A stretch of 64,000 nt of DNA from an uncultured Acidobacteriota bacterium. GTDB taxonomy: Bacteria > Acidobacteriota > UBA6911. The translations under genes were made by a program, and so were the position numbers. Of this stretch, positions 1-64,000 are shown one piece after another; the first letter of the stretch is position 1; the number at the start of each line of letters is the position of its first letter. The notes beneath the pieces were generated by a model. That model searched no databases. It was not told the origin of the DNA and saw nothing but the letters and a program-made list of their open reading frames with translations. The stretch is from the NCBI GenBank assembly GCA_963721405.1, contig CAVRJA010000014.1:909691-973690 (forward strand). Direction: 5' to 3'.

Positions 1-423
1 TCGTTCACATGAAATACCGCTTCTGCGGTCTCGACCACGCGCCAGACGACGACCGCCGCTATTTCAATAGGGTTGCCGTCATGATCGTTGACCTTGAGCT
101 TGCTGCTCTCAAAGTTGCGCACCCGGAGCGACACCCTCCGGCGCGAGGTCAGCGGGTTCACCCACCGGAGACCCTGCTCTTTCAGCGATCCTTTGTATCT
201 GCCGAACAGCTGTACTACCTTTGCTTCATTTGGATTCACCACCGCCAGGCCGGCAAAGCACACGATCGTAATGAACAGCACGACCAAGCGCACGACGATG
301 AAGAGCGCTTCCTCCGATTCGATCACGGAGATCAGCATCGCAATCTGCGCGATGGCGAACACAATGAGCACCAGCAACATCAACCAACCCGACAATCCCT
401 TTATTTCCTTTTCCCGCAGCATG
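1..423 (-). CDS. SPFH/band-7 (stomatin/HflK-like) membrane protein, N-terminal part; 3' end runs off window
   Basis: Minus-strand translation from ATG at 423 gives [91 protein letters not shown]. This is a TM helix followed by the canonical SPFH start (vv.p.e.gvv.fGk...l.pGlhfi.P). The frame is open to position 1. It is absent from the ORF track only because it is truncated. Confidence 0.55.
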
Positions 424-782
424 GTTGATCCTCCATAAATGATATCACAACAATATCACAATGATTTCACATGTCAAGCATTATTTGTTTCGGGGTCGGA
501 CCGAATCAAATCTAATGTTTTCATCATTTACCTGAAAACCTGGACCCTGAACAGGCCTCAGAATTGATTTTTGGCCCTTTTTTTGCGTTCAACGATGCTC
601 GAGTTGCTGGCTGGCGATGTCGGAGTCACCCCATCCTTCTTTTCAAAATAGACAGGGCAAAAATAAGGACTGAGGCCTCCCGAGAAGGCAATTTTTGGCC
701 TATCTGGTGCAGTGATTCGTCTTGCCTGGGTCCGACCCCCAGTCTATGATGGAGTCTTTACTAGTTTAGCGAAGGAGGAGGC

Positions 783-1271
783 GTGATGAGCAACCTCGAA
801 TTTTGCGTCGATCGTCGAAAGGCCGAGCGGCCGGTGTTTCTCCGTGTTCTCAAGGCGATCCCCGAAGGGCGAAGCGATTACCGGCCCGATCCCAAGGCTC
901 GGACGGCAATCGACCTGGCATGGTTGTTGGCGGTGGAGGAGGCAGCCCTGCTCTCGCTGATCAACACGGGAGAAGTGGAATGGAAAGACTCGTCGCCGCC
1001 TGCGGATCTCGACACGATCGTCGAGTCCTTCGAGCGCGACTCCGCCGCGGTTAACGCAAGCCTGGAACGTCTTGACAAAGCGGCGTGGGAAAAGAAGGTT
1101 CGGTTTTTGATGGGCGGCGGTGGCGTCTGGGAAGACACACTTTCCCAAATGGTCTGGGGCTTTCTGTTTGACGCCATTCACCACCGGGGGCAGTTGAGCA
1201 CATATTTGCGGCCGATGGGCGGCAAGGTGCCGTGTATCTATGGCCCGTCCGCCGACGATCCCGGCCAGTAG
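783..1271 (+). CDS. DinB/YfiT-like (DinB_2) family metal-dependent protein
   Basis: 162 aa with a HHRGQ motif and the DinB_2-like helix-bundle pattern. A strong SD (AAGGAGGAGG) lies 5-10 nt upstream of the GTG/ATG at 783/786. Confidence 0.65.
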   Translation: MMSNLEFCVDRRKAERPVFLRVLKAIPEGRSDYRPDPKARTAIDLAWLLAVEEAALLSLINTGEVEWKDSSPPADLDTIVESFERDSAAVNASLERLDKAAWEKKVRFLMGGGGVWEDTLSQMVWGFLFDAIHHRGQLSTYLRPMGGKVPCIYGPSADDPGQ

Positions 1272-1477
1272 GTCCGCACCTACCGCCGCCCCGCGCCCTC
1301 ACCGGACCGGCACCCGTCTCAGAGCCGCGACCGTAAGGGAGCGGATAACAACCGCCGACTCCCCGTCAGCACGGGCAACCGGCATTCGCTTTTATTTGAA
1401 GCCGAAGGCCCGTCAGTGCTGTTGCTCAGAGCGTGTCGCGGCACAGGCAGGATCACCCTATTCGTTTCGGAGAATCG

Positions 1478-2017
1478 ATGAAGCTGACTGCAAAAAAAAT
1501 TCCGGATGAGTTCATCCGGGCAATTCCAAGAGGATTCCGGTTGGTCAACAAGCAGGGACACGATTATCTGTTGGTCGAGTCTCTATTCTGTCCCAATGGG
1601 CATAACCTGATCGTCGATAGCGTTCGGATTCACGGCGAGTCGTCGATCAAGCTGCAGGCGGTCGTAAACCAGCAATCGGGCTTTCTGTTTGTCGATGCCT
1701 TCTGGGGCAGTCACTCGAAACTCTTCAGTTTTATTCCGCGGATTTCCGAAAAGGGGGCGGTCTACGTCGAAATTCATTGTCCTTACTGCAATGCGGAGAT
1801 GATGGAACCGTACTCCTGTGCGCAGAAAGGATGCGGATCCGAAAAGGGCGTGGTGCTCCTGCTTCCGGGCGGCAAGAACAAGATTCACGTTTGCGCCCGG
1901 CTGGGATGCCCCGGACACGTGCTTGACACCAAAGACATGCCGGCCAGGCTGGCGCGCTCCGTGAGCGTCATTAACTACTTCGGCGCCGGCCCTGAGGACC
2001 CGTTCGGGGGCATCTAG
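1478..2017 (+). CDS. hypothetical Cys-rich protein (CPNGH, CPYC, CARLGCPGH motifs)
   Basis: ORF 1433..2017; likely start at the internal ATG at 1478, preceded by GGAGAA. Several CxxC/CxxH pairs suggest metal binding. I recognised no family. Confidence 0.4.
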   Translation: MKLTAKKIPDEFIRAIPRGFRLVNKQGHDYLLVESLFCPNGHNLIVDSVRIHGESSIKLQAVVNQQSGFLFVDAFWGSHSKLFSFIPRISEKGAVYVEIHCPYCNAEMMEPYSCAQKGCGSEKGVVLLLPGGKNKIHVCARLGCPGHVLDTKDMPARLARSVSVINYFGAGPEDPFGGI

Positions 2018-2364
2018 GAGTGCTGCCGGCTGAGCGGTCGTGCACTAGACAGGCACACCTCACTTGCATACCCGATTGCCTGAGGAAATGCCGTTGCCGG
2101 CAAGCATGGCGATCGTTCTCGTCACGTAGCCTGCATTCGACGAATTCGGGTGATATCTCAGGTATCCGCGCAGGTACGCCACCGCTTCGTCAAAGTCGCT
2201 CTCCCGCATGGCAATCTGCGCGAGCAGGAGCTGTGGCGCCTGGATCATTGCCGGATCACAAGCTCCAGGGCGCGCCGGAAGCAAAGACCTCCAGGATCAT
2301 TCTTCCTATGCCGTAATTTTGGGCGTTTGCCGGCGACTAATATATATAGCGACGGGAGAATCAC

Positions 2365-2862
2365 GTGGCCGGGGACGGGACAAAAGAGGCGCTGTTCCAG
2401 GATGTGGTTGCGGCGAATCAACGCCGTATTCTGGCCATCGCCCGGAGTTATGCCCATGCCGACGAGTGCCAGGACCTCTGCCAGGAAATCCTGCTCCAGA
2501 TGTGGCGGGGGCTCGACGGTTTCCAGGGCAGGTCCGCGCAGTCCACCTGGGTCTACAGGGTCGCGCTGAACACGGCGATCACCTTTCGCAGGAAAAATGG
2601 CCGTCGTGTCGCGCCGGCGTTCCGGCCCGCGGCCGAATCGGTCCCGGAGCCGGTCGCCCCGTCCGACCCGGGAAATGAAGTCCTGATCCTGGAGGAGTTT
2701 CTCGGGTCGCTGTCGGAGATCGATCGGGCGGTATTCCTGCTGTACCTCGAGGATCTCACCTATTGCGAGATTTCCGAGGTCACCGGCCTGACCAAGAGCC
2801 ACGTGGGCGTGTCCATTAACCGCCTCAAAAAAACTTTTGCGCAGCGCTACTGCGGAGGTTGA
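2365..2862 (+). CDS. RNA polymerase sigma-70 factor, ECF subfamily
   Basis: 165 aa with sigma-70 region 2 (ILAIARSYAHADECQDLCQEILLQMWRGLDGF) and region 4 (LTYCEISEVTGLTKSHVGVSINRLKK), typical of ECF sigma factors. Confidence 0.85.
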   Translation: MAGDGTKEALFQDVVAANQRRILAIARSYAHADECQDLCQEILLQMWRGLDGFQGRSAQSTWVYRVALNTAITFRRKNGRRVAPAFRPAAESVPEPVAPSDPGNEVLILEEFLGSLSEIDRAVFLLYLEDLTYCEISEVTGLTKSHVGVSINRLKKTFAQRYCGG

Positions 2863-2864
2863 TC

Positions 2865-3458
2865 ATGGAACTCGAAGGATTCAAAGCGGCATGGCAGAAT
2901 CGTTCCGTGGAAGGGCACTCCCTCTCCTCGCCGGCAATGATCTCGAGGTCCCGCCGGTTTCTGCGTACGACCGCGATCCACGATCTGCAAAGGTCCGAAG
3001 AGCTTTCGCGGCTCATCTTCAGCCTGCTCTTCGCCCTGGTTGCGATCGGCGGGTCATTGATGGTCCTGCCCTCCCTCTCGGGCCGAATCGCCGCCTGGCT
3101 GCTGGCGCTGGCGCTGGTGGTGGATGGCGCCACAGGGTTGGCGCTCCTGGCCAAACGGTTCGGGGAACCGTCGACGACCTCGATGCTCGACTATATCAGG
3201 CGGGAACACCGCCTCGCGGAAAACCGGCTCCGGTTCGAGCGTTATACTCAGGGGCTCATGTATGTCCTTGCGGCATGCGCCCTGCTGGTGGCTGTCTTCG
3301 GCCCGAATGCGGTGACTCCCCGGGAGAACGCCCTCGACCTGTTGGGGAGATCCGGCGTCGTGACCGCGTTTTTGGCAGTCGTGTGGAGACGGACCAAATC
3401 GCGGTCGAGGGACGTCTGCCGCGAACTCGAGCGATATCTCAACGATCTCGACAAATGA
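2865..3458 (+). CDS. putative membrane anti-sigma factor (ECF sigma partner)
   Basis: Starts 3 nt after the sigma factor stop, with a GGAGG RBS inside the sigma 3' end. Cytoplasmic N-terminus followed by multiple TM helices. The classic sigma/anti-sigma operon layout supports the call. Confidence 0.55.
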   Translation: MELEGFKAAWQNRSVEGHSLSSPAMISRSRRFLRTTAIHDLQRSEELSRLIFSLLFALVAIGGSLMVLPSLSGRIAAWLLALALVVDGATGLALLAKRFGEPSTTSMLDYIRREHRLAENRLRFERYTQGLMYVLAACALLVAVFGPNAVTPRENALDLLGRSGVVTAFLAVVWRRTKSRSRDVCRELERYLNDLDK

Positions 3459-3871
3459 CCGCCCGGCACGGTCGAAGATCCTCTTCGGAAACTTAACCTC
3501 TCCGGAAACTGCCCCGACAGTGATTGCGTTTCACAGCCGCGGGCGTCAGCAAGCGGGTGGTTCGCCAGCCCGTCATGCGAATGGATCGAAGCGTTTATGA
3601 CCCGCTCCCTCACGGTCGCGGTTCTGTTTGCCATCCCGGTCCTGGCCCGATACCTTGCCGTCGCTCGCATCCAGATCAGAGTTTCCGCGATTGAACTTCT
3701 TACCCCCCCGGCCATGATGCAGCCGAACCATCTACGAAGTCTGGTAGTAGATGCCCGTCAAACCTATGCTGGGGGGTGTTTGCAGTCTTCTGCCGCAACC
3801 CCCGGCAGATCACAGTAGGTTTGGCAGGGTATCGCGCACAATGTGAACCTCTGAACGGAGCGGAAATACGC

Positions 3872-6619
3872 ATGCGTCTCATAGTCCGGCAGCTATATTT
3901 TCCTTTTTTGCTTCTGATCACGTTATCGGTTCAACCGCTATCCTCCAGCCTGGCGCAGGAACGCACGCAGGCGCCGCGGGGAACCATCACGGGGACGGTG
4001 AAAGACCTCAGTAACGCGCTCGTCTCACGCGCAAAGGTTTTTCTGCTCAATTCCAGCCAGGCGACGCTGCGGGCGACGGAGACCGATGGGGAAGGGAAGT
4101 TCCGCATCGAGGACGTGCCGACCGGCGCCTATGAAATTCTGGTGTCCCGCGAAGGATTCACTCCTGAACGACGGGCGGTGGCCGTCACGGCAGGCAACCC
4201 GGTCGACCTGGCGATTATTCTCTCGGTGCGGCAAATCACTGAGCTGATCACCGTCACGGCCGAAACCGGCGCCGCCAGGGACAAGGACCTGGTTACGCAG
4301 CAGGTCAATGTGATCCCGGATACCGTCCTGGCGCAACGCACCACGGCCGTTCTTGCCCAGGTCGCGGACGAGGAAGTCGGCATTTCGCTTCAGCGCACCA
4401 GCCCGACGATCGGCTCGGTAATGGTCCGCGGCCTGACCGAGGTCGGCGTCTACATCGATGGGGTGCGGTACACGAATTCCACACAGCGGGGCGGCATCAA
4501 CACCTTCTTCAATCTCAACGATGCGACCAGCCTGGATGCCGTGGAAGTTTTGCGCGGTCCCAACACCGCCCAGTATGGATCGGACTCGCTCGGCGGCACC
4601 GTGCAACTCCTTACCAGGCAGCCGGCGCTCGGTTTTGCACAGCCGGAGGTCCATGGGGAGGTCAACACCTTCTTCAACAGCGCCGATCTCTCGAGCGGGG
4701 GCAACACGCTCGTGACTTACGGCACCCGGCGGCTGGGCATCCTGGCCAATGTTACGGGCCGTCGCGTCAACACGCTGCGCCCCGGGGGCGGCATCGACGG
4801 CCACTCTGCAATCACGCGATTTCTGGGCCTCTCTTCCAACGTCATGGGATCGTCCAGGCTGCCCGACACGGCGTTCACGCAATACGGCGGAACGATCAAA
4901 CTGAATTTTATGCCCACGTCGGACCAGAACATCAGCTTTCATTACCAGCGTGGCCAGCAGGACGGCGGCAAGCGATACGACCAGTTGCTGGGAGGGGACG
5001 GCAACCTGGTGGCCGATCTGCGCAACCTGATGCTCGATTTCGTTTACGGACGCTACTACAAGCTGCGGGCGGGTTTCTTCGACAGCTTCACCGCGACCGC
5101 CTCCTACAACAGCCAGCGCGAGGAGCGCGTCAATCAAGGCGGCAACGGCAACCCGCTGGCCGCCATCACCCACGATAAGGAACGCACCAGCACCTATGGG
5201 GCCAGCTTCTATGTCGACAAGCAGTCGTTCGGGCGCAACAGCTTCCTGTTCGGGGGTGATTTTTATCGCGATCACGTGAATGCGCCCTCGTACTCATTCG
5301 ACCCGTCCACCGGCGCAGTCACGCTGGTGAGGCCCCGTGTGCCTAATGGGGCGCGCTACATCCTGGCGGGAGCCTATGCCCAGGACGCCTTCGACCTGAT
5401 TCCGAAGCGTCTGCGGTTGAGCGGGGCGTTGCGATACAACGTCGGCTCGTATCTGTCCAGGGCCGAAAACAGTCCGCTGGTGAACGGGCAGCCGCTCTTC
5501 CCCGACGATTCCCTGCGCGTCGCCGATTTTTCGGGCCGCATCGGAATGGTGTTGACGCTGACTGACGGGTTCAACCTGGCGGCAAACTACAGTCGCGGCT
5601 TCCGCGCCCCCAACATCACGAGCCTCGGCTCGACCGGCCTGGTCGGCGTGGGTTACCAGGTGGCCACCAGCGACGTCGCGGGACTCGGCGCGACGATCGG
5701 CACCAGCGCGGACGACAGCGCCGTTTCGACCGGCATCGCGGTGGAGCCGCTGCGGTCGGAAATCAGCAACAACTATGAGGTGGGCCTTCGCTTCCGCAAC
5801 CGGCGCTTCGAGACGGACTTGACCGGTTTCCTGATCGAGTACGGCAATACAATTGTGCGGCAGACTCTGATTCTGCCCTCCGGGGCAGTCGGCCTTCGCC
5901 TGGGCAGCCAGGTGATCGAGCGCCAGAGCGCCAGCGGAGCGGTCTTTGTGCCACTTTCCTCTTCCCCCGTGCTGGTACAGGCCAACTTCGGCGGGACGCG
6001 GTTGTACGGCGCCGAATATTCCCTGGAAATCCGCCTGAACGACTCGTGGTCGCTTGGCGGAAATTACAGCTATGTGCGCGCGGAAGACAAAGCGACCGGC
6101 CAGCCGCCAAACCTGGGAGGCGGGGGCCTGCCGCCGCAGAGCGGCCTGGTGCGTCTGCGCTTCCAGCCGGCGGGCAAGCGCTATTGGGTCGAAGCCTACT
6201 CGACGCTTGCGGGCAGGCAGGACCGCCTCTCCTCACTCGATCTTTCGGACCGGCGCACCGGCGCCGCCCGTTCACGAACGAACATCCAGAATTTCTTCCG
6301 CCGCGGCGCCTGCGTCTACGGTCTGACAACGCCGGGTGCGGATGGGAAGTGCGGTTCCAGCGGCGGCACGCTGATCGCCACCGGCGAAACGCTGGCCCAG
6401 GTGCAGAACCGCGTCCTTGGGAGCGCCTCTTCGGCCCCGTTGTTTACGGCGATCCCCGGGTACGGCCTGATCAGCCTGCGCGGCGGTCTTGCCTTCAAAG
6501 AAAGGCACGAAATCACGCTCGAATTCAAGAACATTGGGGACAAGAGCCATCGCGCTCCCGGTTGGGGCGTGGATGGACCCGGACGCAGCGTGACGGCGCA
6601 CTACCGCGTGCGGTTCTGA
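3872..6619 (+). CDS. TonB-dependent outer-membrane receptor with N-terminal carboxypeptidase-regulatory-like domain
   Basis: Signal peptide MRLIVRQLYFPFLLLITLSVQPLSSSLAQ. CarbopepD_reg-like segment (GTITGTVKD...GKFRIEDVPTGAYEILVSREGF). Plug motif (VLRGPNTAQYGSDSLGGTVQLLTRQP). Long beta-barrel ending in C-terminal F (HYRVRF). The start was moved from ORF start 3776 to the ATG at 3872. Confidence 0.85.
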   Translation: MRLIVRQLYFPFLLLITLSVQPLSSSLAQERTQAPRGTITGTVKDLSNALVSRAKVFLLNSSQATLRATETDGEGKFRIEDVPTGAYEILVSREGFTPERRAVAVTAGNPVDLAIILSVRQITELITVTAETGAARDKDLVTQQVNVIPDTVLAQRTTAVLAQVADEEVGISLQRTSPTIGSVMVRGLTEVGVYIDGVRYTNSTQRGGINTFFNLNDATSLDAVEVLRGPNTAQYGSDSLGGTVQLLTRQPALGFAQPEVHGEVNTFFNSADLSSGGNTLVTYGTRRLGILANVTGRRVNTLRPGGGIDGHSAITRFLGLSSNVMGSSRLPDTAFTQYGGTIKLNFMPTSDQNISFHYQRGQQDGGKRYDQLLGGDGNLVADLRNLMLDFVYGRYYKLRAGFFDSFTATASYNSQREERVNQGGNGNPLAAITHDKERTSTYGASFYVDKQSFGRNSFLFGGDFYRDHVNAPSYSFDPSTGAVTLVRPRVPNGARYILAGAYAQDAFDLIPKRLRLSGALRYNVGSYLSRAENSPLVNGQPLFPDDSLRVADFSGRIGMVLTLTDGFNLAANYSRGFRAPNITSLGSTGLVGVGYQVATSDVAGLGATIGTSADDSAVSTGIAVEPLRSEISNNYEVGLRFRNRRFETDLTGFLIEYGNTIVRQTLILPSGAVGLRLGSQVIERQSASGAVFVPLSSSPVLVQANFGGTRLYGAEYSLEIRLNDSWSLGGNYSYVRAEDKATGQPPNLGGGGLPPQSGLVRLRFQPAGKRYWVEAYSTLAGRQDRLSSLDLSDRRTGAARSRTNIQNFFRRGACVYGLTTPGADGKCGSSGGTLIATGETLAQVQNRVLGSASSAPLFTAIPGYGLISLRGGLAFKERHEITLEFKNIGDKSHRAPGWGVDGPGRSVTAHYRVRF

Positions 6620-6621
6620 GG

Positions 6622-7098
6622 TTACGGAACGGGGAGCTTTTCGGCCGCGTTAGGTGCGAGGTATATCAGCTCGCGTCCCTTGTGGTGTGAATCCACAAGA
6701 GTGCCGACGCACATGCCCGCCAGGCCGAACAGGACGCTGCCGAATGCGATGAAACCCGCCCTGTCGCGGTGGTTGATCTCCGGCGAGGCGGCGGCAGCCA
6801 GGAGGGCGGCGGCGACTCCCGCAGACAGGCCGATGACCGCCCCGTTGAACAGGCGGTCTTCATACTTCTCGGCGGTAATGCTCTCCACCTCGGATTTGCG
6901 GATGCGCCTCGGGTTCCCGCTCGTATCCACGACCAGCAGCATTTCCCGGTCGGAACTGATGTAGGTGCACTCCATCCGTTCGCCATTGGCCGCCTTCAGG
7001 ATTATAGGGGTCCCGGAAGACATCAGGTCGACTTTCTGCCATTTGCCGCGGATCACTTCGGCGGCTTCCGAGGAACAAGCCAGAAGCAGGATGGTCAT
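6622..7098 (-). CDS. hypothetical lipoprotein with C-terminal TM helix
   Basis: ORF 6622..7386. The N-terminal 96 codons translate a low-complexity GC repeat (PAPSTQHPAPNTQH), so the start was trimmed to the internal Met giving MTILLLACSSEAAEV, a lipobox-like sequence. The C-terminal region is hydrophobic. Confidence 0.45.
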   Translation of the reverse strand: MTILLLACSSEAAEVIRGKWQKVDLMSSGTPIILKAANGERMECTYISSDREMLLVVDTSGNPRRIRKSEVESITAEKYEDRLFNGAVIGLSAGVAAALLAAAASPEINHRDRAGFIAFGSVLFGLAGMCVGTLVDSHHKGRELIYLAPNAAEKLPVP

Positions 7099-7194
7099 TG
7101 CCGCCGACAGCGTTTTCCGCACAACCGTCCCCCCTGAGGCGCCGCGAAGACGCCGCCTGCATTCCAATGCTACCACATCTGCGCCCCGGTCCGC

Positions 7195-7290
7195 CCGCCC
7201 GCTCGGGTGTCGGGTGCCGGGGATCAGGTGCTGGGTGTTGGGTGCCGGGTGTTGGGTGCTTGGTGCCGGGTGTTGGGTGTTGGGGGCATA
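7195..7290. repeat. GC-rich tandem repeat array (GGTGCCGGGTGTTGGGTGCT-like units)
   Basis: gggtgtcgggtgccggggatcaggtgctgggtgttgggtgccgggtgttgggtgcttggtgccgggtgttgggtgttggggg. Inverted copies lie at 7600..7665 and 12711..12790. Confidence 0.7.
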
Positions 7291-7599
7291 AGAGTGTGTC
7301 GAATGGTTGATCCACGTCTGACGAGGCCCGAAGGGCCGGCAGTGCATAGGCCCGGCCGTCAGGCCGGGATAAGGATAACGAGGCAATTAGCGCCGAAGGT
7401 GCGGCACAAAATGTCCGGAAGTGCATTGAATGTGCCGGCCCTTCAGGCCTCGCTCTCCAGCGTGCCCGAACCCCGCGCTGACGCGCGGGGCGCTTCAATG
7501 CCGGCGCTTCGCGCATCCCCCCAGCTTGCATCTCAACCGTTGCCTACCCCTCATCAGCCCGACGCCTCGCGTCGACCATCTAATCCCCGTATCTCAAGC

Positions 7600-7665
7600 T
7601 GGTCCGACTCCCCAACCCCTGTCCCCCAACACCTGACACCCGGCACCCAACACCCGGCGCCTCCG
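7600..7665. repeat. GC-rich tandem repeat array, inverted copy of 7195..7290
   Basis: ccccaacccctgtcccccaacacctgacacccggcacccaacacccggcgcc is the reverse complement of the GGTGCC/GGGTGTT motif family. Together with 7195..7290 it brackets a roughly 310-bp hairpin-rich segment. Confidence 0.7.
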
Positions 7666-7707
7666 CGGCGATGATCCTTGGTAATATTGGTGGTACAGGA
7701 GCGGCGG

Positions 7708-10032
7708 ATGCAGCGGGGGTTTGTTCTCCAGAGCACATACAGGATCGAAGGCGGCAAGCCGGTCGTGCTGGTTTACGGCAAGCTGGAATCGGGCCAATCC
7801 TTCCTGATCCGGGACATGCGGCAACTGCCTTACTTCCATGTCCGGCGGGACGACGCGGAGCGCGTGCGGGCGCTGGGGGCGCACATCGTCGAAGGCGAAA
7901 ATTTGCGGAATACGCTCCGGGGCGAACCTGCCGTCCGGGTCGCGGCCCGAGAGCCCCGCGAAATTCCGCCGCTGAGGGAAAAGCTGGCGGCGAGCGGCAT
8001 CGAGTGTTTTGAAGCGGACGTCCCGTTTGCCACGCGCTATCTCATTGACCGCGGGATCCGCGGCGCACTCGAAATCGACGGGAATTCCGTAAGGGACGAG
8101 GGCGCGGGTGTGGGCGCCGTCTTCGAGAATCCCGAACTGCGCCCGGCCGACTGGTCGCCCCGTCTCTCAATCCTGTCCTTCGATATCGAGACCAACCCGC
8201 AGGCCGATCGCCTTCTCTCGATCGCCCTCGCCGGCTGCGGCGTTGCCGAAGTGATGCTCTTCACTCCGAAGGGCTACTCGACCGCTCCGGGAGCGGTTCC
8301 GTTTGCGAGCGAGAAAGCGCTTCTCGAGGCATTCGTGCGCCGCGTGAGCGAACTGGACCCCGACGTCATCACCGGCTGGAACGTCGTCGACTTCGACCTC
8401 GCCGTGCTCGCGAGAATCGGCGAACGCCTGGCAGTCCCGATCGCAATCGGGCGAGGTCCAGAGCCGTTGCGCCTGCGGTCTTCGAACTTTGCTCGTGCCC
8501 GGAACCAGGCGATCGTCACGGGAAGAATCGTGCTGGACGGAATCGAGTTGCTGCGCGGGGCCTTTATCCGCCTCGAGAGCTACTCGCTGGATGCGGCCGC
8601 GCGGGAGATCCTCGGCAAGGGAAAGACCGTCACCGGCCACGACCGCTCCGCTGAAATTGTCAGGATGTTCAAGGAGGACCGGGCGCGACTGGTCGAATAC
8701 AATCTCAACGATGCCCGCCTGGTGCTGGAAATCCTGGACGAGCTGAACCTGGTGCAACTGGCCGTTGAGCGCAGCCGCCTCACGGGCATGCCTCCGGACC
8801 GTGTCGCTGCCAGCATCGCGTCCTTTGATTTTCTCTATCTCTCGGCCCTGTCGAGCCGGGGCGTGGTGGCGCCGACGACCGACCCATCGGGTCCATGGGA
8901 CACGCCGACCAGCGGCGGGCACGTGCTCGACCCGCTCCCCGGCCTGTACCGCAACGTTCTCGTTTTCGACTTCAGAAGCCTGTACCCGAGCATCATCCGG
9001 ACCTTTCAGATCGATCCGCTGGGCTACCTGCCTTCGCCCCAACCCGGCGACGACCCGATCGTCGCCCCAAACGGCGCGGCTTTCCGCCGGAGCAAGGGCA
9101 TCCTGCCGGCGATCCTGGATGATCTGGTTCCCCGGCGCGCCAAAGCGGTGGCGGCGGGGGATAAGGTCGCCGGCCATGCCATCAAGATCCTGATGAACTC
9201 GTTCTACGGAGTGCTCGGAACACCGGCCTGCAGATTCGCTTCGCCCGCGCTGGCCAACGCCATCACCGGATTCGGGCGTGAACTGCTCCTGTGGTCCAGG
9301 AACCGGCTCGAAAGTTACGGCTACAAGGTGCTCTATGGCGACACGGACAGCCTGTTCGCCCTCTCCGGGCTGGAAGACCGCGGGGAAGCTCGCAGCCTGG
9401 GTCCGCGCCTTGCCTCCCGTCTCAACCGGGATCTGTCCGAGCACATCCGCAGCACGTGGCGGGTGGAGAGCCGTCTGGAACTCCGGTTCGAAAAAATGTT
9501 CCTCCGGTTCCTGCTTCCCGCCGTCCGCCACGGCACCGCCGGCGCCAGAAAGCGATATGCCGGCCTCGTGGAGGATAACGGCAGGGAGGAAGTGGTATTC
9601 ACCGGCATGGAAGCCGTTCGGCGCGACTGGACCGGCCTGGCCCGGCGGATCCAGCGCGAAATTTATCTGCGCCTGTTCACCGACCGCCCCGTGATCGAGT
9701 TCCTGCGCGAGATCGTGAAAGGCCTGCGCGCCGGACGATTCGATGATCAGCTGATTTACCGCAAGGCGGTCCGGAAAGACCTCGACGCCTATGTCGCCTC
9801 TACTCCGCCGCACGTCGCCGCGGCCCGCAAGTCGTCCGGCAGGCAAGGCTCCGTGGTTGCCTATGTCATAACCGTCAAAGGACCCGAACCGGCGGACGAG
9901 CGTCGTTCGGCGATCGATTACGAACACTACGTGCAAAAGCAGGTCAGGGCGGTGTCGGAGCCGGTGCTGGCCCTCCTCGATCTCGACTTCAACCGCGTAA
10001 TCGGCGACGACACCCAACTGAAGCTCTTCTAA
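7708..10032 (+). CDS. polB: DNA polymerase II (family B DNA polymerase)
   Basis: N-terminus MQRGFVLQSTYRIEGG resembles E. coli Pol II MAQAGFILTRHW. Exo I motif SFDIETN, Exo II YNLNDARL, motif A DFRSLYPSII, motif B KILMNSFYGVLG, motif C YGDTDS, C-terminal ...DTQLKLF. RBS GGAGCGGCGG before the ATG at 7708. Confidence 0.9.
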   Translation: MQRGFVLQSTYRIEGGKPVVLVYGKLESGQSFLIRDMRQLPYFHVRRDDAERVRALGAHIVEGENLRNTLRGEPAVRVAAREPREIPPLREKLAASGIECFEADVPFATRYLIDRGIRGALEIDGNSVRDEGAGVGAVFENPELRPADWSPRLSILSFDIETNPQADRLLSIALAGCGVAEVMLFTPKGYSTAPGAVPFASEKALLEAFVRRVSELDPDVITGWNVVDFDLAVLARIGERLAVPIAIGRGPEPLRLRSSNFARARNQAIVTGRIVLDGIELLRGAFIRLESYSLDAAAREILGKGKTVTGHDRSAEIVRMFKEDRARLVEYNLNDARLVLEILDELNLVQLAVERSRLTGMPPDRVAASIASFDFLYLSALSSRGVVAPTTDPSGPWDTPTSGGHVLDPLPGLYRNVLVFDFRSLYPSIIRTFQIDPLGYLPSPQPGDDPIVAPNGAAFRRSKGILPAILDDLVPRRAKAVAAGDKVAGHAIKILMNSFYGVLGTPACRFASPALANAITGFGRELLLWSRNRLESYGYKVLYGDTDSLFALSGLEDRGEARSLGPRLASRLNRDLSEHIRSTWRVESRLELRFEKMFLRFLLPAVRHGTAGARKRYAGLVEDNGREEVVFTGMEAVRRDWTGLARRIQREIYLRLFTDRPVIEFLREIVKGLRAGRFDDQLIYRKAVRKDLDAYVASTPPHVAAARKSSGRQGSVVAYVITVKGPEPADERRSAIDYEHYVQKQVRAVSEPVLALLDLDFNRVIGDDTQLKLF

Positions 10033-10061
10033 TTCGGGGGACAGGCTACTCAACTCCCGAA

Positions 10062-10886
10062 TTGCGTGGTTTTTGTCGCCCTTGTTCGTGTAATTTGTTC
10101 TTCCACAGCCAGAACTTCGACTGGCGCGCGCTGGACCACATCCACGAACTCGGCTTGCGGATCAACAACGGTCAGGTCGCTACTGCCTACGGGGATGTTT
10201 CCAATCTTGATTGGCGCCTCGCGTCACTCAAACCCGAAGAAATCAAAGCCTTCTCCCTTCCCCGCAAGACATACGGGACGTCCATCCGTGTCGCCGGGAC
10301 TGCGGGAGATGTGGCCGTTCTGTTCCCGACGTTCAGCCCTCTTAACTGGATCCCGGACTCCGCGTTGTGGGACGAACGGGCCATGGTCGCCCTGATGGAC
10401 GGGGCGCAGCGTGCCCTGACACTGCAGTTCCTCTCCTACTCCCCCCTCGGCCGGCAGGGCGACAGGTATGCTGCCATCGACGATGCGATCCGGCGCGCCG
10501 CGAAGCGCGGTGTGAAGGTCCGGATGATCGTGTCGGACTGGGAAAAGGGATCCCCCGCGGTATCCGCCCTGAAGGAACTGGCCGCCATCCCCAACGTCGA
10601 GGTGACATTCACCGCGATCCCCGAGTGGACCGGCGGTTACATTTCGTTCGCGCGCGTGGAGCACTGCAAATACATGGTCGCCGACGGCAAGAAGTTCTGG
10701 CTTGGGACGAGCAACTGTGAGAGGAGCTACTATTACGGTTCCCGCAACCTGGGCATCGTTTGTGCGAGCCGGCAACTGGCGGGCAAGCTGGCGGAGATCT
10801 TCCTGAAGAGCTGGAACAGCCCATACAAAGAGCTGATCACGCAGAACGGCGAATATGCCCCGCGGGAGCACGGAGAAAAGAAGTAG
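10062..10886 (+). CDS. phospholipase D-like (single HKD motif) domain protein, possibly truncated
   Basis: One canonical HxK(x4)D(x6)GSxN motif (HCKYMVADGKKFWLGTSN) and a PLD-fold upstream region (AAKRGVKVRMIVSDW). There is no second HKD motif. Start uncertain. The 3' end overlaps the convergent hydrolase gene by 50 nt. Confidence 0.5.
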   Translation: MRGFCRPCSCNLFFHSQNFDWRALDHIHELGLRINNGQVATAYGDVSNLDWRLASLKPEEIKAFSLPRKTYGTSIRVAGTAGDVAVLFPTFSPLNWIPDSALWDERAMVALMDGAQRALTLQFLSYSPLGRQGDRYAAIDDAIRRAAKRGVKVRMIVSDWEKGSPAVSALKELAAIPNVEVTFTAIPEWTGGYISFARVEHCKYMVADGKKFWLGTSNCERSYYYGSRNLGIVCASRQLAGKLAEIFLKSWNSPYKELITQNGEYAPREHGEKK

Positions 10887-12363
10887 CGAAGGGCCGGCGG
10901 ACGCCGGTCTTTCCGGGATCGACTTTGCGTTTGGGATCCGACAGGAATTCCCTGAGGATGCGGTTCGCCTCCGGGTGCGCGAACAGGGGAACGTGCGTCA
11001 TTCCGGCGAATACCACAAGTTGTGAACCAGGCAGGTGCGCCGCCGTCGTCCGTGACCAGCTGACGGGAGTATCGGGATCGAATTCACCGGCAGCGATGAG
11101 GGCGGGCGTGTTGCTGCGGACCGGCTCATTCTCGGCGGCTCGAGGCTTGCCCTGTGGCCAGACCTGCAGAGCCTCGAGCGGCACGGCCGCCTGGACAAAC
11201 CTGGCCAGTTCGGCCGGCAGTCCCGCCGGCTTCAGGATCCGCTCCAAACGCTCGAAGGGGAATTCTTCATTGCACCAGACCGCAAGCCGCACGCCCCAGG
11301 CGAATCCCTGGGACGAGGCGAGATAGGATTCGGCCAGCGGCGCCAGGACCGCCGAGTCGCCGCGGCTGGCCGTGTCGAGGAGCAGCGGCAGGCGCGGGAT
11401 GAAACCTGGATCCTCGAGGCCTGCATAGACGCAATTCATGATGCCGGCCCCGTCGAGCCGCACTGACAAGGGCTTCCCGTCGATCGGGTTTTTCAGCGCG
11501 AGCACCACCGGCTGCAGGTTGGCCGCTTCCAGGCAACGTCTCCACCGGTCTTCGAAGCCGTTCAGCTTCAGCCGAAGTTGCTCATTTTCCCGCGCCGCGG
11601 CAATCAGTCTTTGAAAGACGTCGACGATGATGGCAGGGGCGGACTCGTCCCAGTTTGACTCCAGGGTCAGGACCGAATCGAGAATAGCGGATCGCACCCC
11701 GTCCGGCCTGTCCCTCAGCACGCTCAGCATCAGCTTGGTGCTGTAGGAACTGCCATAGAGATTCCAGGATTTGATGCCCAGCAGTTTCCGGAGATCGGCG
11801 ATGTCTGCGGCACTTTCCCTGGTTGTATAGCCGGCCGGGTCGATCCCCTTGGACTCATACTCGTGCAAGGTCTCCAGCAAGGCCTGCTTGACCACGGCCG
11901 GGTCAGGGTCACCGTTTAGGCGGTGGCCCCATCCCGAGCGGAGCGCCTCCGCGATGCGCGGGGCCGTCAGGGAGGGATCGGCAAAAAGGGTGCCTCGCTG
12001 CTCCAGGAGAATAATGTCGCGGTCCTCGAGGAGGGGATTGCGGCTGCGGTTCCGCGCCCGGCCGAGGATGCTTCCCCCCGGGCCGCCTGCGGACACGAGG
12101 ACCGGGTCCGGGCTGGGCGCCTGGGACCGGCTTTTCATGATGATGAAGGGAAGCTTGATCTCGCGAATGCTCCTCGCCGGGAAACGGCGCTCAGGGACAA
12201 CCAGGTATCCGGTCCGCAGATCCGGACTCTTCTCCACAATCGACGAAGGGAGAGCAGTCCACTCGACCCGGACCACGTCCGCAGATTGGCCAAGCCCTGG
12301 ACCGACAGCAAGCAGGCTCAGAGTGGCTAACGTCAACGTGATTCGATTCGAGGTGCCAATCAT
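10837..12363 (-). CDS. secreted alpha/beta-hydrolase, peptidase S33 (TAP/proline iminopeptidase-like) family
   Basis: Signal peptide MIGTSNRITLTLATLSLLAVGPG. Nucleophile elbow YGSSYSTKL. Abhydrolase architecture with a C-terminal TAP-like region. Start trimmed from 12522, because the upstream 53 codons translate the MITE-like repeat. Confidence 0.7.
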   Translation of the reverse strand: MIGTSNRITLTLATLSLLAVGPGLGQSADVVRVEWTALPSSIVEKSPDLRTGYLVVPERRFPARSIREIKLPFIIMKSRSQAPSPDPVLVSAGGPGGSILGRARNRSRNPLLEDRDIILLEQRGTLFADPSLTAPRIAEALRSGWGHRLNGDPDPAVVKQALLETLHEYESKGIDPAGYTTRESAADIADLRKLLGIKSWNLYGSSYSTKLMLSVLRDRPDGVRSAILDSVLTLESNWDESAPAIIVDVFQRLIAAARENEQLRLKLNGFEDRWRRCLEAANLQPVVLALKNPIDGKPLSVRLDGAGIMNCVYAGLEDPGFIPRLPLLLDTASRGDSAVLAPLAESYLASSQGFAWGVRLAVWCNEEFPFERLERILKPAGLPAELARFVQAAVPLEALQVWPQGKPRAAENEPVRSNTPALIAAGEFDPDTPVSWSRTTAAHLPGSQLVVFAGMTHVPLFAHPEANRILREFLSDPKRKVDPGKTGVRRPFATSFLRAPAGHIRRSA

Positions 12364-12394
12364 ATACTGTCTCTCCCTCCCGACCTCTAGACCT

Positions 12395-12710
12395 TTAACT
12401 GGTTTCTGTCGCGAAACTTGAGTTCGACCACAGGGCCGAGCGCCCAGGAGGGGCGCCAGAGAGTAGCCGGGGGCAAGCGGCGCGCTTTTCAGCGACGCGC
12501 GGCCCCCGGTAGGAAGTTGCATTTAAACGAGCCCCGGCAGGGGCGAAAGGCTATGTGCGCCATAGGCTTCTGTCGCCGGGGCTCCTCGCTGTGCGATATC
12601 CTACCGGGGGCTGCGCGCTACGCGCTTGCCCCCGGCTATTCTCTGCGGCCCCTCCGGGGCCGAGATCTTGCGCGCCGATTGCGCTGCCAGGGAGTTTCGC
12701 GACAGAAACC
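12395..12710. mobile_element. MITE-like palindromic repeat element with 18-bp terminal inverted repeats
   Basis: TIRs are GGTTTCTGTCGCGAAACT (12395-) and AGTTTCGCGACAGAAACC (-12710). Internal hairpin units (AGAGAGTAGCCGGGGGCAAGC...GCCCCCGG and GAGCCCCGGCAGGGGCGA...). A related copy lies at 56640..56830. No transposase. Confidence 0.5.
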
Positions 12711-12790
12711 TGCCCCCAACCCCCAGAACCCAACACTCAGCACCCGGCACCTGATTCCCGGCACCCGGCGCTCAGCGCCTGCCCTCAGGC
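12711..12790. repeat. GC-rich tandem repeat array (same family as 7600..7665)
   Basis: cctgcccccaacccccagaacccaacactcagcacccggcacctgattcccggcacccggcgc, immediately abutting the MITE-like element. Confidence 0.6.
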
Positions 12791-13707
12791 GGGGGAAGAG
12801 GCTGCGCCACATCGAGCGTAACCTTCCAGACTCCGGCCGCGTCTCGTTTCCAGAACCTCGCGTAATAGTATTTGCCATCGCCGGGCAGGGCGCCTGCGCC
12901 GGCGGAGACGGCGAGCACTCCGTGCGTGTAACCGAGATCAGCGCCAGGAGCGACCACGGCTGCAGCCGGCTCCCAGGTCCACGCTCCTTTCCGCCGCTCC
13001 AGCCGGGCGATGATTGCGGGCTTGCCCAACGCCGGGGCCAGGTTCTGGCGCAGCAGCCGCGCATGGTCCGCGAGGTATGTCGCATAGGCGCGCTCCACCC
13101 CCTCTGATTTGGATTGGGCAGAGAATCCGCGGTCTGTCTCGAGCAGTTGCCTGCGTTCCGCTTCCGGATCTGAGGTTCCCGCACGTGGTGAAGATAGAGG
13201 CTTGAATTCAGCGGGCAGTTTCCAGGCAGGCGGCCGCGAATCCGGCGGAGGATTCGGTGCTCCGGCATCCAGGATCACCTGCCATTTTCCGCCCGGCTGT
13301 TTGCGCCAGACAGAGGCATAGTTCCCGTGCTGCACCGGGTTACCGGTTTTCCCGCTACGGAACTCATACGGCCCGGTCGTATAACCAAAGTCTCCCGTGC
13401 GCGAAATGTCCGCGACCGCCGGGTACCATGACAGAATGCCGCCGGATTCCGTGCTCTCCGAGTACAACTTCCTGCCGTCAACGGGTCCCGGGCGAAAGAC
13501 GATGCTTCCTTCGGCCAGGAACGCCAGAAAAGCCTTCCGGATCCCCTGCTCAGCAGCCGCCTTTGAAAAATCGAGCTCGGACTGAACCAGGCTCGAGAGT
13601 CCGGCCCTGAGATCCAATGCTTCGGCGGGCATGCCTGGTTTCAAACCTGCCGGCGCAACCAGAGCCCCCGCTGTTCCTGCTATGGCAAGCAACCATGGGT
13701 TCCGCAT
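12772..13707 (-). CDS. secreted protein with tandem NTF2/SnoaL-like (DUF4440-like) domains
   Basis: Signal peptide MRNPWLLAIAGTAGALVAPAG. Two halves with similar patterns (GSIVFRPGP...GKWQVILD and LAPALGK...GVWKVTLD). Start trimmed from 13842 to the internal Met at 13707. Confidence 0.5.
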   Translation of the reverse strand: MRNPWLLAIAGTAGALVAPAGLKPGMPAEALDLRAGLSSLVQSELDFSKAAAEQGIRKAFLAFLAEGSIVFRPGPVDGRKLYSESTESGGILSWYPAVADISRTGDFGYTTGPYEFRSGKTGNPVQHGNYASVWRKQPGGKWQVILDAGAPNPPPDSRPPAWKLPAEFKPLSSPRAGTSDPEAERRQLLETDRGFSAQSKSEGVERAYATYLADHARLLRQNLAPALGKPAIIARLERRKGAWTWEPAAAVVAPGADLGYTHGVLAVSAGAGALPGDGKYYYARFWKRDAAGVWKVTLDVAQPLPPPEGRR

Positions 13708-13911
13708 AAGCCCTTCCTGCGGGAGAAAACTGTCTGGGGGGTTGTGAAAACCGCTCCTCCTCCCGATCACGCAACCGCTGCCCGGGAGCGGCCCGACTCT
13801 CAAACCGTCTTGCCTCGAGGAACACAGTATAGCGCTTGGCAAGGCTCGGCCGGAGGGCTATAAATTGGCTGGGGATGAATGAGAGGAACCGCGTCCCGGG
13901 AGGAGGAATCG

Positions 13912-14217
13912 ATGAACATTGTCCACGTGCACGTTCACGTGAAGCCCGAACACCTGGAGGCGTTCAAATCGGCCACGATCGAGAACGCCCGCCACAGCGT
14001 CCAGGAGGAGGGAATCGCCCGCTTCGATGTGCTCCGGCAATCCGGCGACCCCTCCCGATTCATCCTCGTGGAGGTGTACCGAACTCCGGAAGCTCCGGCG
14101 CAGCACAAGCTCACTGCACACTACGCGAAGTGGCGCGACACGGTTGCTCCCATGATGGCGGAACCGCGGACCAGCGTGAGCTTTGACAACCTGTTCCCCC
14201 TAGACGATGGGTGGTGA
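13912..14217 (+). CDS. antibiotic-biosynthesis-monooxygenase (ABM) domain protein
   Basis: [43 protein letters not shown]...[22 protein letters not shown] is a typical ABM/YdhR-like dimeric ferredoxin fold. AGGAGGA RBS before the ATG at 13912. Confidence 0.75.
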
Positions 14218-14223
14218 TCCGCA

Positions 14224-15378
14224 ATGCGGTTCGAATTTGCCACGGCAACTCGTATCGTGTTCGGCGCCGGGACGGTCAAGGAAGCCGCGGCGGCAGCCCA
14301 GGAGATGGGGCGGCGGGCGTTTCTGGTGACCGGTTCATCCCCGGAACGTTGCCGGCATGTCGCGGAGGACCTTCAGGACCACGGCGTCTCAGTGACTGCT
14401 TATGCCGTCGGAAGGGAACCCGACACTTCGCTGGTGCGGGAAGGCCGCGAGCTCGCGCTCGCCGCGGGATGCGACCTGGTGATCGCGATCGGCGGGGGGA
14501 GCGTGATCGACGCCGGCAAGGCCATCGCCGCGCTGATGACCAACGAAGGCGCGCCGGCCGAGTACCTGGAAGTGGTCGGCAAGGGGCGCACGATTTCGCA
14601 GCCTCCGGCTCCGTTCATCGCCGTTCCTACGACTGCCGGCACCGGGTCCGAGGTCACGCGCAATGCGGTGCTGGCTTCCCCGGAACACCGGACGAAGGCC
14701 AGTATGCGCAGCCCCATGATGCTGCCGAGGCTGGCCATCGTGGATCCGGAACTCACTTTTGACGTGCCGCCCGCGATTACTGCCGGCACCGGCCTGGATG
14801 CTCTGACGCAGTTGATCGAGCCATACGTTTCGCTGCGCAGCAATCCGATCACCGATGCCTTGTGCCTCGAGGGCATGCGGCGCGTCAGCCGGTCCCTGCG
14901 CCGCGCTTATCTGGAGGGCAGGGACGCGTCCGCCCGGGCCGACATGGCGCTGGCGAGCCTCCTGGGCGGGATTGCCCTGGCCAATGCGGGTCTCGGCGTC
15001 GTTCACGGTTTCGCCGCGCCCATCGGGGGGATGTTCGGGGCGCCGCACGGGGCGACCTGTGCGATCCTGCTCGGCCCCGGAATGGAGGCGAACATCCGCG
15101 CCCTGAGGGAGCGCGCCCCGGGAAGCGAATGCCTGGCCAGATATCAGAGGGTGGCCGCCACGCTCGTAGGAAAACCGGATGCGGAGCCGGAAGACGGGCT
15201 GGCTTTCGTGCGCGGTCTGTGCACAGAGCTTTCCATCCCTCGCCTTCGCTCCTGCGGCATCGGGCAGACCGATGTCGAGCCGCTGGTGGAAAAAGCATCA
15301 GGCACGAGCAGTATGAAGGGAAATTCCATCGCCCTCACCCACCAGGAACTCACGGCCGCTCTCCTGCAGGCCCTGTGA
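14224..15378 (+). CDS. iron-containing (group III) alcohol dehydrogenase
   Basis: [13 protein letters not shown] motif and Fe-ADH metal-binding His-rich segments ([20 protein letters not shown]). Full-length, 384 aa. Confidence 0.9.
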
Positions 15379-15495
15379 CGGGATTATCTACTTTGACCGT
15401 TGTAGTTTCCGGGCACAGGCTGGGGATCTGGTGATTCCTGGCGCTGCTTCGGGCGAGGACTGCGATCGCTGATGAACCTGGAGGCTGTCTCGACG

Positions 15496-16035
15496 CTATG
15501 AAACCGTCATCAGGCCTTCCAGCACCAGCCACATCCCGGCAAGCAGAAGGCAGACGCGCGCGACCTGCCGGAATGGTTCCCGCCTGGTAAGTGGGCTCAT
15601 GAACGTGAAGGGGATGAAATAGATCGCGGTTCCTGCGAAGAAGGACCAGAAGTAGAAGACGGCGCTCTGCATCGATCCCGTGGCTGCAGCCCCGGCGATG
15701 GCTGCGGCGAAGGGGGGGCACAGGTTCAAACCGGTCAGCAATCCAAGGGTGCCCGGGAGCCAGAACGACATCCTGGACTTGCCCCGCAGGGCGCACCATT
15801 TAGGGGTGGAAAGGCCGCCTATCCATCCGGAAGCAATCATCAGGATGCCCATGACAATGCGCAGCGCTCCCCATGCCGATACGCTGATGCTTCCGATGAT
15901 CAGGGTGCCCACGAATCCCGTGGCCGTTCCAACCAGCGTGTACCCGGCGAGCCTTCCCAGCAGGAACAGCCCCACGGTCCGCGCCGTGCCGGTCCACACG
16001 GGCTGATTCTCACTCGCGACCAGGGGAACGAACAC
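15496..16035 (-). CDS. DsbD_2/CcdA-like polytopic membrane protein (Cys-containing TM motif)
   Basis: About five TM helices with GLLTGLNLCPPF resembling the cytochrome-c-biogenesis DsbD_2 transmembrane family. Overlaps the upstream gene by 26 nt in a different frame. Confidence 0.45.
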   Translation of the reverse strand: MFVPLVASENQPVWTGTARTVGLFLLGRLAGYTLVGTATGFVGTLIIGSISVSAWGALRIVMGILMIASGWIGGLSTPKWCALRGKSRMSFWLPGTLGLLTGLNLCPPFAAAIAGAAATGSMQSAVFYFWSFFAGTAIYFIPFTFMSPLTRREPFRQVARVCLLLAGMWLVLEGLMTVS

Positions 16036-16777
16036 CGGCGAGCAGTAGACTCACGAACAGGAGGACCTGGATCACCCGGATGAATGAATTCACCTCGATG
16101 AACTCGCTGCTGGTCTTGAACGGGCAGAGCCAGAAGCAGTAGGTCGGGCTCATCGTCGCGAAGGAGTGCAGGATGATGAACGCCAGCAGGCCGCAGGAGA
16201 AGTAGCGCACGAGCGGTTTGAGCGTCTTGATTTTCCATCGCCTGGCGCGCGGCAGCGAAGAAAACAGCTCGTCCTGCCCGCCGAAGAAGCAGCCCCAGGA
16301 GCAGAACGCCCGCCCGTAGATCAGGCCGATAACACCGACCATGAGCAGCATGAATCCTGCGTTCGCGAGCGCGGTCGGGAAGACGATCTCCTGCGTGAAG
16401 AGCATGGGCAGCAGGAGCATCGGGACCACCATGTGGCACATCGGGGCCTGGGAGCTCAGCGTTTCCGCGTCCAGCAGCCACATGTGCCCCCGGTCCCCCA
16501 TGGTCTGCCAGACGAACGATATGGCGAAGGCGATCGCATAAGTGACAAAGAACACCCTGCGCCAGGTATAAACGCGGCCGGTGTAAAAAATCAGGAACAG
16601 GATCGCGCCGGAGAAGGCCATGGCTGCGCCGCTGAGGATGGAGGATCGCAGATCCCGGAACGCGTTCTGCCCGAGTGCGAAAAAGGCGGCAAACAGCAGA
16701 TGCAATGCCGCCAGGGTCAGGGCAGCCTGCAGGCTCTTGCGGGAAGACGCCGAGATATCGGTGCCGGCCGGTTTCAT
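16010..16777 (-). CDS. NapH/NosR-like membrane protein with CxxxCP motifs
   Basis: Two membrane-embedded Cys motifs (FCSWGCFFGG and YCFWLCPFK) typical of the NapH/MauN/CcoG membrane module. Multiple TM helices. Confidence 0.45.
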   Translation of the reverse strand: MKPAGTDISASSRKSLQAALTLAALHLLFAAFFALGQNAFRDLRSSILSGAAMAFSGAILFLIFYTGRVYTWRRVFFVTYAIAFAISFVWQTMGDRGHMWLLDAETLSSQAPMCHMVVPMLLLPMLFTQEIVFPTALANAGFMLLMVGVIGLIYGRAFCSWGCFFGGQDELFSSLPRARRWKIKTLKPLVRYFSCGLLAFIILHSFATMSPTYCFWLCPFKTSSEFIEVNSFIRVIQVLLFVSLLLAGVRSPGRE

Positions 16778-17052
16778 GCGGTTCCTTGTTGCTGGACGAG
16801 CATTATAGACGATCGCACCGAAATTAAATCACCAAACTAGCCTCCCTGACGAAGCTACCCCATCCTCCATCCTGGCCCCAGACCTGGACGTGGACCTGGA
16901 CTTGAACCCGGCGACGCCCGACTCTTCTGTCGCCTGCGATTGACATGTTCTCATGCGGATCTTCATGGGGCCGGCTCTCTTCCTTAATTGTGGAGTTTCT
17001 CCCCGCTCCGTGTTAAGCTAGATTATAGCTAGCCATAACTGAGGAGCAGCCC

Positions 17053-17304
17053 ATGAAGGATGCAACCGTCGGACTCGCAGAAGCCAAAAATAAACTGTCG
17101 GAACTCATCGACCGGGTGGCGCAAGGCGAAGAAATTACCATCACGCGTCATGATCACGCCATTGCAAGACTCGTGCCTGCCCGACGCCCGAGCCAGGCAG
17201 AGGCAATGCGTGCCGTTGAGGCGCTGCGGACTCTCCGCGCCCGCAATCCGGTGACCCTTACAACCCAAGAAATTCTTGCCATGAAGAATGCGGGGCGCAG
17301 GTGA
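17053..17304 (+). CDS. type II antitoxin, Phd/YefM family
   Basis: 83 aa. MKDATVGLAEAKNKLSELIDRVAQGEEITITRHDHAIARLVP matches the Phd/YefM fold. GAGGAG RBS. Stop overlaps the toxin start (GTGA). Confidence 0.8.
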   Translation: MKDATVGLAEAKNKLSELIDRVAQGEEITITRHDHAIARLVPARRPSQAEAMRAVEALRTLRARNPVTLTTQEILAMKNAGRR

Positions 17305-17735
17305 CATTTGCATTGGATTGTTCCGTCGCCATGACATGGTTTTTCGATCATGATGCTTCGCCTGAAACCGACAAGCTGCTGGGCACGCTCGCTGGCGGCA
17401 ATGTGGCGGTGGTGCCGCAGCACTGGTTGCTGGAAGTCACCAATGTGCTGCTGGCCGCCGAAGCCTCCCGGAAAAAGAAGGCTGCCGAGTCCTCGGAATT
17501 TCTCGCCCTGCTCAGCAAACTGGCCATTGAATCGGATACGGAAACGGGACGCTATGCCAGCACGGCAACGATCGCGCTGGGGCGGAAGCACAAGTTAACC
17601 AGCTATGATGCGGCCTACCTCGAGCTCGCAATGCGCCGCGGGGTGGCGCTCGCGACGCTCGATAAGAACCTGCGCATGGCCGCGGTGAAGGAAGGTGTGC
17701 CTGTGCTTCCCAAGGGGCAATTCACAGCGACGTGA
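17301..17735 (+). CDS. vapC: type II toxin, PIN-domain ribonuclease (VapC family)
   Basis: 144 aa with the PIN acidic residues pattern (LDCSVAMTWFFDHD...TSYDAAYLELAMRRGVALATLDKNL). Translationally coupled to the upstream antitoxin. Confidence 0.8.
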   Translation: MTFALDCSVAMTWFFDHDASPETDKLLGTLAGGNVAVVPQHWLLEVTNVLLAAEASRKKKAAESSEFLALLSKLAIESDTETGRYASTATIALGRKHKLTSYDAAYLELAMRRGVALATLDKNLRMAAVKEGVPVLPKGQFTAT

Positions 17736-18022
17736 GTGGGAGCTTCGGGGTCGCAAATTTCACCTCAACTGCACCCGCTTGTCCCGGGGAGCCCATGACG
17801 GCGGCACCTGATGCGGCAACCTGGTCGGTCAGTTCTAGCGACGGGTTTTGTCGGATCTCCGTCGTGGAGGAATGCTGATCGCCTATGCGGATGAATCCGG
17901 CCCGTAAGGGCGGTTGAAAGACGCGCTTTACCAAGGCAGAGGCGGATGGAATACTTAGTTCAATGGGGGTGGATTCAAATTAGCTAACCGGGTGTTTCAA
18001 AACCAAGTTTAAGGAGGATTTC

Positions 18023-19399
18023 ATGCCTTCCCTGCCTGTGGAGCAACTGCGAACACGATTTAGAGGAGAACTCATCCAGCCTGGCGAAACTTCGTACGAC
18101 GATGCGCGCAAGGTGTACAACGCCATGATCAATAAGCGCCCGAGTCTGATCGCGCGCTGCGTGGATGTGGCCGACGTCATGGCGGCCGTGGACTTCGGCC
18201 GCGAGAATGGCCTGCTGACGGCGATACGCGGCGGCGGCCACAACGGCGGCGGGTTGGGAATCTGCGACGACGGCCTGGTGATCGACCTGTCGCGGATGAG
18301 AGGCGTCCGCGTCGATCCCGTGGCGCGCACCGTGCGGGTGGCGCCCGGATGCACCGGGGGCGACATGGATCACGCCACTCATGCCTTCGGGATGGCAACG
18401 CCCGGCGGAACGGTTTCCACCACGGGCGTAGCAGGGTTGACCCTGGGGGGCGGAATCGGCCACCTGACCCGGACTTACGGTCTGGCCATCGACAACCTTC
18501 TGGAAGTGGACATGGTGCTTGCGGACGGGAGCTTTGTGACTGCGAACGAGAAGCAGAATCCCGACCTCTACTGGGCAGTGCGCGGGGGCGGCGGCAATTT
18601 CGGCGTGGTCACTTCCTTCCAGTTCCGCCTCCACCCGGTGAAGATGGTGAACGCCGGGCCGACGTTCTGGCCCCTCGAGCAGACGCCGGAAGTCATGAGA
18701 GCTTACCGGGAGTTCATCCTCGAGGCGCCCGAAGACGTATCCGGGTTCATTGCGTTTTTGACCGTCCCTCCGGTACCGCTGTTTCCCGAAAACCTGCATG
18801 GTAAGAAGATGTGCGCCATCATCTGGTGCTCGACGGCGTCGCCTGAAAAGGTCGAAAAGGTCACCAGGCCGATGCGCTCGGTCGGCAAGCCCGCCCTGGA
18901 CCACGTAGGTCCCATGCCCTTCCCCGTGCTCCAGAGCCTGTTCGATCCGCTCATGCCGCCGGGGCTGCAGTGGTACTGGCGCGCCGACTTTGTCAAGGAG
19001 CTGAGCGACAAGGCCATCGCCGGGCATCTCGAGCACGCCTTGCGCCTGCCGACTGAGCTCTCCACCGCGCACATCTATCCCATCGACGGGGCCGCGCACC
19101 AGGTGGGAAAGAACGACACGGCGTTCAGTTACCGCGACGCCAACTGGGCGCTCGTGATCGTGGGCATCGACCCCGACCCGGCGAAAAAGGAACTGATCAC
19201 GAAGTGGTGCAAGGATTACTTTGACGCGCTGCATCCCTACTCGGCCGGGGGCGCATACGTGAACTTCATGATGGAGGAAGGGCAGGAACGGGTGAAGGCG
19301 GCATTCCGCGACAATTACGGCCGTCTGGCCGCAATCAAGAATAAGTACGATCCGGCCAACTTCTTCCGCGTCAACCAGAACATTCAGCCCGCGGGCTAG
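18023..19399 (+). CDS. FAD-linked oxidase, berberine-bridge-enzyme (BBE)-like
   Basis: FAD_binding_4 motifs (RGGGHNGGG, GGGIGHLTRTYGLAIDNLLEVDMVLADGS). C-terminal BBE-like end (KYDPANFFRVNQNIQPA). AAGGAGG RBS. Confidence 0.9.
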   Translation: MPSLPVEQLRTRFRGELIQPGETSYDDARKVYNAMINKRPSLIARCVDVADVMAAVDFGRENGLLTAIRGGGHNGGGLGICDDGLVIDLSRMRGVRVDPVARTVRVAPGCTGGDMDHATHAFGMATPGGTVSTTGVAGLTLGGGIGHLTRTYGLAIDNLLEVDMVLADGSFVTANEKQNPDLYWAVRGGGGNFGVVTSFQFRLHPVKMVNAGPTFWPLEQTPEVMRAYREFILEAPEDVSGFIAFLTVPPVPLFPENLHGKKMCAIIWCSTASPEKVEKVTRPMRSVGKPALDHVGPMPFPVLQSLFDPLMPPGLQWYWRADFVKELSDKAIAGHLEHALRLPTELSTAHIYPIDGAAHQVGKNDTAFSYRDANWALVIVGIDPDPAKKELITKWCKDYFDALHPYSAGGAYVNFMMEEGQERVKAAFRDNYGRLAAIKNKYDPANFFRVNQNIQPAG

Positions 19400-19413
19400 C
19401 ATCCGGACCCGGA

Positions 19414-19468
19414 GGAACCACGAAACACACGAAAATCACGAAGCCTGTTTCGTGTTTTTCGTGGTTCC
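19414..19468. terminator. bidirectional hairpin terminator between convergent genes
   Basis: GGAACCACGAAACACACGAAA-(loop)-TTTCGTGTTTTTCGTGGTTCC is a 21-bp near-perfect stem with a T-run. It lies between the BBE oxidase (+) stop and the Uma2 (-) stop. Confidence 0.6.
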
Positions 19469-19487
19469 CGGGATTTGGACGATTCCC

Positions 19488-20069
19488 TCAGGGGAGAAGG
19501 TCGGTGACGGCGATGGTGGTTTCGGGGGCGGCGAGCGGCGCCAGGTTTTGGCCCGGCCCATAGTGATCTGCCGTGCGGTAACTCCAACCGTAGAGCGCAT
19601 TGTCTGACGGGGCCGGGTCGCGGTTGACTTCGATGCGCCCGGCCGGCAGGTTCACGATCCAGTAATCCGCAATACCGGCGCGGGCGTACAGACTCCCTTT
19701 GCGGTCGCGGTCGTATTCGAGCGAGGTGTCGGCGACCTCGACTACAAGCACCGCCGAGGCAGGATGGGCTTCACGGTAGTCGCGCCATGATCCTTGAATA
19801 ACGGACAAGTCCGGCTCAGGTTCCGAGGCGGCATCCAGGGCAAGGGGGAGTTGGACCTGCACATCAAACCCTGTATGGAAAGCGGCTCTCAGGGCCTCTT
19901 CGACCGCCCGGATCGCCGCAGCGTGCTGTCGCTTCTGCGGAGTCATGCTGAAGATTTCCCCATCGATGAGCTCGGCGCGCCTGCCCGGGGAGAAGATGCC
20001 CGTCCCGATCATCTTTTCGAATTGTTCCCGCGACCAGCGCCCCATTTCGACTGCACCCACAGTTTTCAC
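19488..20069 (-). CDS. Uma2 family endonuclease (DUF820, restriction-endonuclease-like fold)
   Basis: 193 aa. EQFEKMIGTGIFSPGRRAELIDGEIFSMTPQ...VVEVADTSLEYDRDRKGSLYARAGIADYWIVNL matches the Uma2/PD-(D/E)xK-like family. Confidence 0.75.
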   Translation of the reverse strand: MKTVGAVEMGRWSREQFEKMIGTGIFSPGRRAELIDGEIFSMTPQKRQHAAAIRAVEEALRAAFHTGFDVQVQLPLALDAASEPEPDLSVIQGSWRDYREAHPASAVLVVEVADTSLEYDRDRKGSLYARAGIADYWIVNLPAGRIEVNRDPAPSDNALYGWSYRTADHYGPGQNLAPLAAPETTIAVTDLLP

Positions 20070-20422
20070 TCCGCTTTTCCTCCAAGTCTAAGGCAACTGC
20101 GGGTTGATGTAAATCCCATGCGCCAATATAGTTTCCGTAGAGCCCGATCCATTTCAGCGGATGAGCATTTCTGTCCGAGCCGCGACCGAGCTCCGCGTCC
20201 CATGTATTATTATCGGTGTGCGGCGTGAAGAACCGAAGAAGTGCGCCGTCGCTTCCTCGCTGGCCAGGCCGGCAATTTCGGGGACAGGCGGCTCAACACT
20301 CCCACCCTCCCAGCCGCTTCAATGTCCTTGCGGTCGCCGGATACGCGTGGTATCTAGTCTGGAATTGCAGTGCAATTTCGACAACGAAACAAATCCCCCC
20401 GGTAATCAGTGAGGACCGTAGG

Positions 20423-20746
20423 ATGAAGAGTATTGTTACGTTTTGCGCCGGGATTCTCATTTTTTCACAAGCACTTCTGCCGGGCGCCTGGGAATGCGAG
20501 TGCGGCAGATTCTTCGGAGGACTCAAAGCCTTCGACGACTACCTGGCTTCCGATGCCCCCCTCGAGTCAGAACCGGAACGGCTCTTTCAGGGACCGGTTG
20601 CCGACGCCCTGACCCACATCGGCCAGATCGCACTCCTGCGGCGCCTGGCCGAAACACCGATCCGCGGCGAAAACTACTACGCTGCCGGCATCGTGGCCGG
20701 CACAGTAGGCCCGGATCAGGCTGCCCCCCGGAAAGAGTTCGACTGA
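20423..20746 (+). CDS. hypothetical small secreted protein
   Basis: Internal start at the ATG at 20423 with a GAGGA RBS. Signal-peptide-like N-terminus MKSIVTFCAGILIFSQALLPGAWE. No family recognised. Confidence 0.4.
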   Translation: MKSIVTFCAGILIFSQALLPGAWECECGRFFGGLKAFDDYLASDAPLESEPERLFQGPVADALTHIGQIALLRRLAETPIRGENYYAAGIVAGTVGPDQAAPRKEFD

Positions 20747-20856
20747 CCCGGCCGCGGCCCGCTCCTCCGAAATCACCCGTAATGCAGCTTTCTTAGATGC
20801 CGGCAAAGCGATACCCTGAAAAGAGTCGCTTTGCATTCACTTACGGAGGAACGGGA

Positions 20857-21606
20857 ATGGCCACTACGGTAACTGAAATCGCAAAGAACGTGTATCGCGT
20901 TTCGACCTTCCTGCCTGAATTTGAAATCGCGGTAAACCAATTCCTGATCAACGACGACGAACCGTTCTTAATGCACACCGGCTTCAAGATGAATTTCACA
21001 TCGTCCCGGGACTCAATCGCCTCGGTGATGGACCCCGCTGCGCTGCGTTGGATCGGATTCAGCCACCTGGAATCCGACGAGTGCGGCGCCATGAACGACT
21101 GGCTTGAACTGGCTCCCTCGGCCCAGGCCATCTGCAGTTTTATCGGGGCCGTCGTTACGATTGGCGACTTCGTAATTCGGCCGGCGCGCCCGCTCAGCCA
21201 TGGAGAAATCGTGGAAACCGGCGAGCATCGGCTGCGGTTCCTGGCCACGCCTCACGTTCCCCACGGATGGGACGGAGGCCTGTTTTTTGAAGAGCGGGAG
21301 CAGATCCTGCTGTGTTCGGATCTCCTGTTCCACCCGGGCGATCCGGAACCGGTCACGAGCTCCGACATCGTTGGCCGCGCGCGAGCTTCGATTCTGGAAA
21401 ACCTCTCCGGGCCGCTTGCCAACGACTTACCTTACACGCCGCGCACGGACCAGACGATTCAGTCATTGGCTGATCTGAAACCGCGCATCCTTGCCCTGAT
21501 GCACGGCTCTGCCTTTTCCGGCGACGGCGAACGCACGCTGCACGACTACGCCGCCGTCCTGAAAGAGATCCACGGCTTTCAGAACCGCGAGATCCTCAAA
21601 GACTAA
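20857..21606 (+). CDS. MBL-fold metallo-hydrolase / ODP-like domain protein
   Basis: GGAGGAA RBS before the ATG at 20857. Metallo-beta-lactamase-fold pattern (FLMHTGF...HLESDECGAMNDW...ATPHVPHGWDGGLFFEE...ALMHGSAF). Confidence 0.65.
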   Translation: MATTVTEIAKNVYRVSTFLPEFEIAVNQFLINDDEPFLMHTGFKMNFTSSRDSIASVMDPAALRWIGFSHLESDECGAMNDWLELAPSAQAICSFIGAVVTIGDFVIRPARPLSHGEIVETGEHRLRFLATPHVPHGWDGGLFFEEREQILLCSDLLFHPGDPEPVTSSDIVGRARASILENLSGPLANDLPYTPRTDQTIQSLADLKPRILALMHGSAFSGDGERTLHDYAAVLKEIHGFQNREILKD

Positions 21607-21621
21607 AGATCATAAGTTCTT

Positions 21622-21810
21622 TTAGGCTCTGCTGGTTTCCGGCTCAGGATCACTCCCCGGGTCCAGCAGGCTCGGGCGCCAGAGGCCGTCCTTCGGCTGG
21701 ATGGCCACGATCATTTCCGCCATTTCCTTGCACAGTTTTTCATATCTCGGCCGGTCGGGGTATTTCGCGGGAATGAACTGCAGGAAACAACGATCACCAG
21801 AATCGAGCAT
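21622..21810 (-). CDS. hypothetical small ORF (low confidence)
   Basis: 62 codons (MLDSGDRCFLQFIPAKYPDRPRYEKLCKEMAEMIVAIQ...) downstream of the 30-bp inverted repeat. The longer ORF extension runs through the repeat. Confidence 0.2.
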   Translation of the reverse strand: MLDSGDRCFLQFIPAKYPDRPRYEKLCKEMAEMIVAIQPKDGLWRPSLLDPGSDPEPETSRA

Positions 21811-21863
21811 GCTCTTCTGAATCGCAGCATGTGGTGAGCCTTTCGAACAGATCACCGCAATGG

Positions 21864-21950
21864 GGCACGGATCTGCACGGATATGCACGGATCGGTCCAT
21901 GCGTGATGCCGGCATGACTGGATCCGTGCATATCCGTGCAGATCCGTGCC
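21864..21950. promoter_or_regulatory. perfect 30-bp inverted repeat built from three 10-bp direct repeats (TGCACGGATM), 27-nt spacer
   Basis: Arm 1 at 21864..21893 is GGCACGGATCTGCACGGATATGCACGGATC. Arm 2 at 21921..21950 is its exact reverse complement. There is no downstream U-tract, so this is a candidate operator or structured element rather than a simple terminator. Confidence 0.6.
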
Positions 21951-21970
21951 CTGCTACTCGTCCCACTCTC

Positions 21971-22681
21971 TCACGGAATCTGCACGCCGCAGTGCGCGCA
22001 GTGTCGGTGGCCGGTCCCGGCGGATCCCCCCCGCGGCCGTACAGCCGCGGTCTTGGGGCAGGTGACCTCGCTGCAGCTGTTGCAGATCTTGTACCGGCAG
22101 ATCGAACACACCGAGGAATTCAGCGGGATCTGGGTGTTGCAGTGCGCGCAGTGCCAATGGTCCACCCCGTCGCCCGCATCCTGCGGCCGATAGGCAGAGG
22201 ACCCGGAGATGCCCCTCAGAGGCGGTACCGGCAGAGAAAAATCCGCGTCCGGCTCCTCCATGGCGCGCACACCCTGCCGAGAGGCAGAAGGGCTGGAGAT
22301 GCCTTTCGGAGGCGGCAGCGGCAGAGAAAAATCCTCGTCCGGCTCCTCCATGGCGCGCACGCCCGCGGCCGTCATTTCCTGGCCGCCCCAGGAGTGGTCG
22401 TAGTCGCATACGTGCCGGCCGGTGTGCTTTATCCGGCGCCGGCACCTGGTGTCGCAGCGCGGGCAAGGGGTCAGGCACCAGTCGCTCCCGGGCTCGCCCG
22501 CCACACTGAACAATTCCTGGCAGCTTTCGCACGTGTGCCTGCCGCCGTGACCCTGGGCGGAATCACACACGCCCTGCACGCCGCCGGCGCACAGGTGTAT
22601 TGCCTCGCACTTCGGCACATTATTCGGTACGCTCTTTCCCCCGTAATGGGGCGCATCCCTTCCACTCTCGCCTACCGGCAT
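21971..22681 (-). CDS. Cys-rich multi-zinc-ribbon protein with internal 31-aa tandem repeat
   Basis: Many CxxC pairs (CESCQELF, CPRCDTRC, HCAHCNTQIP...CSICRYKICNSCSEVTCP, HCAHCGVQIP). Tandem repeat GVRAMEEPD(E/A)DFSLP(L/V)PP..GIS. Translationally overlapped with the upstream gene at 22672..22681. Confidence 0.6.
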   Translation of the reverse strand: MPVGESGRDAPHYGGKSVPNNVPKCEAIHLCAGGVQGVCDSAQGHGGRHTCESCQELFSVAGEPGSDWCLTPCPRCDTRCRRRIKHTGRHVCDYDHSWGGQEMTAAGVRAMEEPDEDFSLPLPPPKGISSPSASRQGVRAMEEPDADFSLPVPPLRGISGSSAYRPQDAGDGVDHWHCAHCNTQIPLNSSVCSICRYKICNSCSEVTCPKTAAVRPRGGSAGTGHRHCAHCGVQIP

Positions 22682-23121
22682 GGCACACCTCCTCTTTCAG
22701 ACGCCTCTCTGCAACTGGAACACAGCGGGCCTCCGCAAAACGCGCACACGTCGATACTCTCGTCAATTCTATTGTGACAACCTGGACACGTTTCAACGAT
22801 GTCGGGACAGTTTTCAGACGTGCACTCCGGACAGAGTTCGGCGGCGGAGTGCTCACAGCGCTTCGCCGCCGGTTCTACGACCTCGCCTGCGACATGTTGA
22901 TAACGGTGGCCCGTCTCCGGGTGGGATTCTTTCCGCCGGGCTCTCGCCGGTTCCGAAGCTGCAGATTCCTCCGGAGGTTTGGGACGGATGGCTTCACCGC
23001 TTGTGAATAAAGCGAGGCAACTGCTGCACAGGTGCCGGCCATAGTGACCATCAGGTTGAGTGCACTCGCCTTCACCGCCTTCCACGCATTTGTGTCTGCT
23101 CTTGCATCGGGGCAGGCTCAT
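22672..23121 (-). CDS. Cys-rich zinc-binding protein with N-terminal CxxxHxCxEGxEGEC...GHYGRHLCSSC motif
   Basis: 149 aa. The N-terminal motif is paralogous to the 45081..45719 product. Further CPEC/CPGC/CAFCGGPLCSSC pairs. Confidence 0.6.
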   Translation of the reverse strand: MSLPRCKSRHKCVEGGEGECTQPDGHYGRHLCSSCLALFTSGEAIRPKPPEESAASEPARARRKESHPETGHRYQHVAGEVVEPAAKRCEHSAAELCPECTSENCPDIVETCPGCHNRIDESIDVCAFCGGPLCSSCREASERGGVPCR

Positions 23122-23378
23122 ATTCCACTCCCCTTCCGTCGAATGACCTCCCTACGACACTCCGGCCTCAATCTGCACGAAGTGAAACCGTTCACGCGGC
23201 TGATCGATCATAACTTGGGCTTTCGGTGAATTATAGCCAACACCCTACCACTCCCGGCCCCGTCTATCAACATCGATCAAGCGCGATCACTGTGTCGTCC
23301 ATGACCTTCCCGTGCGGATAATCTTTAAATATCCAACATTGTATGAATTAAAATGGTCCCGAGGAAGGAGGTGCATCC

Positions 23379-23627
23379 GTGAGCGCCTTGGACGACGATC
23401 TGAAGAAGATGGGAAAGGAACTCGACGACCAGCTCTCCAAGCTGAATAATTCCCTTGCGGGCAATCTGCAGAAAACCATGGGCAGCAGCCAGGGGCGTAG
23501 GACCAAAGTTGCAGGGGAAGAGTCCTTCTGCAATGCTTCCTGTGAGTGCCTGTACACCTGCGACCGGTCGCCGGTGGGACACTTCGAGCCCCATCATTGC
23601 CCGCATTGCGGAAGGTCCTGGAACTGA
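23379..23627 (+). CDS. small coiled-coil plus Cys/His-rich zinc-binding protein
   Basis: 82 aa. GTG start with AAGGAGGTGCA RBS. C-terminus CNASCECLYTCDRSPVGHFEPHHCPHCG. Paralogous in sequence and RBS context to 46584..46829. Confidence 0.55.
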   Translation: MSALDDDLKKMGKELDDQLSKLNNSLAGNLQKTMGSSQGRRTKVAGEESFCNASCECLYTCDRSPVGHFEPHHCPHCGRSWN

Positions 23628-23702
23628 GCGCCGGGATCCCGGGATTTGGGGCTTGTCGGACCGGGGCCAACAGGTTGAGAATGGCCGGCGGAGGTCTTTC
23701 CC

Positions 23703-24707
23703 ATGACTATCTGCAAAAAGTGCAACGAAGAGGGAGGCGACGGCCTCTACTGCAATAGCTGCGGCGCTCGTTTTGACAAGGAACGGGCGTGCCCGAAATG
23801 CGGTGCGGCTTTGGGCGCCGCGGCCAGATACTGCCCTGCGTGCGGCTGTCCCCTGGACACGAAGGGGACAGCCGCTCCCCGGGAAACCGCCGGCGGTGGT
23901 TACCGCGGGGGCGACATCGGAATTCTCCGGGGAAACATAGACGGCTCTACTCACACCTCCAACGCGTCGTTTGGTGGGGCCAGCACCGGCAACATCATCA
24001 TCGGCATACCGCCGACTCAGCCTTCGGGCCCTCCGCAGACGATCTGTCCCGTTTGCGGCGAATATCCGGAATTGCGCGCCAGCTTCCGCTGCCTTCGCTG
24101 CAACCGGGATTACATATGCCTCCGCCACCGGGACACCGCGTCGAACTGGTGCCGGGATTGCGCCGCGCCGGAACGAAAGCGCCGTGAGACGGAGAGCAAG
24201 AGATCAGATGAGTCGAGCCGCAACGTGGAAGTGGAGCGGGGCGGCATGGGGGAGAACCTGGATAGGGTCGAGGCCGGGAGCGACAGAGGATCGAGAGAGG
24301 GAACAGGGCGTACGGCTGGACCGCAACAGCAGGACGCCTGGGCGCACGGACAGCAGGAACAGGCGCCCCCAATGCGCCCGGCGGCGCGGCTTCTCAGCGA
24401 GGGAGTGATCTGGACCAATGCGCAGGGGCCGGATTTGATGTCCGTCGTGTGCGAGGTCCTTCAGTCCTTCGGGGCAACGGACGTGAGGCCGGATCCTCAA
24501 TCGCAGACGGTCACCGGAAAAACCGGCCTCACCTGGAAAAGCATCGGGCAGATCATATCGGCCACGATTCGACCGCTTCCGGACGGATCGTCGGTCACCG
24601 TCGTCAGCAAGCCGAAGCCTCCACAACTGATGGATGGGGGAAGGGGCGCCAGTGATGCGCGCCAGATCGCCGGCATGCTTCTGCAGCGACTCGGCGCCGG
24701 ACGATAA
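23703..24707 (+). CDS. double-zinc-ribbon domain protein
   Basis: N-terminus MTICKKCNEEGGDGLYCNSCGARFDKERACPKCGAALGAAARYCPACGCPL (DZR-like). Second ribbon CPVCGEYPELRASFRCLRCNRDYICLRHRDTASNWCRDC. No homology recognised in the C-terminal region. Confidence 0.6.
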   Translation: MTICKKCNEEGGDGLYCNSCGARFDKERACPKCGAALGAAARYCPACGCPLDTKGTAAPRETAGGGYRGGDIGILRGNIDGSTHTSNASFGGASTGNIIIGIPPTQPSGPPQTICPVCGEYPELRASFRCLRCNRDYICLRHRDTASNWCRDCAAPERKRRETESKRSDESSRNVEVERGGMGENLDRVEAGSDRGSREGTGRTAGPQQQDAWAHGQQEQAPPMRPAARLLSEGVIWTNAQGPDLMSVVCEVLQSFGATDVRPDPQSQTVTGKTGLTWKSIGQIISATIRPLPDGSSVTVVSKPKPPQLMDGGRGASDARQIAGMLLQRLGAGR

Positions 24708-24835
24708 CGCCACCTTAAGGGCCAAAACTGGGCGAAACCGAGGACAAAACCGGACGCCCTATTTTGCGACCTGAATATGATCCTGCGGTCTATCGCTAAA
24801 TGCAAAACAGGAGCGTCCCCAGTCTTACGCCTGAC

Positions 24836-27400
24836 CTAACGGACGCATCGGAATCCCACCTGTGATGAGCACAAGGTAGGCACGGATCCGCCTCGCCACG
24901 CGGAGCGCAACATTCTCGGGTCGTCATTCCACGCTCCGCCGCGAACCGTCCTTGTGCCGCCGGCCTGCAGATTTTCCCTCCCGTCGTCGCCCCGGTATGG
25001 GTAGGCCGCAAACAGGCCGGACGTCCATTCCGCGACGTTGCCCGACATGTCGTACAATCCCCACGCATTCCGTCGCATAGCATTCCCTGTCGGGAGGGTG
25101 CCGGTGGGGCTGTTGACTCCAAAATTCGGGTTGAACAACGGGCCCCACCAGTAAGCGCTTGTCGTTCCGGCGCGACAGGCATACTCCCATTCGGCCTCCA
25201 GCGGCAGCCGCTTCCCGACCCACCGTGCGTAGGCCAGTGCTGCGTGCCAGCTTACATCCCGGACCGGGTGGAACTCCGTTTCCGCAGGATACAGGTTCCC
25301 CATCCAGGTTTTCAGGTAGTTGCCGTCCACGTAGGGGCCAATCCTCGCGCTCCCCTTCTGCCATTGGGGGTTGGCAAGGACGAACGCCTGGAAGGCGCTG
25401 TTTGTGACTTCCATCGTGTCTATCCAAAAGCCTCTTGTGAAGCTCAGGCTGTGTACGGGCTCTTCGTATTGTGTGTGCCCATACTCCATGGCGGGGCTGC
25501 CCATAAGAAACGTCCCTGGCGGGATCCAGGCCATGGTGCTGCCGTCAGGCGATTTCCAGGTTGTGCCCAGAGCCGGGTTCGCGGGTGGATCGTCGGGATT
25601 CATGAATTTCTCAAACCCATCGGCGATATGGTTGGCCGCGTCCTTCCGGCTGCCGAGATCTTCCCAACCGGGGATTTTGTCCGTGGGCTTTTCGGCCACG
25701 GCTTTGCTTCGGCTCTCCGGGACAGGCTCTTGCCTTCGGACGGCAGAACTGGCAGCGGTGCCTGTAGCGCTCCCCGCACTCGCTTTCGGAGACTCCGGCG
25801 GTGCGGCGGCGGACCCGGCGCCGCTCTGCGAATCGCTGCCGGAGCTGCCGGGGGTAGATTGGGGAACGGTGCTCGAACTCGAGTCGTTCGCATACTCGTT
25901 GAAAATCCAATAGGCGGAAGGAACTGCGAGAACGACCGCGGAGCCCAGAATGAGCAATGCGGTCTTCCATGAACCGCGCGGCTTGGGAAGAGCTTCCCGG
26001 AAAATCTCGGCTTTCGGAGGCTCTTGCCTTTTCTTCATCGCCTCCCGACACCTGGCAAGCGCCTGCGAAAGCATGGTCTGGTTCGGGTCGGCCTGCAGGG
26101 ACTGCACCAGGTAGTTCTCGGCTTCCTGATATTTTCCCTGTGTCAGCAGGGAATCGGCGTGGATCAAGACCGTCTCGGCCCATTGCTTCTTCACTGCCTC
26201 GGCCTGCTGTCGCTCTGATTCCCTGCGCGCCGTTTCCTTCCTTTCCGCCTCCTCTTCCGCGCGGCGCCTGGAGGCCTCCTTCTTTTCAACATCGGTCTGC
26301 CGCTGTCGCGCCAGGGCAAGCGCGTCATTCAAGGCGGCGTCGCCTGGTTTCAGGGACAGCGCTTCTTCCCAGTTGGCGATAGCGTCGGCGTACCTGCCTT
26401 CGTCGAACGCCTTCGTCCCGCGCAACTTCAACAAGGCCAGAGTCGGCGCCAGTTCCGGCTGCCGGCTGTCGTCTTCCTTGCGCTGCAGCTCGTCGAGGAG
26501 TTCCTGGAGGCTGTGAAAGCGGTTTTCGGGTTTCTTCTCGATGCATTTCATGACGATGCGTCTGATCCCGTCGGATGCATCCAGGATCTCGCGAGGCGTC
26601 TTGTGGCGGATCTGTGCGGTGATCTCGCCGGTGATAAAAGGCGGGTCTCCGGAAAGCATCTCATAGAGAACGACACCCAGCGAGTACAGGTCACTCGCTT
26701 CTCCGCTCTCGCCGTCGAGCTGCTCCGGCGACATGTAGAGCAGGGTTCCCGAGTCCTGCTGCGAGGTGAGCCGCGACATCGAATCGCGGCACAGCCGCGC
26801 GATGCCGAAGTCTGCGATCTTGATGGACCCGTCTTTCCCGATCAGGATGTTTCCCGGCTTGAGGTCCCGGTGGACGATCCTCTTCTGGTGCGCGTGCTGT
26901 AGTCCCTTGCAGATCTCGATCGCGATCGCGCGGGTTTCTTCCTCGGGGAGTTTGCCCTTCCTGGCCAGGAGGTGGGCCAGCGATTCGCCTTCCACATACT
27001 CCATGACGAGAAACTTGACGGTCGGCGCGTCCTCGAAATTGTGCACCCGCACCACATTGGCATGCGAAAGCATCATGGAGTGCTTCGCTTCGGCAATCAG
27101 CCGGCGAACGGACCCCGGATCACGACTCAGGAGATCCCGCAGGACCTTGATGGCGACCGGCATCTCCAGTTTCTCGTCGTGGGCAAGATACACCCGTCCC
27201 ATGCCGCCCACTCCCAGTTCCCGGAGGATCCGGTAGCGATTCAGCAGCATCGTGCCCGGAGGCAGGGTCATCTCGGTGGGAGCGGACCTCAGCGGATCCT
27301 GCGGTTCAGAGGTCACCGGGGTTGGGGTGAGGTCGCGGCCACAGCAGGAACAGAAGCGGCCGTCGTCCGGATTACTCGCACGGCAGTAGTTGCAGAACAT
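24836..27400 (-). CDS. Ser/Thr protein kinase with N-terminal zinc ribbon, TPR-like linker, TM helix and C-terminal FGE-sulfatase (SUMF1-like) domain
   Basis: MFCNYCRASNPDDGRFCSCCG. Kinase subdomains (GVGGMGRVYLA, AIKVL, HRDLKPGNIL, DFGIA, SPEQ). TM (ALLILGSAVVLAVPSAYWIF). FGE-sulfatase motifs (WHAALAYARWVGKRLPLEAEWEYACRAG, NAWGLYDMSGNVAEWT, RVVRGGAW). Confidence 0.9.
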   Translation of the reverse strand: MFCNYCRASNPDDGRFCSCCGRDLTPTPVTSEPQDPLRSAPTEMTLPPGTMLLNRYRILRELGVGGMGRVYLAHDEKLEMPVAIKVLRDLLSRDPGSVRRLIAEAKHSMMLSHANVVRVHNFEDAPTVKFLVMEYVEGESLAHLLARKGKLPEEETRAIAIEICKGLQHAHQKRIVHRDLKPGNILIGKDGSIKIADFGIARLCRDSMSRLTSQQDSGTLLYMSPEQLDGESGEASDLYSLGVVLYEMLSGDPPFITGEITAQIRHKTPREILDASDGIRRIVMKCIEKKPENRFHSLQELLDELQRKEDDSRQPELAPTLALLKLRGTKAFDEGRYADAIANWEEALSLKPGDAALNDALALARQRQTDVEKKEASRRRAEEEAERKETARRESERQQAEAVKKQWAETVLIHADSLLTQGKYQEAENYLVQSLQADPNQTMLSQALARCREAMKKRQEPPKAEIFREALPKPRGSWKTALLILGSAVVLAVPSAYWIFNEYANDSSSSTVPQSTPGSSGSDSQSGAGSAAAPPESPKASAGSATGTAASSAVRRQEPVPESRSKAVAEKPTDKIPGWEDLGSRKDAANHIADGFEKFMNPDDPPANPALGTTWKSPDGSTMAWIPPGTFLMGSPAMEYGHTQYEEPVHSLSFTRGFWIDTMEVTNSAFQAFVLANPQWQKGSARIGPYVDGNYLKTWMGNLYPAETEFHPVRDVSWHAALAYARWVGKRLPLEAEWEYACRAGTTSAYWWGPLFNPNFGVNSPTGTLPTGNAMRRNAWGLYDMSGNVAEWTSGLFAAYPYRGDDGRENLQAGGTRTVRGGAWNDDPRMLRSAWRGGSVPTLCSSQVGFRCVR

Positions 27401-27486
27401 GGTTGTGTCCGCAATCGGATGTGGTTGCCCCTAACCTACAGCACCTGCTGACGCGCAGGCAACTGTTTTCGTTCGGACCGTGGACC

Positions 27487-29274
27487 CTAATTCTTCTGTG
27501 CCGAGACCGTGCCCCAGCCCAGGGGGTTTTGAACCTGGCCGGTCATGTGGCGACCGTCGGGTGATACTTCGAGAGTGAGATTTGCCGGGATTGGCGGAGG
27601 AAGGGAATATCCATCCGCCTGATAACTGCCCCGGGAGCAGGTTGCGGTCAGGGTGCGTCCATTCAGGCTGCCCTCACAATCGTACTGCTCGACGATTCGA
27701 CTATGAAGCAGGCCGTCGAGCGCGATCCCCGAATAAGCAGCTAGGCAACTCAACTGCAAACGACTGTTCGCGCCGGTGATCTGCATCAGCCCCCTCACGT
27801 TGGTCGGGGCGACCGTATAAGACCACGCGCCTCCGAGATCCATTGCCGGCGGTGGAGGAGTGATCACCGGGGGAGGAATGCCCGGCGGGGGAGAGTACTT
27901 GGCCCCGGTACCGGCCGATTGAGACAGGATGTACGCGAATATCACCACGATCAGGAGGGCTGCGCCTGAAAGCACGATGATTTTCTTCACCGGCCTCGGA
28001 CGGGGGCCGGGTTCATTCATGAGTGGCGCCGCGCCCGGCGCCTGTTCCCGGCTCATCCTCCCGCGAGCCTCAGCGAGGCACGCCGTCAACCGGGGATGGT
28101 CCGGATGCTGCTGCAGGGCCTGTAGCAGCAAGTTCCGGGCATCCTGAATTCTCTCCTCCCGGAACATGAGCCTTGCCCGTGAGACAATATCATTGACCCA
28201 CGACTCTCCCGCATCTTCAGCCTGCCTGTGTCCCGCTTTCATGAGCGCGCGTTCGGCCTCTTCTGCACCCGGCACCGGGATCGCGGCCATCGCCGCTGTG
28301 GCGGTAGTGCCGGCGAGTTCCTTGCAGAGCTCGCGCGCGCTGGCAAAGCGGTCCTCCGGCTTCTTTTCCAGGCATTTCATGACGATGCGGCGCATCAGGG
28401 GAGACAGCCCCTCGATCTCTTTCGGGGCCTTGTAACGGATCTGAGCCGTGATCTCGCCCGTAGTGAATGGGGGGTCCCCGGAGAGCATCTCGTAGAGCAT
28501 GATGCCGAACGAGTATATGTCGCTTGCTTCCCGGCTCTCGCCATCCAGCTGTTCGGGTGACATATACAGGAGAGTTCCCGAGTCCTGTTGCGAGGTCAGG
28601 CGCGACACCGAGTCGCGGCAGACGCGCGCGATCCCGAAATCCGCGAGTCTGACCGAGCCGTCATTGCCCAGCAGGACGTTCCCCGGCTTCAGATCACGGT
28701 GAATGACTTTCTTCGAATGAGCGTGTTCCAGGCCTTTGCAGATCTCTATGGAGAGGCACCGCGATTCTTCCTCGGGGATTCTCCCTTCGCGGGCGATTCT
28801 GTGGGCGAGGGTTTCGCCTTCCACATATTCCATGACGAGGAACTTCGCCGTTTCCCCGTCCTCGAAATTGTGCAGGCGGATGATGTTCGGGTGCGCGAGT
28901 GTGATGGAGGCCTTGGCTTCGGAAATCAGCCTCCTGACGGAGCCCGGGTCCTGCCTCAGGATGTCGCGCAGCACCTTGACGGCGACCGGCATTCCGAGCT
29001 TCTGGTCCTCGGCCAGGTACACTCGTCCCATGCCTCCGGCGCCCAACTCCCGGACAATCTTGTATCGGCCCGACAGCATGGAACCTGTTTGCAATCCCAA
29101 CTCAGTTGCCGACGAGGCGAGCGCATCCACGGGTCCCGGTCCGTCCCGGCCGGCTCGCATACCGCCGCCGGTTCGTGGGGTCGTGGGCCGCAGTTCGGCC
29201 CTGCAGGAGCAGCAGAAGCGATCTTCTCCGCCGCATTCCGCTCCGCATTGAGGGCAATATCGTGTATCGGTCAT
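27487..29274 (-). CDS. Ser/Thr protein kinase with N-terminal zinc ribbon and C-terminal extracytoplasmic domain
   Basis: MTDTRYCPQCGAECGGEDRFCCSCRAEL. Kinase motifs (GAGGMGRVYLA, HRDLKPGNVLL, DFGIARV). TM (KKIIVLSGAALLIVVIFAYIL). Tandem paralog of the upstream kinase. Confidence 0.9.
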   Translation of the reverse strand: MTDTRYCPQCGAECGGEDRFCCSCRAELRPTTPRTGGGMRAGRDGPGPVDALASSATELGLQTGSMLSGRYKIVRELGAGGMGRVYLAEDQKLGMPVAVKVLRDILRQDPGSVRRLISEAKASITLAHPNIIRLHNFEDGETAKFLVMEYVEGETLAHRIAREGRIPEEESRCLSIEICKGLEHAHSKKVIHRDLKPGNVLLGNDGSVRLADFGIARVCRDSVSRLTSQQDSGTLLYMSPEQLDGESREASDIYSFGIMLYEMLSGDPPFTTGEITAQIRYKAPKEIEGLSPLMRRIVMKCLEKKPEDRFASARELCKELAGTTATAAMAAIPVPGAEEAERALMKAGHRQAEDAGESWVNDIVSRARLMFREERIQDARNLLLQALQQHPDHPRLTACLAEARGRMSREQAPGAAPLMNEPGPRPRPVKKIIVLSGAALLIVVIFAYILSQSAGTGAKYSPPPGIPPPVITPPPPAMDLGGAWSYTVAPTNVRGLMQITGANSRLQLSCLAAYSGIALDGLLHSRIVEQYDCEGSLNGRTLTATCSRGSYQADGYSLPPPIPANLTLEVSPDGRHMTGQVQNPLGWGTVSAQKN

Positions 29275-29346
29275 GACCGGGCGCCTGCAATCGGTGAAAC
29301 TGGAAAATCCGCGATTCTTCGGTCCTCTGCCGCCGCAGCCGGTTTG

Positions 29347-30711
29347 CTATGTTGTGTTGGCCCTCATCACCATCGGCGGGACGGGCTTGAAGCCTTCGTT
29401 CCGGGCGGACAACACATCGATGGCGCACATGAGCCGATCCGGATCGCTCAGGCAGTACTTCGCCTCATCAATACAATCTTTGAATTTTTTCAGAGGTGTC
29501 AGCGTGAAGGTGGTGGAATTCAGCGGCAGCCATGCGCCGCTGGAAACCAGTTTCTCCACGGCCTCGGGATTCGTGACGGCGGCCACAGGACAATTCTGTT
29601 CCACAAGCCAGGCGCCGAAGAACGCGTGCCCGCGGAGCAGAAAAACAAGCGGATTCAATCCCATGCGTTCCACGCAGGCCGCGCACAGCAGCGCCAGGTC
29701 CAGGCAGGTGCCCCGGCGGTGCTTGAGGATCTGTTCCGGGAAAAAGACTTTCTGGGAAAGCGTATTGCTTCCGTCTGGCAGAATTTCCGGCATCTCGAAA
29801 CTCGGCGGCGGATTGATGTAGGTGAGCTGCAGATCCATCTGCAGGGTGAGGAAGAGGGCTTCGAGCATCTGTGTCACCTTCTTGGGATCCCCGGACTGAT
29901 AGCCGTCGAGCGCCGTCTCCCGGTACTCTTTCTTCAGCCGGTCGCGGACGAGCGACACGATCTGCTCCACGGACTCTGAATTGGGTTGAACGAAGCAGGC
30001 CATGATTTCCTGGGCCTCGGGGTGGTAGTACCACTCGTTGTACGCCAGGACCTCCAGGGGATAGGTCTCCGAAATCTGGAGATTCCCCTCGGTGAAGACA
30101 TCGATCCTGAGATTGGCTTTCTCGGCCTCGCGCACTTCCTGCAGACGGGACTTTGTCAGAGGGACGACGATCTTCGTCTGGACGTGGCTCTGTCCGGGCG
30201 GGATGGACGGCAGCGTTTTCTGCCAGGGCTCGCCGTAATCGGTGGCCACCCAGGCTTTGATCAGCACGTCGTTCGCGGCCTCGCTGGAGAGGTTGCGGAT
30301 GGTCAGAGACGGGATGAGCGGCATGCCGCAGTGCGCGAGTGCATAATTGAGGCGGGGCAGCGGCTGAACCTGGAGTTCGAGGTTGTGGGTCGTGACTCGC
30401 CTAAAAGCCGGCGTTGCCTTGAATGTGGTGTCGAGTTTCGGCATTTCGCGGCTCAGGTCGGACAGGGTCGGCAAGCCGGCTCTGAATTGTCTGAGCGCGG
30501 CGCGGCTCTGCTGGAAGGAGCTGTCACGGCCGCTTCGCAGCTTATCGAGCGCGCTGCCGCCTGCGCCGGGAAGTGCGCTCTCCGGAGCTCCCGAAGGCAT
30601 CCCGGAAGTCTGGGGTGGAGCCTGTTTGGGGCGCGGTTCGCCGCAGGAAACACAGAACTTGCCGGCCGGGTCATTCTCGGCGTGGCACTTTGGACAATTC
30701 CAGTTTGGCAT
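29347..30711 (-). CDS. zinc-ribbon protein with C-terminal transglutaminase-like cysteine-protease domain
   Basis: Start at the internal Met giving MPNWNCPKCHAENDPAGKFCVSCGEP. C-terminal TGase-core pattern (RRGTCLDLALLCAACVERMGLNPLVFLLRGHAFFGAWL). Confidence 0.75.
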   Translation of the reverse strand: MPNWNCPKCHAENDPAGKFCVSCGEPRPKQAPPQTSGMPSGAPESALPGAGGSALDKLRSGRDSSFQQSRAALRQFRAGLPTLSDLSREMPKLDTTFKATPAFRRVTTHNLELQVQPLPRLNYALAHCGMPLIPSLTIRNLSSEAANDVLIKAWVATDYGEPWQKTLPSIPPGQSHVQTKIVVPLTKSRLQEVREAEKANLRIDVFTEGNLQISETYPLEVLAYNEWYYHPEAQEIMACFVQPNSESVEQIVSLVRDRLKKEYRETALDGYQSGDPKKVTQMLEALFLTLQMDLQLTYINPPPSFEMPEILPDGSNTLSQKVFFPEQILKHRRGTCLDLALLCAACVERMGLNPLVFLLRGHAFFGAWLVEQNCPVAAVTNPEAVEKLVSSGAWLPLNSTTFTLTPLKKFKDCIDEAKYCLSDPDRLMCAIDVLSARNEGFKPVPPMVMRANTT

Positions 30712-30782
30712 TACGGATCCCCCGTTAGTCTGACATGTGCTCCACCCGGCGACACGGGTGAATGACAAAAAGAACGAACCAC

Positions 30783-30885
30783 GAAGACTCAAAGACCTCA
30801 AAGACGGCCGGTGTGGAGAGCCTTAGAGCAAGGCTGCCCCTGCGGAGGAAGCGACAGCCCCCGCCTTTGAGGTCTTCGAGTCTTT
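30783..30885. promoter_or_regulatory. long imperfect inverted repeat in intergenic or leader region
   Basis: GAAGACTCAAAGACCTCAAAG (30783..30803) pairs with CTTTGAGGTCTTCGAGTCTTTGAGG (30865..30885), with about a 60-nt loop. The flanking GAACCACGAA motif is shared with the 19414 hairpin. Confidence 0.5.
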
Positions 30886-30940
30886 GAGGCTTGGAGGTTC
30901 TCCAATAGTCAACGACTCATGTTGTCGTGCAACACCCTGG

Positions 30941-33061
30941 CTACTCATAAAACTTGTGGCCGCAGTTGTCACAGAACTTGTTTCCCTCCATGGTTTTCAG
31001 ATGGCACTTGGGACAGACGACCACCGAGCCGGCGCCGGTTTGGGACATGCCGGCGGTCTGAATCACGCCTGAGCCCGGGGTGATCACCATGGTTCCGGGC
31101 TGGGCGGAACGAGCGGCAGCCGTGGCCGTGTCGCGCTGGGTGTCCATGCCGCGGTTGTACATCTCCTGCATCATGTGCGCATACTCGCGGCTCATATCCT
31201 TGAGATCGGCGAAGCCCTGGTCCTTTATGGCCAGCATGCGGTCGTAGGCTTTCTGAACCTCCGCCGCGGTGGCGCCCCGGAATTTCTCCTGGAAGGCCTT
31301 AGCGACTTCCGGGCTCTTATCGGCGGCCATGGCAAGAATCTGCTCCTCGGACAGGCCTCGCAGATTTTCGGCGCGCTTCAGGTCGGCCAGCATGGCGGCA
31401 CGGTCCGCGGGGGCCGCCGCGATCAACGCTTCCGCCGACAGGTTCGAGAGCGCCTGGATCCTGGCGAGTTCCTGGGCGTGCCGTTGCGACTCCTCTCTCA
31501 TGGCGATTTCCGACCTGGCCGCCTGCTCGCGCACGGTGCGGTCCGTATCCCAGTCCGCTTCCTCCCTCTTGGTCTGCTTCATCTGCTTCAGGATTTCGAT
31601 GGCTTTCTGGGCTTCGATCGCATCGAGCTCGATCTGAGATAAATGTTCCTTCCTTTCGAGTTCGATCTCCGTTTCCTTTTTCGTCTTTCCGAGCCTGATC
31701 GCCGTTTCCGCTTCGAGCTGCTTCGCGGCCACATCCTGCTGGATCTTCGCCCACTCCGATGCCTGGCGCATCTCCACCTCTTTGCGCTGCGCGGCCAGTT
31801 CATGCTCCAGCTGCGCCATCTCCTCGGCGCGGACGGATCCGGCGACCGTCTGGTTGAGGGAAATCTTGCCCGCCAGCGCGGCACGCGCGAGGTCCGTGTC
31901 CTGCTCGACCTTCAAACGCTGAATCAAATGCGCCCTTGCCAGATCGTGATCCTCCTTCTTTTCGCCGAAATCCTGGGTCAGGACGCGCATTTCCTCGGCG
32001 CGCAGGAGCTTGTCCTTGTCGATGGACTGCAGGAACTTTTCCAGCTCCACCTCGTTGGTCACCTGGTTCATTTCATTGGATGAGACTGCCTTCCGCATGC
32101 GCTCGAACACCCGGGCACGATCCTCGTACACCTCCAGCTGCATGAGCGCCTTGGCCGTCTCCTGGTCCAGCAGCCTGCGATCCAGTCCTGTCTGGGAACC
32201 CTCGCCGGCGAGCTTGGTTTCCAGGTCCTGGGCGTTCAGCCAGTACTCTTCCCTCTTGTCGTTGAGCGCGTCCAGCCGCGGGTGCCGGAAATCGAAAATC
32301 CGGATCTGAATGAACGACAGTCCCTTCCTGTCGAAAGTGGTTGCGAGATGCTGCGCCACTCCCTGCTCCATCTGCTGCTTGACCGCCAGGCTTGTCGACA
32401 GCTCCTGGACCGACCTGCTGCCCACGAACTCCATCAGGCAGTTGCGCAACTCCCCTTCGAGGAAACCATTCAGCTCGTTCAGCGAGTAGTTCTGCCGCCC
32501 CTTCATCATGTTCTCGAAAAACAGGGTGGGATTGTCCATCTGGACGACCAGCCTGCACTCCGCCTCCAGCCTGATGGGATCACGAGTCGTCAGGCCTGCG
32601 AGCGAGAACTGCAGTTCCACGTCGCCCGTATCCACGAGCACGGCCGTCGTGGTCTTGTAATTGAAGATATTCTGGATTCGCTGCAGCACCCCCCCCATGT
32701 CGTATCTGCCGGGGTCGAGGATCCCGGAACAGGCGCCGTTTACGAAAAAGATCGCCCGGGTGCCGGCTTCCACGACGAGGCCCCTCTTGAAGAGCCCCTC
32801 CACATCGTCGACCTCGACCCTTGTGGCGAAGTCTTCAACCCGGCGGGCCCACCGGTTCCCCGTCAGTCTGGGGGCTGCGCTTTCAGAAAGGGGCTTGCCG
32901 CAGTTGCCGCAATACGTCCTGTCTGCAGGGACCGTGGCGCCGCAGCTGCTGCATTTGAGCTCTGATCCGGGCAGGCGCTCGCCACAGTTGCCGCAGTAGC
33001 GCGAGCCCTGCTTGTTTCTGGCATTGCATTTGGGACACTCAACCTGAAATAGGGGAACCAT
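30941..33061 (-). CDS. double-zinc-ribbon + SPFH(band-7)-like + long coiled-coil protein with C-terminal zinc ribbon
   Basis: N-terminus MVPLFQVECPKCNARNKQGSRYCGNCG...CSSCGATVPADRTYCGNCG. SPFH-like segment (AIFFVNGACSGILDPGRYDMGG...TAVLVDTGDVELQF...RLEAECRLVVQMDNP). About 350 aa of heptad-rich coiled coil. C-terminal CPKCHLKTMEGNKFCDNCG. GGAGG RBS. Confidence 0.75.
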   Translation of the reverse strand: MVPLFQVECPKCNARNKQGSRYCGNCGERLPGSELKCSSCGATVPADRTYCGNCGKPLSESAAPRLTGNRWARRVEDFATRVEVDDVEGLFKRGLVVEAGTRAIFFVNGACSGILDPGRYDMGGVLQRIQNIFNYKTTTAVLVDTGDVELQFSLAGLTTRDPIRLEAECRLVVQMDNPTLFFENMMKGRQNYSLNELNGFLEGELRNCLMEFVGSRSVQELSTSLAVKQQMEQGVAQHLATTFDRKGLSFIQIRIFDFRHPRLDALNDKREEYWLNAQDLETKLAGEGSQTGLDRRLLDQETAKALMQLEVYEDRARVFERMRKAVSSNEMNQVTNEVELEKFLQSIDKDKLLRAEEMRVLTQDFGEKKEDHDLARAHLIQRLKVEQDTDLARAALAGKISLNQTVAGSVRAEEMAQLEHELAAQRKEVEMRQASEWAKIQQDVAAKQLEAETAIRLGKTKKETEIELERKEHLSQIELDAIEAQKAIEILKQMKQTKREEADWDTDRTVREQAARSEIAMREESQRHAQELARIQALSNLSAEALIAAAPADRAAMLADLKRAENLRGLSEEQILAMAADKSPEVAKAFQEKFRGATAAEVQKAYDRMLAIKDQGFADLKDMSREYAHMMQEMYNRGMDTQRDTATAAARSAQPGTMVITPGSGVIQTAGMSQTGAGSVVVCPKCHLKTMEGNKFCDNCGHKFYE

Positions 33062-33187
33062 GGCATGCCTCCAAATCGGTCGCCGATAGGGATTTCGCCT
33101 GGATTGCGATGATAACGGCGAAGATTGCTAAGAGAATCTGAACCTCCTCATCAGTGAGGCTTCGTGCCGCACGTTGCGGCGGTTGCA

Positions 33188-34777
33188 TCACGTAGGCACC
33201 TGTTCGCTTCCGGCCGGCCGGGCTATCCGCAACGAGATCCGGCTGGCCGTGCCGCCGGCATATTGGATGGGAATCTCGTGCGGACCCACCTGCAGGCGGA
33301 ACGAATCCTGCAAGGCGATATCCTGCTCGAAACGGCGGTTGTCCGGCGAGCCGCGCATCTCGAAATGGACCGTGGCGGGCGATTCGTGCTGCCACAGGAA
33401 ACCGTGGCGCCGCGTGGTGATCCTGGTCAGGCGGATCTGCCACAGGCTGTCGCCGTCGAAGATCTTCCAGCCCTCCCCGACGCGCAGCGTGTGCGGTCCG
33501 CGGATCCGCGTCAACGGGTCAAACAGAGAGCAGGGAACGTCACCCTCCTTTGAGATCGCCGACAGGAGCTCGTCAGGCCGGACCGATTTGCCGCCATAGG
33601 ATTGCAGGTACGCGCGTATCTGTTCGCGTTCGTGCGCCGAAAATGGGGAATCTGCGGCTTCCACGGCGTTGCGGCGAAAAATCTCGTTCATGCGCTGGGT
33701 GATGTCGACGGGGCCCTGTGTTCCCCCGTTTGCAGGATCCAACGCCTCCAGCAACAGTTCGTGTTTGCGCTTCCACACCCGGAGTTTCTCCTCCAGGACA
33801 TTCAGCTCTGCCTGTACGAGTTCCTGCCGCAGCGCTTTTCCCTTGAGCGTGCGTTCCTGCTCGATGGCGCGCACGGCAGCTTCGTGTTCGGCCTGGTCGC
33901 GTATCTCTTCCAGTTTTCCCGCCAGGACCGCCTGCCGGAGGGCGCCGCGCACCTTGTTGCGCTCCACTTCCCGTCTCGCGGCTTCATTCTCCAGGGCAAG
34001 GTCCCCGTACTCCCGGAAGAGCTGGTCAAGCACGGGGCTGAACAGTCTCAGGCTGGTTACCTGCAACACATCGCATACGGATCCTCTCAAAGCGTCCTGA
34101 AGCCATTGCAGCGCCTGCCCGCTCCATTTGGCCTGTTCGTCCGGATGCTGGTAGGCCTCCTCCGCATTCATGGACGAAACCCACTGCCGGGCGGGAAGGG
34201 ATACTCTTGAGGCGACATTTTCCGCGATCTGTTCCGGCGAGAAGGAGATTTCATTCAGGGTGGAGGCCGTGAGACGCGAGGAATCGATCTTGAAAACCGG
34301 GCGGATTTCCAGCTGCATCGGCTGATGGTCGCGGGCGAAAAGATCTCTCAATTGGAGCACCACAGGAAACTCGGCGTTGCGCCAGACGATGGCGCGCGCG
34401 TTCTCCCCCAGGCCCATGGAGGCGATCATTTTTGCCACATCCCGGCGTCCGTATTGCCCGGGTTCCAGTTCGCGCTGGATAACTCCGGCATCCAGCACCA
34501 CGGCGCGCCATCCCCAGTCGACGGTAAATCCAGGCTGAGACTTGTCCAGTTTGAATGTGCGGATCACATCGCCTTCGGGCAACGAGGGGCGAAACGGTTC
34601 TCCCGGCGCCTCGACCATCCCCGCGGTCCGTTTGATGAGGTGGACGAGTTTTCTCCAAAAGCCGAGTATCAGGCTCATCGCAATCGTAGTTGCGATTGCG
34701 AGCGGGAGATTCTGCTTGAGCTTGAGCCAGAGATCCTGGAGCTGATCCAGCCACCACGAGTCCATAGTGAACTCCAT
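33188..34777 (-). CDS. membrane-anchored SPFH-like / coiled-coil protein
   Basis: N-terminal TM (LPLAIATTIAMSLILGFW). SPFH-like region (GFTVDWGWRAVVLDAGVIQRELEPGQYG...EFPVVLQLRDLF...LEIRPVF). Long Ala/Glu/Arg-rich coiled coil. Globular C-terminal domain. Confidence 0.6.
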   Translation of the reverse strand: MEFTMDSWWLDQLQDLWLKLKQNLPLAIATTIAMSLILGFWRKLVHLIKRTAGMVEAPGEPFRPSLPEGDVIRTFKLDKSQPGFTVDWGWRAVVLDAGVIQRELEPGQYGRRDVAKMIASMGLGENARAIVWRNAEFPVVLQLRDLFARDHQPMQLEIRPVFKIDSSRLTASTLNEISFSPEQIAENVASRVSLPARQWVSSMNAEEAYQHPDEQAKWSGQALQWLQDALRGSVCDVLQVTSLRLFSPVLDQLFREYGDLALENEAARREVERNKVRGALRQAVLAGKLEEIRDQAEHEAAVRAIEQERTLKGKALRQELVQAELNVLEEKLRVWKRKHELLLEALDPANGGTQGPVDITQRMNEIFRRNAVEAADSPFSAHEREQIRAYLQSYGGKSVRPDELLSAISKEGDVPCSLFDPLTRIRGPHTLRVGEGWKIFDGDSLWQIRLTRITTRRHGFLWQHESPATVHFEMRGSPDNRRFEQDIALQDSFRLQVGPHEIPIQYAGGTASRISLRIARPAGSEQVPT

Positions 34778-34808
34778 GAAAAGGTGATCCGTGCCCGCTA
34801 TCGGAGCG

Positions 34809-36026
34809 TCAGTTGCTGTCTGCGAACTCCCGGAACCGCAGCACCAGCTTTTTCAGCTTTTCGGTGTCGATCCGGACGCGCCGGAAAGCCTCGTCGAAAT
34901 CCTTTTTCTGCAACGGACGGATTCTGAGCCTGTAGCTTTCGATCGCCTCCCGGCCCGCATCGACGCAGTGCGGAATCTGCCCGTTCAGCTCCTCGACCAT
35001 CACGTTTACAGCCTGGTTCGCCAGCCGCTCCAGATCCCGTCCGCTGAACCACTCCGTGTTGCGCACTACTTCCTGAAGCGGGTAGTCCAGCGCATGCCCC
35101 TCCTTCAGCAACTGGATCTCCAGAATCGCCTTGCGTGCTTCGGCGTCCGGCAGCGGGATATAGACGCGCTTCTGAAAGCGGCTGAGAATCGCGTCATCCA
35201 GATCCCAGGGCGCGTTGGTGGCGGCGATCGTGAGCACGAACCGGTCCTCGCCCTTGTCCGCCAGCCCGTCGAGTTCCGAGAGAATGGTGGAGAGCATCCT
35301 CCGCTCCGCCCCGCTCTCCGAGCCCTCTCCGCGCGCCAGGCACAGCGACTCGACTTCATCCACAAAAATGACCGCGAATCCCTCGTCGGCTTCGCTGCGC
35401 GCGGCGTTGAAGAGTGCCGTGACCAGCTTGGACGACTCGCCGAAGTATTTGGAGAGCAGGTTGCTGGCCTTTACGTTGAAGAAGGTCGCACCCAGGCCGT
35501 TGCTCGTAGCCGCCGCGAGCAGGGTCTTGCCCGTTCCCGGGGGGCCGTAGAAGAGCATTCTGCGCCAGCCCGAGAGCTTCACGTTTTCGGGCTTCTGCGC
35601 AAGCGCCAGGCCGTAAGTGAACTTGATCTCCCGCTTGGTGGCCTCGAGGCCCCCGATCTTATCCCACGTCACCTTGCTGCGATGAATCAGCGACGCGATT
35701 TCGTTCGTGTACTGCTGCTCGTCATCCTCTGGAGCGCGCTCCCGCACCTTGTCGCCCGGCCCCTGTGATGGCGGCGCAGACGGGAGCACTCTTCGCTTGC
35801 CGGCTTTCAACGCTTCTGCAATCTCGAGATACTGGCGGGACTTCTGCCTTCGACGCATCTGATCCTCACGCGTCAGCGCGTAGTCGGCATAGCTTCTCAT
35901 CAGCTTGGCCGCCTTCGTATAGGTTGCGGAGGCTTCGGCGCCCTTGTTCTGCGATTCCAGCGCCCGGGCCTCGGCCAGAGTTTTATCGAGAGACACCTTG
36001 AGGGGACCGCTCAGGTCGACATCCAT
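34809..36026 (-). CDS. MIT-domain AAA+ ATPase, Vps4/katanin-like (meiotic clade)
   Basis: N-terminal three-helix MIT-like region (LDKTLAEARALESQNKGAEASATYTKAAKLMRSYADYALT...RQYLEIAEALKA). Walker A GPPGTGKT. Walker B FVDEVES. Vps4-like ATNAPWDLDDAILSRFQKRVYIPLPD. Confidence 0.85.
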   Translation of the reverse strand: MDVDLSGPLKVSLDKTLAEARALESQNKGAEASATYTKAAKLMRSYADYALTREDQMRRRQKSRQYLEIAEALKAGKRRVLPSAPPSQGPGDKVRERAPEDDEQQYTNEIASLIHRSKVTWDKIGGLEATKREIKFTYGLALAQKPENVKLSGWRRMLFYGPPGTGKTLLAAATSNGLGATFFNVKASNLLSKYFGESSKLVTALFNAARSEADEGFAVIFVDEVESLCLARGEGSESGAERRMLSTILSELDGLADKGEDRFVLTIAATNAPWDLDDAILSRFQKRVYIPLPDAEARKAILEIQLLKEGHALDYPLQEVVRNTEWFSGRDLERLANQAVNVMVEELNGQIPHCVDAGREAIESYRLRIRPLQKKDFDEAFRRVRIDTEKLKKLVLRFREFADSN

Positions 36027-36050
36027 GACTTGATTCTCCAGACTGTGGGA

Positions 36051-36680
36051 TTAGTCGTCATCGCTGATCTTTTCGGCTTTGATGGCTTTGTCGATCTCCT
36101 CGTGGAATCGGGACAGGTCCTCATCGTCGGTTCCGGTCTCCTCCGCCTTCGCCATGTCTCCGATGGCTTTGTCGAAGTCGGCAAAGCCTACGTCCTCTTT
36201 TACTTTTCCCTGAGTGACTCCCAGTTCCTCCTCACCCAGAATCTCCTCCAGCATGTCGTTGAAGGTGTCGTCGTCGACCTCGGCGGAGTCGATGGCCTTC
36301 TGGATGGAGCTGTCTTTGAAGCGCACGATCAGGTTTTGAAGGCTCTTGCGATCCTTCTTTTTCTCCAGCATCTCCATTTTTCGCAGGAAGGAAGTGAGTG
36401 CCGTCTTGGCCAGGGAGAGGCGCCGCAGGTCGCTGTTGACGTATCCGTTGTCGATTTCCACCTGCCTCATCTCCCGGAAAATATCCCGCAACACCTCCTG
36501 TTTGCCCCCCTTCTTGGCGACGACCGCCTCCTTTACCTTCTGCTGCTTGCGCTGCTCCATGACATCGAGGTCGCGCCGCTTCTTTTTCTGATCGCGCTCG
36601 ATCTCCTTGAGCTGAACACGGATATCCGCCGCATTGGGCGACTTGCTGAACAATTTGTCTAGCAGATTCATGACTCTCAC
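36051..36680 (-). CDS. Snf7/ESCRT-III-like coiled-coil protein with acidic C-terminal (MIM-like) tail
   Basis: 209 aa. Basic N-terminal helices (KEIERDQKKKRRDLDVMEQRKQQKVKEAVVAKKGGK). Central region similar to Snf7 alpha4-5 (IQKAIDSAEVDDDTFNDMLEEILGEEELG). Acidic end DDEDLSRFHEEIDKAIKAEKISDDD. 24 nt downstream of the MIT-AAA ATPase gene. Confidence 0.7.
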   Translation of the reverse strand: MRVMNLLDKLFSKSPNAADIRVQLKEIERDQKKKRRDLDVMEQRKQQKVKEAVVAKKGGKQEVLRDIFREMRQVEIDNGYVNSDLRRLSLAKTALTSFLRKMEMLEKKKDRKSLQNLIVRFKDSSIQKAIDSAEVDDDTFNDMLEEILGEEELGVTQGKVKEDVGFADFDKAIGDMAKAEETGTDDEDLSRFHEEIDKAIKAEKISDDD

Positions 36681-36707
36681 TCCTTTGTCAACGGAGATGG
36701 ATCCGGT

Positions 36708-37322
36708 TTAATTCTCCAGGCTCTTCCGGTTTTTCAACGGCTCCTCCCCGGCCTTTATGCCGGGCTCTTCTTTCCTGCCCACGATGCGCTTCTTGATCTC
36801 TTCCAGTCTGCGGCGTTCGGCGGACTCGTCCACGGCGGTGCTCATGTTCGATCCACTCTCTGCCGCCAGGCTTACCCTCTTGTACTCTTCGACGTGGCCT
36901 TCCACCTCATCTACCATGCGGTCGATCTGGTCTTCCCCGACGCCGCGGGATCGCATGGCCTCCATTTCCTGGATCTTGGCGATGAGGTTCAGGTGCAGGT
37001 TTACGTTTTCGTTGTAGATCAACACCTGTTTCCCGAGGTTGGCGCGCTGCTTTTCCAGCCGCTCGATCCGCCGCAGGATGATGGTCTCTTCCGTCGGCGT
37101 GAGTTCGCCCCGCCGGATCGAGTTTTCTTCCGCGGTGACGGCCTTTTCGAGGCCGATCAGTTGCTCCTCGTTTTCGCGCAGCTCGATCTCGTTCTGCGCG
37201 CGAAGCGTTTCCAATCCCTTGATGAGATCTCTCGGGCTCGCCGCATCCTGGTAGAGCCGGCGCGTTTCGTCCGGCAGATCCGTTCGCTGGAACAGGCTTC
37301 TCAGTTTTTCCATCACAGACAT
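36708..37322 (-). CDS. Snf7/ESCRT-III-like coiled-coil protein (paralog 2)
   Basis: 204 aa, all-helical, heptad-rich. MSVMEKLRSLFQ N-terminus resembles CHMP N-termini. Region ...IDRMVDEVEGHVEEYKRV... resembles the ESCRT-III alpha5 pattern. Acidic or basic mixed C-terminus. Confidence 0.55.
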   Translation of the reverse strand: MSVMEKLRSLFQRTDLPDETRRLYQDAASPRDLIKGLETLRAQNEIELRENEEQLIGLEKAVTAEENSIRRGELTPTEETIILRRIERLEKQRANLGKQVLIYNENVNLHLNLIAKIQEMEAMRSRGVGEDQIDRMVDEVEGHVEEYKRVSLAAESGSNMSTAVDESAERRRLEEIKKRIVGRKEEPGIKAGEEPLKNRKSLEN

Positions 37323-37330
37323 GATTCCTC

Positions 37331-40048
37331 CTACCGGATAGATCTTTGGATGTAAGTCTTCCCTTTGTGATCGAGAATCTGAAAGCGTCCGCCGGCGACT
37401 TGAACGGCGGCCGCTGCCGACTGGCGATCCAGATTGTGCTCGGCCAGGAAGGAAGCCATCGTCACCGATTCCCCCGGCAATGCCAGCCTGGGGTGATCCG
37501 ACAGCGCCTTTTCGGCGCGGACCCTCTTCTCCCCGCAGGTCTCCGGATCGAACAGGTCACGGAGGGGGCTTTCGTGGCCAAACACGATCCAGGATGTACC
37601 TTCGCCTTTTTCGACCAGGTAGAACAGCGCGTTGCCGCGCGCCTCGGCGTGCCTCTTCCAGTCTTCCGGCCACCCCGTGGGGGAGAAGATCCCGACGCAA
37701 TAGAAGTCCTGGTCCGTGAAAGCCAGGCCGCCGGGGCCCATGATTTCCTGCAGGATGCTATCCGCACCCTGGAGGCCTGCCCCGCCTGGTGCGAGAGCCT
37801 CGAGGTCCCGCCTGACGGCAGCCAGGATGAAGCGGTTCTTCTTTAACAGTCCGGCAGCCAGGGCAAACTGGGTCACGCCGCCGAATGATCTGCGGAAGGA
37901 CTGGCCCTGCGATTTCGGGTCTATTTCGAATTCTTCCCCGCTCCATGGGTGTATCACGCGTCCCGCGTCTCGCACCTTGAGATCAAACCGATTGATGAAG
38001 GTGTCGCCCCAGCAGGGAACCGGCGCCATCGGAGGGGGCTGGGACCGGAGATCGTGCGTCGTCATGCGGGGGAATCCCTCCGCCGTGAGGCCCGGCCTCG
38101 TGGAAGCAGCCGCCTGCGACGGAAGAAAGACCGGGTCCCTCGCTGCCGCGGCGCCCGAAGCCCTGGGCGCCGGCGCCGGGGACATTTCGGGCGTGGAGGC
38201 GTTCTCTTTGTGTCTCTCGCATGAGCGGTGGCCGAGTTGCCAGCAGATCCGGCATATCGGGGCGCCGCATTCGCGGCATTCCCAGACCGGCGAAAACACG
38301 CCGACTTTTGTCAGGTAGCGCTTTCCGCATCGATAACAGACATCGGGCTCGAAGCCCACGGGCGCCGCGGGCGCGGCCCGGGCCGGAACAACTTCCGGCT
38401 CGTCCACCGCAGGCACGGATCTCACCTCCGCGGGCGCCGGAGCGGCGGCTCGCGACGAGTGGATGTGCGCCGGGGCGCGGCGCTGCGCTTCCCGGCCGGC
38501 TTCCGTCATGTTCACCAGTCCATGTCCCACCTGCATGTCACTGGCATACTCCTGGCCGTCGGGGCCTTTCAGGGGACGGCATGCGAAATAAAAAAGGTCG
38601 ACCAGGTCGGCGGGAGTCGGTTCCCAGCCGAGTGAGCGCAGGATTGATTTGAGCAGCACCAGGCAGCCAGCGATCGCCGGCGTTGCCATGCTGGTGCCCG
38701 AGAGGCGCACGTGGCTCTTGTCCACCACTTCGGATGCGTCATAGCCGGCTGTGGAGGATCTGGCGGCGACCACATCCACGCCGGGTCCCACACAGTTGGG
38801 CTTGCCGAATAACGGTGATTCGGGATTTGCGCTCCCCTGAGCGGAAAACGCTGCCAGGAGTCTATTCTTGTCTATGGCGCCCACCGTCACGGCGGTAGGG
38901 CAGTCCGCGGGGACGCAGATCGACTCCGGGTAGGACGGCATCGGGTTGCCGGCGGCCACGCACACCACGGTCCCCTTGCGGAAGGCTTCGGCGCAGGCCT
39001 TTGACCAGATCGATTGTCCGTTCGGCGTCGTATCCATCTCTCCCAGCGAGAGGCTCAGGATGTCGGCCTTCTTCTCTACAACGGCCCACGCCATGCCCCG
39101 GAGAATCGATTCGAGATTGCCGGCCCTACCGGGGGATAAAACCTTGCCGGCGATCAGGCGGCAGCGCGGCGCGATTCCCGAATACCTGCCCCCGAGGGTC
39201 GTGTCGTCGCCGGCTGCGATGGAGGCAACGTGGGTCCCATGCCCGTCGACGTCTTCCTCCCCGCTGAGGGTGAAATCTTGATAGTCCTCGTGGGATATCC
39301 TGGAGAGTGCCGGGTGGCTGCGGTCGACGCCGGTGTCGAGCACGGCGAGTGTGACGTCCTGGCCGAATTGCGCCATGATGTCGGGAGTGACTCCGAGGAT
39401 CTCCCGGCTTTCCACCATCATGGTGGTGACCGCCATTGGAGCGGGCGCCGTTACGGGGGTCAGCGGATCGGCGACGATCCCCGCCTCGGGCAGGCCGGCA
39501 ATCTCGCGCACGAAACTCATCTCCGGCGGGCAGGTGAGCTTTACGATGCCGAACTGCTCCAGGAGCTCTGCCGGCAGAAGGGCGAACCCCTGGGAGACCA
39601 GGCGGCTCTTGAGCTTCTCCATCGCGCCCGGATCCTGCGACATGCACAGGACCGCGGGCCACTTTTCAGCGGGCACCAGGTCGGAATAGCAGCGCATCGA
39701 TCCGCCGGGATCGTTGCGGACATTTTCCGGGGCGGCGATGTCACGGAGGTCGGAATCCAGGTGCTCCTGCAACCTCGAGGCCAGGGCCATTTCACCGACG
39801 CCCTGTCCGCGAAGCCCGGAGACCACGGTCGAATAACGTTCGTAAGCGTCGCCCCGGATTACCCTGCGGTTGATGACACGGTCGACGCGCAGCCGTTCCT
39901 TCTCGTCGTATTCACGCTCCTCGATGCGTTCGTCGATCACCTCGAAACGCAGGGCGGCCTCGGCTTGCTGAGCAATGACCTGGCGCCGCCTCGCTTCCAG
40001 CGACTGCACCAGGAACGAATGAATCTTCGCATCGACTGCATTGTTCAC
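37331..40048 (-). CDS. subtilisin-like serine protease (peptidase S8) with embedded zinc ribbon and large C-terminal domain
   Basis: Catalytic triad blocks VAVLDTGVD (Asp), DGHGTHVASIAAG (His), SGTSMATPAIAG (Ser). Insert CYRCGKRYLTKVGVFSPVWECRECGAPICRICWQLGHRSCERH. Stop overlaps the upstream gene (40045..40048). Confidence 0.85.
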   Translation of the reverse strand: MNNAVDAKIHSFLVQSLEARRRQVIAQQAEAALRFEVIDERIEEREYDEKERLRVDRVINRRVIRGDAYERYSTVVSGLRGQGVGEMALASRLQEHLDSDLRDIAAPENVRNDPGGSMRCYSDLVPAEKWPAVLCMSQDPGAMEKLKSRLVSQGFALLPAELLEQFGIVKLTCPPEMSFVREIAGLPEAGIVADPLTPVTAPAPMAVTTMMVESREILGVTPDIMAQFGQDVTLAVLDTGVDRSHPALSRISHEDYQDFTLSGEEDVDGHGTHVASIAAGDDTTLGGRYSGIAPRCRLIAGKVLSPGRAGNLESILRGMAWAVVEKKADILSLSLGEMDTTPNGQSIWSKACAEAFRKGTVVCVAAGNPMPSYPESICVPADCPTAVTVGAIDKNRLLAAFSAQGSANPESPLFGKPNCVGPGVDVVAARSSTAGYDASEVVDKSHVRLSGTSMATPAIAGCLVLLKSILRSLGWEPTPADLVDLFYFACRPLKGPDGQEYASDMQVGHGLVNMTEAGREAQRRAPAHIHSSRAAAPAPAEVRSVPAVDEPEVVPARAAPAAPVGFEPDVCYRCGKRYLTKVGVFSPVWECRECGAPICRICWQLGHRSCERHKENASTPEMSPAPAPRASGAAAARDPVFLPSQAAASTRPGLTAEGFPRMTTHDLRSQPPPMAPVPCWGDTFINRFDLKVRDAGRVIHPWSGEEFEIDPKSQGQSFRRSFGGVTQFALAAGLLKKNRFILAAVRRDLEALAPGGAGLQGADSILQEIMGPGGLAFTDQDFYCVGIFSPTGWPEDWKRHAEARGNALFYLVEKGEGTSWIVFGHESPLRDLFDPETCGEKRVRAEKALSDHPRLALPGESVTMASFLAEHNLDRQSAAAAVQVAGGRFQILDHKGKTYIQRSIR

Positions 40049-40755
40049 GGCATTTTGCTCCCGTGCCTCAGAGGCACAACCTTCCCTTCCTCCTGATAAC
40101 TCTCCACCAGATCCAGAGCGACGATCCGGCGCAGCATTTCAAAGGAAACCAGGGCGACCACGCCGGACACCATGGGCAGCATGCGGACGCTCTCATAGGA
40201 CTGCCCGCACTTCGTGCACTTCAAAGCCCGGTCCTGCTGCGGCGAAGGCAAGGCCGACCCGCAGGAACGGCACGGAATCCCGGAAGCTTGCGGCCGGCCC
40301 TCGACCGTTGCCAGGGGGAATCCGTCACGGGCCGCGATTTCCGCCAGCCTGGCGAAAAACGCCTCGCGATTGGAAATCGAAAGGTAGAAGAGCAGGGCAG
40401 GGTGGCGAAGGAGCGTTGCAAGATCCTTCCGAAGCGTTTCCATGGGCAGCTCACCGCGGATGGCGCCGTGGGGAACGGCTGCCCGGCTCAATCCCCGGAC
40501 CATCGTCGTCACAGGGTCCGCAGGCCTGGCGCTGCCCGCTTCGGCCGATGGCGCCCGGAAGGACTCCGCGGCCTCGGAGTAGGATATCATCCGCTTCCCG
40601 CCGGGCGCATGGATGGCGGGCAGGGCCATGAGCCTCCTGAATTCGGCGCTGAAGCGGGCGGCCGAGCCCAGGTGGACGCGCGGATTGCCGAATTCGCGCA
40701 GGAACCCTCCCATGCGTGTGGCCACGGCGTCGAGGTGTCGGTCCAGTGTTTCCAT
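40045..40755 (-). CDS. hypothetical protein with C-terminal zinc ribbon (CRSCG...CTKCG)
   Basis: 236 aa. Translationally coupled between the second MIT-AAA ATPase and the S8 protease. No family recognised. Confidence 0.5.
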   Translation of the reverse strand: METLDRHLDAVATRMGGFLREFGNPRVHLGSAARFSAEFRRLMALPAIHAPGGKRMISYSEAAESFRAPSAEAGSARPADPVTTMVRGLSRAAVPHGAIRGELPMETLRKDLATLLRHPALLFYLSISNREAFFARLAEIAARDGFPLATVEGRPQASGIPCRSCGSALPSPQQDRALKCTKCGQSYESVRMLPMVSGVVALVSFEMLRRIVALDLVESYQEEGKVVPLRHGSKMP

Positions 40756-40761
40756 CAGGCC

Positions 40762-41907
40762 TCAGCTCCCTTCGGCGAATTTCCGGTAGCGCTCCAGCAT
40801 GGACTCGCTGACCGACGGCGGCACCTCCCGAATGGCAGTTTCCAGATCCTCGAGCGTCAGAATCGTCTCGGCGCCGGATCCGATCTGCCGGCGGAACGGA
40901 AGATCGGTCGCCTTGGTGCAGACGCCCGCGATGTCGGCGCCGCTGTACCCGGCCAGTTTCTCCGCCAGGACACGGTAATCGACGGACGGTTCCATGGGGA
41001 TGCCGTCGAGATTGAACTGAAGTATCTGCTCCCGGGCGGCGGCATCCGGAAGGCCGACATAGAACTTCTCTCCGAAGCGCCCGGTGCGCATCGCAGCCTC
41101 ATCCATGTCCCACGGCCGGTTAGTGGCGCCCATGAGCAGAATGCAGTTCGTCTTGGGATCGAGGCCGTCCACCTGCGAGAGGAACTCGGGGACGACGCGG
41201 TTCATCACCGTCGACTGCCCGCCCCGCTTGCCGACCAGGGCTTCCGTTTCGTCAAGGAATATCACTGATATGGGGTAACGGCGGGCGACCTCAAACAGGC
41301 GCGCGAGGTTCTGTTCGGCCACACCTACCCACTGCGACATGATGTTGGAGCTCTTCACGTTCAGGAACTGGGCATCCAACTCGGTGGCGATGGCTTTGGC
41401 GATCATCGTCTTCCCCGTGCCCGGCGGGCCGTAGAGCAGAATCCCTCCCCCGGCTTTCTTCTTGAAGCGGGTTGCGGCTTCGGGATGACGGAACGGGTAG
41501 ATGACCCTGAGGTTGATGGCTTCCTTGACCTCGTTCAGCCCGGCGATCTGGTCGAAGCGAACATCGGGTTTTTCGGAAACGATCCATTTGTTTTCCGGGG
41601 TGAGGTCGGCATCCGGGTCTTTGCCTGAGCCGGCCCGTTCGGGAGAGGCCGCCGGCGCCGTCCCGGGAGGGGATTTCCTGCCTTTGAGCGACATGGCGAG
41701 ATCGCACAGATGGCGGGCCTTCTGCTGCCGGATCTTTTTCAGCTCATTTTCCGATTCCAGGGCGGCCTTGAGCAGGTATCTGGCGGCCATCAACAAGTGA
41801 TACCGGGCCTGCGGGTGATCTCCGATCTTAAGGTAATCAAGGCCCTGATCCCTGTTCTTTCCGTATTGATCCAACAGGAACTGCATAGAGATTCCTCGTG
41901 CCGTCAA
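40762..41907 (-). CDS. MIT-domain AAA+ ATPase, Vps4-like (paralog 2)
   Basis: MIT-like N-terminus (LDYLKIGDHPQARYHLLMAARYLLKAALESENELKKIRQQKARHLCDLAMSLK). Walker A GPPGTGKT. Walker B FLDETEA. ATNRPWDMDEAAMRTGRFGEKFYVGLPD. Confidence 0.85.
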   Translation of the reverse strand: MTARGISMQFLLDQYGKNRDQGLDYLKIGDHPQARYHLLMAARYLLKAALESENELKKIRQQKARHLCDLAMSLKGRKSPPGTAPAASPERAGSGKDPDADLTPENKWIVSEKPDVRFDQIAGLNEVKEAINLRVIYPFRHPEAATRFKKKAGGGILLYGPPGTGKTMIAKAIATELDAQFLNVKSSNIMSQWVGVAEQNLARLFEVARRYPISVIFLDETEALVGKRGGQSTVMNRVVPEFLSQVDGLDPKTNCILLMGATNRPWDMDEAAMRTGRFGEKFYVGLPDAAAREQILQFNLDGIPMEPSVDYRVLAEKLAGYSGADIAGVCTKATDLPFRRQIGSGAETILTLEDLETAIREVPPSVSESMLERYRKFAEGS

Positions 41908-41933
41908 CCGGAAACGTCGGCGCCGTTGCCACT

Positions 41934-42536
41934 TTACTTGCCGCTCTTTTCAATCTCCTTCTGGATCGCCGAAAGATCCTTGTCGATCTCTTCGTCGATG
42001 CCTGATCGTTCCTCGTGAGCGACCTCTTCCTCAAGCATCTTGTCGATGTCGGCGTCGCTCACCAGCTGGCCCTCGGAACTGCCTTCGTAGTCGAACATCG
42101 ATTCGGATGTCATCTCCAGGAATGTGTCTACCCGCTCTTCGAGGTTCTCCGCCTGAGACATCGCCTTCTCGAAGTTGACCTGCGTCTTGGCCATGTCCGT
42201 CGCGCCAAAGACCTCGGAAATTGACTTCGAGAGCGAGTTCATCGCGTTGGCGAACTCAAAGTGGCCCTCCGCCTGTTCTTTGATCTGCACGGCGGACTCG
42301 AGGGCAAGCATCTGCCGCTCGAGCCGGACCTTGATCGTCGCCGTCTTCTTGATTGCCTTCTTGAGGAACTCGTATTGATTGTTCCAGCCGAGCTTTTTGG
42401 CCCGTTTTGCCTTCTCGATGTAGTCGGATTCGTGCTTGGTATTGGCAGCGATCTGGCGTTTGATCTGAGTGACGGCCTTCCGGATCTGAATGTTCCGTTC
42501 GATGCGCCGTTCCTCCTTGGACTTGAAGAGACTCAT
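41934..42536 (-). CDS. Snf7/ESCRT-III-like coiled-coil protein (paralog 3, CHMP1/Did2-like layout)
   Basis: MSLFKSKEERRIERNIQIRKAV... has a basic N-terminus. MAKTQVNFEKAMSQAENLEERVDTF resembles CHMP1 alpha4-5. Acidic C-terminus with DIDKMLEEE...IDEEIDKDLSAIQKEIEK (MIM1-like). Confidence 0.7.
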   Translation of the reverse strand: MSLFKSKEERRIERNIQIRKAVTQIKRQIAANTKHESDYIEKAKRAKKLGWNNQYEFLKKAIKKTATIKVRLERQMLALESAVQIKEQAEGHFEFANAMNSLSKSISEVFGATDMAKTQVNFEKAMSQAENLEERVDTFLEMTSESMFDYEGSSEGQLVSDADIDKMLEEEVAHEERSGIDEEIDKDLSAIQKEIEKSGK

Positions 42537-42556
42537 GGGACCTTCCTTTCCCCCTC

Positions 42557-43435
42557 CTAATGACTCATCCTTTCCACGATACTTGCAATGCGATAGTTGT
42601 AGTAACCGCTTCCCGCCAGGGCGAGGATCAGGATGCCGGCGGTCCAGATCGTCGGGATCCAGAAGCCGGTCAACAGAAGAGCCAACAGCATGTCCACGAT
42701 AGTGTAGCCGAGAAGGGTTGCCAGGTTCAGGATGTTCGACTCCTCGGAGATCAGCCGGCGGATCAGCGGGATCGTCAGCAGAGGCAGCAGCAGCGCAAAA
42801 ACGATCCAGACGAAAATCCTGCGTCCTTTGGAGCTGTCCGCGATGCGTGCGCGCCAGTAGGAACTCAGGATCAGGCTGCCGCCCATTTCTTCCGCAAACG
42901 TCTGGGCGAAGATCGCCTGGCCGGTCGCGCGCTCCGCGACGCGCAGTTCCAGCTTGAGCGTGCCTGTTCTCTCCTTCACATCGTATTCAGGAATCTCGCC
43001 AAACAGGACCAGGTCGACGCCGATCCGGCGTGCGGCAGCGACTGCGTCTTCAAGCCGGGTGACGGAGATGCCCTGGCCGCCGAACTCGCGCAACAGCTTT
43101 CCCAGAAACGGCTCCTCCAGGACCCGGAACTCGCCGGAAGCGGCGATCTTTTCCCGCAGCAGCTTGGTGACATTGCCCTGCCGGTCACCGGCGAGCTCGA
43201 GGACTGCGAGGCTGGGGACCCCTTCCTTTTTCGGCAAGTCTCCTGCGACCTTTGCACACAGCCTCTCGGCGAGATTCCGTTGCATGAATCCCCGGCCATC
43301 TTCTGCCGGGGCAATCAGGTGATATCCCTGGTAGAACATGGAAAGGCCCAACCCGAAGTAGAGAATGGGCTTGACCAATGACCTGCCCAGGAATGAATAC
43401 AACGGGTCCATGATTCGCAGCTGCACCATGGTCAC
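42557..43435 (-). CDS. polytopic membrane protein, first gene of the minus-strand array
   Basis: N-terminal TM pair, a soluble middle domain and three or four C-terminal TM helices. An AT-richer 250-bp region upstream (43436..43690) probably carries a promoter. Confidence 0.55.
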   Translation of the reverse strand: MTMVQLRIMDPLYSFLGRSLVKPILYFGLGLSMFYQGYHLIAPAEDGRGFMQRNLAERLCAKVAGDLPKKEGVPSLAVLELAGDRQGNVTKLLREKIAASGEFRVLEEPFLGKLLREFGGQGISVTRLEDAVAAARRIGVDLVLFGEIPEYDVKERTGTLKLELRVAERATGQAIFAQTFAEEMGGSLILSSYWRARIADSSKGRRIFVWIVFALLLPLLTIPLIRRLISEESNILNLATLLGYTIVDMLLALLLTGFWIPTIWTAGILILALAGSGYYNYRIASIVERMSH

Positions 43436-43899
43436 GCTCGCACGAAGGATGGATGCACCGGGACTGCGGGGATCGTGCCTTTCCGTATGCGCACGAATAC
43501 AAACAATGCGGATGTGTTTGTTTTTGCAATCGGTCGGGTGCAGCTCAATCCTGACAGGAGGCGCATTGTTGCACCAACGGATTTGAGTGAGATGCCGGGA
43601 ATCAATCTTGCTGCCTAATCTTTATAGGTTCAACGCAGGCAAACCGTCAAGCAGAAAGCGGTTTACGACGCACCCGCCGCAAGGGCTCTGCGGTGATATT
43701 TAATATCTGCGCCTTGACCGTATGCGCCCGCCATTGTCCGGAATGTCTTTCTCCCACGACGGCACCCGCGATACGGTGTAATATGGGGCCCGGCGGTGGA
43801 AGTTCCGCCCGCACGCTCGGACAGCGGTCAAGTGATCGAGGTGAATCGGGGGAAGTAGATCGACCGGTAATAGATTTGGCCGGGATGAAAGGGGCCATA

Positions 43900-45060
43900 A
43901 TGATAAAACTGGTCAATGTACACTGTCACCTGCTCAACTATCAGTTTGTTTCGCCCACCTGCTTTAAGACAAGGTCGCACGTCCTGGAATGGATGCTCCG
44001 GAATGGCGGCTCGAGGCCGATTGTTCGACTCGTAGCGGTGTTCACTCCTCGGACGAACCTTCGCTGGCTTTATGAGCTCTATGATCTGATGAGAATGGAC
44101 ATCCGCGAAGTTGCCAGGCGGCTCCGGCAGGAGATGGCTTCGGCCGACATCCAGCTGGCCGTCCCTCTCATCATGGACGTAGGCGGTGCGGCCTTCACCG
44201 AATCCCCGCAGTTTCCTTTCAATTTTCAGACCAGGATTGTCTCGGAGATCTCTCTGGAGCATCTCGGGGCAATCATCCCGTTCGTAATGGTGGACCCGAG
44301 GCGCAATCGGGCGTCGGATTCGTTGATTCGCTGCCTCGAGGAGCAGGGTTTCCTCGGAGTAAAAATGTATCCGGCCCTCGGTTATCATCCCGATCCCGAT
44401 TCGGTCTACAATGATCCACAGACAAACGAAGAACTGTCCAAGATCTACGCCTACTGCGAAAACCACCGGGTACCGATGACGACGCACTGTTCACCCGGAG
44501 GAGCGTACAGCGCCGACATCATGAAAGACAAGGCGGTGCGCGCCGAGTTCACCAGACCGGGCAGTTGGGCCGGGGTTCTGAAGAAACACCCGAATCTCTA
44601 TCTCGATCTGGCTCACTTCGGGCAGGATCTCGAGCGCATCGATGATCCGAAGTCATGGTCGAACGGGATACGCGAGCTGATACGCACTTACCCCGGCGTG
44701 TACACCGACCTTGCGTACAACAAACACGCGCTGGAGGCCCGGACCAGCCCGGCGTACTTCGAAGCTCTGGCCAGGATCATCGACAACGACCGGATTCTGG
44801 GGGACAGGGTGCTTTTCGGCACCGACTGGTCTATGACGCGCCACACCTGGAAGGAGACCGAATATGTGAAGCCGTTCCTGCGATTGGGGGAAGAGAGGCT
44901 TCGCCGGATTGCGTTTGAGAACCCGCTCGATTTCATGTTTCCGGCAAGAAGATATCCGGAGCGGATGGCGCGATTTCTGAAAAGCGGCGGCAAGAGCGTC
45001 TCTGACCTGCCCAAATGGCTGATCGCGAATCTGAACTTTGCAGGGATTGCCGCGAAATAG
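43900..45060 (+). CDS. amidohydrolase-family (TIM-barrel metal-dependent hydrolase) protein
   Basis: MIKLVNVHCHL is the H-x-H metal site at the N-terminus. Later FGTDW and HF..D motifs. Start chosen at 43900 (AAAGGGG RBS); 43885 is an alternative. Confidence 0.75.
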   Translation: MIKLVNVHCHLLNYQFVSPTCFKTRSHVLEWMLRNGGSRPIVRLVAVFTPRTNLRWLYELYDLMRMDIREVARRLRQEMASADIQLAVPLIMDVGGAAFTESPQFPFNFQTRIVSEISLEHLGAIIPFVMVDPRRNRASDSLIRCLEEQGFLGVKMYPALGYHPDPDSVYNDPQTNEELSKIYAYCENHRVPMTTHCSPGGAYSADIMKDKAVRAEFTRPGSWAGVLKKHPNLYLDLAHFGQDLERIDDPKSWSNGIRELIRTYPGVYTDLAYNKHALEARTSPAYFEALARIIDNDRILGDRVLFGTDWSMTRHTWKETEYVKPFLRLGEERLRRIAFENPLDFMFPARRYPERMARFLKSGGKSVSDLPKWLIANLNFAGIAAK

Positions 45061-45080
45061 TTACTCACCGGAGTCTGCTT

Positions 45081-45719
45081 CTATTCCCAGGATCCGCGAT
45101 TCACTGTCCAGCGGCTGTGTGCAATTCGGTCCTCAAAGACCATCGTGTTGTCATCCACGACGGTATAGAAGTAGGTCCAGCTGGTAATCCAGGTCATTTT
45201 CTGCCCGTTGTACACCTTGGGCTCATGGTCCTGAACGACGAAGTGGATGTAGCCGTCGCCGGTCTGATACGTTCCCACGTCATAAGTCATCAGATACCCG
45301 AGGAAAGCCTGCTGCGAGAACTTTTTTGCGTCGTCGAGAATCAGCTCGGTCCTCATGATGCCGTATTGCGTCTGGACCTGCGAATTCCAGATGCCGGAGA
45401 GCGGGAACTGGCCGGGCTGGGCCTGTTCCGCCCCAAGGGCAGGCTGGGACTGTTTCATCCGGGCAAAGGCCTGAGATGCCGGCTGCCTGGGAGGGATGTT
45501 TGAATCGGCAGCCGTATCCGCGGGCCCCGCGCCTCTGCCGACTGCCTGTGAAACGGGCGCCGCGGGCTGAGAACGCGCGGAAGGGCCTGCCTCCTGTGAG
45601 CCGAAAAAGGAAAGGCATTTCTTGCAGAGATGCTTTCCGAAGTGGCCCAGAATCTGGCTGCACTCGCCCTCGTCCCCCTCGGGGCACCTGTGTTTCACCG
45701 GGCAAAAACTGAGAACCAT
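45081..45719 (-). CDS. Cys-rich protein with N-terminal CxxxHxCxEGxEGEC...GHFGKHLCKKC motif (paralog of 22672..23121)
   Basis: Start trimmed to the Met giving MVLSFCPVKHRCPEGDEGECSQILGHFGKHLCKKCLSFF. C-terminal globular beta-rich domain. Confidence 0.5.
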   Translation of the reverse strand: MVLSFCPVKHRCPEGDEGECSQILGHFGKHLCKKCLSFFGSQEAGPSARSQPAAPVSQAVGRGAGPADTAADSNIPPRQPASQAFARMKQSQPALGAEQAQPGQFPLSGIWNSQVQTQYGIMRTELILDDAKKFSQQAFLGYLMTYDVGTYQTGDGYIHFVVQDHEPKVYNGQKMTWITSWTYFYTVVDDNTMVFEDRIAHSRWTVNRGSWE

Positions 45720-45994
45720 CGCCCCCTCCTTCGCTTTGAAGAGGCAGCGGCTGCGATCGCCGGAGCCACGCGCGCGACCGCCGCATCCCGCAACAGCAGA
45801 TGCCACGGCAGTCGGCGCCTCACGTCTTCCGGTGTTTGGATCACCCTACCACGAGCAACAGCAATTATCATCATGCTTTTTCTGTGATCCAGCGCCGTCT
45901 TATTTTCCAGGATGGCCGCCTGCTGTTCCCGGATAGTCTTTGCCTGTTCCGCGAGCTGAAGCGTCAGTTCCTCGATCTCCTCCATCAGTTTCAC
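45695..45994 (-). CDS. hypothetical small coiled-coil protein (low confidence)
   Basis: MKLMEEIEELTLQLAEQAKTIREQQAAILENKTALDHRK... Overlaps neighbours by 4 nt (ATGA) upstream and 25 nt downstream. Confidence 0.25.
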   Translation of the reverse strand: MKLMEEIEELTLQLAEQAKTIREQQAAILENKTALDHRKSMMIIAVARGRVIQTPEDVRRRLPWHLLLRDAAVARVAPAIAAAASSKRRRGRWFSVFAR

Positions 45995-46395
45995 GTTGTC
46001 CGGAACGTTTGCCGCCGGCTTGTCGCCGCAGGACGGGTAATTGTCCGGGCCGGAAACCCGTGCCCTCCCGGAAGCCTGCGTGGATCTCCGGTCGCAGGAT
46101 GACAGACATACAAAGCGACCGACCGCTCCAGGATCGATCCTCCGGCCTGTGCGGCGGTCGACAATCTGGCGAGTTCACCGCGAGGCAACACCGACCCGGC
46201 ATAAAGCACCTCATGCCTTGCCCAAGGATCCATCGCGCCCATCTGGGCCTCGTGTTTGCCGACCCACTCGACGTCGTGTTTGCGGCGGGCGACGAGCGCC
46301 TGGTTTCTCGCACCGATCACTGATCCATAATCGGAGGGCAGATCAATCTGATTGAAGCCGGGATGGGAAAACACGTGGGACACAAGAAAATTCAA
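45991..46395 (-). CDS. hypothetical protein (low confidence)
   Basis: 134-aa ORF coupled by an ATGA overlap to the next ORF. No family recognised. Confidence 0.25.
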   Translation of the reverse strand: MNFLVSHVFSHPGFNQIDLPSDYGSVIGARNQALVARRKHDVEWVGKHEAQMGAMDPWARHEVLYAGSVLPRGELARLSTAAQAGGSILERSVALYVCHPATGDPRRLPGGHGFPARTITRPAATSRRQTFRTT

Positions 46396-46583
46396 TGTGA
46401 CTGCCGGCCCGGACGTTTTTCTATCTCGATGGCGCCGTGTGAGCTACAATCGTGCGTGGTCGCGCACGATTCCGGACGAATTTGTCTAAAGATCGCCATT
46501 GAAGCGGATGGGCATGCAGTGGCGAGACCCAGACTTCGGTAGAGAAAGCGATGCTGTCTCCGATATCAGAAGGAGGTGCAGAG

Positions 46584-46829
46584 GTGGACACTCCCAAAAA
46601 GAAGCCGGGCGGGATTGAAGCGGAAGTCGAAGGAAGAATGTCAAAGCTGGAGGAGTCCGTCATGGGCAAACTCCAGAAGGCTTCCACCCGGGGATCGAGG
46701 AACCGAATCAAAGATGAGGGGACGGAAAAATGCTCCGTCCCCTGTCCGTCTTGTCTGACCTTCTGCTGTAAGGACCAGGGCCACTATTACGACCATCTTT
46801 GCCGGTTTTGCGGACTAGCGTGGCATTAG
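46584..46829 (+). CDS. small coiled-coil plus Cys/His-rich zinc-binding protein (paralog of 23379..23627)
   Basis: GTG start preceded by GAAGGAGGTGCAGAG, the same RBS context and spacing as 23379. C-terminus CSVPCPSCLTFCCKDQGHYYDHLCRFCG. Confidence 0.5.
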   Translation: MDTPKKKPGGIEAEVEGRMSKLEESVMGKLQKASTRGSRNRIKDEGTEKCSVPCPSCLTFCCKDQGHYYDHLCRFCGLAWH

Positions 46830-46858
46830 CGTCCGTAACGGCGTCGGCAGCGAAACCC

Positions 46859-47563
46859 TCACTGCCACTCCAACCCCGTGGCAGCGCCCAGGATCGAGAT
46901 CAGCCGGTCCGCGCCCGGCACTTGATGCGTGAAGTCGATTCTGGTATTTCGGGAATAGACGGAATAAATTGTGCCCAGTTGTCCGATCGTCCCCACGGAG
47001 CGCGCTCCCGGCAAGAAGACGTGATGCTCGCGGGCGATCAGGGCCACAACATCTTCCCACTTCATACTCACCGTACGAAAGTATGACCGGGCCGTGATGC
47101 CCTGGGGATCCACCCTCACGTACATGCTCCACTGCCGCAGCGGGCACCAGAAGCAGAGGGCCGCCGCGAGATAGAAGGGCAGGCCGATCGAGCCCCGTCC
47201 GGCCGAAAAAGCACGGGCGACGAGGGTGCCGGACACGAGCAACGAGAGTCCCAGTATGGCGCACAGGCTGATAATCAGGATGCGGCCCTTGGAGTGATTT
47301 GTGATCGGGAAGGTTTCCGCGGGTATCTTGCAGGGGGGAACCGGCCGGGATGAGCCAGCCAACCGGGCCTCGCGGCGACGCCTCGCCGCCACGGGATGAG
47401 TGCCGACATAGCCGGCAGCCAGGAAATATCCCAAAACCAGGCAGATCAGAAACGCGAAAAAGTTAAGCGCGCTGAATTGCCCTTTCGGCGGAGCCAGGAG
47501 CAGGAGCAGAAATGCGCTGACCAGCAGCACTGCGCCCGCGATTCGCGACAGGTAGTCTCTCAT
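46859..47563 (-). CDS. membrane protein with bacterial PH-like C-terminal domain
   Basis: Start trimmed to MRDYLSRIAGAVLLVSAFLLLLL. Three or four TM helices. C-terminal ...ITARSYFRTVSMKWEDVVALIAREHHVF resembles bPH_2 / YdbT-like PH domains. Confidence 0.55.
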   Translation of the reverse strand: MRDYLSRIAGAVLLVSAFLLLLLAPPKGQFSALNFFAFLICLVLGYFLAAGYVGTHPVAARRRREARLAGSSRPVPPCKIPAETFPITNHSKGRILIISLCAILGLSLLVSGTLVARAFSAGRGSIGLPFYLAAALCFWCPLRQWSMYVRVDPQGITARSYFRTVSMKWEDVVALIAREHHVFLPGARSVGTIGQLGTIYSVYSRNTRIDFTHQVPGADRLISILGAATGLEWQ

Positions 47564-47648
47564 GGCTGATCTTGCCGCCCCCACGAAGGAACGGTCACGA
47601 TGCGTCCGGCGACCGATGATTGATCCGGCTGGTTCCCCGCTGAAAGGT

Positions 47649-49004
47649 TCAGAGCAATATCCAACGAAACGGCCACGGTCCGAAAGAAATCTCGGTCTCC
47701 GCACCCAGGCACAATATTTTGCCGGCCGGCAGCACGGCAGCCCCTGCCTTGATCTCACCTTCCGCCCCCAGGCTTTCCAGGTAATAGCGGCCATTCCAAT
47801 AGGACAGGCGGGCGCGAGGAGCCGCCGGCCTTCCCAACTGCAGTCCCGGGGCTGCTCCCGATTCCCATCCCAAATCCATCTTGCGCAGGAGCCAGAGGTA
47901 TTCCTCTTCCGGGCCATTTGCCGGCCGGGAGAAGCCCACCACGTCCCACCGCGAGGAATCGAAGGGGCTGCTGCCGGGATCGAAACGCTGGATTTCCTCG
48001 CGGGTGCGCCTCCATTGCGCATCTTCGGTGCGCGGCGCGCAGGAGAGCTTCAGCTGAAATTCACAGGTTCCTATTTTGATTTCGGCCGCGCCGGCGAGCG
48101 GAACCTCTTCCGATTCCCGGACGAGCTTCCCATTCACGGCCATAAGGGCGTGCCCCTTCTCCGCCATGGTCAGCGCGCATTCCCCTTCGCGGTACCGGAC
48201 GACGAACTGTTCGCCGCTGATGGTCCTGCTCCTCGGATCGTTGAAAAAATCGGGAAGAAAACGAAGGACGGCGTCGTTGATCCTGGGTTCGCGGCCAAAG
48301 CGCACTTCAGGCATCGAGTAGACAAAAATGCGTCGAGGGGACGATGCGTCGAGGGATTCCAGCAGCGCGCGCATGGTGCGAGCCGGCATTTGACCGGCCG
48401 GCGGGGTCAGGATCTGCCTCAACGCCGTGCGCCGGCGCGCAGTTTCCGGCTCATCCAGATCGAGATCGACCCTCATCCAGAAGGGTTCCTTCCGCTCCAT
48501 CCGTTCGTGCAGACGCTCGGGATTTATTTCCCGGCTCTTCCCGGCGCCTCCCAGCAACTCACTCAGGTCATTCCCCATGAACTTCTCAATGTCGTGAATG
48601 TCGAGCGTGAAGCTGGTGTGGGAAGACGTGCCTTCGTTCCTGGATGAAATGGTGACGCTCGTCTGCCCGTGAAATACCAGCGGCAGCCGGTTCTCATCCT
48701 CGGTCCTGACTTCGATCTCCAGCAGCGCCTCGCCGCCTCGCGCAGGCTCAAACCGGAAAGAAGGCTTTTTCTCCGACCGCGGCGCAAGGCTGCTCAGCGA
48801 AACGGTCTTGGTTCTGGCTATTTCGCAGGGACAATCGACGACGAGCTCCAGCGATCTCAGGAGCCGGCCGCCTTGATTTCGGATCCGGAACTCGATCACC
48901 CCCATTTCGTCCGCTTTGTACCTGTGGTTGGTGTTGATTTCAAGCTCTACCGGGGGCCTGATCTCAATGCCGGGCTGCAACTCGTCCATAATCGTGCGCT
49001 CCAT
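47649..49004 (-). CDS. FHA-domain-containing protein
   Basis: FHA-like segment (VRFGREPRINDAVLRF...SRTISGEQFVVRYREGECALTMAEKGHALMAVNGKLV) and a second FHA-like C-terminal module. Start at the internal Met (MERTIMDEL); the listed ORF start at 49439 is unlikely. Confidence 0.6.
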   Translation of the reverse strand: MERTIMDELQPGIEIRPPVELEINTNHRYKADEMGVIEFRIRNQGGRLLRSLELVVDCPCEIARTKTVSLSSLAPRSEKKPSFRFEPARGGEALLEIEVRTEDENRLPLVFHGQTSVTISSRNEGTSSHTSFTLDIHDIEKFMGNDLSELLGGAGKSREINPERLHERMERKEPFWMRVDLDLDEPETARRRTALRQILTPPAGQMPARTMRALLESLDASSPRRIFVYSMPEVRFGREPRINDAVLRFLPDFFNDPRSRTISGEQFVVRYREGECALTMAEKGHALMAVNGKLVRESEEVPLAGAAEIKIGTCEFQLKLSCAPRTEDAQWRRTREEIQRFDPGSSPFDSSRWDVVGFSRPANGPEEEYLWLLRKMDLGWESGAAPGLQLGRPAAPRARLSYWNGRYYLESLGAEGEIKAGAAVLPAGKILCLGAETEISFGPWPFRWILL

Positions 49005-49199
49005 CAGCAAGACCGACTCGCCTTGACGGAGGATTATCCAGATTGAATGCGTTATTGCCTGAAGCACGGGGATTATACACCGGAATCGGCGGCGGGGGAT
49101 TCGACGTGCTTGAAATCCGCTGTCCATGCCGGATGGCAAGCGGTATAGTTGGAACACTGCGTGACTTGAATCATCAACCGGTTCTGTAAGGCGATCAGC

Positions 49200-49991
49200 G
49201 TGCGACGCGGCCGGAGGTTTTGGATCGGTTTGGCTGGGGTGCTGCTGCTTGTCGTGGCTGGCAACTTTGTGCCGGCCGCATGGCAGTGGGGACGCCCTTA
49301 CCTCCTTGGCGATCCGCTGGCGGGATTTCCCCGGGTGTTTCTCTGGGCCTGGGAGCGGCCTGAAAACCTGGAGTTTCTCGACCCCCGCGAGGCAGGCGTG
49401 GCCGTCCTGGCCAAAACGCTGGTGGTGGAGGGCTCGCATGTTTCCGCGCGCCCGCGGTTGCAGCCGATACGGCTGCCTGAGGGAATCGCTGCCATAACCG
49501 TCGTCCGCATCGAAACAGTAGCCGCATCCCTCACGGATGAAGTCCGCAGGGAAGTGGTTCGCCAGATCCTCGAGTCGGCCGGTGCCAACCCTTCCATCGG
49601 CCTCCAGATCGATTTTGACGCCACGGTTTCGGAACGCACTTTCTATCGTGAGTTGCTGACGGAGCTGCCTCAGCGGATGCCGCCGGGAATCCGGTTATCG
49701 ATGACCGCGCTGGCGTCCTGGTGCATCCATGATGACTGGATCTCCAATTTGCCCGTCACGGAGGCGATTCCGATGCTTTTCCGCATGGGTGCAGGTTCTG
49801 GAGAAACAAAAACCTATTTAGAGGACGGCAACGATTTTCGGGTGGCCAAATCCCGCTTCAGCCTGGGGGTAGCCGTGGACGAGCTTCCGAAGATCGCACC
49901 CGGAGGACGAAGGATCTATGCCTTCAATCCCCGGCCCTGGACCAGAGAGTCGGTGGACGTGGTTTTGCGTTATGCAAGGGAGGCGCGATGA
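49200..49991 (+). CDS. hypothetical membrane-anchored protein
   Basis: N-terminal signal anchor (FWIGLAGVLLLVVAGNFV). No family recognised. Stop overlaps the next gene's start. Confidence 0.5.
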   Translation: MRRGRRFWIGLAGVLLLVVAGNFVPAAWQWGRPYLLGDPLAGFPRVFLWAWERPENLEFLDPREAGVAVLAKTLVVEGSHVSARPRLQPIRLPEGIAAITVVRIETVAASLTDEVRREVVRQILESAGANPSIGLQIDFDATVSERTFYRELLTELPQRMPPGIRLSMTALASWCIHDDWISNLPVTEAIPMLFRMGAGSGETKTYLEDGNDFRVAKSRFSLGVAVDELPKIAPGGRRIYAFNPRPWTRESVDVVLRYAREAR

Positions 49992-52267
49992 AGTCAAAAC
50001 AGGCGGTGCTCGCCGGCGTCATTTTGGCGGCCGTGGTTTTTCAAACCACAGATCTGCCCGGCTGCGGACCGTTTTTCCCGGAGGCGGTGTTCACCGACAG
50101 GGTGCGCCCGGATTCGCCCCTGAAAGACTTCGCCCGGGGCCGTCTCGGGGTGTTGCAGCCGACCTACTGGCGCAGATATCTGGTCGTCGCGTACCGCTGC
50201 CTGTCGGGGCAGCCGCTCTCGCTCGTGGAGCAGAATGCGTTCGCGCCTGCGCCTGCGGCGGCCGCGGAACCAGGCGCTGCCGGATCGGAGCTTTCGTGGG
50301 CCAGCCCTGCAGTGAAGGAATGGCTCGATGCCAGGGGCAAAGTTGCCGGTCCCGGCGCGCCTCCCAGGATCGAGGTTTATCGGCGACCGAAGAACTCGAG
50401 CTGGCAGTCGTTCGTGAATTGCTCAGACGATGCGTTCCGGAATGCGCGCGGGACGCTCGAGACGCGCATCGCGGCCTTCGGTGCGGCACATCCGGGCATC
50501 AAGGCCTGGGTGGCTGCACAGGATGCGGTCTTCGCGAACTGTCATGAGGGTGCGGCGGTCCCGGCTGAGCCAAAAGAACCTCTGCCGCAAGTGCTGAAGT
50601 ACGACCTGGAGTATCAGATCGCCGCGGCTTATTTCTATGCGATGAACTATGACGAGGCGGCGCGCCGTTTCAGGGAGATTGCGGCCGAACCCGAATCGCC
50701 GCACAGCCGGATGGCTTCCTACCTGGAGGCCCGCTGTCTCATTCGCCAGGCGACGGTCCCCGCGCAGGAAGGGAAGGTCGATCTGCAGCTGCTGGCCCAG
50801 GCAGAGCAGCAACTGAAAACGATCCTTCAGGACAACCGGCTTCGCGACCTCCATCCCAGGGCAAGCCGATTGACGGATTTCATCGCCTTGCGGCTTCACC
50901 CACTTGAACAGGTCCGCATGCTTGCGAACAAGCTGAAAGATCCGGCTGCCGCAAGCGGGTTCGGGCAGAACCTGACCGACTACGAGTACCTGATGGACCG
51001 TGCGTACAGCGCCCCCCTGTCGGCCGGCATCCACCAGACGGACGACATGACCGACTGGATCCTGACAATGCAACGCCAGGGTAAGGACGACCTGGACCAT
51101 GCGCTCGGCAAGTGGGAGGCGACCGGCGGCAGCGCCTGGCTGCTCTGCGCGATCGGCAAGATCAGTGCGGGACACCCGGAATCCTCGAAGGTTCTAGCCG
51201 CCGCCGCGAAGCTCACGCAGGATTCGCCCGCCTTCCCAACGGTTCAATACCATCGCATCCGGTTGCTGCTGGAAGCGGGAAAAAACGATGAGGCCCGCAA
51301 GACCCTCGACGGCATCCTGCCCGGGCTGCGGGCATTGCCGGCGCGCTCTTCCCTTAATCTGTTTTTGGCCCAGCGCATGCGCCTGGCGAGGAATCTCGAA
51401 GAGTTTCTCCAATCGGCGCCGCGAACTGTGAGCCGCATCGAGAACCTGTGGCCGGGGGAGGGAAAACCCGACCCATACCTGCTGGCATGGTTCGATCGCG
51501 ATTCCGCCAGGGTATTCAACGAAGCCATGTCCCTGCCCGTCCTGCGCCGGGCAATCGCCACCAAGGCACTGCCTGCTCACCTGCGGAAACAGCTGATCCT
51601 TGCCGCATGGGTGCGGGCTGTTTTGCTCTCGGAGGATGACACCGCCGGCGCGCTCGCCGCCGACCTGGTGCTCAGCTATCCGGAGCTGAAGCCGGAACTC
51701 CAGGCGTGGAGCTCCGCAACCGGTCCTGAGTCCCGGCAGTTCGCTGCGGCGATGCTCATGATGCACTTTCCGGGCGTCAGTCCGTTCGTCCAGAGTGGCA
51801 TTCCCAGGCGCGCGCGGCTTGCCGGAATCGACGACTTCCAGGAAAACTGGTGGTGCGGATTCGGCATCGGCGGCGACCTGGACCAACCTACACGGGGCCG
51901 CAGAAGCTACTTGTTTGAGTATGACTCCGGTGGCCCCCGGCGCGCCGCGGCAAAGAGGAGGCCTGAACCGGCGGAATTCCCCCAATTCCTGGATTCAGCG
52001 GAGAAAGCGGCGCTGCTCGCCGAGTGGGGAAAACTGGCGGAGGTCGAAACTGCCCCCAGCTATTTCGGCAGGATCGTGATCTCCTGGGCTGCCCGGAACC
52101 CCGGGGACGCCCGAGTGCCCGAGGCGCTGCACCTGGTGGTCAAGGCCACGCGCTACGGCTGCAATGATGACGGCAGCGGGAGGTATTCGCGCCAGGCATT
52201 CGAGCTGCTGCACCAGAAGTACCCCGACAGCAAATGGGCCAAAATGACGCCGTATTGGTACAAGTGA
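49988..52267 (+). CDS. large hypothetical secreted protein (helical-repeat-rich)
   Basis: 759 aa with signal peptide MKSKQAVLAGVILAAVVFQTTDLPGC. Consistent coding statistics. No family recognised. Confidence 0.55.
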   Translation: MKSKQAVLAGVILAAVVFQTTDLPGCGPFFPEAVFTDRVRPDSPLKDFARGRLGVLQPTYWRRYLVVAYRCLSGQPLSLVEQNAFAPAPAAAAEPGAAGSELSWASPAVKEWLDARGKVAGPGAPPRIEVYRRPKNSSWQSFVNCSDDAFRNARGTLETRIAAFGAAHPGIKAWVAAQDAVFANCHEGAAVPAEPKEPLPQVLKYDLEYQIAAAYFYAMNYDEAARRFREIAAEPESPHSRMASYLEARCLIRQATVPAQEGKVDLQLLAQAEQQLKTILQDNRLRDLHPRASRLTDFIALRLHPLEQVRMLANKLKDPAAASGFGQNLTDYEYLMDRAYSAPLSAGIHQTDDMTDWILTMQRQGKDDLDHALGKWEATGGSAWLLCAIGKISAGHPESSKVLAAAAKLTQDSPAFPTVQYHRIRLLLEAGKNDEARKTLDGILPGLRALPARSSLNLFLAQRMRLARNLEEFLQSAPRTVSRIENLWPGEGKPDPYLLAWFDRDSARVFNEAMSLPVLRRAIATKALPAHLRKQLILAAWVRAVLLSEDDTAGALAADLVLSYPELKPELQAWSSATGPESRQFAAAMLMMHFPGVSPFVQSGIPRRARLAGIDDFQENWWCGFGIGGDLDQPTRGRRSYLFEYDSGGPRRAAAKRRPEPAEFPQFLDSAEKAALLAEWGKLAEVETAPSYFGRIVISWAARNPGDARVPEALHLVVKATRYGCNDDGSGRYSRQAFELLHQKYPDSKWAKMTPYWYK

Positions 52268-52276
52268 TGAGGGGAA

Positions 52277-53152
52277 TTACAGCTGGCGCCAGGAGCTGGG
52301 GCGAATCCGCGCCGAGAGCAGCACGAATGAAAGCTGCGCGAACGCCAGCAGGAATGCCGTCGTGCCCGCAATCATGCCGTAATAGGTGCCGTACTCGTAG
52401 TTCTGTTCCCGGCCCACCTTGAATCCGGGGATGCCGTAGTACCGGCCTTGAGTGGGCTCAGGCCTGACCGAATGGAGCAAGAGCGCAATCACTCCAACGA
52501 GGAGCGACAATGCCGCCAGGGCGGCGAGACGTCGTGCCCACCGGTGGAAGGTGTCGGAATGAGTCGCCGACTTCCCGAATGCCCCGTACCAGGCGGCAAC
52601 GGCGACGGCCACCGCCAGCCACCAGAGCCAATATGGCGCGCCCTGCTCCATCCGCGAGTCCTGCTGGAGGGCAAGCCTCTTCCAGAGCCCGAGAACCTCG
52701 AAAAGAACCGACAGCACACCGGCCGTGAGCAGGGCGGCGACGCAGACAATCACCCATCTTGACGCCTGCAGACGCCAGCGTTCGATAAATACTCCTCCGG
52801 GCGGAACCGAGGTTTGTGCACGGTACAGCAGGACTGCGCCGAGGAGGACTGCGGCGAGCCACGCGACTTTCAGCGACAGGCCGGCGACATCCAGCATCGA
52901 ACCACCGAAGTAACCCGGATGGATCTCGGCGGCGAACAGGAAAAACAACCACGGGCTTTCATAGAGGGGACTCGTCGGCTGCAGGCCCAGCATTCCCAGC
53001 AGAGAGATGTTTGTTTTCAGGGCAACCAGGAAGCTGATTCCGTAAATCACCAGGAGGCCGGCCAGGATGAGCCAGAGCACGACCAGCGGTCTCCGATGGG
53101 CTCTCATGGCGGAATTTTCTTTCTCACTGTGGAGCATCTCGTCGCCGGACAT
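52277..53152 (-). CDS. hypothetical polytopic membrane protein
   Basis: Start trimmed to the Met after the ankyrin gene stop (MSGDEMLHSEKENSAMRAHRRPLVVLWLILAGLLV). About eight predicted TM helices. Confidence 0.5.
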   Translation of the reverse strand: MSGDEMLHSEKENSAMRAHRRPLVVLWLILAGLLVIYGISFLVALKTNISLLGMLGLQPTSPLYESPWLFFLFAAEIHPGYFGGSMLDVAGLSLKVAWLAAVLLGAVLLYRAQTSVPPGGVFIERWRLQASRWVIVCVAALLTAGVLSVLFEVLGLWKRLALQQDSRMEQGAPYWLWWLAVAVAVAAWYGAFGKSATHSDTFHRWARRLAALAALSLLVGVIALLLHSVRPEPTQGRYYGIPGFKVGREQNYEYGTYYGMIAGTTAFLLAFAQLSFVLLSARIRPSSWRQL

Positions 53153-53187
53153 AGATCCCCGCTGTTCTTGAGCTGGGGCGGTTCGCC

Positions 53188-54042
53188 CTATATGTCTCCC
53201 TGCTGCCTGATGTCTTTGCCGCTCCGGCACCCTCTGCTCTTGAGAAACATCACCATTTCGCCGGCTTTGGCCCGGGTGGCCACGTCGAGCGGCGTAGAAG
53301 ACTCGGGAAAGATGCCCCAGGACTTGCCCGTCCTGGCATCTTTGTCCGCACCTTTCGCGATCAGGAGCCCGGCCGCTTCCGAACCCCCTTCGAAAGCGGC
53401 CCAGTGCAGCGGGGTCCAGCCGGATTCGTCGACGGCGTTGACATTGGCTCCCTTGGAGATCAGAAACTCGACGAACGGCAGTTTGCCCCAGTTCGCGGCA
53501 ATGTGCAGCGGCGTCTTGGCGGAACCGGCGCCCGCATTGAGATCGGCTCCTTTGGCCACCAGCAGCTTGACCCTGTCGAACGAGTCCCAGTAGCATGCCC
53601 AACCCAACGGCGTGATGCCGTCTTTTGCCTTGGCGTTCACATTCGCTCCTCTGGAGATCAGCAGTTCCACCACCTCCAGCGAGGCATTGAATATGGGGGT
53701 CATCAGAAAATCGTCGTTCTTCAGGCGATGGTCCGCGCCCTTCGCCAGAAGCAGTTCCGCGATCCGCCGGGTTTGTGCCAGATGCAGCGGCGTTTCACCG
53801 GCCTCGTTACGCGCATTGACGTTCGCTCCCTTGGCGATCAGGTCGGCGACCCTGGTGGCGCCGCCCGCGGACACCGCTTCCATGAGTTGTTCGTCGATTT
53901 TGCGCAGCGGAGCCGGCTTCGCCTGCGGCGCCAGGGGGTTTCCTCCGGAGGTTGCTCCGAGAGTTGCGGCCGCCAAAATCAGAGGAGCACACATCACCAG
54001 GGCAGCCATCCGGTTGGAGTGCCCACCAGAGGATCGATGCAT
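53188..54042 (-). CDS. secreted ankyrin-repeat protein
   Basis: Signal peptide (MAALVMCAPLILAAATLGA) and about six ankyrin repeats (GETPLHLA...LLAKGAD, G.TPLGWAC, KTPLHIAANWG...LISKGANVNAVDESGWTPLHWAA). Confidence 0.8.
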   Translation of the reverse strand: MHRSSGGHSNRMAALVMCAPLILAAATLGATSGGNPLAPQAKPAPLRKIDEQLMEAVSAGGATRVADLIAKGANVNARNEAGETPLHLAQTRRIAELLLAKGADHRLKNDDFLMTPIFNASLEVVELLISRGANVNAKAKDGITPLGWACYWDSFDRVKLLVAKGADLNAGAGSAKTPLHIAANWGKLPFVEFLISKGANVNAVDESGWTPLHWAAFEGGSEAAGLLIAKGADKDARTGKSWGIFPESSTPLDVATRAKAGEMVMFLKSRGCRSGKDIRQQGDI

Positions 54043-54443
54043 GATCACCTTCCTTTGAGTGCTTTTCAACCTCGAAGCTAGCGCCACTCCAACCCAATCG
54101 CAAGTCTTTATTTTCTTCGGGGCCGGACCGAGGCAAGTCCAACGACTGCCGCAATAGAGGGAAAAACGGCCTCAGAAACCGGCCTCAGATTCTGTTTTTG
54201 CCCACGTTTTCTGCCAATAAGCGTACACCGGGTACCGGGTGGGGTTATCATATATAGCAACAAAGCTACGGGGAAATTATCAAGACACGGATTGAAATGG
54301 GCAAACAATTCCGAAGCGGGAGGAAAAGTACGATGTTTGGAACCAGGAGGCTACTTCACCCCCTAGAGTCATCACCGAATTCCGGCGCGGCGCAAGCTGC
54401 CGTCAAGCGCTCGACGCGCCGTCCTCGTGTATCGTCATGGAAT

Positions 54444-56405
54444 ATGCGGATGCGGAACTTCGTTATGTCCCTTTCGATTCTCGCCCTGGCATTGGTCGCA
54501 TTGGCGCCTCCGCACGCCCCGGCGCAGGGACGCGGCGGCCGAAGCCCGGAGCTCGCCGCGCAGAGGAACGCAACCGAGCAGGCCCTGGAATCGATTGCCG
54601 TCATCGAGCGCAAGCTCATGGTGCCGATGCGTGACGGCAAGCTTATGGCGACGGACGTCTACCGCCCGAAGGACGCCTCCAGGAAATACCCCGCGATCTT
54701 CGTCCGCACGCCCTATAACTTCAACTACTGGGATGTGCGCAACGGCGCGCCGGGCGATATGAGCACCCAGCTGGATGCGGTGAAGCGCGGGTATGCCTAT
54801 GTCCTGATGAACGAACGCGGTCACTTTTTCTCCGAAGGCAACTACGATATTCTCGGCCCGCCGCGCAGCGACGGCGGCGACGCCATCTCATGGATAGCCC
54901 GGCAGCCGTGGTCCAACGGCAAAGTCGGCACCATCGGGTGCTCCTCGACCGCCGAATGGCAACTGGGAGTCGCCGCCCTCGGCAACCCGGCGTACGCGGC
55001 AATGATCCCGCAGGGATTCGGCGCAGGCGTGGGAAGGGTGGCCCCGTACTACGAGCAGGGAAACTGGTATCGCGGCGGCGCGGTCCAGATGCTTTTCATT
55101 GCATGGCTTTATGGAGAGCAGAACCAGGTGCGGCCGATGTTCCCTCCGGACACGTCGCAGGAGGATCTCATCCGCGTGTCGAAGTCGTTTGACCTGGCAC
55201 AGCAGTTGCCGCCGGTCGACTGGTCGCAGGCGCTGCGGCACCTGCCCGTGATGGACATCATCAAGGCTGTCGACGGCCCTCAAGGAATTTTTGCCGACCC
55301 GATGCCCGTCGACACCGGCGGTGCGATGATCCGGCGGACGCCGAACGATCCGGCGTGGTACCGGGGAGGCCTGTGGCACGACAACATGCCGGTCAACGTT
55401 CCGGGATTCTGGTTCATGTCGTGGTACGACGTCTCCGTGGGCCCGAACCTGGCCGCCTACAACCATGTGCGCAGGACGGCAAAGCCGGAGATCGCAAACC
55501 AACAGTACGCCGTGATTGCGCCGACACTGCACTGCGGATACAAGCGCGCCTCCGAGAACACGATCGTCGGCGAGCGCAGCATGGGCGATGCCCGGCTCGA
55601 CTATGACGCGCTGACTTACGGTTGGTTCGACCACTTCCTCAAAGGAGAGGACAATCACGTGCTGGAGACCATGCCCAGAGTCCGCTATTACACGATGGGG
55701 ATCAACAAGTGGCAGACGTCGGACACATGGCCGCCACAGGGAGCGCAACCGATGACCTTTTTCCTGTCAAGCGGCGGCAAGGCGAACACTCTCGACGGCG
55801 ACGGCACCCTGGCTCCAACGCCGCCTGCGTCGGACAATCCGGACAGCTTCACCTACGATCCCATGAACCCTGTCCCATCGTTCGGCGGCAACGTCTGCTG
55901 CACGGGCAATGCGGTCTCCGGCGGAGCGTTTGACCAGCGCCAGATGGAAACGCGCCCTGACATCCTGGTTTACACAACAGCACCTCTTAAGGAGGGGATC
56001 GAAGTGAGCGGCCCGATCGAGGTGACGCTCTACACGTCGTCGGATGCCAGGGACACCGATTTCACGGTAAAGCTGATCGATGTAGATCCCGGCGGCCCGG
56101 CCTACAACCTGGACGAGACGATCCAGCGGCTCCGCTACCGCGACGGTTACGACAAGCCCCCGGTGTGGATGGAAGCGGGCAAGGTCTACAAGGTGGCGCT
56201 GCAGCCGTTGACGACGAGCAACTACTTCGAAGCCGGGCACCGGATCCGCATCGAAGTGTCCAGCAGCAACTTCCCGCGTTTCGACCGGAACATGAACACC
56301 GGCGGCAACAACTACGACGAGGCCAATGGGGTCGTCGCGCACAATGCAGTCCACCACTCGAAGCAATATCCGTCGCAGGTCACGATCACGGTGGTCAAGC
56401 GGTGA
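54444..56405 (+). CDS. CocE/NonD family hydrolase (X-Pro dipeptidyl-peptidase S15-like) with C-terminal PepX_C domain
   Basis: Signal peptide [23 protein letters not shown]. Alpha/beta-hydrolase core ([23 protein letters not shown]). Beta-sandwich C-terminus ([26 protein letters not shown]). Confidence 0.8.
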
Positions 56406-56639
56406 GGCTCGAACAAGCTCTGTCGCAAGAGCAGGTCCCGTCCGAGTACGTCCCGGCCGCCGGACGGGACCCCTCACAATCCCGACCGGATCCAAAAAGC
56501 GATGCCCGGCTTCCTGCCGCGCATTCGGCGATGCCCGGAGCATCACGCCCGGCTGGAAGGCAGCACATTTTCGGCATTGCCGGACAAAGGGGGAGTGACG
56601 GCGGTTGTCGGAAGTCCGCGGTCCCGTCCGGCGAGAATG

Positions 56640-56830
56640 TCTCAAAACCAGGCGTCCTGGAGGGACGCAGAGAGAGTAGCCGGGGGCGAGCCGCTCAGCG
56701 GCGCCGCCCCCGGACAGGCCAGGCAAGTGGTGAGAGCCCCGGCAGGGGCGACAGAAGTCATTTGTTTGCAGATGTTTTCTGTCGCCCCTGCCGGGGCTCG
56801 ATTCCTCCTTCGTCCTTTATCCCGGGCGGC
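56640..56830. repeat. palindromic repeat related to the MITE-like element at 12395..12710
   Basis: Shares AGAGAGTAGCCGGGGGCGAGC...GCCCCCGG and a near-perfect hairpin GAGCCCCGGCAGGGGCGACAGAAGTCATTTG / TTTCTGTCGCCCCTGCCGGGGCTC. Confidence 0.55.
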
Positions 56831-57100
56831 GCTTCGCTTTCCCGGGGCTACTGTCTCCGGCCCTTCCAGGGCTGGAATTGAGGGCATATCGCCGGGAGCA
56901 CGAGTTTTGAGACGGGCTCGGCGGCCGGGATGAGGCTGATGTGGCAATGCGCGCCTCCTCGCGGCTTGCCTATCAACCGTTGGACACCCTCGTAGTCGCG
57001 CTGCATCGGGAAAGGCGCGAAGCCTCAAGCCCACTCGAGCGTCGCATCGTGCCGGAAACCGCCGCGAGGACCTGCTGATTCTGTTACGATAACCGACGTT

Positions 57101-58339
57101 ATGTCTCCGGCCCCCTCAGTCACCGGCACACGCACCCTGGCCCCCGACGCAATCATCCTGTTTGTCACCCGTATCGTGAGATTGTTCGCCTACGGGTTTC
57201 TTTCCGTTATCCTGGCTCTCTACCTTGCCGAGCTGGGATTGAGCGAAGCCGCCATCGGCGGACTTTTCACCTTCACGCTCCTCGGGGATGCGGGCATTTC
57301 GCTTTGGATCACCACCTCCGCCGACCGGATCGGCCGCAGACGCATGCTTCTGCTCGGCGCGTTTCTGATGATTTTCGCCGGCATCCTGTTTGCGCTCACG
57401 GCGGAATTTGTCGTGCTGGTTGTCGCGGCGATTATCGGAGTCATCAGCCCGAGCGGCAATGAGATCGGACCTTTTCTCTCCATCGAACAGGCCGCCCTGT
57501 CGGAGATCCTCCCGGACCGTCATCGCACCCGTGTCTTTGCCTGGTACAACCTGGTCGGTTCGTTTGCGACCGCGACCGGGGCTTTGGCGAGCGGCGGGCT
57601 GGTGCAAGTGCTCCAGGCTGTCGGCTACACTCCTCTGGAGAGTTACCGTGTTGTGGTCGTCGGATATTCGCTTGTGGGTTTTGTGCTGGTGCTGCTGTTC
57701 AGCCGCCTGTCGGCGCACATCGAGGCTGTACAGAAGGCGATTCTGCCGCGCAGATTAGGCCTGCACCGGTCACGGACGGTAGTGGTCAAGCTGTCGGCGT
57801 TGTTCGCGCTGGACGCTTTTGCCGGCGGTTTCATCGTGCAGTCCCTGCTCGCCTATTGGTTCCGGATGCGCTGGGGCGTCGAACCGGCCGTGCTTGGCGG
57901 CGTCTTTTTCGGCGCCAACGTCCTGGCCGGGATTTCGGCGCTCACTGCGGCGCGCATCGCGGATCGCATCGGACTGATTAAGACGATGGTCTTGACGCAC
58001 ATCCCATCCAACATACTGCTGATGTTCGTGCCGCTGATGCCCAATCTGCCGCTGGCAGTGGCCGTCCTCCTGGCGCGATTCTCGATTTCGCAGATGGATG
58101 TGCCCACGCGGCAATCGTACACGATGGCCGTTGTCGCCCCCGACGAGCGCTCCGCCGCCTCGGGCGTCACAACGATCGCCCGATCGATCGGCGCGGCCTG
58201 GTCCCCCTGGCTCACGGGCGCATTGCTGCAGACTGCCTTCATTTCGACTCCATTCTTTCTGGCAGGCGGACTCAAGATCGCTTACGATCTGCTGATCTAT
58301 CGCAGTTTCCACGCCCTGAAGCCGCCGGAAGAGACGTAG
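57101..58339 (+). CDS. MFS transporter
   Basis: 412 aa with 12 predicted TM helices. MFS signature-like loop GxxxDRxGRR (SADRIGRRRM, ARIADRIG). Confidence 0.85.
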   Translation: MSPAPSVTGTRTLAPDAIILFVTRIVRLFAYGFLSVILALYLAELGLSEAAIGGLFTFTLLGDAGISLWITTSADRIGRRRMLLLGAFLMIFAGILFALTAEFVVLVVAAIIGVISPSGNEIGPFLSIEQAALSEILPDRHRTRVFAWYNLVGSFATATGALASGGLVQVLQAVGYTPLESYRVVVVGYSLVGFVLVLLFSRLSAHIEAVQKAILPRRLGLHRSRTVVVKLSALFALDAFAGGFIVQSLLAYWFRMRWGVEPAVLGGVFFGANVLAGISALTAARIADRIGLIKTMVLTHIPSNILLMFVPLMPNLPLAVAVLLARFSISQMDVPTRQSYTMAVVAPDERSAASGVTTIARSIGAAWSPWLTGALLQTAFISTPFFLAGGLKIAYDLLIYRSFHALKPPEET

Positions 58340-58570
58340 CCGTCAGCCGCACCACTCACGGCGGATTTCCCTCGGTATATTGCTCCGAGAGTGAACCCCT
58401 CATATCTTCTAGCCCGTAATTGACGATTCGTTTACAATGGAGACAGTCGACTCACAAATTCTCACTACTTACGCCGGCAGCCGATGGTATCTGGGCGACC
58501 CCTTCCCGGCAGGCGAGTTTGGCGCAGCCTGGAAGCGGGGGCTTTGCACACAGACTGGCAGGTGGACGGC

Positions 58571-61408
58571 ATGGACGCCGAACGCTGGCAACAGATCATG
58601 CGCATCCTCGAGCCGCTGCTGAACCAGCCGCCCGCCGATCTGAACGCTTACCTCGATCAGGCCTGTGCGGGAAACCGGGAATTGAGGCGCGAGGTCGAAT
58701 CCATGATTGCAATGGATCGCGAGGGCGGCTTTTTCGAGGCGCACAGCAATGAACTGGGAGCACTGGCGGCGGATTTTTTTAACTACAACGCGCCCCTGCT
58801 TTCCCCGGGAACCCGCGTCGCGGGCTATGTAATAGAAAGTTTTCGGGGCCGCGGCGGCATGGGTGCCGTCTATCGGGCGCAAGATGCAAAACTGCGGAGG
58901 GCGGTGGCGATCAAGGTCCTGGCCACGCGTGTCCTCCAGGACACGGATGCGCGCCGGCGCTTCCTGATCGAAGCCCGAGCACTCGCGCAGATCAGCCATC
59001 CCAATATCGTAACCGTCTACGATGTCGACCGCTCGGACGATGTTGACTTCATCGCCATGGAGTGGATTGAAGGGAGCAGGCTGGACCAACTGATCGGAGA
59101 AGAAGGCCTCCCTCTGGACGATGCGTTGAGATGCGCCGTTCAGGTTGCAGACGCGCTCGCTCTGGCGCATGCAAAGGGCATTGTCCACCGCGACCTGAAA
59201 CCCTCGAACATCATGATCACCTCCACCGGCTCGGTAAAAGTTCTCGACTTCGGCCTGGCGAAGCTCTCGAGAGAGAGGCCCGCCGAAGATTCAACCGTCA
59301 GCGACAACACCGTCACAGCCACGGGGAGGATCATCGGCACTGCGGACTACATGTCGCCGGAACAGGCATTGGGAAAAGTCGTTGACTGGCGCTCGGACAT
59401 ATTCAGCTTCGGCTCCGTAGTGTACGAGATGATTTCCGGCCGGCATCCGTTCATTGGAGACTCGGCCATCGCTACGGTCGCGGCTATCATCAAGGATGAG
59501 CCACAGCCTCTCGACGCCAGAGTCCCCGCCGGTCTTCAGTCGGTTGTGCGACGCTGTCTGAGAAAAGAACCAGGAGAACGATTCCAGGCGATGGCCGACG
59601 TCAAGGCCGCGCTCGACCAGATCAGTCAGGAACGGTGGATCGCGCGGTTGCCGAATCGAGGCGGATCTCTGTCCGGGAGAGCCAGGAATGCCGGGTTGGC
59701 GGTGCTCCTCCTTACTGTCGCGGCGCTGGCGGCATTCTCCCTATGGCGATTATGGACAGATGCGGCTGCCGGCCAACGGCTGCCTGAGTTTGTAGTCAGT
59801 CAGATAACCAGCAGCTCAAGCTGGGAGGGCGAACCTGAAATATCACCGGACGGCAACCGGGTCGCATTCTCGTCCAATGCATCCGGCAACTCCGATATGT
59901 ATGTGACGGATATTGACGGGAGGGGACAACAGCAGATCACGACCGATCCGGCCGAAGACGGCCAGGCTGTGTGGTATCCGGACGGCAGCGCCATTGCTTT
60001 TTTCTCTGACCGGAATGGCAGGCCGGGAATCTGGAAGACCGGCCCCCTCGGCGGAGGGGCGACGCCACTGATTGAAAATGCCATTTACCCGGCGATATCG
60101 CCGGATCACACCAGGATTGCGTTTGATCGGATAACACCGAGCGGATTCGGCATCGCCGTGGCGCCGTTGAACAATCCTGAGAAAATCAATATGCTTACCA
60201 ATCGCCCCGGCGAGCCTGTTTCTGCCGGCAATCCTGCCTGGTCGCGGGACAGCCGCCGGATCTGCTATGTAGACCGGCAGGAGTTGTGGATCGTAGACGC
60301 CTCGGGCGGCAGCCTGAGGCAGCTGACGTTCGACGGACAATATAAGGACGATCCGTGCTGGTCTCCAGACGGCAGCCGTATCTATTACTCTTCTTATCTG
60401 GGCGGCGCACGGGCAATCTGGCGGATCAGTTCCGATGGAGGGGCTTCCGAGCGGGTGACTGCCGGCACTGCGCAAGAGAGCCACCCGAGCATCTCCAGGG
60501 ATGGCACGCGGCTTGTGTATGCCACCGACAGCACGGAGCGAGGGATTGCAGTTGTCGACAGGCGTTCAGGTGCGAGGACCTTCGTACCGGGGCGCCAATG
60601 GTTCATGCCCTCGATTTCCAGAGATGGTTCCCTGGTGGTGTTTATCTCGATCCGTTCAGGCTTTGACGTCACGCTTTGGATGCAGAAGCTGGAAAACGGC
60701 CGGCCGGCGGACGTGCCCAATCTGCTGGCGCGACTCGAAGGGAATCTGTCCCAACCCGCCATTTCGCCCGATGGGAAATGGATCACTTGCCTCCGGATAC
60801 TCAACAACAAACGGGAAATTCTCAGCATTCCCTCGTCCGGCGGGAATCCGATCCAGCTTACCGAGGAGCCACCCATGAGTGTGACCCCGGCCTGGTCGCC
60901 GGATGGATCCATGATCGCCTTCGCCACGAAGAGCGGCGCGGGCTCGGAAATACGCACTGCCCGTGTGGTAAACGGCAGCCGTGACGGCGCCTTCCGCAAG
61001 GTCGCAGCTTCGGATGCAATTGCTTATGCTCCTTCCTGGTCGCCCGATGGGGGAATGCTGGCCTACATGGAGTCGCGGGGAAGTCAGTCGGAGGCATGGA
61101 TCGTTCCGAGTAACGGCAGCGCCCCGCCGCGACCAATCGTAAAAGGTGTAACTGCCAAGCGGGTCGTATGGGACCCGGACACGGGCGACCTTCTCGTCAG
61201 CGCCGCCTGGGCGAACGATAAAGTCACGATCCGCAGAGTGTCCGTCGCGACAGGCGTTTCCACCCCTTTTCTTCCCGAGATCGAGTTTGGCGGAGTCCAG
61301 GCCAACGGGCTGTTCGATGTTTCCGCGGACGGTAAATGGCTGGTGTTTACGAAGGAGGATGTATCAGGCCATATCTGGATGTTGAAAGCCACAAAAGGCG
61401 TCTTTTAA
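58571..61408 (+). CDS. Ser/Thr protein kinase with TM helix and C-terminal TolB-like (PD40) beta-propeller
   Basis: Kinase motifs (GRGGMGAVYRA, AIKVL, HRDLKPSNIMI, DFGLAKL, SPEQ). TM (LAVLLLTVAALAAFSLW). Repeated SPDG..IAF/YSS PD40 blades. Start at the internal ATG (MDAERWQQIM) with AGGTGGA RBS. Confidence 0.85.
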   Translation: MDAERWQQIMRILEPLLNQPPADLNAYLDQACAGNRELRREVESMIAMDREGGFFEAHSNELGALAADFFNYNAPLLSPGTRVAGYVIESFRGRGGMGAVYRAQDAKLRRAVAIKVLATRVLQDTDARRRFLIEARALAQISHPNIVTVYDVDRSDDVDFIAMEWIEGSRLDQLIGEEGLPLDDALRCAVQVADALALAHAKGIVHRDLKPSNIMITSTGSVKVLDFGLAKLSRERPAEDSTVSDNTVTATGRIIGTADYMSPEQALGKVVDWRSDIFSFGSVVYEMISGRHPFIGDSAIATVAAIIKDEPQPLDARVPAGLQSVVRRCLRKEPGERFQAMADVKAALDQISQERWIARLPNRGGSLSGRARNAGLAVLLLTVAALAAFSLWRLWTDAAAGQRLPEFVVSQITSSSSWEGEPEISPDGNRVAFSSNASGNSDMYVTDIDGRGQQQITTDPAEDGQAVWYPDGSAIAFFSDRNGRPGIWKTGPLGGGATPLIENAIYPAISPDHTRIAFDRITPSGFGIAVAPLNNPEKINMLTNRPGEPVSAGNPAWSRDSRRICYVDRQELWIVDASGGSLRQLTFDGQYKDDPCWSPDGSRIYYSSYLGGARAIWRISSDGGASERVTAGTAQESHPSISRDGTRLVYATDSTERGIAVVDRRSGARTFVPGRQWFMPSISRDGSLVVFISIRSGFDVTLWMQKLENGRPADVPNLLARLEGNLSQPAISPDGKWITCLRILNNKREILSIPSSGGNPIQLTEEPPMSVTPAWSPDGSMIAFATKSGAGSEIRTARVVNGSRDGAFRKVAASDAIAYAPSWSPDGGMLAYMESRGSQSEAWIVPSNGSAPPRPIVKGVTAKRVVWDPDTGDLLVSAAWANDKVTIRRVSVATGVSTPFLPEIEFGGVQANGLFDVSADGKWLVFTKEDVSGHIWMLKATKGVF

Positions 61409-61422
61409 ACAGGAGGGTTCCA

Positions 61423-61698
61423 ATGAAGAAAATCAGGGTAGACGATCTGGTGTACCTGCGCGATCAGATCGACAGGGGAGGCCTGGCAGCACTCAGGGTA
61501 CTGGGGCAACCTTGGCCGTGGTCGATTGCGAGGGTTTGTATGGCGGCTCCTGATGATCAATCTGAGCCGAGCACAGCGGACCTGGAGAAATTTCGCACTA
61601 ATCTGGAGAATGCCATCGAACATCTGAGAGCTCATCCCATGGAAGAGCCGAGCCTGCCTGAAGGGTCAGAATCGCTCAGATGGGTGATTGCCCGCTGA
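61423..61698 (+). CDS. small hypothetical protein upstream of radical SAM/SPASM enzyme (candidate precursor or partner)
   Basis: AGGAGGG RBS before the ATG giving MKKIRVDDLVYLRDQIDRGG...WVIAR (91 aa). 15 nt before the rSAM gene. Confidence 0.4.
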   Translation: MKKIRVDDLVYLRDQIDRGGLAALRVLGQPWPWSIARVCMAAPDDQSEPSTADLEKFRTNLENAIEHLRAHPMEEPSLPEGSESLRWVIAR

Positions 61699-61713
61699 TG
61701 GCGACCCAGAGAT

Positions 61714-62952
61714 TTGAAGATGCCTGAAGGATCCTCCGGCGCCCCTCATCGGAGAGTGGCGAACGCCGAGGAAGTCCACAACCTGATCTTCATCCTGACT
61801 GCACAATGCAATCTGCGTTGCGCTTACTGCTATCAGACTGCAAAGAAGACCGTAAGCCTGCCGTGGGACGTCTTGAGGGACTCGATTGACCTCGTTTTCG
61901 GGTCCGGTTCACACAACATCACACTCCTGTTTACCGGCGGAGAACCCCTTCTCGAGTGGGCGCTGCTCCAGAAGGCGTTCGAGTATGTAAGCGCGAATAC
62001 GTCGTACGCTACGCGCGCAAGATTTGAAATCAGCACAAACGGGCTCCTGCTCACGCATGAGATCGCACAGTTTCTCGACGAACATCGGTTCGGAGTCCAA
62101 CTGAGCTTTGACGGGATTGCGAACGCACAGGAGTACCGGTGCGCCGGTTCCTTCACGGCGTTGAACAGTCTCCTGGACAGATTGCGCGCAAAGCAGCCGG
62201 GTCTGTTCAGCCGGAGATTGCGGATCGTTACGACTCAGATCCCGGACACGGTTTGCTTCCTGGCGGAGTCCATCCGCTACCTGCTCGGGAAAGGCGTGAC
62301 GGAAATCGGCATTTCTCCCAGTCTCACGCCATCTCCCGGGTGGACTAAAGAAGGGATTCAGATCCTCGACGTCCAGTTCCGGCGGGTCTACGACGACAGC
62401 ATGCGCCATCTTGAGAAGACGGGGGAGGTGCCGCTGACGTTATTCCGAAAATGGCAGGATGACAGCGACGTCATGAGTGGACACGGAAGTTGCAGCGCGG
62501 TGAGCGGCAAGACGGTGGTCGTTGATGCGACCGGGCAGGTATACGGGTGCGCCATGTTCGCGGAATCTTACCAGGACTTGCCGCCAGGACTTCTCCAGCA
62601 TCAGCTGGCTCCCCTCAGAATGGGGTACCTGCAGGACGGGACTCTCCAGGCACAGCGCGCTGCATATAGGGCTGCGATCGCAAAATCGGAATTGTTCGGC
62701 GGCATGGAGAGGAGATATTCCTCTTACGGCAAGTGCGTTGACTGCCCCTATGTGAACTCCTGCCGGGTGTGTCCGGTTTCGATCGGTTACGATCCAGGCG
62801 ATGCCGATCCCTATCGTGTCTCGGATTTCATTTGTGCATTCAGCAGGATCGCACTCAAGTATCGTGCGATGTTTCCCGGCATGCCGAAACCACTGGACGA
62901 ACTGAACGCGCTTCTGAAGAGGATCATCACGGAGAAACCGGGTGCGGGCTGA
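61714..62952 (+). CDS. radical SAM protein with C-terminal SPASM domain (peptide/protein-modifying maturase type)
   Basis: CNLRCAYCYQ is the CxxxCxxC radical SAM cluster motif. Auxiliary-cluster Cys run (GHGSCSAV...GCAMF...CVDCPYVNSCRVCP) typical of SPASM/twitch domains. Confidence 0.85.
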   Translation: MKMPEGSSGAPHRRVANAEEVHNLIFILTAQCNLRCAYCYQTAKKTVSLPWDVLRDSIDLVFGSGSHNITLLFTGGEPLLEWALLQKAFEYVSANTSYATRARFEISTNGLLLTHEIAQFLDEHRFGVQLSFDGIANAQEYRCAGSFTALNSLLDRLRAKQPGLFSRRLRIVTTQIPDTVCFLAESIRYLLGKGVTEIGISPSLTPSPGWTKEGIQILDVQFRRVYDDSMRHLEKTGEVPLTLFRKWQDDSDVMSGHGSCSAVSGKTVVVDATGQVYGCAMFAESYQDLPPGLLQHQLAPLRMGYLQDGTLQAQRAAYRAAIAKSELFGGMERRYSSYGKCVDCPYVNSCRVCPVSIGYDPGDADPYRVSDFICAFSRIALKYRAMFPGMPKPLDELNALLKRIITEKPGAG

Positions 62953-62993
62953 AGCGAAGCCGCCCGCTTCAAGGCCCCGGCGGTGAGGTTCGA

Positions 62994-63200
62994 TCAGGCG
63001 TCTGCGTCCCACAGTCGCTTGCGGAAGTAGTCTTTCCAGCCGTCCGGCAGAGCGCCGAGCTCGCTGGTGCGGCGGAGCAGGTCCTGGTTTTCGGCATTCG
63101 ACGTGTAGAGATTGACGATGTCTGCGATCGTCAATCCGTTGTCGGGGGGACTTGCGTACTCGATCGCATCGCCGGATGCGACTTCTCCCTCGCGAAGCAC
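62994..63200 (-). CDS. hypothetical small protein (low confidence)
   Basis: 68-aa ORF 13 nt downstream of the beta-barrel gene. No family recognised. Confidence 0.2.
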   Translation of the reverse strand: MLREGEVASGDAIEYASPPDNGLTIADIVNLYTSNAENQDLLRRTSELGALPDGWKDYFRKRLWDADA

Positions 63201-63212
63201 TGCCAGGGGTAT

Positions 63213-64000
63213 TCAGAAGTATTTCTTGAAGCCGGCGAAGAGGGTGGCCGGAATCGAACCGTATTCGCTGCGCGGGATTTGTCCGGGGGCGTGGCGGCTG
63301 CCGATACCGAGCTGCGCCCCGAGGAGAATATCGGAGTTGTTTCCCGTCGACCAGGTGAATGTGGGCAGCCAGAGGGCGGAAGGGTCGTTTCCGTTGACGA
63401 GCAGCGTGTTGGCAAATACCCAGAGCGGATGGAATTGCCAGGTCGTGGCCACGCCGGCATAGACCCTCCCGAGGCCGTTGATCTCCCCGCGCAGAATCCT
63501 GTCGGCCGCGACCAGGGAATAGTATTCGGAAGGATCCGCCGCTCCATATCCGTTCCAGGCCAGTTCCAGCGTCAGGGTAACCGTAGGGGCCAACTGCCGG
63601 TCGGCGCCGAGCGTGCCCCGCCAGAAGTCCGCCCGGTCGCGGGCCTGATCTTCCGGGTCTCCCGCATGGGTCCATGTCAGCTCCCCGCGCAGTCCGGTGC
63701 CGGCCAGCGACGATGTAAAAAATCCCCCGGCCACGGTGTCGCGGTGGAACTTGCCCCCCATGAATCCGAGATCGACACGCCCCGCATGAATTCGCGCAAG
63801 CGCGCCGGCGGCCCAATCCTTCGAGGGTGCAGAACCGAGGGATGCCCCGACGACGTCGATCTCCGAATAGGATCCCATGGGAATCGTGAATCGGACGGCG
63901 TCCACGCCGGGCTTGTAGTCACGGTCGATGCGCTCGGGAGAGAACGGAGCGAAGAGATCCATCCCCGGCCAGAAATAGGAGACCCCCCAGGATATGGGTT
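63213..64000 (-). CDS. outer-membrane beta-barrel protein, C-terminal part (5' end beyond window)
   Basis: Alternating amphipathic beta-strands, Gly/aromatic-rich, C-terminal ...FAGFKKYF with terminal Phe. The reading frame stays open past 64000. Confidence 0.45.
   Translation of the reverse strand, partial: PISWGVSYFWPGMDLFAPFSPERIDRDYKPGVDAVRFTIPMGSYSEIDVVGASLGSAPSKDWAAGALARIHAGRVDLGFMGGKFHRDTVAGGFFTSSLAGTGLRGELTWTHAGDPEDQARDRADFWRGTLGADRQLAPTVTLTLELAWNGYGAADPSEYYSLVAADRILRGEINGLGRVYAGVATTWQFHPLWVFANTLLVNGNDPSALWLPTFTWSTGNNSDILLGAQLGIGSRHAPGQIPRSEYGSIPATLFAGFKKYF

What the first reader, a model, noticed from the sequence alone, without database searches (positions are those of the whole stretch)
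30941..34777. Two SPFH(band-7)-like coiled-coil proteins, one capped by double zinc ribbons at both ends
The 30941..33061 product starts with two tandem zinc ribbons (CPKCN...CGNCG, CSSCG...CGNCG). It then has a band-7-like domain, about 350 aa of continuous Glu/Ala/Arg/Lys coiled coil, and a terminal CPKCH...CDNCG ribbon. The 33188..34777 product has an N-terminal TM helix, an SPFH-like domain and a coiled coil.

SPFH proteins organise membrane microdomains. Their placement directly downstream of the ESCRT-like genes suggests a scaffold that recruits the remodelling machinery. The domain combination DZR + SPFH + giant coiled coil is unusual.
Basis: partly seen in the sequence, partly recalled or inferred. 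Interest (0 to 1): 0.6.

Follow-up and report, generated by a model that had tools for sequence, protein, structure and literature searches.

The report
Paired SPFH scaffold proteins, ESCRT-like operon
Two neighbouring genes in an uncultured soil bacterium (probably Acidobacteriota) really do encode membrane-scaffold (SPFH/flotillin-like) proteins, one of them studded with zinc ribbons. They sit at the end of a conserved operon that also encodes Snf7-like and Vps4-like proteins, a pairing so far described mainly in archaea and eukaryotes.

Summary
The 30941-33061(-) gene encodes a 706-aa soluble protein. It has two N-terminal zinc ribbons, an SPFH domain (Pfam Band_7 47 bits; Foldseek top hits all stomatin, prohibitin, erlin, HflK/C or flotillin), a segmented helical region of about 350 aa, and one C-terminal zinc ribbon (single, not double).

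Both genes end a tightly packed run of genes (43435 to 30941) that looks like one operon. That run also encodes:
- a Snf7-like protein;
- two AAA ATPases whose best NCBIfam match is archaeal CdvC/Vps4 (one carries Vps4_C);
- two more helical proteins of about 200 aa;
- an S8 protease.

Synteny with this module is kept in 6 of 9 distinct loci, down to 40% identity. A Ser/Thr kinase lies within 10 kb in all 9. A zinc-finger/transglutaminase-like partner follows immediately downstream in 7 of 9.

The closest precedents are B. subtilis YdjI (a soluble SPFH protein with a zinc finger that recruits PspA) and the archaeal 'Meth_adaptin' SPFH+CC+ZnR protein. I read the pair as a membrane-anchored SPFH hetero-scaffold for an ESCRT-like remodelling machine. 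That function is inferred, not shown. It is a new variant of a known kind.

The parts
30941..33061 (-). 706-aa soluble protein: double Zn ribbon + SPFH + long helical region + single C-terminal Zn ribbon (YdjI/flotillin-like)
   Evidence: ORF. Pfam DZR, Zn_Ribbon_1 and Band_7 all above GA. AF2 model plus Foldseek hits only SPFH proteins. 39-member family with conserved architecture.
32900..33037 (-). Two tandem N-terminal zinc ribbons (Cys 9/12/23/26 and 37/40/51/54), spacing C-x2-C-x10-C-x2-C
   Evidence: Pfam DZR residues 9-55. The Cys are conserved in all homologues that cover the region.
32273..32776 (-). SPFH (Band_7) domain of the 706-aa protein, residues ~96-263
   Evidence: Band_7 47.2 bits. 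TM-score up to 0.81 to isolated stomatin SPFH domains.
31109..32164 (-). Helical Glu/Ala/Arg/Lys-rich region, residues 300-651, segmented; includes the conserved block 541-593
   Evidence: DSSP on the AF2 model. Composition. Conservation. Foldseek aligns 538-587 columns to flotillin chains.
30962..31015 (-). Single C-terminal zinc ribbon (Cys 683/686/697/700)
   Evidence: Invariant in 39 of 39 homologues.
33188..34777 (-). 529-aa membrane-anchored SPFH paralogue: TM helix (~24-41; nt 34655-34708), SPFH (65-246; nt 34040-34585), 98-residue helix (248-345; nt 33743-34036), unidentified all-beta C-terminal domain (427-518; nt 33224-33499)
   Evidence: Paralogy to the 706-aa family: hhalign probability 96%, 275 columns.
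34809..36026 (-). AAA ATPase #1 (405 aa), Vps4/CdvC-like, with an MIT-like N-terminal helical domain
   Evidence: Pfam AAA. Best NCBIfam hit CdvC, 2.4e-52. Best single-domain PDB hits are katanin and Vps4B, ~1e-47. The only PDB hit of the N-terminal profile is the Vps4B MIT region, E 5.8.
36051..36680 (-). 209-aa helical protein (the public call is 206 aa, starting at MNLL); candidate ESCRT-III-like subunit, very highly conserved
   Evidence: 127 homologues at 58-97% identity with no Pfam domain. Only 65 representatives among 1.84 billion proteins. Weak co-linear CHMP3 and Snf7 signals.
36708..37322 (-). 204-aa helical protein, aligned at 26% identity with the 209-aa family; candidate ESCRT-III-like subunit
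   Evidence: Alignments. No Pfam hit.
37331..40048 (-). 905-aa protein: S8 subtilase + Cys-rich segment + C-terminal ~225-aa domain. That domain is a stand-alone gene in related loci.
   Evidence: Peptidase_S8 1.7e-41. The C-terminal domain aligns with L004:4053-4748 and L005:5070-5783.
40045..40755 (-). 236-aa protein of unknown function between AAA#2 and the protease
   Evidence: ORF. No family hit. Genes of 189-196 aa occupy the same position in L009 and L010.
40762..41907 (-). AAA ATPase #2 (381 aa), Vps4/CdvC-like, with the Vps4 C-terminal oligomerisation helix
   Evidence: AAA, AAA_lid_3 and Vps4_C 22.1 bits (GA 21.3). CdvC is the best NCBIfam hit, 2.1e-63, covering 82-366 of 370.
41934..42536 (-). 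200-aa Snf7-like (ESCRT-III family) protein
   Evidence: Snf7 Pfam hit, co-linear but below GA: E 0.27 for the window protein and 1.5e-4 to 3.6e-3 in orthologues. Profile's top PDB hit is yeast Snf7, E 0.0075.
42557..43435 (-). 292-aa CsgG-like protein, first gene of the cluster
   Evidence: CsgG 20.3 bits, just below the GA of 20.8. CsgG/FlgO-like genes recur in L006, L007 and L009.
29347..30711 (-). 454-aa partner protein (from M31 of the 484-aa ORF): RanBP2/NZF-type zinc finger plus a domain with invariant transglutaminase-like Cys/His (GTCLD...GHAFFG). The domain is homologous to the N-terminus of 'anti-phage protein ProA'.
   Evidence: NCBIfam NF058533, E 5e-75, residues 122-449 against positions 1-317 of 1903. 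Homologues lie immediately downstream of the DZR-SPFH gene in 7 of 9 loci, at 46-62% identity where aligned. The zinc finger matches ArnA and Nup153/Nup358 RanBP2 fingers.
27487..29274 (-). 595-aa receptor Ser/Thr kinase: N-terminal zinc ribbon, kinase, TPR, TM, extracytoplasmic domain
   Evidence: Pkinase 7e-54. Sequence.
24836..27400 (-). 854-aa receptor Ser/Thr kinase: N-terminal zinc ribbon, kinase, TPR, TM, FGE-sulfatase-like domain
   Evidence: Pkinase 3e-54 and FGE-sulfatase 6.5e-50.
30778..30890 (-). Long hairpin followed by a U-rich tract, ~50 nt after the stop of the 706-aa gene; probable terminator that ends the operon
   Evidence: MFE -69.2 kcal/mol, z -5.15, 0 of 200 shuffles as stable. 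The arms are unique in the window.

Best explanation
The two genes encode paralogous SPFH proteins that most likely co-assemble into a flotillin/HflKC-type oligomeric scaffold on the cytoplasmic face of the inner membrane.

The 529-aa protein supplies the membrane anchor through a single N-terminal TM helix. Positive residues follow the helix, so the SPFH domain is predicted to be cytoplasmic.

The 706-aa protein is soluble, like B. subtilis YdjI. It carries zinc ribbons where SPFH proteins normally have their membrane anchor (N-terminus) and at the tip that forms the cap of SPFH cages (C-terminus). I infer that these ribbons are docking modules. The same ribbon type heads both receptor kinases, the downstream transglutaminase-like protein and another neighbouring protein.

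The SPFH genes are the last two genes of what looks like one operon. That operon also encodes a Snf7-like protein, two further ~200-aa helical proteins and two Vps4/CdvC-like AAA ATPases.

By analogy with YdjI, which brings the ESCRT-III-superfamily protein PspA to the membrane, the SPFH scaffold would mark or organise membrane sites where the ESCRT-III-like polymers assemble. The ATPases would then disassemble them. Transmembrane Ser/Thr kinases (plus FHA proteins in related loci) would provide the input.

Shown: domain identities, paralogy and conserved synteny. Inferred: hetero-oligomerisation, topology, the docking role of the ribbons, and the link to membrane remodelling or repair.
For: - SPFH identity of both proteins.
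- Specific paralogy that extends into the first helical segment, as in the HflK/HflC, PHB1/2 and flotillin-1/2 pairs.
- One protein has a TM helix and the other has none.
- Tight spacing from 43435 to 33188 (gaps of -4 to 31 nt), then a 126-nt gap, then a strong terminator-like hairpin right after the 706-aa gene.
- Synteny of DZR-SPFH with the '~200 aa x2 + AAA ~405 aa' module in the window, L004, L005, L006, L007 and L009, at 66% down to 40% identity.
- Snf7-like and Vps4/CdvC-like assignments.
- The cluster sits next to the same amidohydrolase gene in the window, L004, L005 and L010.
- The ~200-aa proteins are 75-97% identical across metagenomes. This fits conserved cell-biology machinery better than fast-evolving defence genes.
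- Precedents: YdjI is soluble, has a C-terminal zinc finger and is required for PspA membrane foci (PMC8581546). PspA + Band-7-ZnR + 2xZnR operons are described (PMC11237479). An SPFH+CC+ZnR protein occurs in archaeal Meth_adaptin ESCRT loci, and STK/FHA are linked to archaeal ESCRT loci (PMC10936438).
20 of 39 members hit Band_7_1.
Against: - No experiment or complex prediction supports hetero-oligomerisation.
- The 204- and 209-aa proteins adjacent to AAA#1 show no significant ESCRT-III similarity. They show none to the Snf7-like 200-aa family either.
- MIT in AAA#1 is only hinted at.
- Three DZR-SPFH loci (L001, L002/L003 and the P0030 contig) have no AAA or ~200-aa genes within 10 kb. The SPFH protein can therefore exist without an adjacent ESCRT-like module.
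- Its most constant neighbours are the kinases and the ZnF/transglutaminase-like protein.
- In L009 and L007 the TM-SPFH paralogue is not recognisable next to it.
- The helical regions of the two paralogues differ greatly in length, which complicates a simple 1:1 cage.
Confidence: 0.55

Rival explanations
1. The cluster is a conflict system (anti-phage or programmed cell death). The AAA ATPase + S8 protease pair (IetAS-like), the transglutaminase-like/ProA-N-like protein and the kinases would sense and execute. The SPFH proteins would gate or sequester a membrane or protease effector.
For: - AAA#1 hits PADLOC IetA at 2.4e-32, and the S8 protein hits IetS at 8e-9 and a subtilase model at 8.5e-25.
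- The 454-aa partner shares a ~320-aa domain with NCBIfam 'anti-phage protein ProA' (5e-75) and with plasmid-borne giant helicases.
- Related locus L002 holds a caspase-like Peptidase_C14 and other peptidases. A PemK toxin gene lies near L006.
Against: - The IetA/IetS scores are far below the equivalog cut-offs (104.7 against 510; 19.7 against 900). They are what any classical AAA or S8 enzyme would give.
- The protease domain is absent from L004 and L005, while the rest of the cluster is kept.
- Neither SPFH protein hits any PADLOC model.
- The chromosomal neighbourhood is stable across MAGs and the small helical proteins are under very strong purifying selection. Both are atypical for defence islands.
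Confidence: 0.2
2. The SPFH pair is a protease-regulating cage, like HflK/C-FtsH or stomatin-NfeD. Its client would be the neighbouring transglutaminase-like cysteine peptidase or the S8 protease. It would be functionally independent of the Snf7/Vps4-like genes.
For: - Known SPFH cages enclose proteases (HflK/C-FtsH, QmcA-YbbJ), and these are among the structural hits.
- The ZnF/transglutaminase-like protein, with invariant Cys and His, is the most constant immediate neighbour: 7 of 9 loci.
- The 529-aa protein has an extra C-terminal beta domain that could play an NfeD-like role.
Against: - No NfeD, FtsH/M41 or other known SPFH client family is detected in the cluster.
- Whether the transglutaminase-like domain is a peptidase at all is untested.
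Confidence: 0.15
3. The SPFH pair is a generic flotillin-like microdomain organiser for the receptor Ser/Thr kinases (a signalling platform). Its adjacency to ESCRT-like genes would have no mechanistic meaning.
For: - A Ser/Thr kinase lies within 10 kb of the DZR-SPFH gene in all 9 distinct loci, including the three that lack the AAA module.
- The kinases share the same N-terminal ribbon type as the SPFH protein.
Against: - The SPFH genes sit in the tightly spaced gene run with the AAA and ~200-aa genes, and a terminator-like hairpin separates them from the downstream kinase genes.
- Synteny with the AAA module persists down to 40% identity.
Confidence: 0.1

Closest known systems
B. subtilis YdjI (SPFH protein of the pspA-ydjGHI operon; Pfam Band_7_1 / COG4260-type)
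   Same: Soluble SPFH protein without a membrane anchor. It has a zinc finger at the C-terminus. It is encoded with an ESCRT-III-superfamily gene and with a separate zinc-ribbon protein, and it needs membrane-integral partners (PMC8581546, PMC11237479). 20 of 39 family members hit Band_7_1.
   Different: The window protein scores below GA on Band_7_1 (19.3 against 24) and better on Band_7. It adds a double N-terminal ribbon and ~350 aa of helices. Its partner genes are Snf7-like plus Vps4/CdvC-like ATPases, not PspA/YdjG/YdjH. It has a TM-anchored SPFH paralogue.
SPFH + coiled-coil + zinc-ribbon protein of archaeal 'Meth_adaptin' ESCRT loci (Makarova et al. 2024, PMC10936438)
   Same: The same three-part architecture, and the same genomic association with Vps4 and ESCRT-III genes. 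Archaeal ESCRT loci are also linked to membrane Ser/Thr kinases and FHA proteins.
   Different: Those loci are archaeal and include adaptin-appendage, GOLD and ProX proteins, which were not detected here. I could not retrieve the archaeal sequences, so direct homology beyond the shared domains was not tested. [quoted passage not shown]
Flotillins (FloT/YuaG, flotillin-1/2) and HflK/HflC, prohibitin-1/2, erlin-1/2 hetero-cages
   Same: SPFH domain followed by long wall-forming helices. Two adjacent or paired paralogues. Foldseek aligns more than 500 columns of the 706-aa model to flotillin chains. The 529-aa protein has an HflK/prohibitin-like N-terminal TM anchor.
   Different: No Pfam flotillin C-terminal domain is detected and there is no hairpin anchor on the 706-aa protein. 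No FtsH or NfeD client is present. The zinc ribbons at both ends and a C-terminal beta domain are not features of these families.
Archaeal Cdv / ESCRT-III-Vps4 systems (context genes)
   Same: One Snf7-like protein next to an AAA ATPase that has a Vps4_C helix and CdvC as its best NCBIfam match. A second Vps4-like ATPase is preceded by two small helical proteins with acidic C-terminal halves.
   Different: All scores are below family thresholds except Vps4_C. MIT is not demonstrated. No CdvA or ESCRT-I/II homologues were recognised. The host is bacterial.

Membership tests
SPFH / Band_7 superfamily | Match to the Band_7 profile (PF01145) at or above the gathering score | tested here: met
   706-aa protein: 47.2 bits against GA 23.6. 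529-aa protein: 23.9 against 23.6, which is marginal. 38 of 39 homologues of the 706-aa protein hit Band_7. Most homologues of the 529-aa protein carry no precomputed Band_7 hit.
SPFH / Band_7 superfamily | SPFH alpha/beta fold followed by a long helix | tested here: met
   [not shown]
SPFH / Band_7 superfamily | Assembly into large ring- or cage-like oligomers on a membrane | not testable with these tools
   No multimer prediction or experiment was available. Inferred from the family.
YdjI-type SPFH (Band_7_1, PF13421) | Match to the Band_7_1 profile at or above the gathering score | tested here: not met
   The window protein scores 19.3 bits against GA 24. 20 of 39 relatives match at E<1e-3. 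This is a related protein, not a clear member.
YdjI-type SPFH (Band_7_1, PF13421) | Soluble (no TM), with a C-terminal zinc ribbon | tested here: met
   Maximum hydropathy 1.1. The C-terminal CxxC...CxxC is invariant in 39 of 39.
YdjI-type SPFH (Band_7_1, PF13421) | Operon with pspA, ydjG and ydjH | tested here: not met
   No PspA_IM30, TPM or YdjG-like hit among the cluster proteins. Snf7-like and AAA genes are present instead.
Flotillin | Flotillin C-terminal domain / membrane hairpin anchor | tested here: not met
   No flotillin-domain Pfam hit at E<=0.1. No hydrophobic hairpin in the 706-aa protein.
HflK/HflC or stomatin-NfeD modules | Partner FtsH (AAA + M41 peptidase) or an NfeD gene | tested here: not met
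   The cluster's AAA proteins lack a peptidase domain and rank CdvC above FtsH. No NfeD hit in any neighbour.
ESCRT-III (Snf7, PF03357): context gene 41934-42536 | Match to the Snf7 profile at or above the gathering score | tested here: inconclusive
   The window protein gives E 0.27 (11.3 bits). Orthologues give 17-22 bits against GA 27.3, co-linear over profile positions 4-136 of 171. Yeast Snf7 is the top PDB hit of the family profile, E 0.0075.
ESCRT-III: context genes 36051-36680 and 36708-37322 | Detectable homology to Snf7/CHMP/PspA | tested here: inconclusive
   There are only weak co-linear hits: CHMP3 E 0.63, Snf7 in 2 of 30 members (best 0.02) and hhalign probability 18%.
Vps4 / CdvC: context genes | Single classical AAA domain plus the Vps4_C helix; N-terminal MIT domain | tested here: inconclusive
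   AAA#2: Vps4_C 22.1 bits against GA 21.3, no MIT tested. AAA#1: no Vps4_C, and MIT only at E 5.8 (PDB Vps4B) and 0.16 (Pfam, 1 of 7 members). CdvC is the best NCBIfam hit for both but far below the 650-bit cut-off.
IetAS anti-phage system | IetA and IetS equivalog-level matches | tested here: not met
   NCBIfam IteA 104.7 bits against 510. IteS 19.7 bits against 900.

The most novel reading that the evidence does not exclude
Vicinamibacteria-type Acidobacteriota carry a vertically inherited ESCRT-like machine. It would consist of a Snf7-family subunit, two further divergent ESCRT-III-like subunits and two Vps4/CdvC-type ATPases, hard-wired to a two-component SPFH cage and to receptor Ser/Thr kinases. 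This mirrors the archaeal ESCRT-SPFH-kinase associations. If so, Vps4+ESCRT-III systems are not confined to archaea and eukaryotes. The SPFH-ESCRT partnership would then either be older than the archaeal-bacterial split or have crossed it as a whole module.
Probability: 0.35. Interest if true: 0.8.

Novelty: new variant of a known kind. Interest (0 to 1): 0.6.

Why it matters
SPFH proteins and ESCRT-III polymers are two of the few membrane-organising systems shared by all domains of life. Their functional coupling is known from one Bacillus operon and is inferred for some archaea.

Recent reviews and surveys state that a Vps4-like ATPase working with ESCRT-III is absent from bacteria (PMC7619361, PMC10936438). 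Some transfers of Vps4-like ATPases, and some bacterial Snf7-AAA neighbourhoods, have been noted (PMC11237479).

This locus puts a paired SPFH scaffold, a Snf7-like protein and two Vps4/CdvC-like ATPases in a single conserved bacterial cluster. It therefore offers a compact system to test two things: how SPFH cages position ESCRT-III-type filaments, and how far the ESCRT toolkit extends into bacteria.

The zinc ribbons replace the usual SPFH membrane anchor and recur on every signalling partner. They form a testable docking code.

Tried and rejected
- Single-sequence phmmer of both SPFH proteins against PDB sequences gave nothing relevant. Structure was needed.
- PADLOC has no model matching either SPFH protein.
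- The 209-aa family against PDB and Pfam gave no ESCRT-III hit. hhalign against single Snf7 or CHMP1B sequences gave nothing.
- hhalign found no similarity between the 200-aa Snf7-like family and the 204/209-aa family. I therefore do not claim three paralogous ESCRT-III genes.
- The N-terminus of AAA#1 alone against PDB gave no hit.
- Two literature searches for the 'ProA' anti-phage protein found nothing usable.
- No paper in the held library links Acidobacteria with Vps4/ESCRT-III, except an unrelated monograph.
- The afdb50 fold library was unavailable.
- The window's own contig could not be retrieved by exact look-up, and the cluster look-up returned no names. The taxon is therefore inferred from relatives: an Acidobacteriota MAG and Vicinamibacterales.
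- The consensus promoter/terminator scan was at chance level.
- There are no tRNA genes in the window.

Full report
**1. What is there**

The minus strand between 43435 and 24836 carries an unbroken series of genes. The two ORFs in the finding are exactly where stated.

The 706-aa product (30941-33061) is identical to a protein already called in public data (P0001). The 529-aa ORF (33188-34777) is called publicly from its fifth codon (P0040).

Pfam places DZR (50.7 bits), Zn_Ribbon_1 (51.4 bits) and Band_7 (47.2 bits, residues 96-259) on the 706-aa protein. It places Band_7 only marginally (23.9 against a threshold of 23.6) on the 529-aa protein.

The family of the 706-aa protein is small: 39 clusters among 5.8 billion, with identities from 80% down to 27%. 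Its architecture is constant. 38 of 39 members hit Band_7, 38 of 39 hit DZR and 39 of 39 hit Zn_Ribbon_1. All twelve zinc-ligand cysteines are conserved wherever the column is covered. The C-terminal four are invariant.

**2. Structure**

The AlphaFold2 model of the 706-aa protein (pLDDT 73.5) shows:
- two small ribbons;
- an SPFH alpha/beta domain;
- a helical region from about residue 300 to 651, broken into about ten helices, the longest being 408-477, 485-539 and 599-651;
- a disordered linker;
- a terminal ribbon.

Against the PDB, Foldseek returns only SPFH proteins for the first 46 ranks: stomatin, prohibitin, erlin, HflK/C, flotillin and QmcA. TM-scores against isolated SPFH domains reach 0.81, and alignments to flotillin chains exceed 500 columns.

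The model of the 529-aa protein (pLDDT 76.4) shows:
- an amphipathic N-terminal helix;
- a hydrophobic helix (about residues 24-41; KD 1.59);
- an SPFH domain (65-246);
- one uninterrupted 98-residue helix (248-345);
- short helices;
- an eight-stranded beta domain (427-518).

The 706-aa protein has no TM segment.

The two families are specific paralogues. hhalign gives probability 96% over 275 columns that run from the SPFH domain into the first helical stretch.

The C-terminus has one ribbon, not two. The helical region is not one continuous coiled coil. The second protein has an extra beta domain.

**3. Surroundings**

In transcription order, upstream of the SPFH genes:
- a CsgG-like protein (42557-43435);
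- a 200-aa protein (41934-42536);
- AAA ATPase #2 (40762-41907);
- a 236-aa protein of unknown function;
- an S8 subtilase with a C-terminal extra domain (37331-40048);
- a 204-aa and a 209-aa helical protein;
- AAA ATPase #1 (34809-36026).

Gaps between these genes are -4 to 31 nt. A 126-nt gap precedes the 706-aa gene.

About 50 nt after the stop codon of the 706-aa gene lies a long hairpin followed by a U-rich tract. Its MFE is -69 kcal/mol, its z-score is -5.15, and 0 of 200 shuffles fold as stably. Its arms are unique in the window. I read it as the operon terminator.

Downstream follow:
- a 454-aa protein (29347-30711, counted from M31 of the ORF);
- two receptor Ser/Thr kinases, each with an N-terminal zinc ribbon, a kinase domain, TPR repeats, a TM helix and an outer domain. 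One outer domain is FGE-sulfatase-like.

**4. Are the neighbours ESCRT-like?**

AAA ATPases:
- Both have archaeal CdvC (Vps4) as their best NCBIfam hit, ahead of Cdc48, PAN, FtsH and IteA (2.4e-52 and 2.1e-63). All hits are far below the equivalog cut-offs.
- AAA#2 has the Vps4 C-terminal oligomerisation helix above Pfam's threshold.
- The best single-domain PDB matches of AAA#1 are katanin and Vps4B.
- The only PDB hit for a profile of the AAA#1 N-terminal domain is the MIT region of Vps4B, at a non-significant E of 5.8. Pfam MIT appears for one of seven relatives at 0.16.

The 200-aa protein:
- It hits Pfam Snf7 co-linearly but weakly (E 0.27).
- Orthologues retrieved from metagenomes reach E 1.5e-4 to 3.6e-3 over profile positions 4-136 of 171, at 17-22 bits against a threshold of 27.3.
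- The family profile's best PDB hits are two yeast Snf7 structures (E 0.0075).
- I regard this protein as a probable remote Snf7 homologue.

The 209-aa and 204-aa proteins:
- The 209-aa family is very conserved, with 127 clusters at 58-97% identity. It is rare, with 65 representatives among 1.84 billion proteins.
- A diverse profile that includes the 204-aa protein finds CHMP3 only at E 0.63. Snf7 appears in 2 of 30 members. hhalign probability is 18%.
- Their ESCRT-III nature is suggested by size, helicity, an 'MxxFxxLF' N-terminus, a (K/R)xGxxxx hairpin-tip-like motif, an acidic C-terminal half and their position before a Vps4-like ATPase. It is not demonstrated.
- hhalign finds no similarity between them and the 200-aa family.

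**5. Is the association conserved?**

Nine distinct loci carry a DZR-SPFH gene with enough flank to judge.
- Six keep the '~200 aa x2 + AAA ~405 aa' module upstream: the window, L004/L008 (an Acidobacteriota MAG), L005, L006, L007 (only 40% identity) and L009. The 209-aa-family protein that brought in L009 is named Vicinamibacterales in one source.
- Three do not have it within 10 kb: L001, L002/L003 and the P0030 contig.
- All nine have at least one Ser/Thr kinase within 10 kb.
- In seven, a gene of about 460 aa lies immediately downstream. In the five loci where I aligned it, it is 46-62% identical to the window's 454-aa protein, and the Cys and His of a transglutaminase-like motif are invariant.
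- FHA, CsgG-like, FGE-sulfatase and peptidase genes recur.
- The TM-SPFH paralogue is present in the closer relatives and in L001. It is not evident in L007 or L009.
- The whole cluster abuts the same amidohydrolase gene in four assemblies.

**6. Mechanism proposed**

SPFH paralogue pairs such as HflK/C, PHB1/2, flotillin-1/2 and erlin-1/2 form mixed cages. In these the N-termini sit at the membrane, the helices form the wall and the C-termini close the cap. This is established from the structures that were hit.

By that template, the 529-aa protein anchors the assembly. Positive residues follow its TM helix, so the bulk of the protein should be cytoplasmic (inference). The 706-aa protein would place its double ribbon at the membrane-proximal rim and its single ribbon at the apex.

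The same C-x2-C-x10-C-x2-C ribbon heads both kinases, the 454-aa protein and a neighbouring plus-strand protein. The ribbon of the 454-aa protein fits the RanBP2/NZF consensus. It matches the ArnA, Nup153 and Nup358 fingers. I infer that the ribbons act as docking modules.

B. subtilis YdjI is a soluble SPFH protein with a C-terminal zinc finger. It needs membrane partners, and it is required for PspA, an ESCRT-III-fold protein, to form membrane foci (PMC8581546). The operon type is catalogued in PMC11237479.

Archaeal Meth_adaptin ESCRT loci contain an SPFH + coiled-coil + zinc-ribbon protein. Other archaeal ESCRT loci carry membrane kinases and FHA proteins (PMC10936438).

The most economical reading is that the SPFH pair organises membrane sites for the Snf7-like and helical proteins. 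The two Vps4-like ATPases would recycle those polymers, under kinase control. I give this reading 0.55.

**7. Rivals**

- A defence or cell-suicide system. The evidence for it is IetA/IetS-like hits, a ProA-like domain and a caspase-like gene in L002. Against it, the Iet scores are generic, the protease domain is dispensable in L004 and L005, no SPFH model exists in PADLOC, and the locus looks vertically inherited and strongly constrained.
- A protease-regulating SPFH cage for the transglutaminase-like or S8 protein. This is possible, but no known client family is present.
- A kinase-signalling microdomain unrelated to the ESCRT-like genes. This fits the three loci that lack the AAA module, but it does not fit the gene spacing and terminator-like hairpin seen here.

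**8. Novelty**

The SPFH identity is ordinary. SPFH plus a zinc ribbon next to ESCRT-III-superfamily genes has precedents.

Four things are new:
- the double N-terminal ribbon in place of an anchor;
- the long helical insert;
- the TM-anchored paralogue with a beta domain;
- the bacterial cluster that combines these with a Snf7-like protein and two Vps4/CdvC-like ATPases.

[quoted passage not shown] PMC11237479 does note transfers of Vps4-like ATPases and some bacterial Snf7-AAA neighbourhoods. I found no description of this Acidobacteriota cluster in the held library, which is incomplete.

Verdict: a new variant of a known kind, with interest 0.6.

Noticed in passing
window 30778-30890 (- strand), with a U-rich tract at 30765-30777: A long imperfect hairpin (outer stem of about 24 bp; MFE -69.2 kcal/mol; z -5.15) lies ~50 nt after the stop of the 706-aa gene and is followed by UUCGUUCUUUUUGU. 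It is a probable intrinsic terminator that the simple scan missed. Its arms are unique in the window. In L004 and L005 the gap after the SPFH gene is only ~44-87 nt, too short to hold such a hairpin.
   Followed up: partly
window 29347-30711 (-): Residues 122-449 of the 454-aa partner protein match the first 317 positions of NCBIfam 'anti-phage protein ProA' (1903-aa model) at E 5e-75. They also match, at ~30% identity, the N-termini of plasmid-borne 'DUF3320 domain-containing protein/DNA helicase' genes of Klebsiella and Raoultella. The region holds an invariant transglutaminase-like Cys...His pair. I found no paper on ProA in the library.
   Followed up: partly
window 30640-30711 (-), N-terminus of the 454-aa protein: The sequence WNCPKCHAENDPAGKFCVSCG fits the RanBP2/NZF zinc-finger consensus W-x-C-x2-C-x3-N-x6-C-x2-C. 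The family profile hits Sulfolobus ArnA (5e-5) and the Nup358/Nup153 fingers (3e-4 to 2e-3). NZF fingers are ubiquitin- and ESCRT-linked in eukaryotes and are uncommon in bacteria.
   Followed up: partly
window 37331-38010 (-), C-terminal ~225 aa of the S8 protease; L004:4053-4748; L005:5070-5783: [quoted passage not shown] It always lies directly upstream of the 204-aa gene. It matches no known family and could be the adaptor of the ESCRT-like module.
   Followed up: partly
window 23703-24707 (+), 24836-27400 (-), 27487-29274 (-), 29347-30711 (-), 30941-33061 (-): Five neighbouring proteins begin with the same C-x2-C-x10-C-x2-C zinc ribbon. The 706-aa SPFH protein and the 334-aa plus-strand protein have it in tandem, and the SPFH protein has it again at the C-terminus. 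This suggests a shared docking module.
   Followed up: no
L029:2264-2830 and L030:210-776: A 188-aa relative (36-38% identity) of the window's Snf7-like protein hits Pfam Snf7 at 2.3e-4. It sits next to a PEGA-repeat/TM/Ser-Thr kinase gene on low-GC, archaeal-looking contigs. This hints that the bacterial Snf7-like gene has archaeal relatives in kinase-linked ESCRT loci.
   Followed up: partly
[not shown]
   Followed up: partly
L007:4841-7468 and 7465-8325; L002:1-679, 3377-5855: In more distant DZR-SPFH loci the neighbours include an FtsW/RodA-transpeptidase fusion, FhaA-FHA, a PBP and an SLT-LysM lytic transglycosylase. This points to a possible link to cell-wall growth or division.
   Followed up: no

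What the first reader, a model, noticed from the sequence alone, without database searches (positions are those of the whole stretch)
37331..40048. S8 subtilisin-like protease with an embedded Cys4 zinc ribbon, translationally coupled inside the ESCRT-like operon
The catalytic Asp/His/Ser blocks are intact: VAVLDTGVD, DGHGTHVASIAAG and SGTSMATPAIAG. The 905-aa protein has no obvious signal peptide. A rubredoxin-like insert, CYRCGKRYL...WECRECGAPICRICWQLGHRSCERH, sits after the protease domain, followed by a roughly 350-aa C-terminal domain of unknown function. Its start overlaps the preceding gene's stop.

A cytoplasmic S8 protease tied to Snf7-like filaments could act as a processing or disassembly factor.
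Basis: partly seen in the sequence, partly recalled or inferred. Interest (0 to 1): 0.55.

Follow-up and report, generated by a model that had tools for sequence, protein, structure and literature searches.

The report
Subtilase effector on bacterial ESCRT-like adaptor
A cytoplasmic subtilisin-type protease from an uncultured Acidobacterium is joined, through a two-zinc finger, to an adaptor domain that always sits next to coiled-coil and Vps4-like ATPase genes of a bacterial ESCRT-like operon; this makes it more likely a removable output enzyme of that membrane system than an ordinary secreted protease.

Summary
The ORF is real: 37331-40048, minus strand, 905 aa, with a 4-nt start/stop overlap. 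It has an intact S8 catalytic set (D238/H270/N368/S453) and shows no signal peptide or TM segment by a hydropathy heuristic.

Three details need correcting:
- The Asp block reads LAVLDTGVD.
- The zinc module has eight invariant ligands (7 Cys + 1 His), so it is FYVE/B-box-like, not Cys4.
- The tail is a 60-aa disordered linker plus a ~225-aa fold (new alpha/beta domain + winged helix, "CTD").

The family is rare: about 28 clusters, and all named genomes are Acidobacteriota MAGs. Gene order AAA-D-S8-F-G-AAA holds down to 35% identity.

The CTD is the constant part. CTD-F-G order holds in 16/16 further loci. The CTD also occurs alone, on a Ser/Thr kinase and (distantly) on MerR. In 22 clusters it is fused to F.

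The head is removable. D plus NTD-S8-ZnF is absent from sister loci (L098, L101, L103). Without the CTD, it sits behind a DRT8-like defence reverse transcriptase (L014).

Upstream gene B is Snf7-family through its orthologues. F and G are only fold-compatible with ESCRT-III.

Verdict: the tie to the ESCRT-like operon is supported. A role as a portable output/effector protease is more likely than as an obligatory filament-processing factor.

The parts
37331..40048 (-). Whole ORF: NTD-S8-zinc finger-linker-CTD protein, 905 aa, stop codon included
39365..40048 (-). N-terminal region, residues 1-228. It has a conserved charged helix (about residues 36-66) and then a conserved alpha/beta-looking stretch. 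It matches no Pfam family. In P0028 it is replaced by a D-like domain.
38624..39364 (-). Peptidase S8 catalytic domain (Pfam match, residues 229-475). Catalytic codons: D238 at 39335-39337, H270 at 39239-39241, N368 at 38945-38947, S453 at 38690-38692.
   Evidence: closest solved relative Tk-SP 3afg, E=5.6e-37
38210..38338 (-). Zinc finger with eight ligands, residues 571-613: CxxC-x16-CxxC-x4-CxxC-x7-CxxH
   Evidence: (pLDDT 80-91)
38021..38203 (-). Pro/Ala-rich linker predicted to be disordered, residues 616-676
   Evidence: pLDDT below 50
37544..38011 (-). CTD alpha/beta domain, residues ~680-835. Signature motifs are GIFSPxGWP and DPE. No solved structural relative was found.
37334..37537 (-). 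CTD C-terminal winged helix, residues ~838-905
40045..40755 (-). D: 236-aa partner with a zinc ribbon, translationally coupled to S8. It lies next to the S8 gene in all 8 loci whose upstream flank was read and is fused to it in P0028.
40762..41907 (-). C: Vps4/CdvC-like AAA ATPase, 381 aa, with a Vps4_C domain
41934..42536 (-). B: Snf7-family (ESCRT-III) protein, 200 aa
42557..43435 (-). A: membrane protein at the head of the operon, with a weak CsgG-like region
36708..37322 (-). F: 204-aa coiled-coil protein, always directly after the CTD and fused to a CTD-like domain in 22 clusters
36051..36680 (-). G: coiled-coil protein of 206-209 aa with ESCRT-III-like helical architecture. The annotated start is the ATG at 36671.
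34809..36026 (-). H: second CdvC/Vps4-like AAA ATPase, 405 aa
30941..34777 (-). I and J: two SPFH/Band_7 proteins, J with double zinc ribbons. Both are conserved with the operon in L013 and L101.

Best explanation
The protein is a latent cytoplasmic subtilase that acts as the output (effector) arm of an Acidobacterial ESCRT-III/Vps4-like membrane system.

Proposed mechanism:
- The C-terminal module (CTD: alpha/beta domain + winged helix) is the adaptor. It docks on, or reads the state of, the coiled-coil proteins F and G, which are handled by the Vps4-like ATPase H.
- The N-terminal cassette (NTD-S8-two-zinc finger) and its translationally coupled partner D form a portable enzyme unit grafted onto that adaptor.
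- When the F/G assembly forms or changes state at the membrane, the tethered protease is concentrated or released from inhibition. It then makes limited cuts in D, in components of the system, or in cellular targets.

Shown: domain anatomy, intact catalytic residues, conserved gene order, CTD-F fusions, head swapping and head loss, and the D-S8 link.

Inferred: the physical CTD-F/G contact, latency, D's role as inhibitor or substrate, and the identity of the substrates.
For: 1. Active, non-secreted S8. The triad and oxyanion Asn are conserved in 21 members. No signal peptide or TM segment by heuristic. Eight conserved Cys/His zinc ligands and a winged helix are typical of intracellular proteins.
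2. The CTD is the constant element.
   - CTD-F-G order holds in 16/16 metagenome loci with upstream DNA and in L001-L013.
   - It also holds in a distant MerR-CTD-like locus: F-like E=3.5e-24, G-like E=1.6e-15.
   - 22 of 118 CTD-like cluster representatives are fused to an F-like region: hhalign probability 95.7%, E=8.6e-9, 139 columns.
3. The head is exchangeable or removable.
   - A Ser/Thr kinase-CTD occupies the same slot in L006.
   - MerR heads occur in 7 representatives.
   - A bare 242-aa CTD follows the AAA gene directly in L098, L101 and L103, which are otherwise the same B-C-CTD-F-G-H-I-J operon.
   - These bare-CTD loci nest among S8-bearing loci in a rough NJ tree.
4. When the CTD is missing, F, G and H are missing too (L014).
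5. D goes with S8, not with the CTD. D is present in 8/8 S8 loci with an upstream flank and absent from the kinase and bare-CTD loci. It is fused to S8 in P0028 (E=2e-11 and 9e-13).
6. The D + S8-ZnF cassette also sits, with overlapping stops and starts, behind a DRT8-like defence reverse transcriptase (PADLOC Drt8, E=6.5e-87). A second contig has the same three-gene layout. DRT8 is known to carry swappable effectors (PMC10952713).
Against: - No interaction or activity was tested; everything rests on gene order and fusions.
- All sequences come from MAGs or metagenomes.
- S8 is the majority head in this clade (16 of 20 loci that could be typed), so it may be more central than 'accessory' suggests.
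- A tethered protease could equally well cleave F, G or B themselves.
- The structure models rest on shallow alignments of 18-22 sequences.
- The NJ tree has no support values.
Confidence: 0.5

Rival explanations
1. Dedicated processing or disassembly factor. The CTD brings the protease to the Snf7-like and coiled-coil polymers. There it trims autoinhibitory C-terminal tails to trigger assembly, or degrades subunits to reset the polymer. The comparison is proteasomal removal of CdvB in Sulfolobus (my own knowledge of the literature).
For: - Tight operon with B (Snf7 family), F, G and two Vps4-like ATPases.
- CTD-F fusions place the protease next to F.
- B, F and G have acidic C-terminal tails with a loosely shared EEI[DK]K-type helix.
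- S8 is the commonest head in the clade.
Against: - The same operon works without any protease in L098, L101 and L103 and with a kinase in L006.
- A MerR DNA-binding head on the related adaptor cannot process filaments.
- D + S8-ZnF also occurs with no F, G or H at all (L014).
Confidence: 0.22
2. Abortive-infection or toxin-type immune effector. The whole locus is an anti-phage or conflict system. The S8 head is a toxic protease held in check by D and/or the AAA ATPases (IetAS-like logic), and it is released on infection to kill or arrest the cell. This overlaps with the best explanation but commits to immunity and to broad, lethal proteolysis.
For: - D + S8-ZnF sits behind a Drt8-like reverse transcriptase.
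- The ATPases hit PADLOC IetA (E about 1e-32) and the S8 domain hits IetS weakly (8e-9).
- Operon gene K matches the N-terminal 317 positions of NCBIfam anti-phage ProA (E=6e-75).
- Kinase M hits PD-T4-6 (1e-77).
- Related loci carry caspase-like C14, FGE-sulfatase and papain-like C1 genes.
- The cassette shows patchy gain and loss.
Against: - IteS and IteA scores are far below NCBIfam cut-offs: 19.7 vs 900 and 114 vs 510.
- The AAA and kinase hits reflect generic domain similarity.
- No relatives in IMG/VR, PLSDB plasmids or phage genomes, and no integrase or other mobile-element gene was noticed among the genes read near the operon (not searched for systematically).
- The system is confined to one phylum.
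- Neighbours also include FtsW/RodA-PBP, FhaA-FHA and SPFH genes, which point to envelope physiology.
Confidence: 0.2
3. Ordinary degradative or secreted subtilase that lies in this operon by chance.
For: S8 proteases are abundant in soil bacteria. The catalytic domain is closest to generic subtilisins, Tk-SP and mycosin-type models.
Against: - Gene order is kept from 100% down to 35% identity.
- The start overlaps the upstream stop by 4 nt.
- The protein is fused to the operon-specific CTD.
- No signal peptide by heuristic in 21/21 members.
- Search scores drop from E=1e-117 to 1e-39 outside the family.
Confidence: 0.03

Closest known systems
PalB/Rim13 and calpain-7: calpain-like proteases recruited to ESCRT-III (PMC2640967, PMC10586806, PMC9477494)
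   Same: A cytoplasmic protease is brought to ESCRT-III-type polymers by a dedicated non-catalytic module. It makes regulatory cuts there, so the polymer serves as a signalling platform.
   Different: Those enzymes are eukaryotic cysteine proteases (family C2) that dock through MIT domains on ESCRT-III tails. This one is a bacterial serine protease (S8) that would dock through an unrelated alpha/beta + winged-helix module. Its contact with the polymer is inferred, not shown.
IetAS / IteAS: AAA ATPase plus S8 protease, a plasmid toxin-antitoxin and anti-phage pair (PADLOC and NCBIfam models; background from my own knowledge)
   Same: An S8 protease without a secretion signal is encoded beside classic-clade AAA ATPases. 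The models give weak hits.
   Different: Scores are far below the family cut-offs. IetS has no zinc finger or CTD, and IetAS has no Snf7-like or coiled-coil genes.
DRT8 defence reverse transcriptases with exchangeable effectors (PMC10952713)
   Same: The same D + S8-ZnF cassette follows a Drt8-like reverse transcriptase in L014. This shows the cassette behaves like a swappable effector.
   Different: The window has no reverse transcriptase. Here the cassette is fused to the ESCRT-like adaptor instead.
Archaeal ESCRT loci: Vps4 + ESCRT-III + winged-helix proteins + SPFH/zinc-ribbon proteins (PMC10936438)
   Same: The parts list matches: a Snf7-family gene, Vps4/CdvC-like ATPases, a winged-helix-containing adaptor, and SPFH proteins with zinc ribbons.
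   Different: This locus is bacterial (Acidobacteriota), has two ATPases and a new alpha/beta domain, and carries a protease head. That paper mentions no protease (its text search for 'protease' and 'peptidase' gave zero occurrences) and states that ESCRT homologues are not identifiable in bacteria.
Psp system (PspA-PspF)
   Same: An ESCRT-III-superfamily protein controls an output regulator by binding it. The MerR-, kinase- and protease-CTD series suggests the same logic, with different outputs.
   Different: There is no homology between the CTD and PspF. B is Snf7-type, not PspA-type.
Bacillus intracellular subtilisin proteases (ISP)
   Same: A cytoplasmic S8 enzyme with an N-terminal extension instead of a signal peptide. 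PDB 'intracellular serine protease' chains are hit at E about 1e-21 to 1e-18.
   Different: ISPs are ~320-aa single-domain enzymes without a zinc finger, CTD or ESCRT-like neighbours.

Membership tests
Peptidase family S8 (subtilases) | Asp-His-Ser triad in that order within the DTG / HGT / GTS blocks | tested here: met
   D238, H270 and S453 lie in LAVLDTGVD, DGHGTHVA and SGTSMATP. They are conserved in 21 members, except P0006, which lacks the His block.
Peptidase family S8 (subtilases) | Oxyanion-hole Asn | tested here: met
   N368 (AAGN) is invariant.
Peptidase family S8 (subtilases) | Pfam PF00082 above the gathering score | tested here: met
   142.9 bits against 21.8.
Peptidase family S8 (subtilases) | I9-type N-terminal propeptide (common but not obligatory) | tested here: inconclusive
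   No Pfam hit in residues 1-228, even at E<=10. The region was not modelled.
Type VII secretion mycosin (TIGR03921) | Score above the equivalog cut-off | tested here: not met
   130.6 bits against 278.75. The hydropathy heuristic found no signal peptide or TM anchor, which mycosins have.
IetS/IteS anti-phage S8 peptidase with IetA/IteA ATPase | NCBIfam equivalog cut-offs for both partners | tested here: not met
   IteS 19.7 vs 900. IteA 114.2 and 104.7 vs 510. The PADLOC hits are weak or generic.
   There are eight conserved ligands: seven invariant Cys plus the nearly invariant H613.
FYVE / B-box / RING-type two-zinc fingers | Pfam match at gathering score | tested here: inconclusive
   Only sub-threshold hits in 5/5 members: FYVE 15.8-18.6 bits vs 27.8, B-box 11.9-17.7 bits vs 24.1.
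FYVE / B-box / RING-type two-zinc fingers | Cross-brace ligand topology | not testable with these tools
FYVE / B-box / RING-type two-zinc fingers | FYVE basic motif R(R/K)HHCR that binds PI3P | tested here: not met
   The motif is absent when the sequence is read.
ESCRT-III / Snf7 (neighbour B) | Pfam PF03357 at gathering score | tested here: met
   B itself scores 11.3 bits. Full-length orthologues at 47-57% identity pass the 27.3-bit cut-off: P0202 32.9, P0241 34.7, P0244 27.8. No PspA_IM30 hit.
ESCRT-III / Snf7 (neighbours F and G) | Detectable homology to Snf7 or PspA | tested here: not met
   Pfam, PDB profile searches and hhalign against the B family all gave nothing significant.
ESCRT-III / Snf7 (neighbour G) | ESCRT-III fold: alpha-0, long alpha1-alpha2/3 hairpin, alpha4, alpha5 and tail helices | tested here: inconclusive
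Vps4 / CdvC ATPase (C and H) | Single classic-clade AAA domain | tested here: met
   Pfam AAA E about 1e-35 for both. The best NCBIfam model is CdvC for both.
Vps4 / CdvC ATPase (C and H) | NCBIfam CdvC equivalog cut-off | tested here: not met
   214.4 and 178.1 bits against 650.
Vps4 / CdvC ATPase (C and H) | Vps4_C oligomerisation domain | tested here: inconclusive
   C scores 22.1 bits against 21.3, a marginal pass. H has no hit.
Vps4 / CdvC ATPase (C and H) | N-terminal MIT domain | tested here: inconclusive
   Sub-threshold MIT hits spanning the whole profile in 3/5 H and 1/4 C N-termini (E 0.0047-0.52; cut-off 30 bits). No PDB hit.
ESCRT-II winged-helix proteins | Specific structural similarity of the CTD to Vps22/25/36 winged helices | tested here: inconclusive
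ESCRT-II winged-helix proteins | Tandem winged helices | tested here: not met
   The model has one winged helix preceded by a different alpha/beta domain.
DRT8 defence system | Drt8-type reverse transcriptase in the locus | tested here: not met
   None in the window operon. It is present only in L014.

The most novel reading that the evidence does not exclude
Some Acidobacteria carry a genuine ESCRT-III/Vps4-type machine: a Snf7-family protein, two CdvC/Vps4-like ATPases, SPFH proteins and two ESCRT-III-like coiled coils. The assembly state of this machine is read by a previously undescribed adaptor domain (CTD). The adaptor carries interchangeable outputs: subtilase, Ser/Thr kinase, MerR DNA-binding domain, or none. 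In this window the output is a portable immune-type protease cassette (D + S8 + two-zinc finger) that is also used by DRT8 retro-defence systems. If so, this is a bacterial ESCRT-based membrane-surveillance pathway with a proteolytic output, analogous to the fungal Pal/Rim pathway but built from unrelated parts.
Probability: 0.3. Interest if true: 0.85.

Novelty: new variant of a known kind. Interest (0 to 1): 0.62.

Why it matters
Recent reviews state that Vps4-like ATPases and ESCRT components other than PspA/Vipp1 are absent from bacteria (PMC7619361, PMC10936438). Only sporadic transferred Vps4-like genes without snf7 have been noted (PMC11237479).

This locus places a Snf7-family gene, two Vps4/CdvC-like ATPases and a winged-helix adaptor in one conserved bacterial operon, and attaches an enzyme to the adaptor.

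The head series (protease, kinase, MerR, none) gives a testable handle on an open question: what signal does an ESCRT-III-type polymer pass on in a prokaryote?

The shared D + S8 cassette links that question to anti-phage effector biology.

The CTD, F and G families have no Pfam model and no solved relative, so they are new targets for structure and function work.

Tried and rejected
- Genome-contig scan with the single protein found no relatives. Alignments A6 and A4 were too variable to seed a scan. A1 worked but mostly returned generic S8 genes.
- PDB profile or sequence searches with F, G and B gave only chance-level hits.
- hhalign among the B, F and G profiles, including broadened ones, found no relation.
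- A Pfam scan of 22 G-family members gave no Snf7 hit.
- hhalign of D against the S8 N-terminal region gave E=0.74, so the idea that they are paralogues was dropped.
- The H N-terminus alone against PDB gave no hit.
- The promoter/terminator scan gave counts equal to the shuffled expectation, so it is uninformative.
- P0248 first looked like a stand-alone CTD. L097 shows it is a miscalled fragment of an S8-ZnF-CTD gene.
- A twin-arginine signal was considered because of ARRRQVI at residues 19-25. It was rejected because the residues after it include Gln/Glu rather than a hydrophobic stretch and the motif is not conserved.
- Literature searches for a described bacterial Snf7/Vps4 + subtilase system, and for 'ProA' anti-phage, found nothing relevant.
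- A possible MIT-interacting motif in the S8 N-terminal helix was considered. It does not fit the MIM1 spacing and could not be tested.
Full report
**1. The observation**

The minus-strand ORF 37331..40048 encodes 905 aa from a GTG start. An identical protein is on record from a 1.96-Mb contig (P0001).

- Pfam places Peptidase_S8 at residues 229-475 (E=1.7e-41). The closest solved relative is the Thermococcus subtilisin-like protease Tk-SP (3afg, E=5.6e-37).
- In an alignment of 21 family members, D238, N368 and S453 are invariant and H270 nearly so.
- The start GTG overlaps the TGA of the upstream ORF by 4 nt.
- From the ORF coordinates, the other gaps in the operon are 6-31 nt (27-36 nt between F and G, depending on G's start).
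- A hydropathy and uncharged-run scan finds nothing like a signal peptide or TM helix in any of the 21 members. This is a heuristic, not SignalP.

Three details in the finding are wrong.

1. The Asp block reads LAVLDTGVD, not VAVLDTGVD.
2. The zinc module has eight conserved ligands, CxxC-x16-CxxC-x4-CxxC-x7-CxxH. It gives repeated sub-threshold hits to FYVE, B-box and ANCHR-like B-box models in 5/5 members. It is therefore a two-zinc finger, not a Cys4 ribbon.
3. The tail is 292 aa, not about 350.

**2. Anatomy**

An AlphaFold2 model of residues 563-905 was built on 18 family sequences (mean pLDDT 77.5). It shows four parts:

- the zinc finger (pLDDT 80-91);
- a disordered Pro/Ala-rich linker (residues 616-676);
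- a confident alpha/beta domain (~680-835);
- a C-terminal winged helix (~838-905).

**3. Family and distribution**

A search of 5.8 billion proteins finds about 28 full-length relatives at 35-68% identity. Scores then drop from E=1e-117 to 1e-39 for generic subtilases. Among GTDB species representatives only six loci carry the family. All six are Acidobacteriota MAGs (Terriglobia, Vicinamibacterales, unclassified). No relatives of the finger-CTD region occur in PLSDB plasmids or phage genomes. Neighbours G and B have no relatives in IMG/VR.

**4. Neighbourhood**

The operon, read 5' to 3' on the minus strand, is:

| Gene | Product |
|---|---|
| A | membrane protein |
| B | 200-aa coiled coil (Snf7 family) |
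| C | AAA ATPase |
| D | 236 aa with a zinc ribbon |
| S8 | this protein |
| F, G | ~200-aa coiled coils |
| H | AAA ATPase |
| I, J | SPFH proteins |
| K | ProA-like protein |
| L, M | two Ser/Thr kinases |

- **B.** On its own B hits Pfam Snf7 only weakly (E=0.27). Its full-length orthologues at 47-57% identity pass the Snf7 gathering score. B is therefore a Snf7-family protein.
- **C and H.** Both score best against the CdvC model, though below its cut-off. C carries a marginal Vps4_C domain. The N-termini give recurrent sub-threshold MIT hits.

Gene order C-D-S8-F-G-H is kept in every locus whose flanks are available, down to 35% S8 identity. The whole A-K set is kept in a Vicinamibacterales MAG at 40% identity (L013).

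**5. The CTD is the constant part; the protease head is not**

A profile of the CTD was searched against 1.84 billion cluster representatives and found 127 proteins.

Evidence that the CTD is a mobile adaptor tied to F and G:

- One hit is a Ser/Thr kinase fused to the same CTD (P0259). In its genome it occupies exactly the S8 slot: A - kinase-CTD - F - G - H (L006).
- Distant CTD-like domains carry MerR heads in 7 representatives. In L007 such a protein is followed by F-like and G-like genes (E=3.5e-24 and 1.6e-15).
- Twenty-two representatives are CTD-like domains fused to a C-terminal region homologous to F (hhalign probability 95.7%, E=8.6e-9 over 139 columns).
- A metagenome scan seeded with G found the order CTD-F-G in 16/16 loci that have upstream DNA.

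Evidence that the protease head is removable:

- Three of those loci (L098, L101, L103) have a bare ~240-aa CTD gene directly after ATPase C, with no D and no S8.
- L101 is otherwise the same operon: B-C-CTD-F-G-H-I-J.
- In a rough neighbour-joining tree of CTDs these bare forms, and the kinase form, nest among S8-bearing ones (no support values).
- Conversely, an Acidobacteriota MAG (L014) has D plus an S8 protein that stops right after the zinc finger. F, G and H are absent there.

**6. D and the portable cassette**

D accompanies S8 in all 8 S8 loci with an upstream flank. It is absent from the kinase and bare-CTD loci. In P0028 a D-like domain is fused to the protease in place of the usual N-terminal region (BLASTP E=2e-11 and 9e-13).

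In L014 the gene that overlaps D's start encodes a protein matching PADLOC Drt8 over nearly the whole model (E=6.5e-87). A second contig shows the same layout, 679 aa / 235 aa / 626-aa S8, with 4-nt overlaps. DRT8 systems are reported to carry exchangeable effectors (PMC10952713). D + NTD-S8-ZnF therefore behaves as a portable two-gene effector cassette. In the window's family that cassette has been fused to the ESCRT-like adaptor.

**7. Mechanism**

The most economical reading has three parts.

- The CTD docks on, or senses, the F/G assembly that ATPase H handles.
- Whatever is fused to the CTD is the system's output: a protease here, a kinase or a MerR domain elsewhere, or nothing.
- The protease would be held latent by its N-terminal region and/or by D. 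It would act once the assembly forms or changes at the membrane.

Shown: anatomy, catalytic integrity, synteny, fusions, and head swapping and loss. Inferred: the physical contact, latency, D's role and the substrates.

It is weakened because the machine exists without any protease. An immune, abortive-infection reading is favoured by several hits:

- the Drt8 link;
- the ProA-like gene K (E=6e-75 to the first 317 positions of the NCBIfam anti-phage ProA model);
- weak IetA/IetS similarities;
- caspase-like, papain-like and FGE-sulfatase genes in related loci.

These scores are below family cut-offs or reflect generic domains. The neighbours also include FtsW/RodA-PBP, FhaA-FHA and SPFH genes, which point to envelope physiology.

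**8. Comparison with what is known**

- **Functional parallels.** The nearest are PalB/Rim13 and calpain-7, cysteine proteases recruited to ESCRT-III through MIT domains (PMC2640967, PMC10586806). The catalytic class and the docking module differ here.
- **Gene-content parallel.** Archaeal ESCRT loci hold Vps4, ESCRT-III, winged-helix and SPFH/zinc-ribbon proteins (PMC10936438).
- **Context.** Current reviews state that Vps4-like ATPases and ESCRT homologues are absent from bacteria (PMC7619361, PMC10936438). Only transferred Vps4-like genes without snf7 have been noted (PMC11237479).
- **Prior description.** I found no description of an S8 protease in such a context.

The protease domain itself is an ordinary S8 member. 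The architecture (S8 + two-zinc finger + CTD), the D partner and the context are new, so I rate this a new variant of a known kind.

**9. Limits**

- All sequences come from uncultured organisms.
- No interaction, activity or localisation was tested.
- The structure models rest on 18-22 sequences.
- The N-terminal region, D and F were not modelled.
- The signal-peptide check is heuristic.
- The tree is unsupported.

Noticed in passing
window 29347-30801 (-): Operon gene K (484 aa, N-terminal zinc ribbon) matches positions 1-317 of the 1903-position NCBIfam model for anti-phage protein ProA (E=6e-75). It has no Pfam or PADLOC hit. By eye it carries a transglutaminase-like Cys/His motif (GTCLDLA...GHAF). 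It is conserved in L013, and remnants are present in L014.
   Followed up: partly
window 30941-33061 and 33188-34777 (-): Two SPFH/Band_7 proteins follow ATPase H. The 706-aa one has double zinc ribbons at the N-terminus, a long coiled coil and a C-terminal zinc ribbon. Both are conserved in L013 and L101. SPFH proteins with zinc ribbons are also described in archaeal ESCRT loci (PMC10936438).
   Followed up: partly
window 24836-27400 and 27487-29274 (-): Two Ser/Thr kinases, each with an N-terminal zinc ribbon and TPRs, end the gene string. One also has a C-terminal FGE-sulfatase domain and hits PADLOC PD-T4-6 at 1e-77, probably through generic kinase similarity.
   Followed up: partly
window 42557-43435 (-): The first operon gene encodes a membrane protein with a weak CsgG-like region and C-terminal TM helices. 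Relatives head the kinase-CTD locus L006 and lie near the CTD-F fusion in L008.
   Followed up: partly
window B residues 182-188, F residues 174-180, G residues 191-197 (P0366 numbering): B, F and G share a loosely conserved C-terminal amphipathic helix of the type EEI[DK]Kx[ILV]. A strict regular expression finds it in 10/20, 3/5 and 6/22 family members. It could be a motif that binds the MIT-like N-termini of the two ATPases.
   Followed up: partly
L014 6100-10854: Three translationally coupled genes: a Drt8-like reverse transcriptase (PADLOC E=6.5e-87), D, and an S8-ZnF protein that lacks the CTD. Decayed K- and M-like fragments lie on the other strand and a beta-lactamase-like gene lies downstream. 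The contig carrying P0017 repeats the three-gene layout.
   Followed up: partly
L002, L003, L005, L006 downstream of H; L090: Related loci continue with DUF4384, caspase-like Peptidase_C14, an FtsW/RodA-transpeptidase fusion, FhaA-FHA and Ser/Thr kinases. A more distant Snf7 + AAA locus (L090) carries a papain-like Peptidase_C1 instead of S8. Proteases of different catalytic classes recur in these systems.
   Followed up: no
L089 3520-12844: A rearranged ESCRT-like locus without S8: several ~200-aa genes, then H-like AAA, Snf7 (B), a 144-aa gene, a Vps4_C-bearing AAA (C) and a 221-aa gene. A weak stand-alone CTD-like gene is also present (E=5.6e-7).
   Followed up: no
window 36671-36680 (-): The mechanical ORF for G starts at GTG 36680, but the recorded protein (P0366, 206 aa) starts at ATG 36671 with MNLLDKLF. 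This N-terminus resembles the alpha-0 of ESCRT-III proteins.
   Followed up: no
P0006 (family member), alignment A1 columns 307-319: One family cluster (4 member sequences) lacks 13 residues that include the catalytic His block. It is either a pseudo-protease or an assembly or gene-call error.
   Followed up: no
window 39851-39943 (-), S8 residues 36-66: The N-terminal helix has conserved acidic residues at i+4 spacing (E36, E40, E44, D48), followed by conserved basic residues (R52, R54, R57, R61, R65). The purpose is unknown. A docking or auto-inhibitory helix is possible.
   Followed up: no

Follow-up and report, generated by a model that had tools for sequence, protein, structure and literature searches.

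Much new peptide chemistry comes from radical SAM/SPASM (rSAM-SPASM) enzymes that are paired with small peptides. In thioether systems of the CteB/SCIFF type (sactisynthases and ranthisynthases), the maturase has a radical SAM TIM barrel, preceded by an N-terminal RRE and combined with a seven-cysteine SPASM domain, and its partner is a small cysteine-containing ORF directly upstream; the CteB-type substrate carries six cysteines in 45 residues. We know of no obligatory kinase partner in such thioether systems. The maturases PapB (NF047865) and that of CXXX-repeat peptides (TIGR04115) start at the radical SAM core, and their precursors bear repeated C-x3-D and CXXX motifs, respectively; in the PapB type the thioether joins Cys to an acidic or amide residue. 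The sulfatase maturase anSME (TIGR03942) is an RRE-less rSAM-SPASM enzyme whose target is one Cys or Ser in a protein, a sulfatase carrying C/S-x-P/A-x-R. Eight Cys, C261 among them, ligate its two auxiliary clusters fully, and Asp277, which follows the ligand C276, is its general base. In the maturation of quinohemoprotein amine dehydrogenase, QhpD cross-links Cys of a small protein subunit, QhpC, and the product stays within the functional protein complex and is not a secreted peptide. Hanks-type kinase domains genetically tied to ribosomal peptide modification have precedents in the TOMM kinase/cyclase fusion (TIGR03903) and in LanKC/LanL, but these use other chemistries (a YcaO/TOMM context, or phosphorylation-elimination for lanthionine) and other architectures, and in none of them is there a TolB propeller or an rSAM-SPASM partner enzyme.

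Here we analysed a stretch of 64,000 nucleotides, hereafter the window, from an uncultured member of the Acidobacteriota, a phylum with large, functionally opaque families of receptor-type Ser/Thr kinases. Positions 58484-62952 hold one conserved cassette of three genes, which encode a membrane kinase, a small protein and an rSAM enzyme (Table 1). The unit is undescribed: full-text literature searches returned no description of such a cassette, and no curated model covers the rSAM family. The rSAM-SPASM peptide systems of PMC7159879 are vWA-MoxR/FtsH ternary systems, distinct from this one. The true start of gene 1 is likely the ATG at 58571, which gives 945 aa and agrees with the public gene call. 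Gene 2 runs from an ATG at 61423 to a TGA at 61696-61698, and gene 3 begins either at TTG 61714 (412 aa, 15-nt gap) or at ATG 61720 (410 aa, 21-nt gap), the public call being of 410 aa. The preliminary description of this locus, made from the sequence alone, had placed a 91-aa ORF with an AGGAGGG ribosome-binding site just upstream of a 412-aa enzyme, and this reading holds, with a gap of 15-21 nt. A scan of 58000-63300 revealed no terminator, and promoter-like sites occurred there at chance level.

Table 1. Features of the kinase, small-protein and rSAM cassette (positions in the window)
Feature	Position	Strand	Basis
Gene 1, membrane Ser/Thr protein kinase with fused TolB/PD40 beta-propeller	58484..61408	+	Pfam, TM prediction, synteny
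Shine-Dalgarno AGGAGGG	61411..61417	+	Sequence; 5-nt spacer to small-ORF ATG
Gene 2, 91-aa small protein, proposed rSAM substrate	61423..61698	+	ORF, public 91-aa gene call
Codon TGT, Cys39, proposed modification site	61537..61539	+	Sequence
Gene 3, radical SAM/SPASM enzyme	61714..62952	+	Pfam, NCBIfam, AF2, Foldseek
CxxxCxxC (C32-x3-C36-x2-C39), radical SAM [4Fe-4S] ligands	61807..61830	+	Sequence
SPASM domain, seven Cys (C260, C279, C341, C344, C350, C353, C374)	62491..62835	+	Alignment

The order membrane kinase with beta-propeller, small ORF, rSAM was found at 49 of 49 informative related loci, from Acidobacteriota and Candidatus Eiseniibacteriota. For this count 50 metagenome loci had sufficient upstream DNA; 46 were scored directly, three further loci have C-terminal kinase fragments at a contig edge, and L042 offered too little DNA. 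All three genes lie on one strand in L001, L002, L004, L085-L089 and L091, and the cassette of L004 belongs to a different phylum, Candidatus Eiseniibacteriota. When the longest ORF of each gap between kinase and rSAM was taken blindly, it had at least 35 aa in all related loci (46/46). In a more distant rSAM clade, however, the kinase is present in only nine of 20 loci, a point against the reading that we prefer below. Among the eight related loci for which Pfam annotation of the neighbours exists, the flanks of the cassette vary, without any recurring sulfatase, protease or exporter. The kinase-TolB gene had been regarded at first as a mere neighbour hinting at a sulfatase-maturase role; it turns out to be the invariant first gene of the cassette, with no adjoining sulfatase. 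A role in anti-phage defence was considered and rejected: PADLOC matched no specific defence system model with the rSAM and the small ORF, and its matches were generic only (the viperin rSAM core, and the kinase domains of PD-T4-6 and mad6).

The gene 1 product (Pkinase, 2.3e-46; PD40, 2.1e-50) consists of a Hanks kinase domain, a single TM helix at around residues 400-418 and an extracytoplasmic propeller. It matches TIGR03903 and the lanthionine synthetase models through the common kinase domain only. In all of the cassette kinases a single TM helix precedes an extracytoplasmic peptide-binding fold, the type of which changes between clades (TolB propeller or TPR). The window also encodes, away from the cassette, a kinase with an FGE-sulfatase domain.

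Gene 3 encodes a radical SAM enzyme by Pfam (Radical_SAM, PF04055, 6e-12, 46.5 bits against a cut-off of 29.5; Fer4_12 was also matched). Its CxxxCxxC core, already noted in the preliminary description, is present as C32, C36 and C39, which are at least 90% conserved among 24 homologues, and all seven SPASM cysteines are invariant in the same set. The Cys-rich SPASM tail had been described as seven or more cysteines within the last 120 aa; the seven-Cys set is there, but that segment holds five of them (C341, C344, C350, C353 and C374), and the full set occupies the last 153 aa. The Pfam SPASM model gave no match to gene 3, the spacing of which is a variant (C-x2-C-x5-C-x2-C, against C-x2-C-x5-C-x3-C in the general motif C-x9-15-G-x4-C ... 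C-x2-C-x5-C-x3-C ... C), whereas the fold matches that of SPASM enzymes (Foldseek). In the AF2 model (pLDDT 86) the TIM barrel begins at residue 23, and an N-terminal RRE domain is absent. Gene 3 passes no curated NCBIfam cut-off, but the curated families that it matches best are all of peptide maturases (PapB, 124 bits; CXXX-repeat, 89; HxsB, 88), which bears out the earlier assignment to the peptide-maturase type of rSAM/SPASM enzyme. Its neighbours among solved structures include CteB and anSME, the closest by Foldseek, and ChlB, which was crystallised together with the leader region of its precursor.

The PapB and CXXX-repeat HMMs are the best curated matches, near full length, for gene 3 and for the more distant rSAM clade as well (100-124 bits overall, 100-118 in the distant clade). 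Like gene 3, these maturases begin at the radical SAM core, and they are similar to it in size, but gene 3 reaches only about one third of their trusted cut-offs (340 and 350), and the cassette small proteins lack the repeated C-x3-D or CXXX motifs; the window peptide, with its single Cys, has no Cys-x3-Asp type motif. CteB (5WGG/5WHY) is the best solved match (profile, 103 bits; Foldseek E = 1e-15, TM 0.66) and shares with gene 3 the barrel and the seven-Cys SPASM domain, at an identity of only 15-18%. The region of CteB that is matched starts at residue 93, and gene 3 has no equivalent of the CteB RRE; the SCIFF maturase model TIGR03974 is likewise matched only from profile position 93, with 58.6 bits against a cut-off of 425. 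Thus the score, the N-terminal RRE and the multi-Cys precursor of SCIFF and sactisynthase systems are all lacking here: the window precursor has one Cys, and the small proteins of the cassette usually have one or few. The QhpD model TIGR03906 gives 78 bits, far under its cut-off of 453, and QhpD has an N-terminal extension that is absent from gene 3, because the match starts at profile position 89; moreover, no amine dehydrogenase genes accompany the cassette, in which the partner is a kinase. The gene 3 family lies, in sequence, between the thioether-formers and anSME, and its reaction may therefore be new.

The small ORF is a real gene. Its sequence families recur at the cassette position only, its dN/dS is 0.3-0.7, and the window copy is preceded by a strong ribosome-binding site and is called as a gene in the public annotation. 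The preliminary description had found no recognisable family for it, in agreement with the absence of any Pfam, NCBIfam (E <= 0.01) or PADLOC match to the 91-aa protein. A search of 5.8 billion proteins returned the protein itself and no other sequence homologue, and jackhmmer seeded with it found nothing among all ORFs of 91 loci. Searches from other loci were more productive: jackhmmer from L053 collected 13 members, including the near-clade locus L091, and from L036 10 members. The 91-aa protein aligns weakly with the L001 family (hhalign E = 0.088), in an alignment that preserves the order Pro-rich segment, Cys, T-x-x-D-L helix. An HMM of the helix motif, built from 17 small ORFs, finds small ORFs at the same position; we take it as weak support, because it is largely circular and the window ORF scores only 8 bits. 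In the 91-aa protein, predicted helices at residues 6-19 and 51-70 flank a Pro/Trp-rich segment that holds Cys39, its sole Cys. The AF2 model, of low confidence (pLDDT 55), contains helices only and no beta-sheet.

Positional equivalents of this protein are present in all informative related loci, directly upstream of the rSAM as RiPP precursors lie beside their enzymes, so that the small ORF proves to be conserved in position, although its sequence diverges very fast. The proteins range from 34 to 159 aa, mostly with one or few Cys. At least one Cys occurs in each of 70 curated small ORFs and in each of the 46 chosen blindly, usually inside a Gly/Pro-rich stretch beside amphipathic helices; the helix is the more conserved part and the Cys-containing stretch is hypervariable. 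Around the Cys of the 70 small ORFs, Gly is enriched at -3 (23%) and Pro at +2, +4 and +5 (16-19%). Asp and Glu show no enrichment up to four residues from a Cys in these 70 (near/far ratios 1.11 and 0.91). The ranthipeptide rule, which places Cys near Asp, Glu or Asn, was therefore rejected as a general one, there being no enrichment of these residues near Cys. The small ORF had been proposed to be either a precursor or an RRE partner: it is indeed a conserved partner, but the second option is unlikely. Its identification as a PqqD-like RRE (PF05402) was rejected, given the lack of a Pfam or NCBIfam match, the helices-only model of low confidence and a family that is too variable.

We prefer the reading, to which we give about an even chance, that a RiPP-like, RRE-less rSAM/SPASM maturase targets the invariant Cys of a small protein dedicated to it, and that its function is linked to that of a receptor kinase. 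We infer that gene 2 encodes the dedicated ribosomal substrate of gene 3, small, mostly helical and fast-diverging, the one constant feature of which is a Cys within a stretch that is rich in Gly and Pro and probably unstructured. The enzyme would recognise an amphipathic helix of the small protein, the substrate Cys thiolate would, as happens in CteB, bind auxiliary cluster I at its open iron site, and 5'-deoxyadenosyl radical chemistry would then yield a Cys-centred modification, probably an intramolecular thioether cross-link like that of CteB. With neither a protease nor an exporter conserved, the product probably remains a modified small protein and not a secreted antibiotic; for such an intracellular protein QhpD/QhpC is the closest analogue in concept. 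The kinase would be a functional partner that phosphorylates the modified small protein or is under its control.

Several observations count against this preferred reading. We found no conserved thioether acceptor residue in the small-ORF family, and many copies have a single Cys, unlike typical sactipeptides and ranthipeptides. The 91-aa protein has no recognisable export signal, whereas the sensor domain of the kinase is extracytoplasmic. Furthermore, the Aux-I Cys ligand is followed in gene 3 by Ala/Val and then Met/Leu, in place of His363-Gln364 of CteB. When the six-site 'catalytic proximity' profile of PMC10288494 was mapped by hand from the CteB alignment, without the scoring matrix of that paper, gene 3 had Tyr, variable, variable, Ser, Ala/Val and Met/Leu, and CteB had Phe, Phe, Thr, Ser, His and Gln.

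Tentatively, the cassette might be a new signalling module, in which a receptor Ser/Thr kinase is hard-wired to a small protein matured at one Cys, and the matured product serves as ligand, substrate or switch of the kinase. A single-pass kinase with a TolB-propeller or TPR ectodomain would be combined with Cys maturation by an oxygen-sensitive radical SAM enzyme, and the product could be, for example, an autocrine peptide signal or a regulator gated by redox state or anaerobiosis. If so, the fast diversification of the small proteins would give each lineage a private signal. The defined pair of small protein and maturase could open a first experimental route to what one of these kinase families senses or controls.

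Rather unlikely, in our judgment, is a classical secreted RiPP, made from a leader-core precursor, released by unlinked proteases and exporters, and sensed by the kinase propeller or TPR in an autocrine or quorum-sensing loop. The combination of conserved helix and hypervariable Cys stretch resembles RiPP precursors, cores are repeated, in tandem or internally, in L017, L025, L031, L039, L082 and L083, and the one-TM architecture with an extracytoplasmic TolB propeller or TPR, common to every cassette kinase, would suit such a sensor. However, protease, exporter and RRE genes are missing, and a classical product for secretion is therefore not what the cassette most readily suggests. The annotated loci share no conserved protease, transporter or recognisable cleavage site, and the long Lys-rich tails of many copies are atypical of secreted cores. 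A conserved C-terminal core peptide, which the preliminary description had suggested looking for, is not found in the window copy, where the only Cys is central, at residue 39 of 91; two helices flank the Cys there and in the nearest relatives of the window.

It is unlikely that the same cassette and substrate are used for chemistry like that of anSME, with conversion of Cys to C-alpha-formylglycine (or a related C-beta oxidation) and thus a reactive aldehyde on a non-sulfatase protein. Structurally, anSME (4K36-4K39) is as close to gene 3 as CteB is (TM 0.66-0.75 with full anSME coverage; profile, 82 bits), is of similar length and also lacks an RRE. A change at a single Cys requires no acceptor residue, which fits the finding that none is conserved, and a lone Cys with Pro nearby recalls the sulfatase motif C-x-P-x-R (CSPER in L076; CPPD and CPPE in L046 and L051). 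That motif is not general, however, and six near-clade copies end with the Cys. Gene 3 does not cluster with anSME in SPASM-subfamily HMM comparisons (62.1 bits against the TIGR03942 cut-off of 349.45). Profile alignment to 4K36/4K37 shows no counterpart of the extra Aux-I cysteine C261, which CteB lacks as well, and gene 3 thus has only seven of the eight cluster ligands of anSME; the position of Asp277, next after C279, is occupied in 24 of 24 homologues by A, V, T, P, L or I and never by Asp. The partners also differ, being a small non-sulfatase protein and a kinase.

The small protein might instead be an adaptor, chaperone or recognition partner (RRE-like, or a kinase regulator), with the rSAM modifying the kinase or an unlinked protein. 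This is improbable, although the rSAM has no RRE of its own, the small protein is mostly helical with a recurring amphipathic helix motif, and the cassette has a second invariant partner in the kinase. In PqqD-type RREs a winged helix-turn-helix fold that includes a three-stranded sheet is conserved, whereas the small protein shows extreme sequence turnover and no predicted beta-sheet. Its sole universal feature is a Cys, as expected of the substrate of a Cys-directed SPASM enzyme. The kinase is not a conserved modification target, because its ectodomain differs between clades.

That gene 3 is an ordinary AslB/anSME for sulfatases elsewhere in the genome, with the small ORF incidental, is very improbable: the 'AslB' calls and the kinase with an FGE-sulfatase domain elsewhere in the window speak for it, but the anSME model is failed by a wide margin, two anSME hallmarks are missing, no sulfatase adjoins gene 3 in the window or in the eight annotated related loci, and small ORF and kinase are kept at each informative locus. 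The label 'AslB / sulfatase maturase', which JGI automatic annotation gives to many gene 3 homologues, is very probably wrong. The rSAM family comprises about 317 clusters at 50% identity and is present at more than 545 metagenome loci.

The main new result is a gene context. Three closely packed genes, encoding a kinase-TolB protein, a small protein and a radical SAM/SPASM enzyme (rSAM), are read from the sequence at 58484-62952 on the plus strand. The preliminary description of a 91-aa ORF with an AGGAGGG ribosome-binding site, 15 nt ahead of a 412-aa enzyme when the TTG start is taken, agrees with the sequence, in which AGGAGGG lies 5 nt before the ATG. The ORF had also been said to have no recognizable family, and indeed Pfam, NCBIfam and PADLOC gave no match; among 5.8 billion proteins, the only sequence homologue found was the ORF itself. 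Full-text literature searches turned up no account of such a cassette; the rSAM-SPASM peptide modules of vWA-MoxR/FtsH systems (PMC7159879) belong to other systems.

Coordinates of the cassette and of other features in the window and in related loci (L handles)
Sequence	Position	Strand	Feature	Remarks
Window	58484-61408	+	Kinase-TolB gene	True start likely 58571, giving 945 aa as in the public gene call
Window	61423-61698	+	Small ORF	91 aa; ATG 14 nt past the kinase stop
Window	61714 or 61720-62952	+	rSAM gene	412 aa from TTG 61714, after a 15-nt gap; 410 aa from ATG 61720, the start used by the public gene call
Window	62994-63200	-	ORF convergent with rSAM	68 aa; also a gene in the public assembly
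Window	63213-64000	-	ORF	249 aa from an internal start; public call makes it 402 aa, running past the end of the window
Window	24836-27400	-	Zn-ribbon-Pkinase-TPR kinase	C-terminal TM helix plus FGE-sulfatase domain (PF03781, 6.5e-50)
Window	27487-29274	-	Zn-ribbon-Pkinase-TPR kinase	In tandem with the preceding kinase
L017	1947-2554		Two tandem small ORFs	Common motif CTKGGP(V/I)3
L082	4464-4933		Two tandem small ORFs
L083	4434-4976		Two tandem small ORFs
L089	2879-3124		Small ORF
L091	745-3654		Cassette kinase	OmpR/PhoB-type DNA-binding domain (Trans_reg_C) added at the N-terminus, before kinase and propeller
L004	9366-14437		Unannotated gene pairs	555 + 277 aa, then 561 + 278 aa

Scans of a genome collection and of metagenomes, together with look-ups of single homologues, yielded 91 related loci, which were divided into clades according to how closely their rSAM resembles the window enzyme; near-clade enzymes score at least about 0.5 bit per aligned residue against it. 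Of the near-clade loci, 50 include at least 450 nt of DNA ahead of the rSAM core, and 46 of these show, just upstream and in the same orientation, the end of a homologous kinase-TM-PD40/TolB protein. Three others (L021, L028 and L061) carry a contig-edge fragment matching the kinase C-terminus; leaving out L042, which has too little DNA, the kinase is thus upstream of rSAM in 49/49 informative loci. The clade includes Terriglobia and Acidobacteriota MAGs and a complete Ca. Eiseniibacteriota genome. In the distant clade (rSAM identity 25-32%) a small ORF again lies directly upstream of rSAM, and 9 of the 20 loci with enough DNA have, downstream and convergent, a gene for a Zn-ribbon-Pkinase-TM-TPR protein of about 1030-1050 aa. 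That the cassette occurs in two phyla, and with kinases of two architectures, speaks for a functional link, with independent retention not fully separable from shared ancestry because the related loci are largely metagenomic. Outside the trio, the genes of eight related loci with annotated neighbours vary (MFS transporter, aldehyde dehydrogenase, fucosidase, HAD hydrolase and TonB-type receptor, for example), and no sulfatase, protease, exporter or RRE (RiPP recognition element) gene recurs among them.

Conservation of the small ORF was borne out by the gap between kinase and rSAM, typically 270-450 nt: taking blindly the longest ORF per gap, one of at least 35 aa was found in 46/46 loci. All-against-all phmmer comparison gave several sequence families recurring solely at this position, and iterative searches merge them (13 members from the L053 seed, including near-clade L091; 10 from the L036 seed). 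Pairwise dN/dS is 0.3-0.7, that is, moderate purifying selection, and the small ORFs are real, fast-evolving genes. At least one Cys is present in all 70 curated small ORFs (48 near clade, 22 distant clade), as in the 46 chosen blindly. An average bacterial protein having about 1% Cys, a 90-aa protein contains at least one about 60% of the time; on that assumption, a universal Cys across roughly 30 independent small-ORF families is very unlikely to arise by chance. The Cys context is rich in Gly (23% at -3) and Pro (16-19% at +2, +4 and +5), as in NCPPPE, DCPPPP, KCDPPP, GGPPC and RCPPD, with amphipathic helices on either side; in six near-clade small ORFs Cys is the final residue. Many also contain a loose motif, (V)T-phi-x-D/H-L-x3-L-x2-I.

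In L017, L082 and L083, two tandem Cys-containing small ORFs precede one rSAM gene, an arrangement that resembles multi-precursor RiPP loci. Elsewhere a single small protein contains repeated Cys motifs: in the set L025, L031, L039 and L022/L023 there are two copies of PIPTG(x)C, two of KVNP-x(3-4)-SC or two to three of GGAQCA(R/N)EYA, and in L064 a helix-plus-NCPPP unit is duplicated. These repeats suggest several modification sites in some lineages. Many small ORFs bear long Lys/Ala/Pro-rich tails, C-terminal in L006, L036 and L048 and N-terminal in L017, L021, L025 and L031 (for example, KKAGKKKAGKKAKKKAKKKAK), which recall histone-H1-like or polyanion-binding tails.

In the window's small protein a Cys loop lies between two helices, as it does in the nearest relatives (L001, L002 and L086). 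An hhalign comparison matched PWPWSIARVC...PSTADLEKF with PPPPPVTSRCFKK...RVTVDHLKV weakly (E = 0.088) and in the same order. The low-confidence AF2 model of the window's protein (pLDDT 55) places helices at 6-19 and 51-70, leaves the Cys region unstructured and contains no strands. What ties this putative member to the family is solely position, size, Cys and weak motif similarity. It and the L089 small protein have in common a K-I-(R/K)-V-(D/H)-D-L start at the N-terminus and, near the Cys, a Q-P-(x)-W-P-(W/Y) element, Trp being otherwise rare in the family; these similarities might indicate a core peculiar to one subfamily, with an aromatic cross-link conceivable.

The rSAM belongs to a family of 317 representatives at 50% identity (E ≤ 1e-30). 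The CxxxCxxC core claimed for it is present (C32, C36 and C39), and seven further Cys (C260, C279, C341, C344, C350, C353 and C374) are invariant in 24 homologues; these span the last 153 aa, and only five, not the seven or more first counted, fall in the last 120. Pfam recognizes Radical_SAM and Fer4_12 alone. All good NCBIfam matches are peptide-modifying rSAM-SPASM maturases, as the preliminary description would have it, but none comes near its own cut-off (score/cut-off in bits: PapB 124/340, CXXX-repeat 89/350, HxsB 88/370, QhpD 78/453); anSME scores 62/349. The cassette likewise falls outside the curated definitions of anSME, PapB, SCIFF, QhpD and PqqD-type RRE. A profile of the 24 homologues placed CteB, a SCIFF-type thioether maturase, nearest among solved structures (103 bits), followed by anSME, the anaerobic sulfatase-maturating enzyme (82 bits). 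In the AF2 model (pLDDT 86) the TIM barrel starts at residue 23, and the enzyme therefore has no N-terminal RRE domain. Foldseek found CteB (E = 1e-15, TM 0.66) and anSME (TM 0.66-0.75) equally close, then ChlB, TigE, SkfB and SuiB, all at 13-18% identity.

Residue-level alignment separates the family from anSME. Family C260 pairs with anSME C255, whereas anSME C261, an auxiliary cluster I ligand, sits in an insertion with no counterpart; after C279 (equivalent to anSME C276) all homologues have Ala, Val, Thr or Pro, never Asp277. On these residues and the model score, an anSME identity is very unlikely. Seven cluster ligands, not eight, is CteB-like. In CteB, one iron site of the Aux I cluster is reportedly left open and is where the substrate Cys binds. 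The CteB active-site pair His363-Gln364 (PMC10288494) is, however, not conserved in the family. The 'AslB' label given to many homologues by JGI automatic annotation is very probably a misannotation.

By analogy, the cassette would work as RiPP or protein-maturation pairs of the rSAM-SPASM type do, the modification being presumed. A Cys-containing, hypervariable small protein co-inherited with the enzyme, closest curated relatives that are all peptide maturases, and a CteB-like, seven-Cys SPASM domain together point to the small protein as the likely substrate and its Cys as the target. A thioether would be the most economical chemistry. Oxidation confined to the Cys, as in anSME, is a serious rival, because neither a conserved acceptor residue nor an excess of acidic residues near Cys was found in the 70 curated small ORFs and many have a single Cys, although the window enzyme lacks the anSME hallmarks. 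Since protease and exporter genes are missing, and the Cys is central in the window's subfamily, the product is more likely a modified small protein that stays in the cell, with QhpC/QhpD as nearest conceptual analogue, than a secreted antibiotic. The sulfatase-maturase role first offered as an alternative is made very unlikely by the failed anSME model, the missing hallmarks and the lack of a recurring sulfatase gene in the eight annotated loci.

Every cassette kinase has a single TM helix right behind the kinase domain, which places the propeller or TPR domain outside the cytoplasm. Judging from synteny alone, the kinase may phosphorylate the small protein (a Thr recurs at the helix N-cap), may be regulated by it, or may sense an exported product through the ectodomain. 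In L046 and L076, which have no kinase, a TM protein of 600-650 aa is encoded upstream of the small ORF, its C-terminal part resembling a Trans_reg_C/TPR protein encoded in L085. The two tandem kinases at 24836-29274 in the window have the Zn-ribbon-kinase-TPR layout of the kinases that accompany the distant rSAM clade. In sulfatase maturation, Cys is the target of FGE and of anSME-type rSAMs alike; the parallel with the FGE-domain kinase may or may not be meaningful.

Downstream of the cassette, the 63213-64000 ORF has no Pfam or NCBIfam match. The convergent ORF contains only a YiiM 3-alpha helical domain (PF03475, 1.2e-6), and is either a stand-alone fragment or what remains of a MOSC-family gene. 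The two consecutive gene pairs that follow the Eiseniibacteriota cassette (L004) appear to have arisen by tandem duplication of an unannotated unit of two genes.
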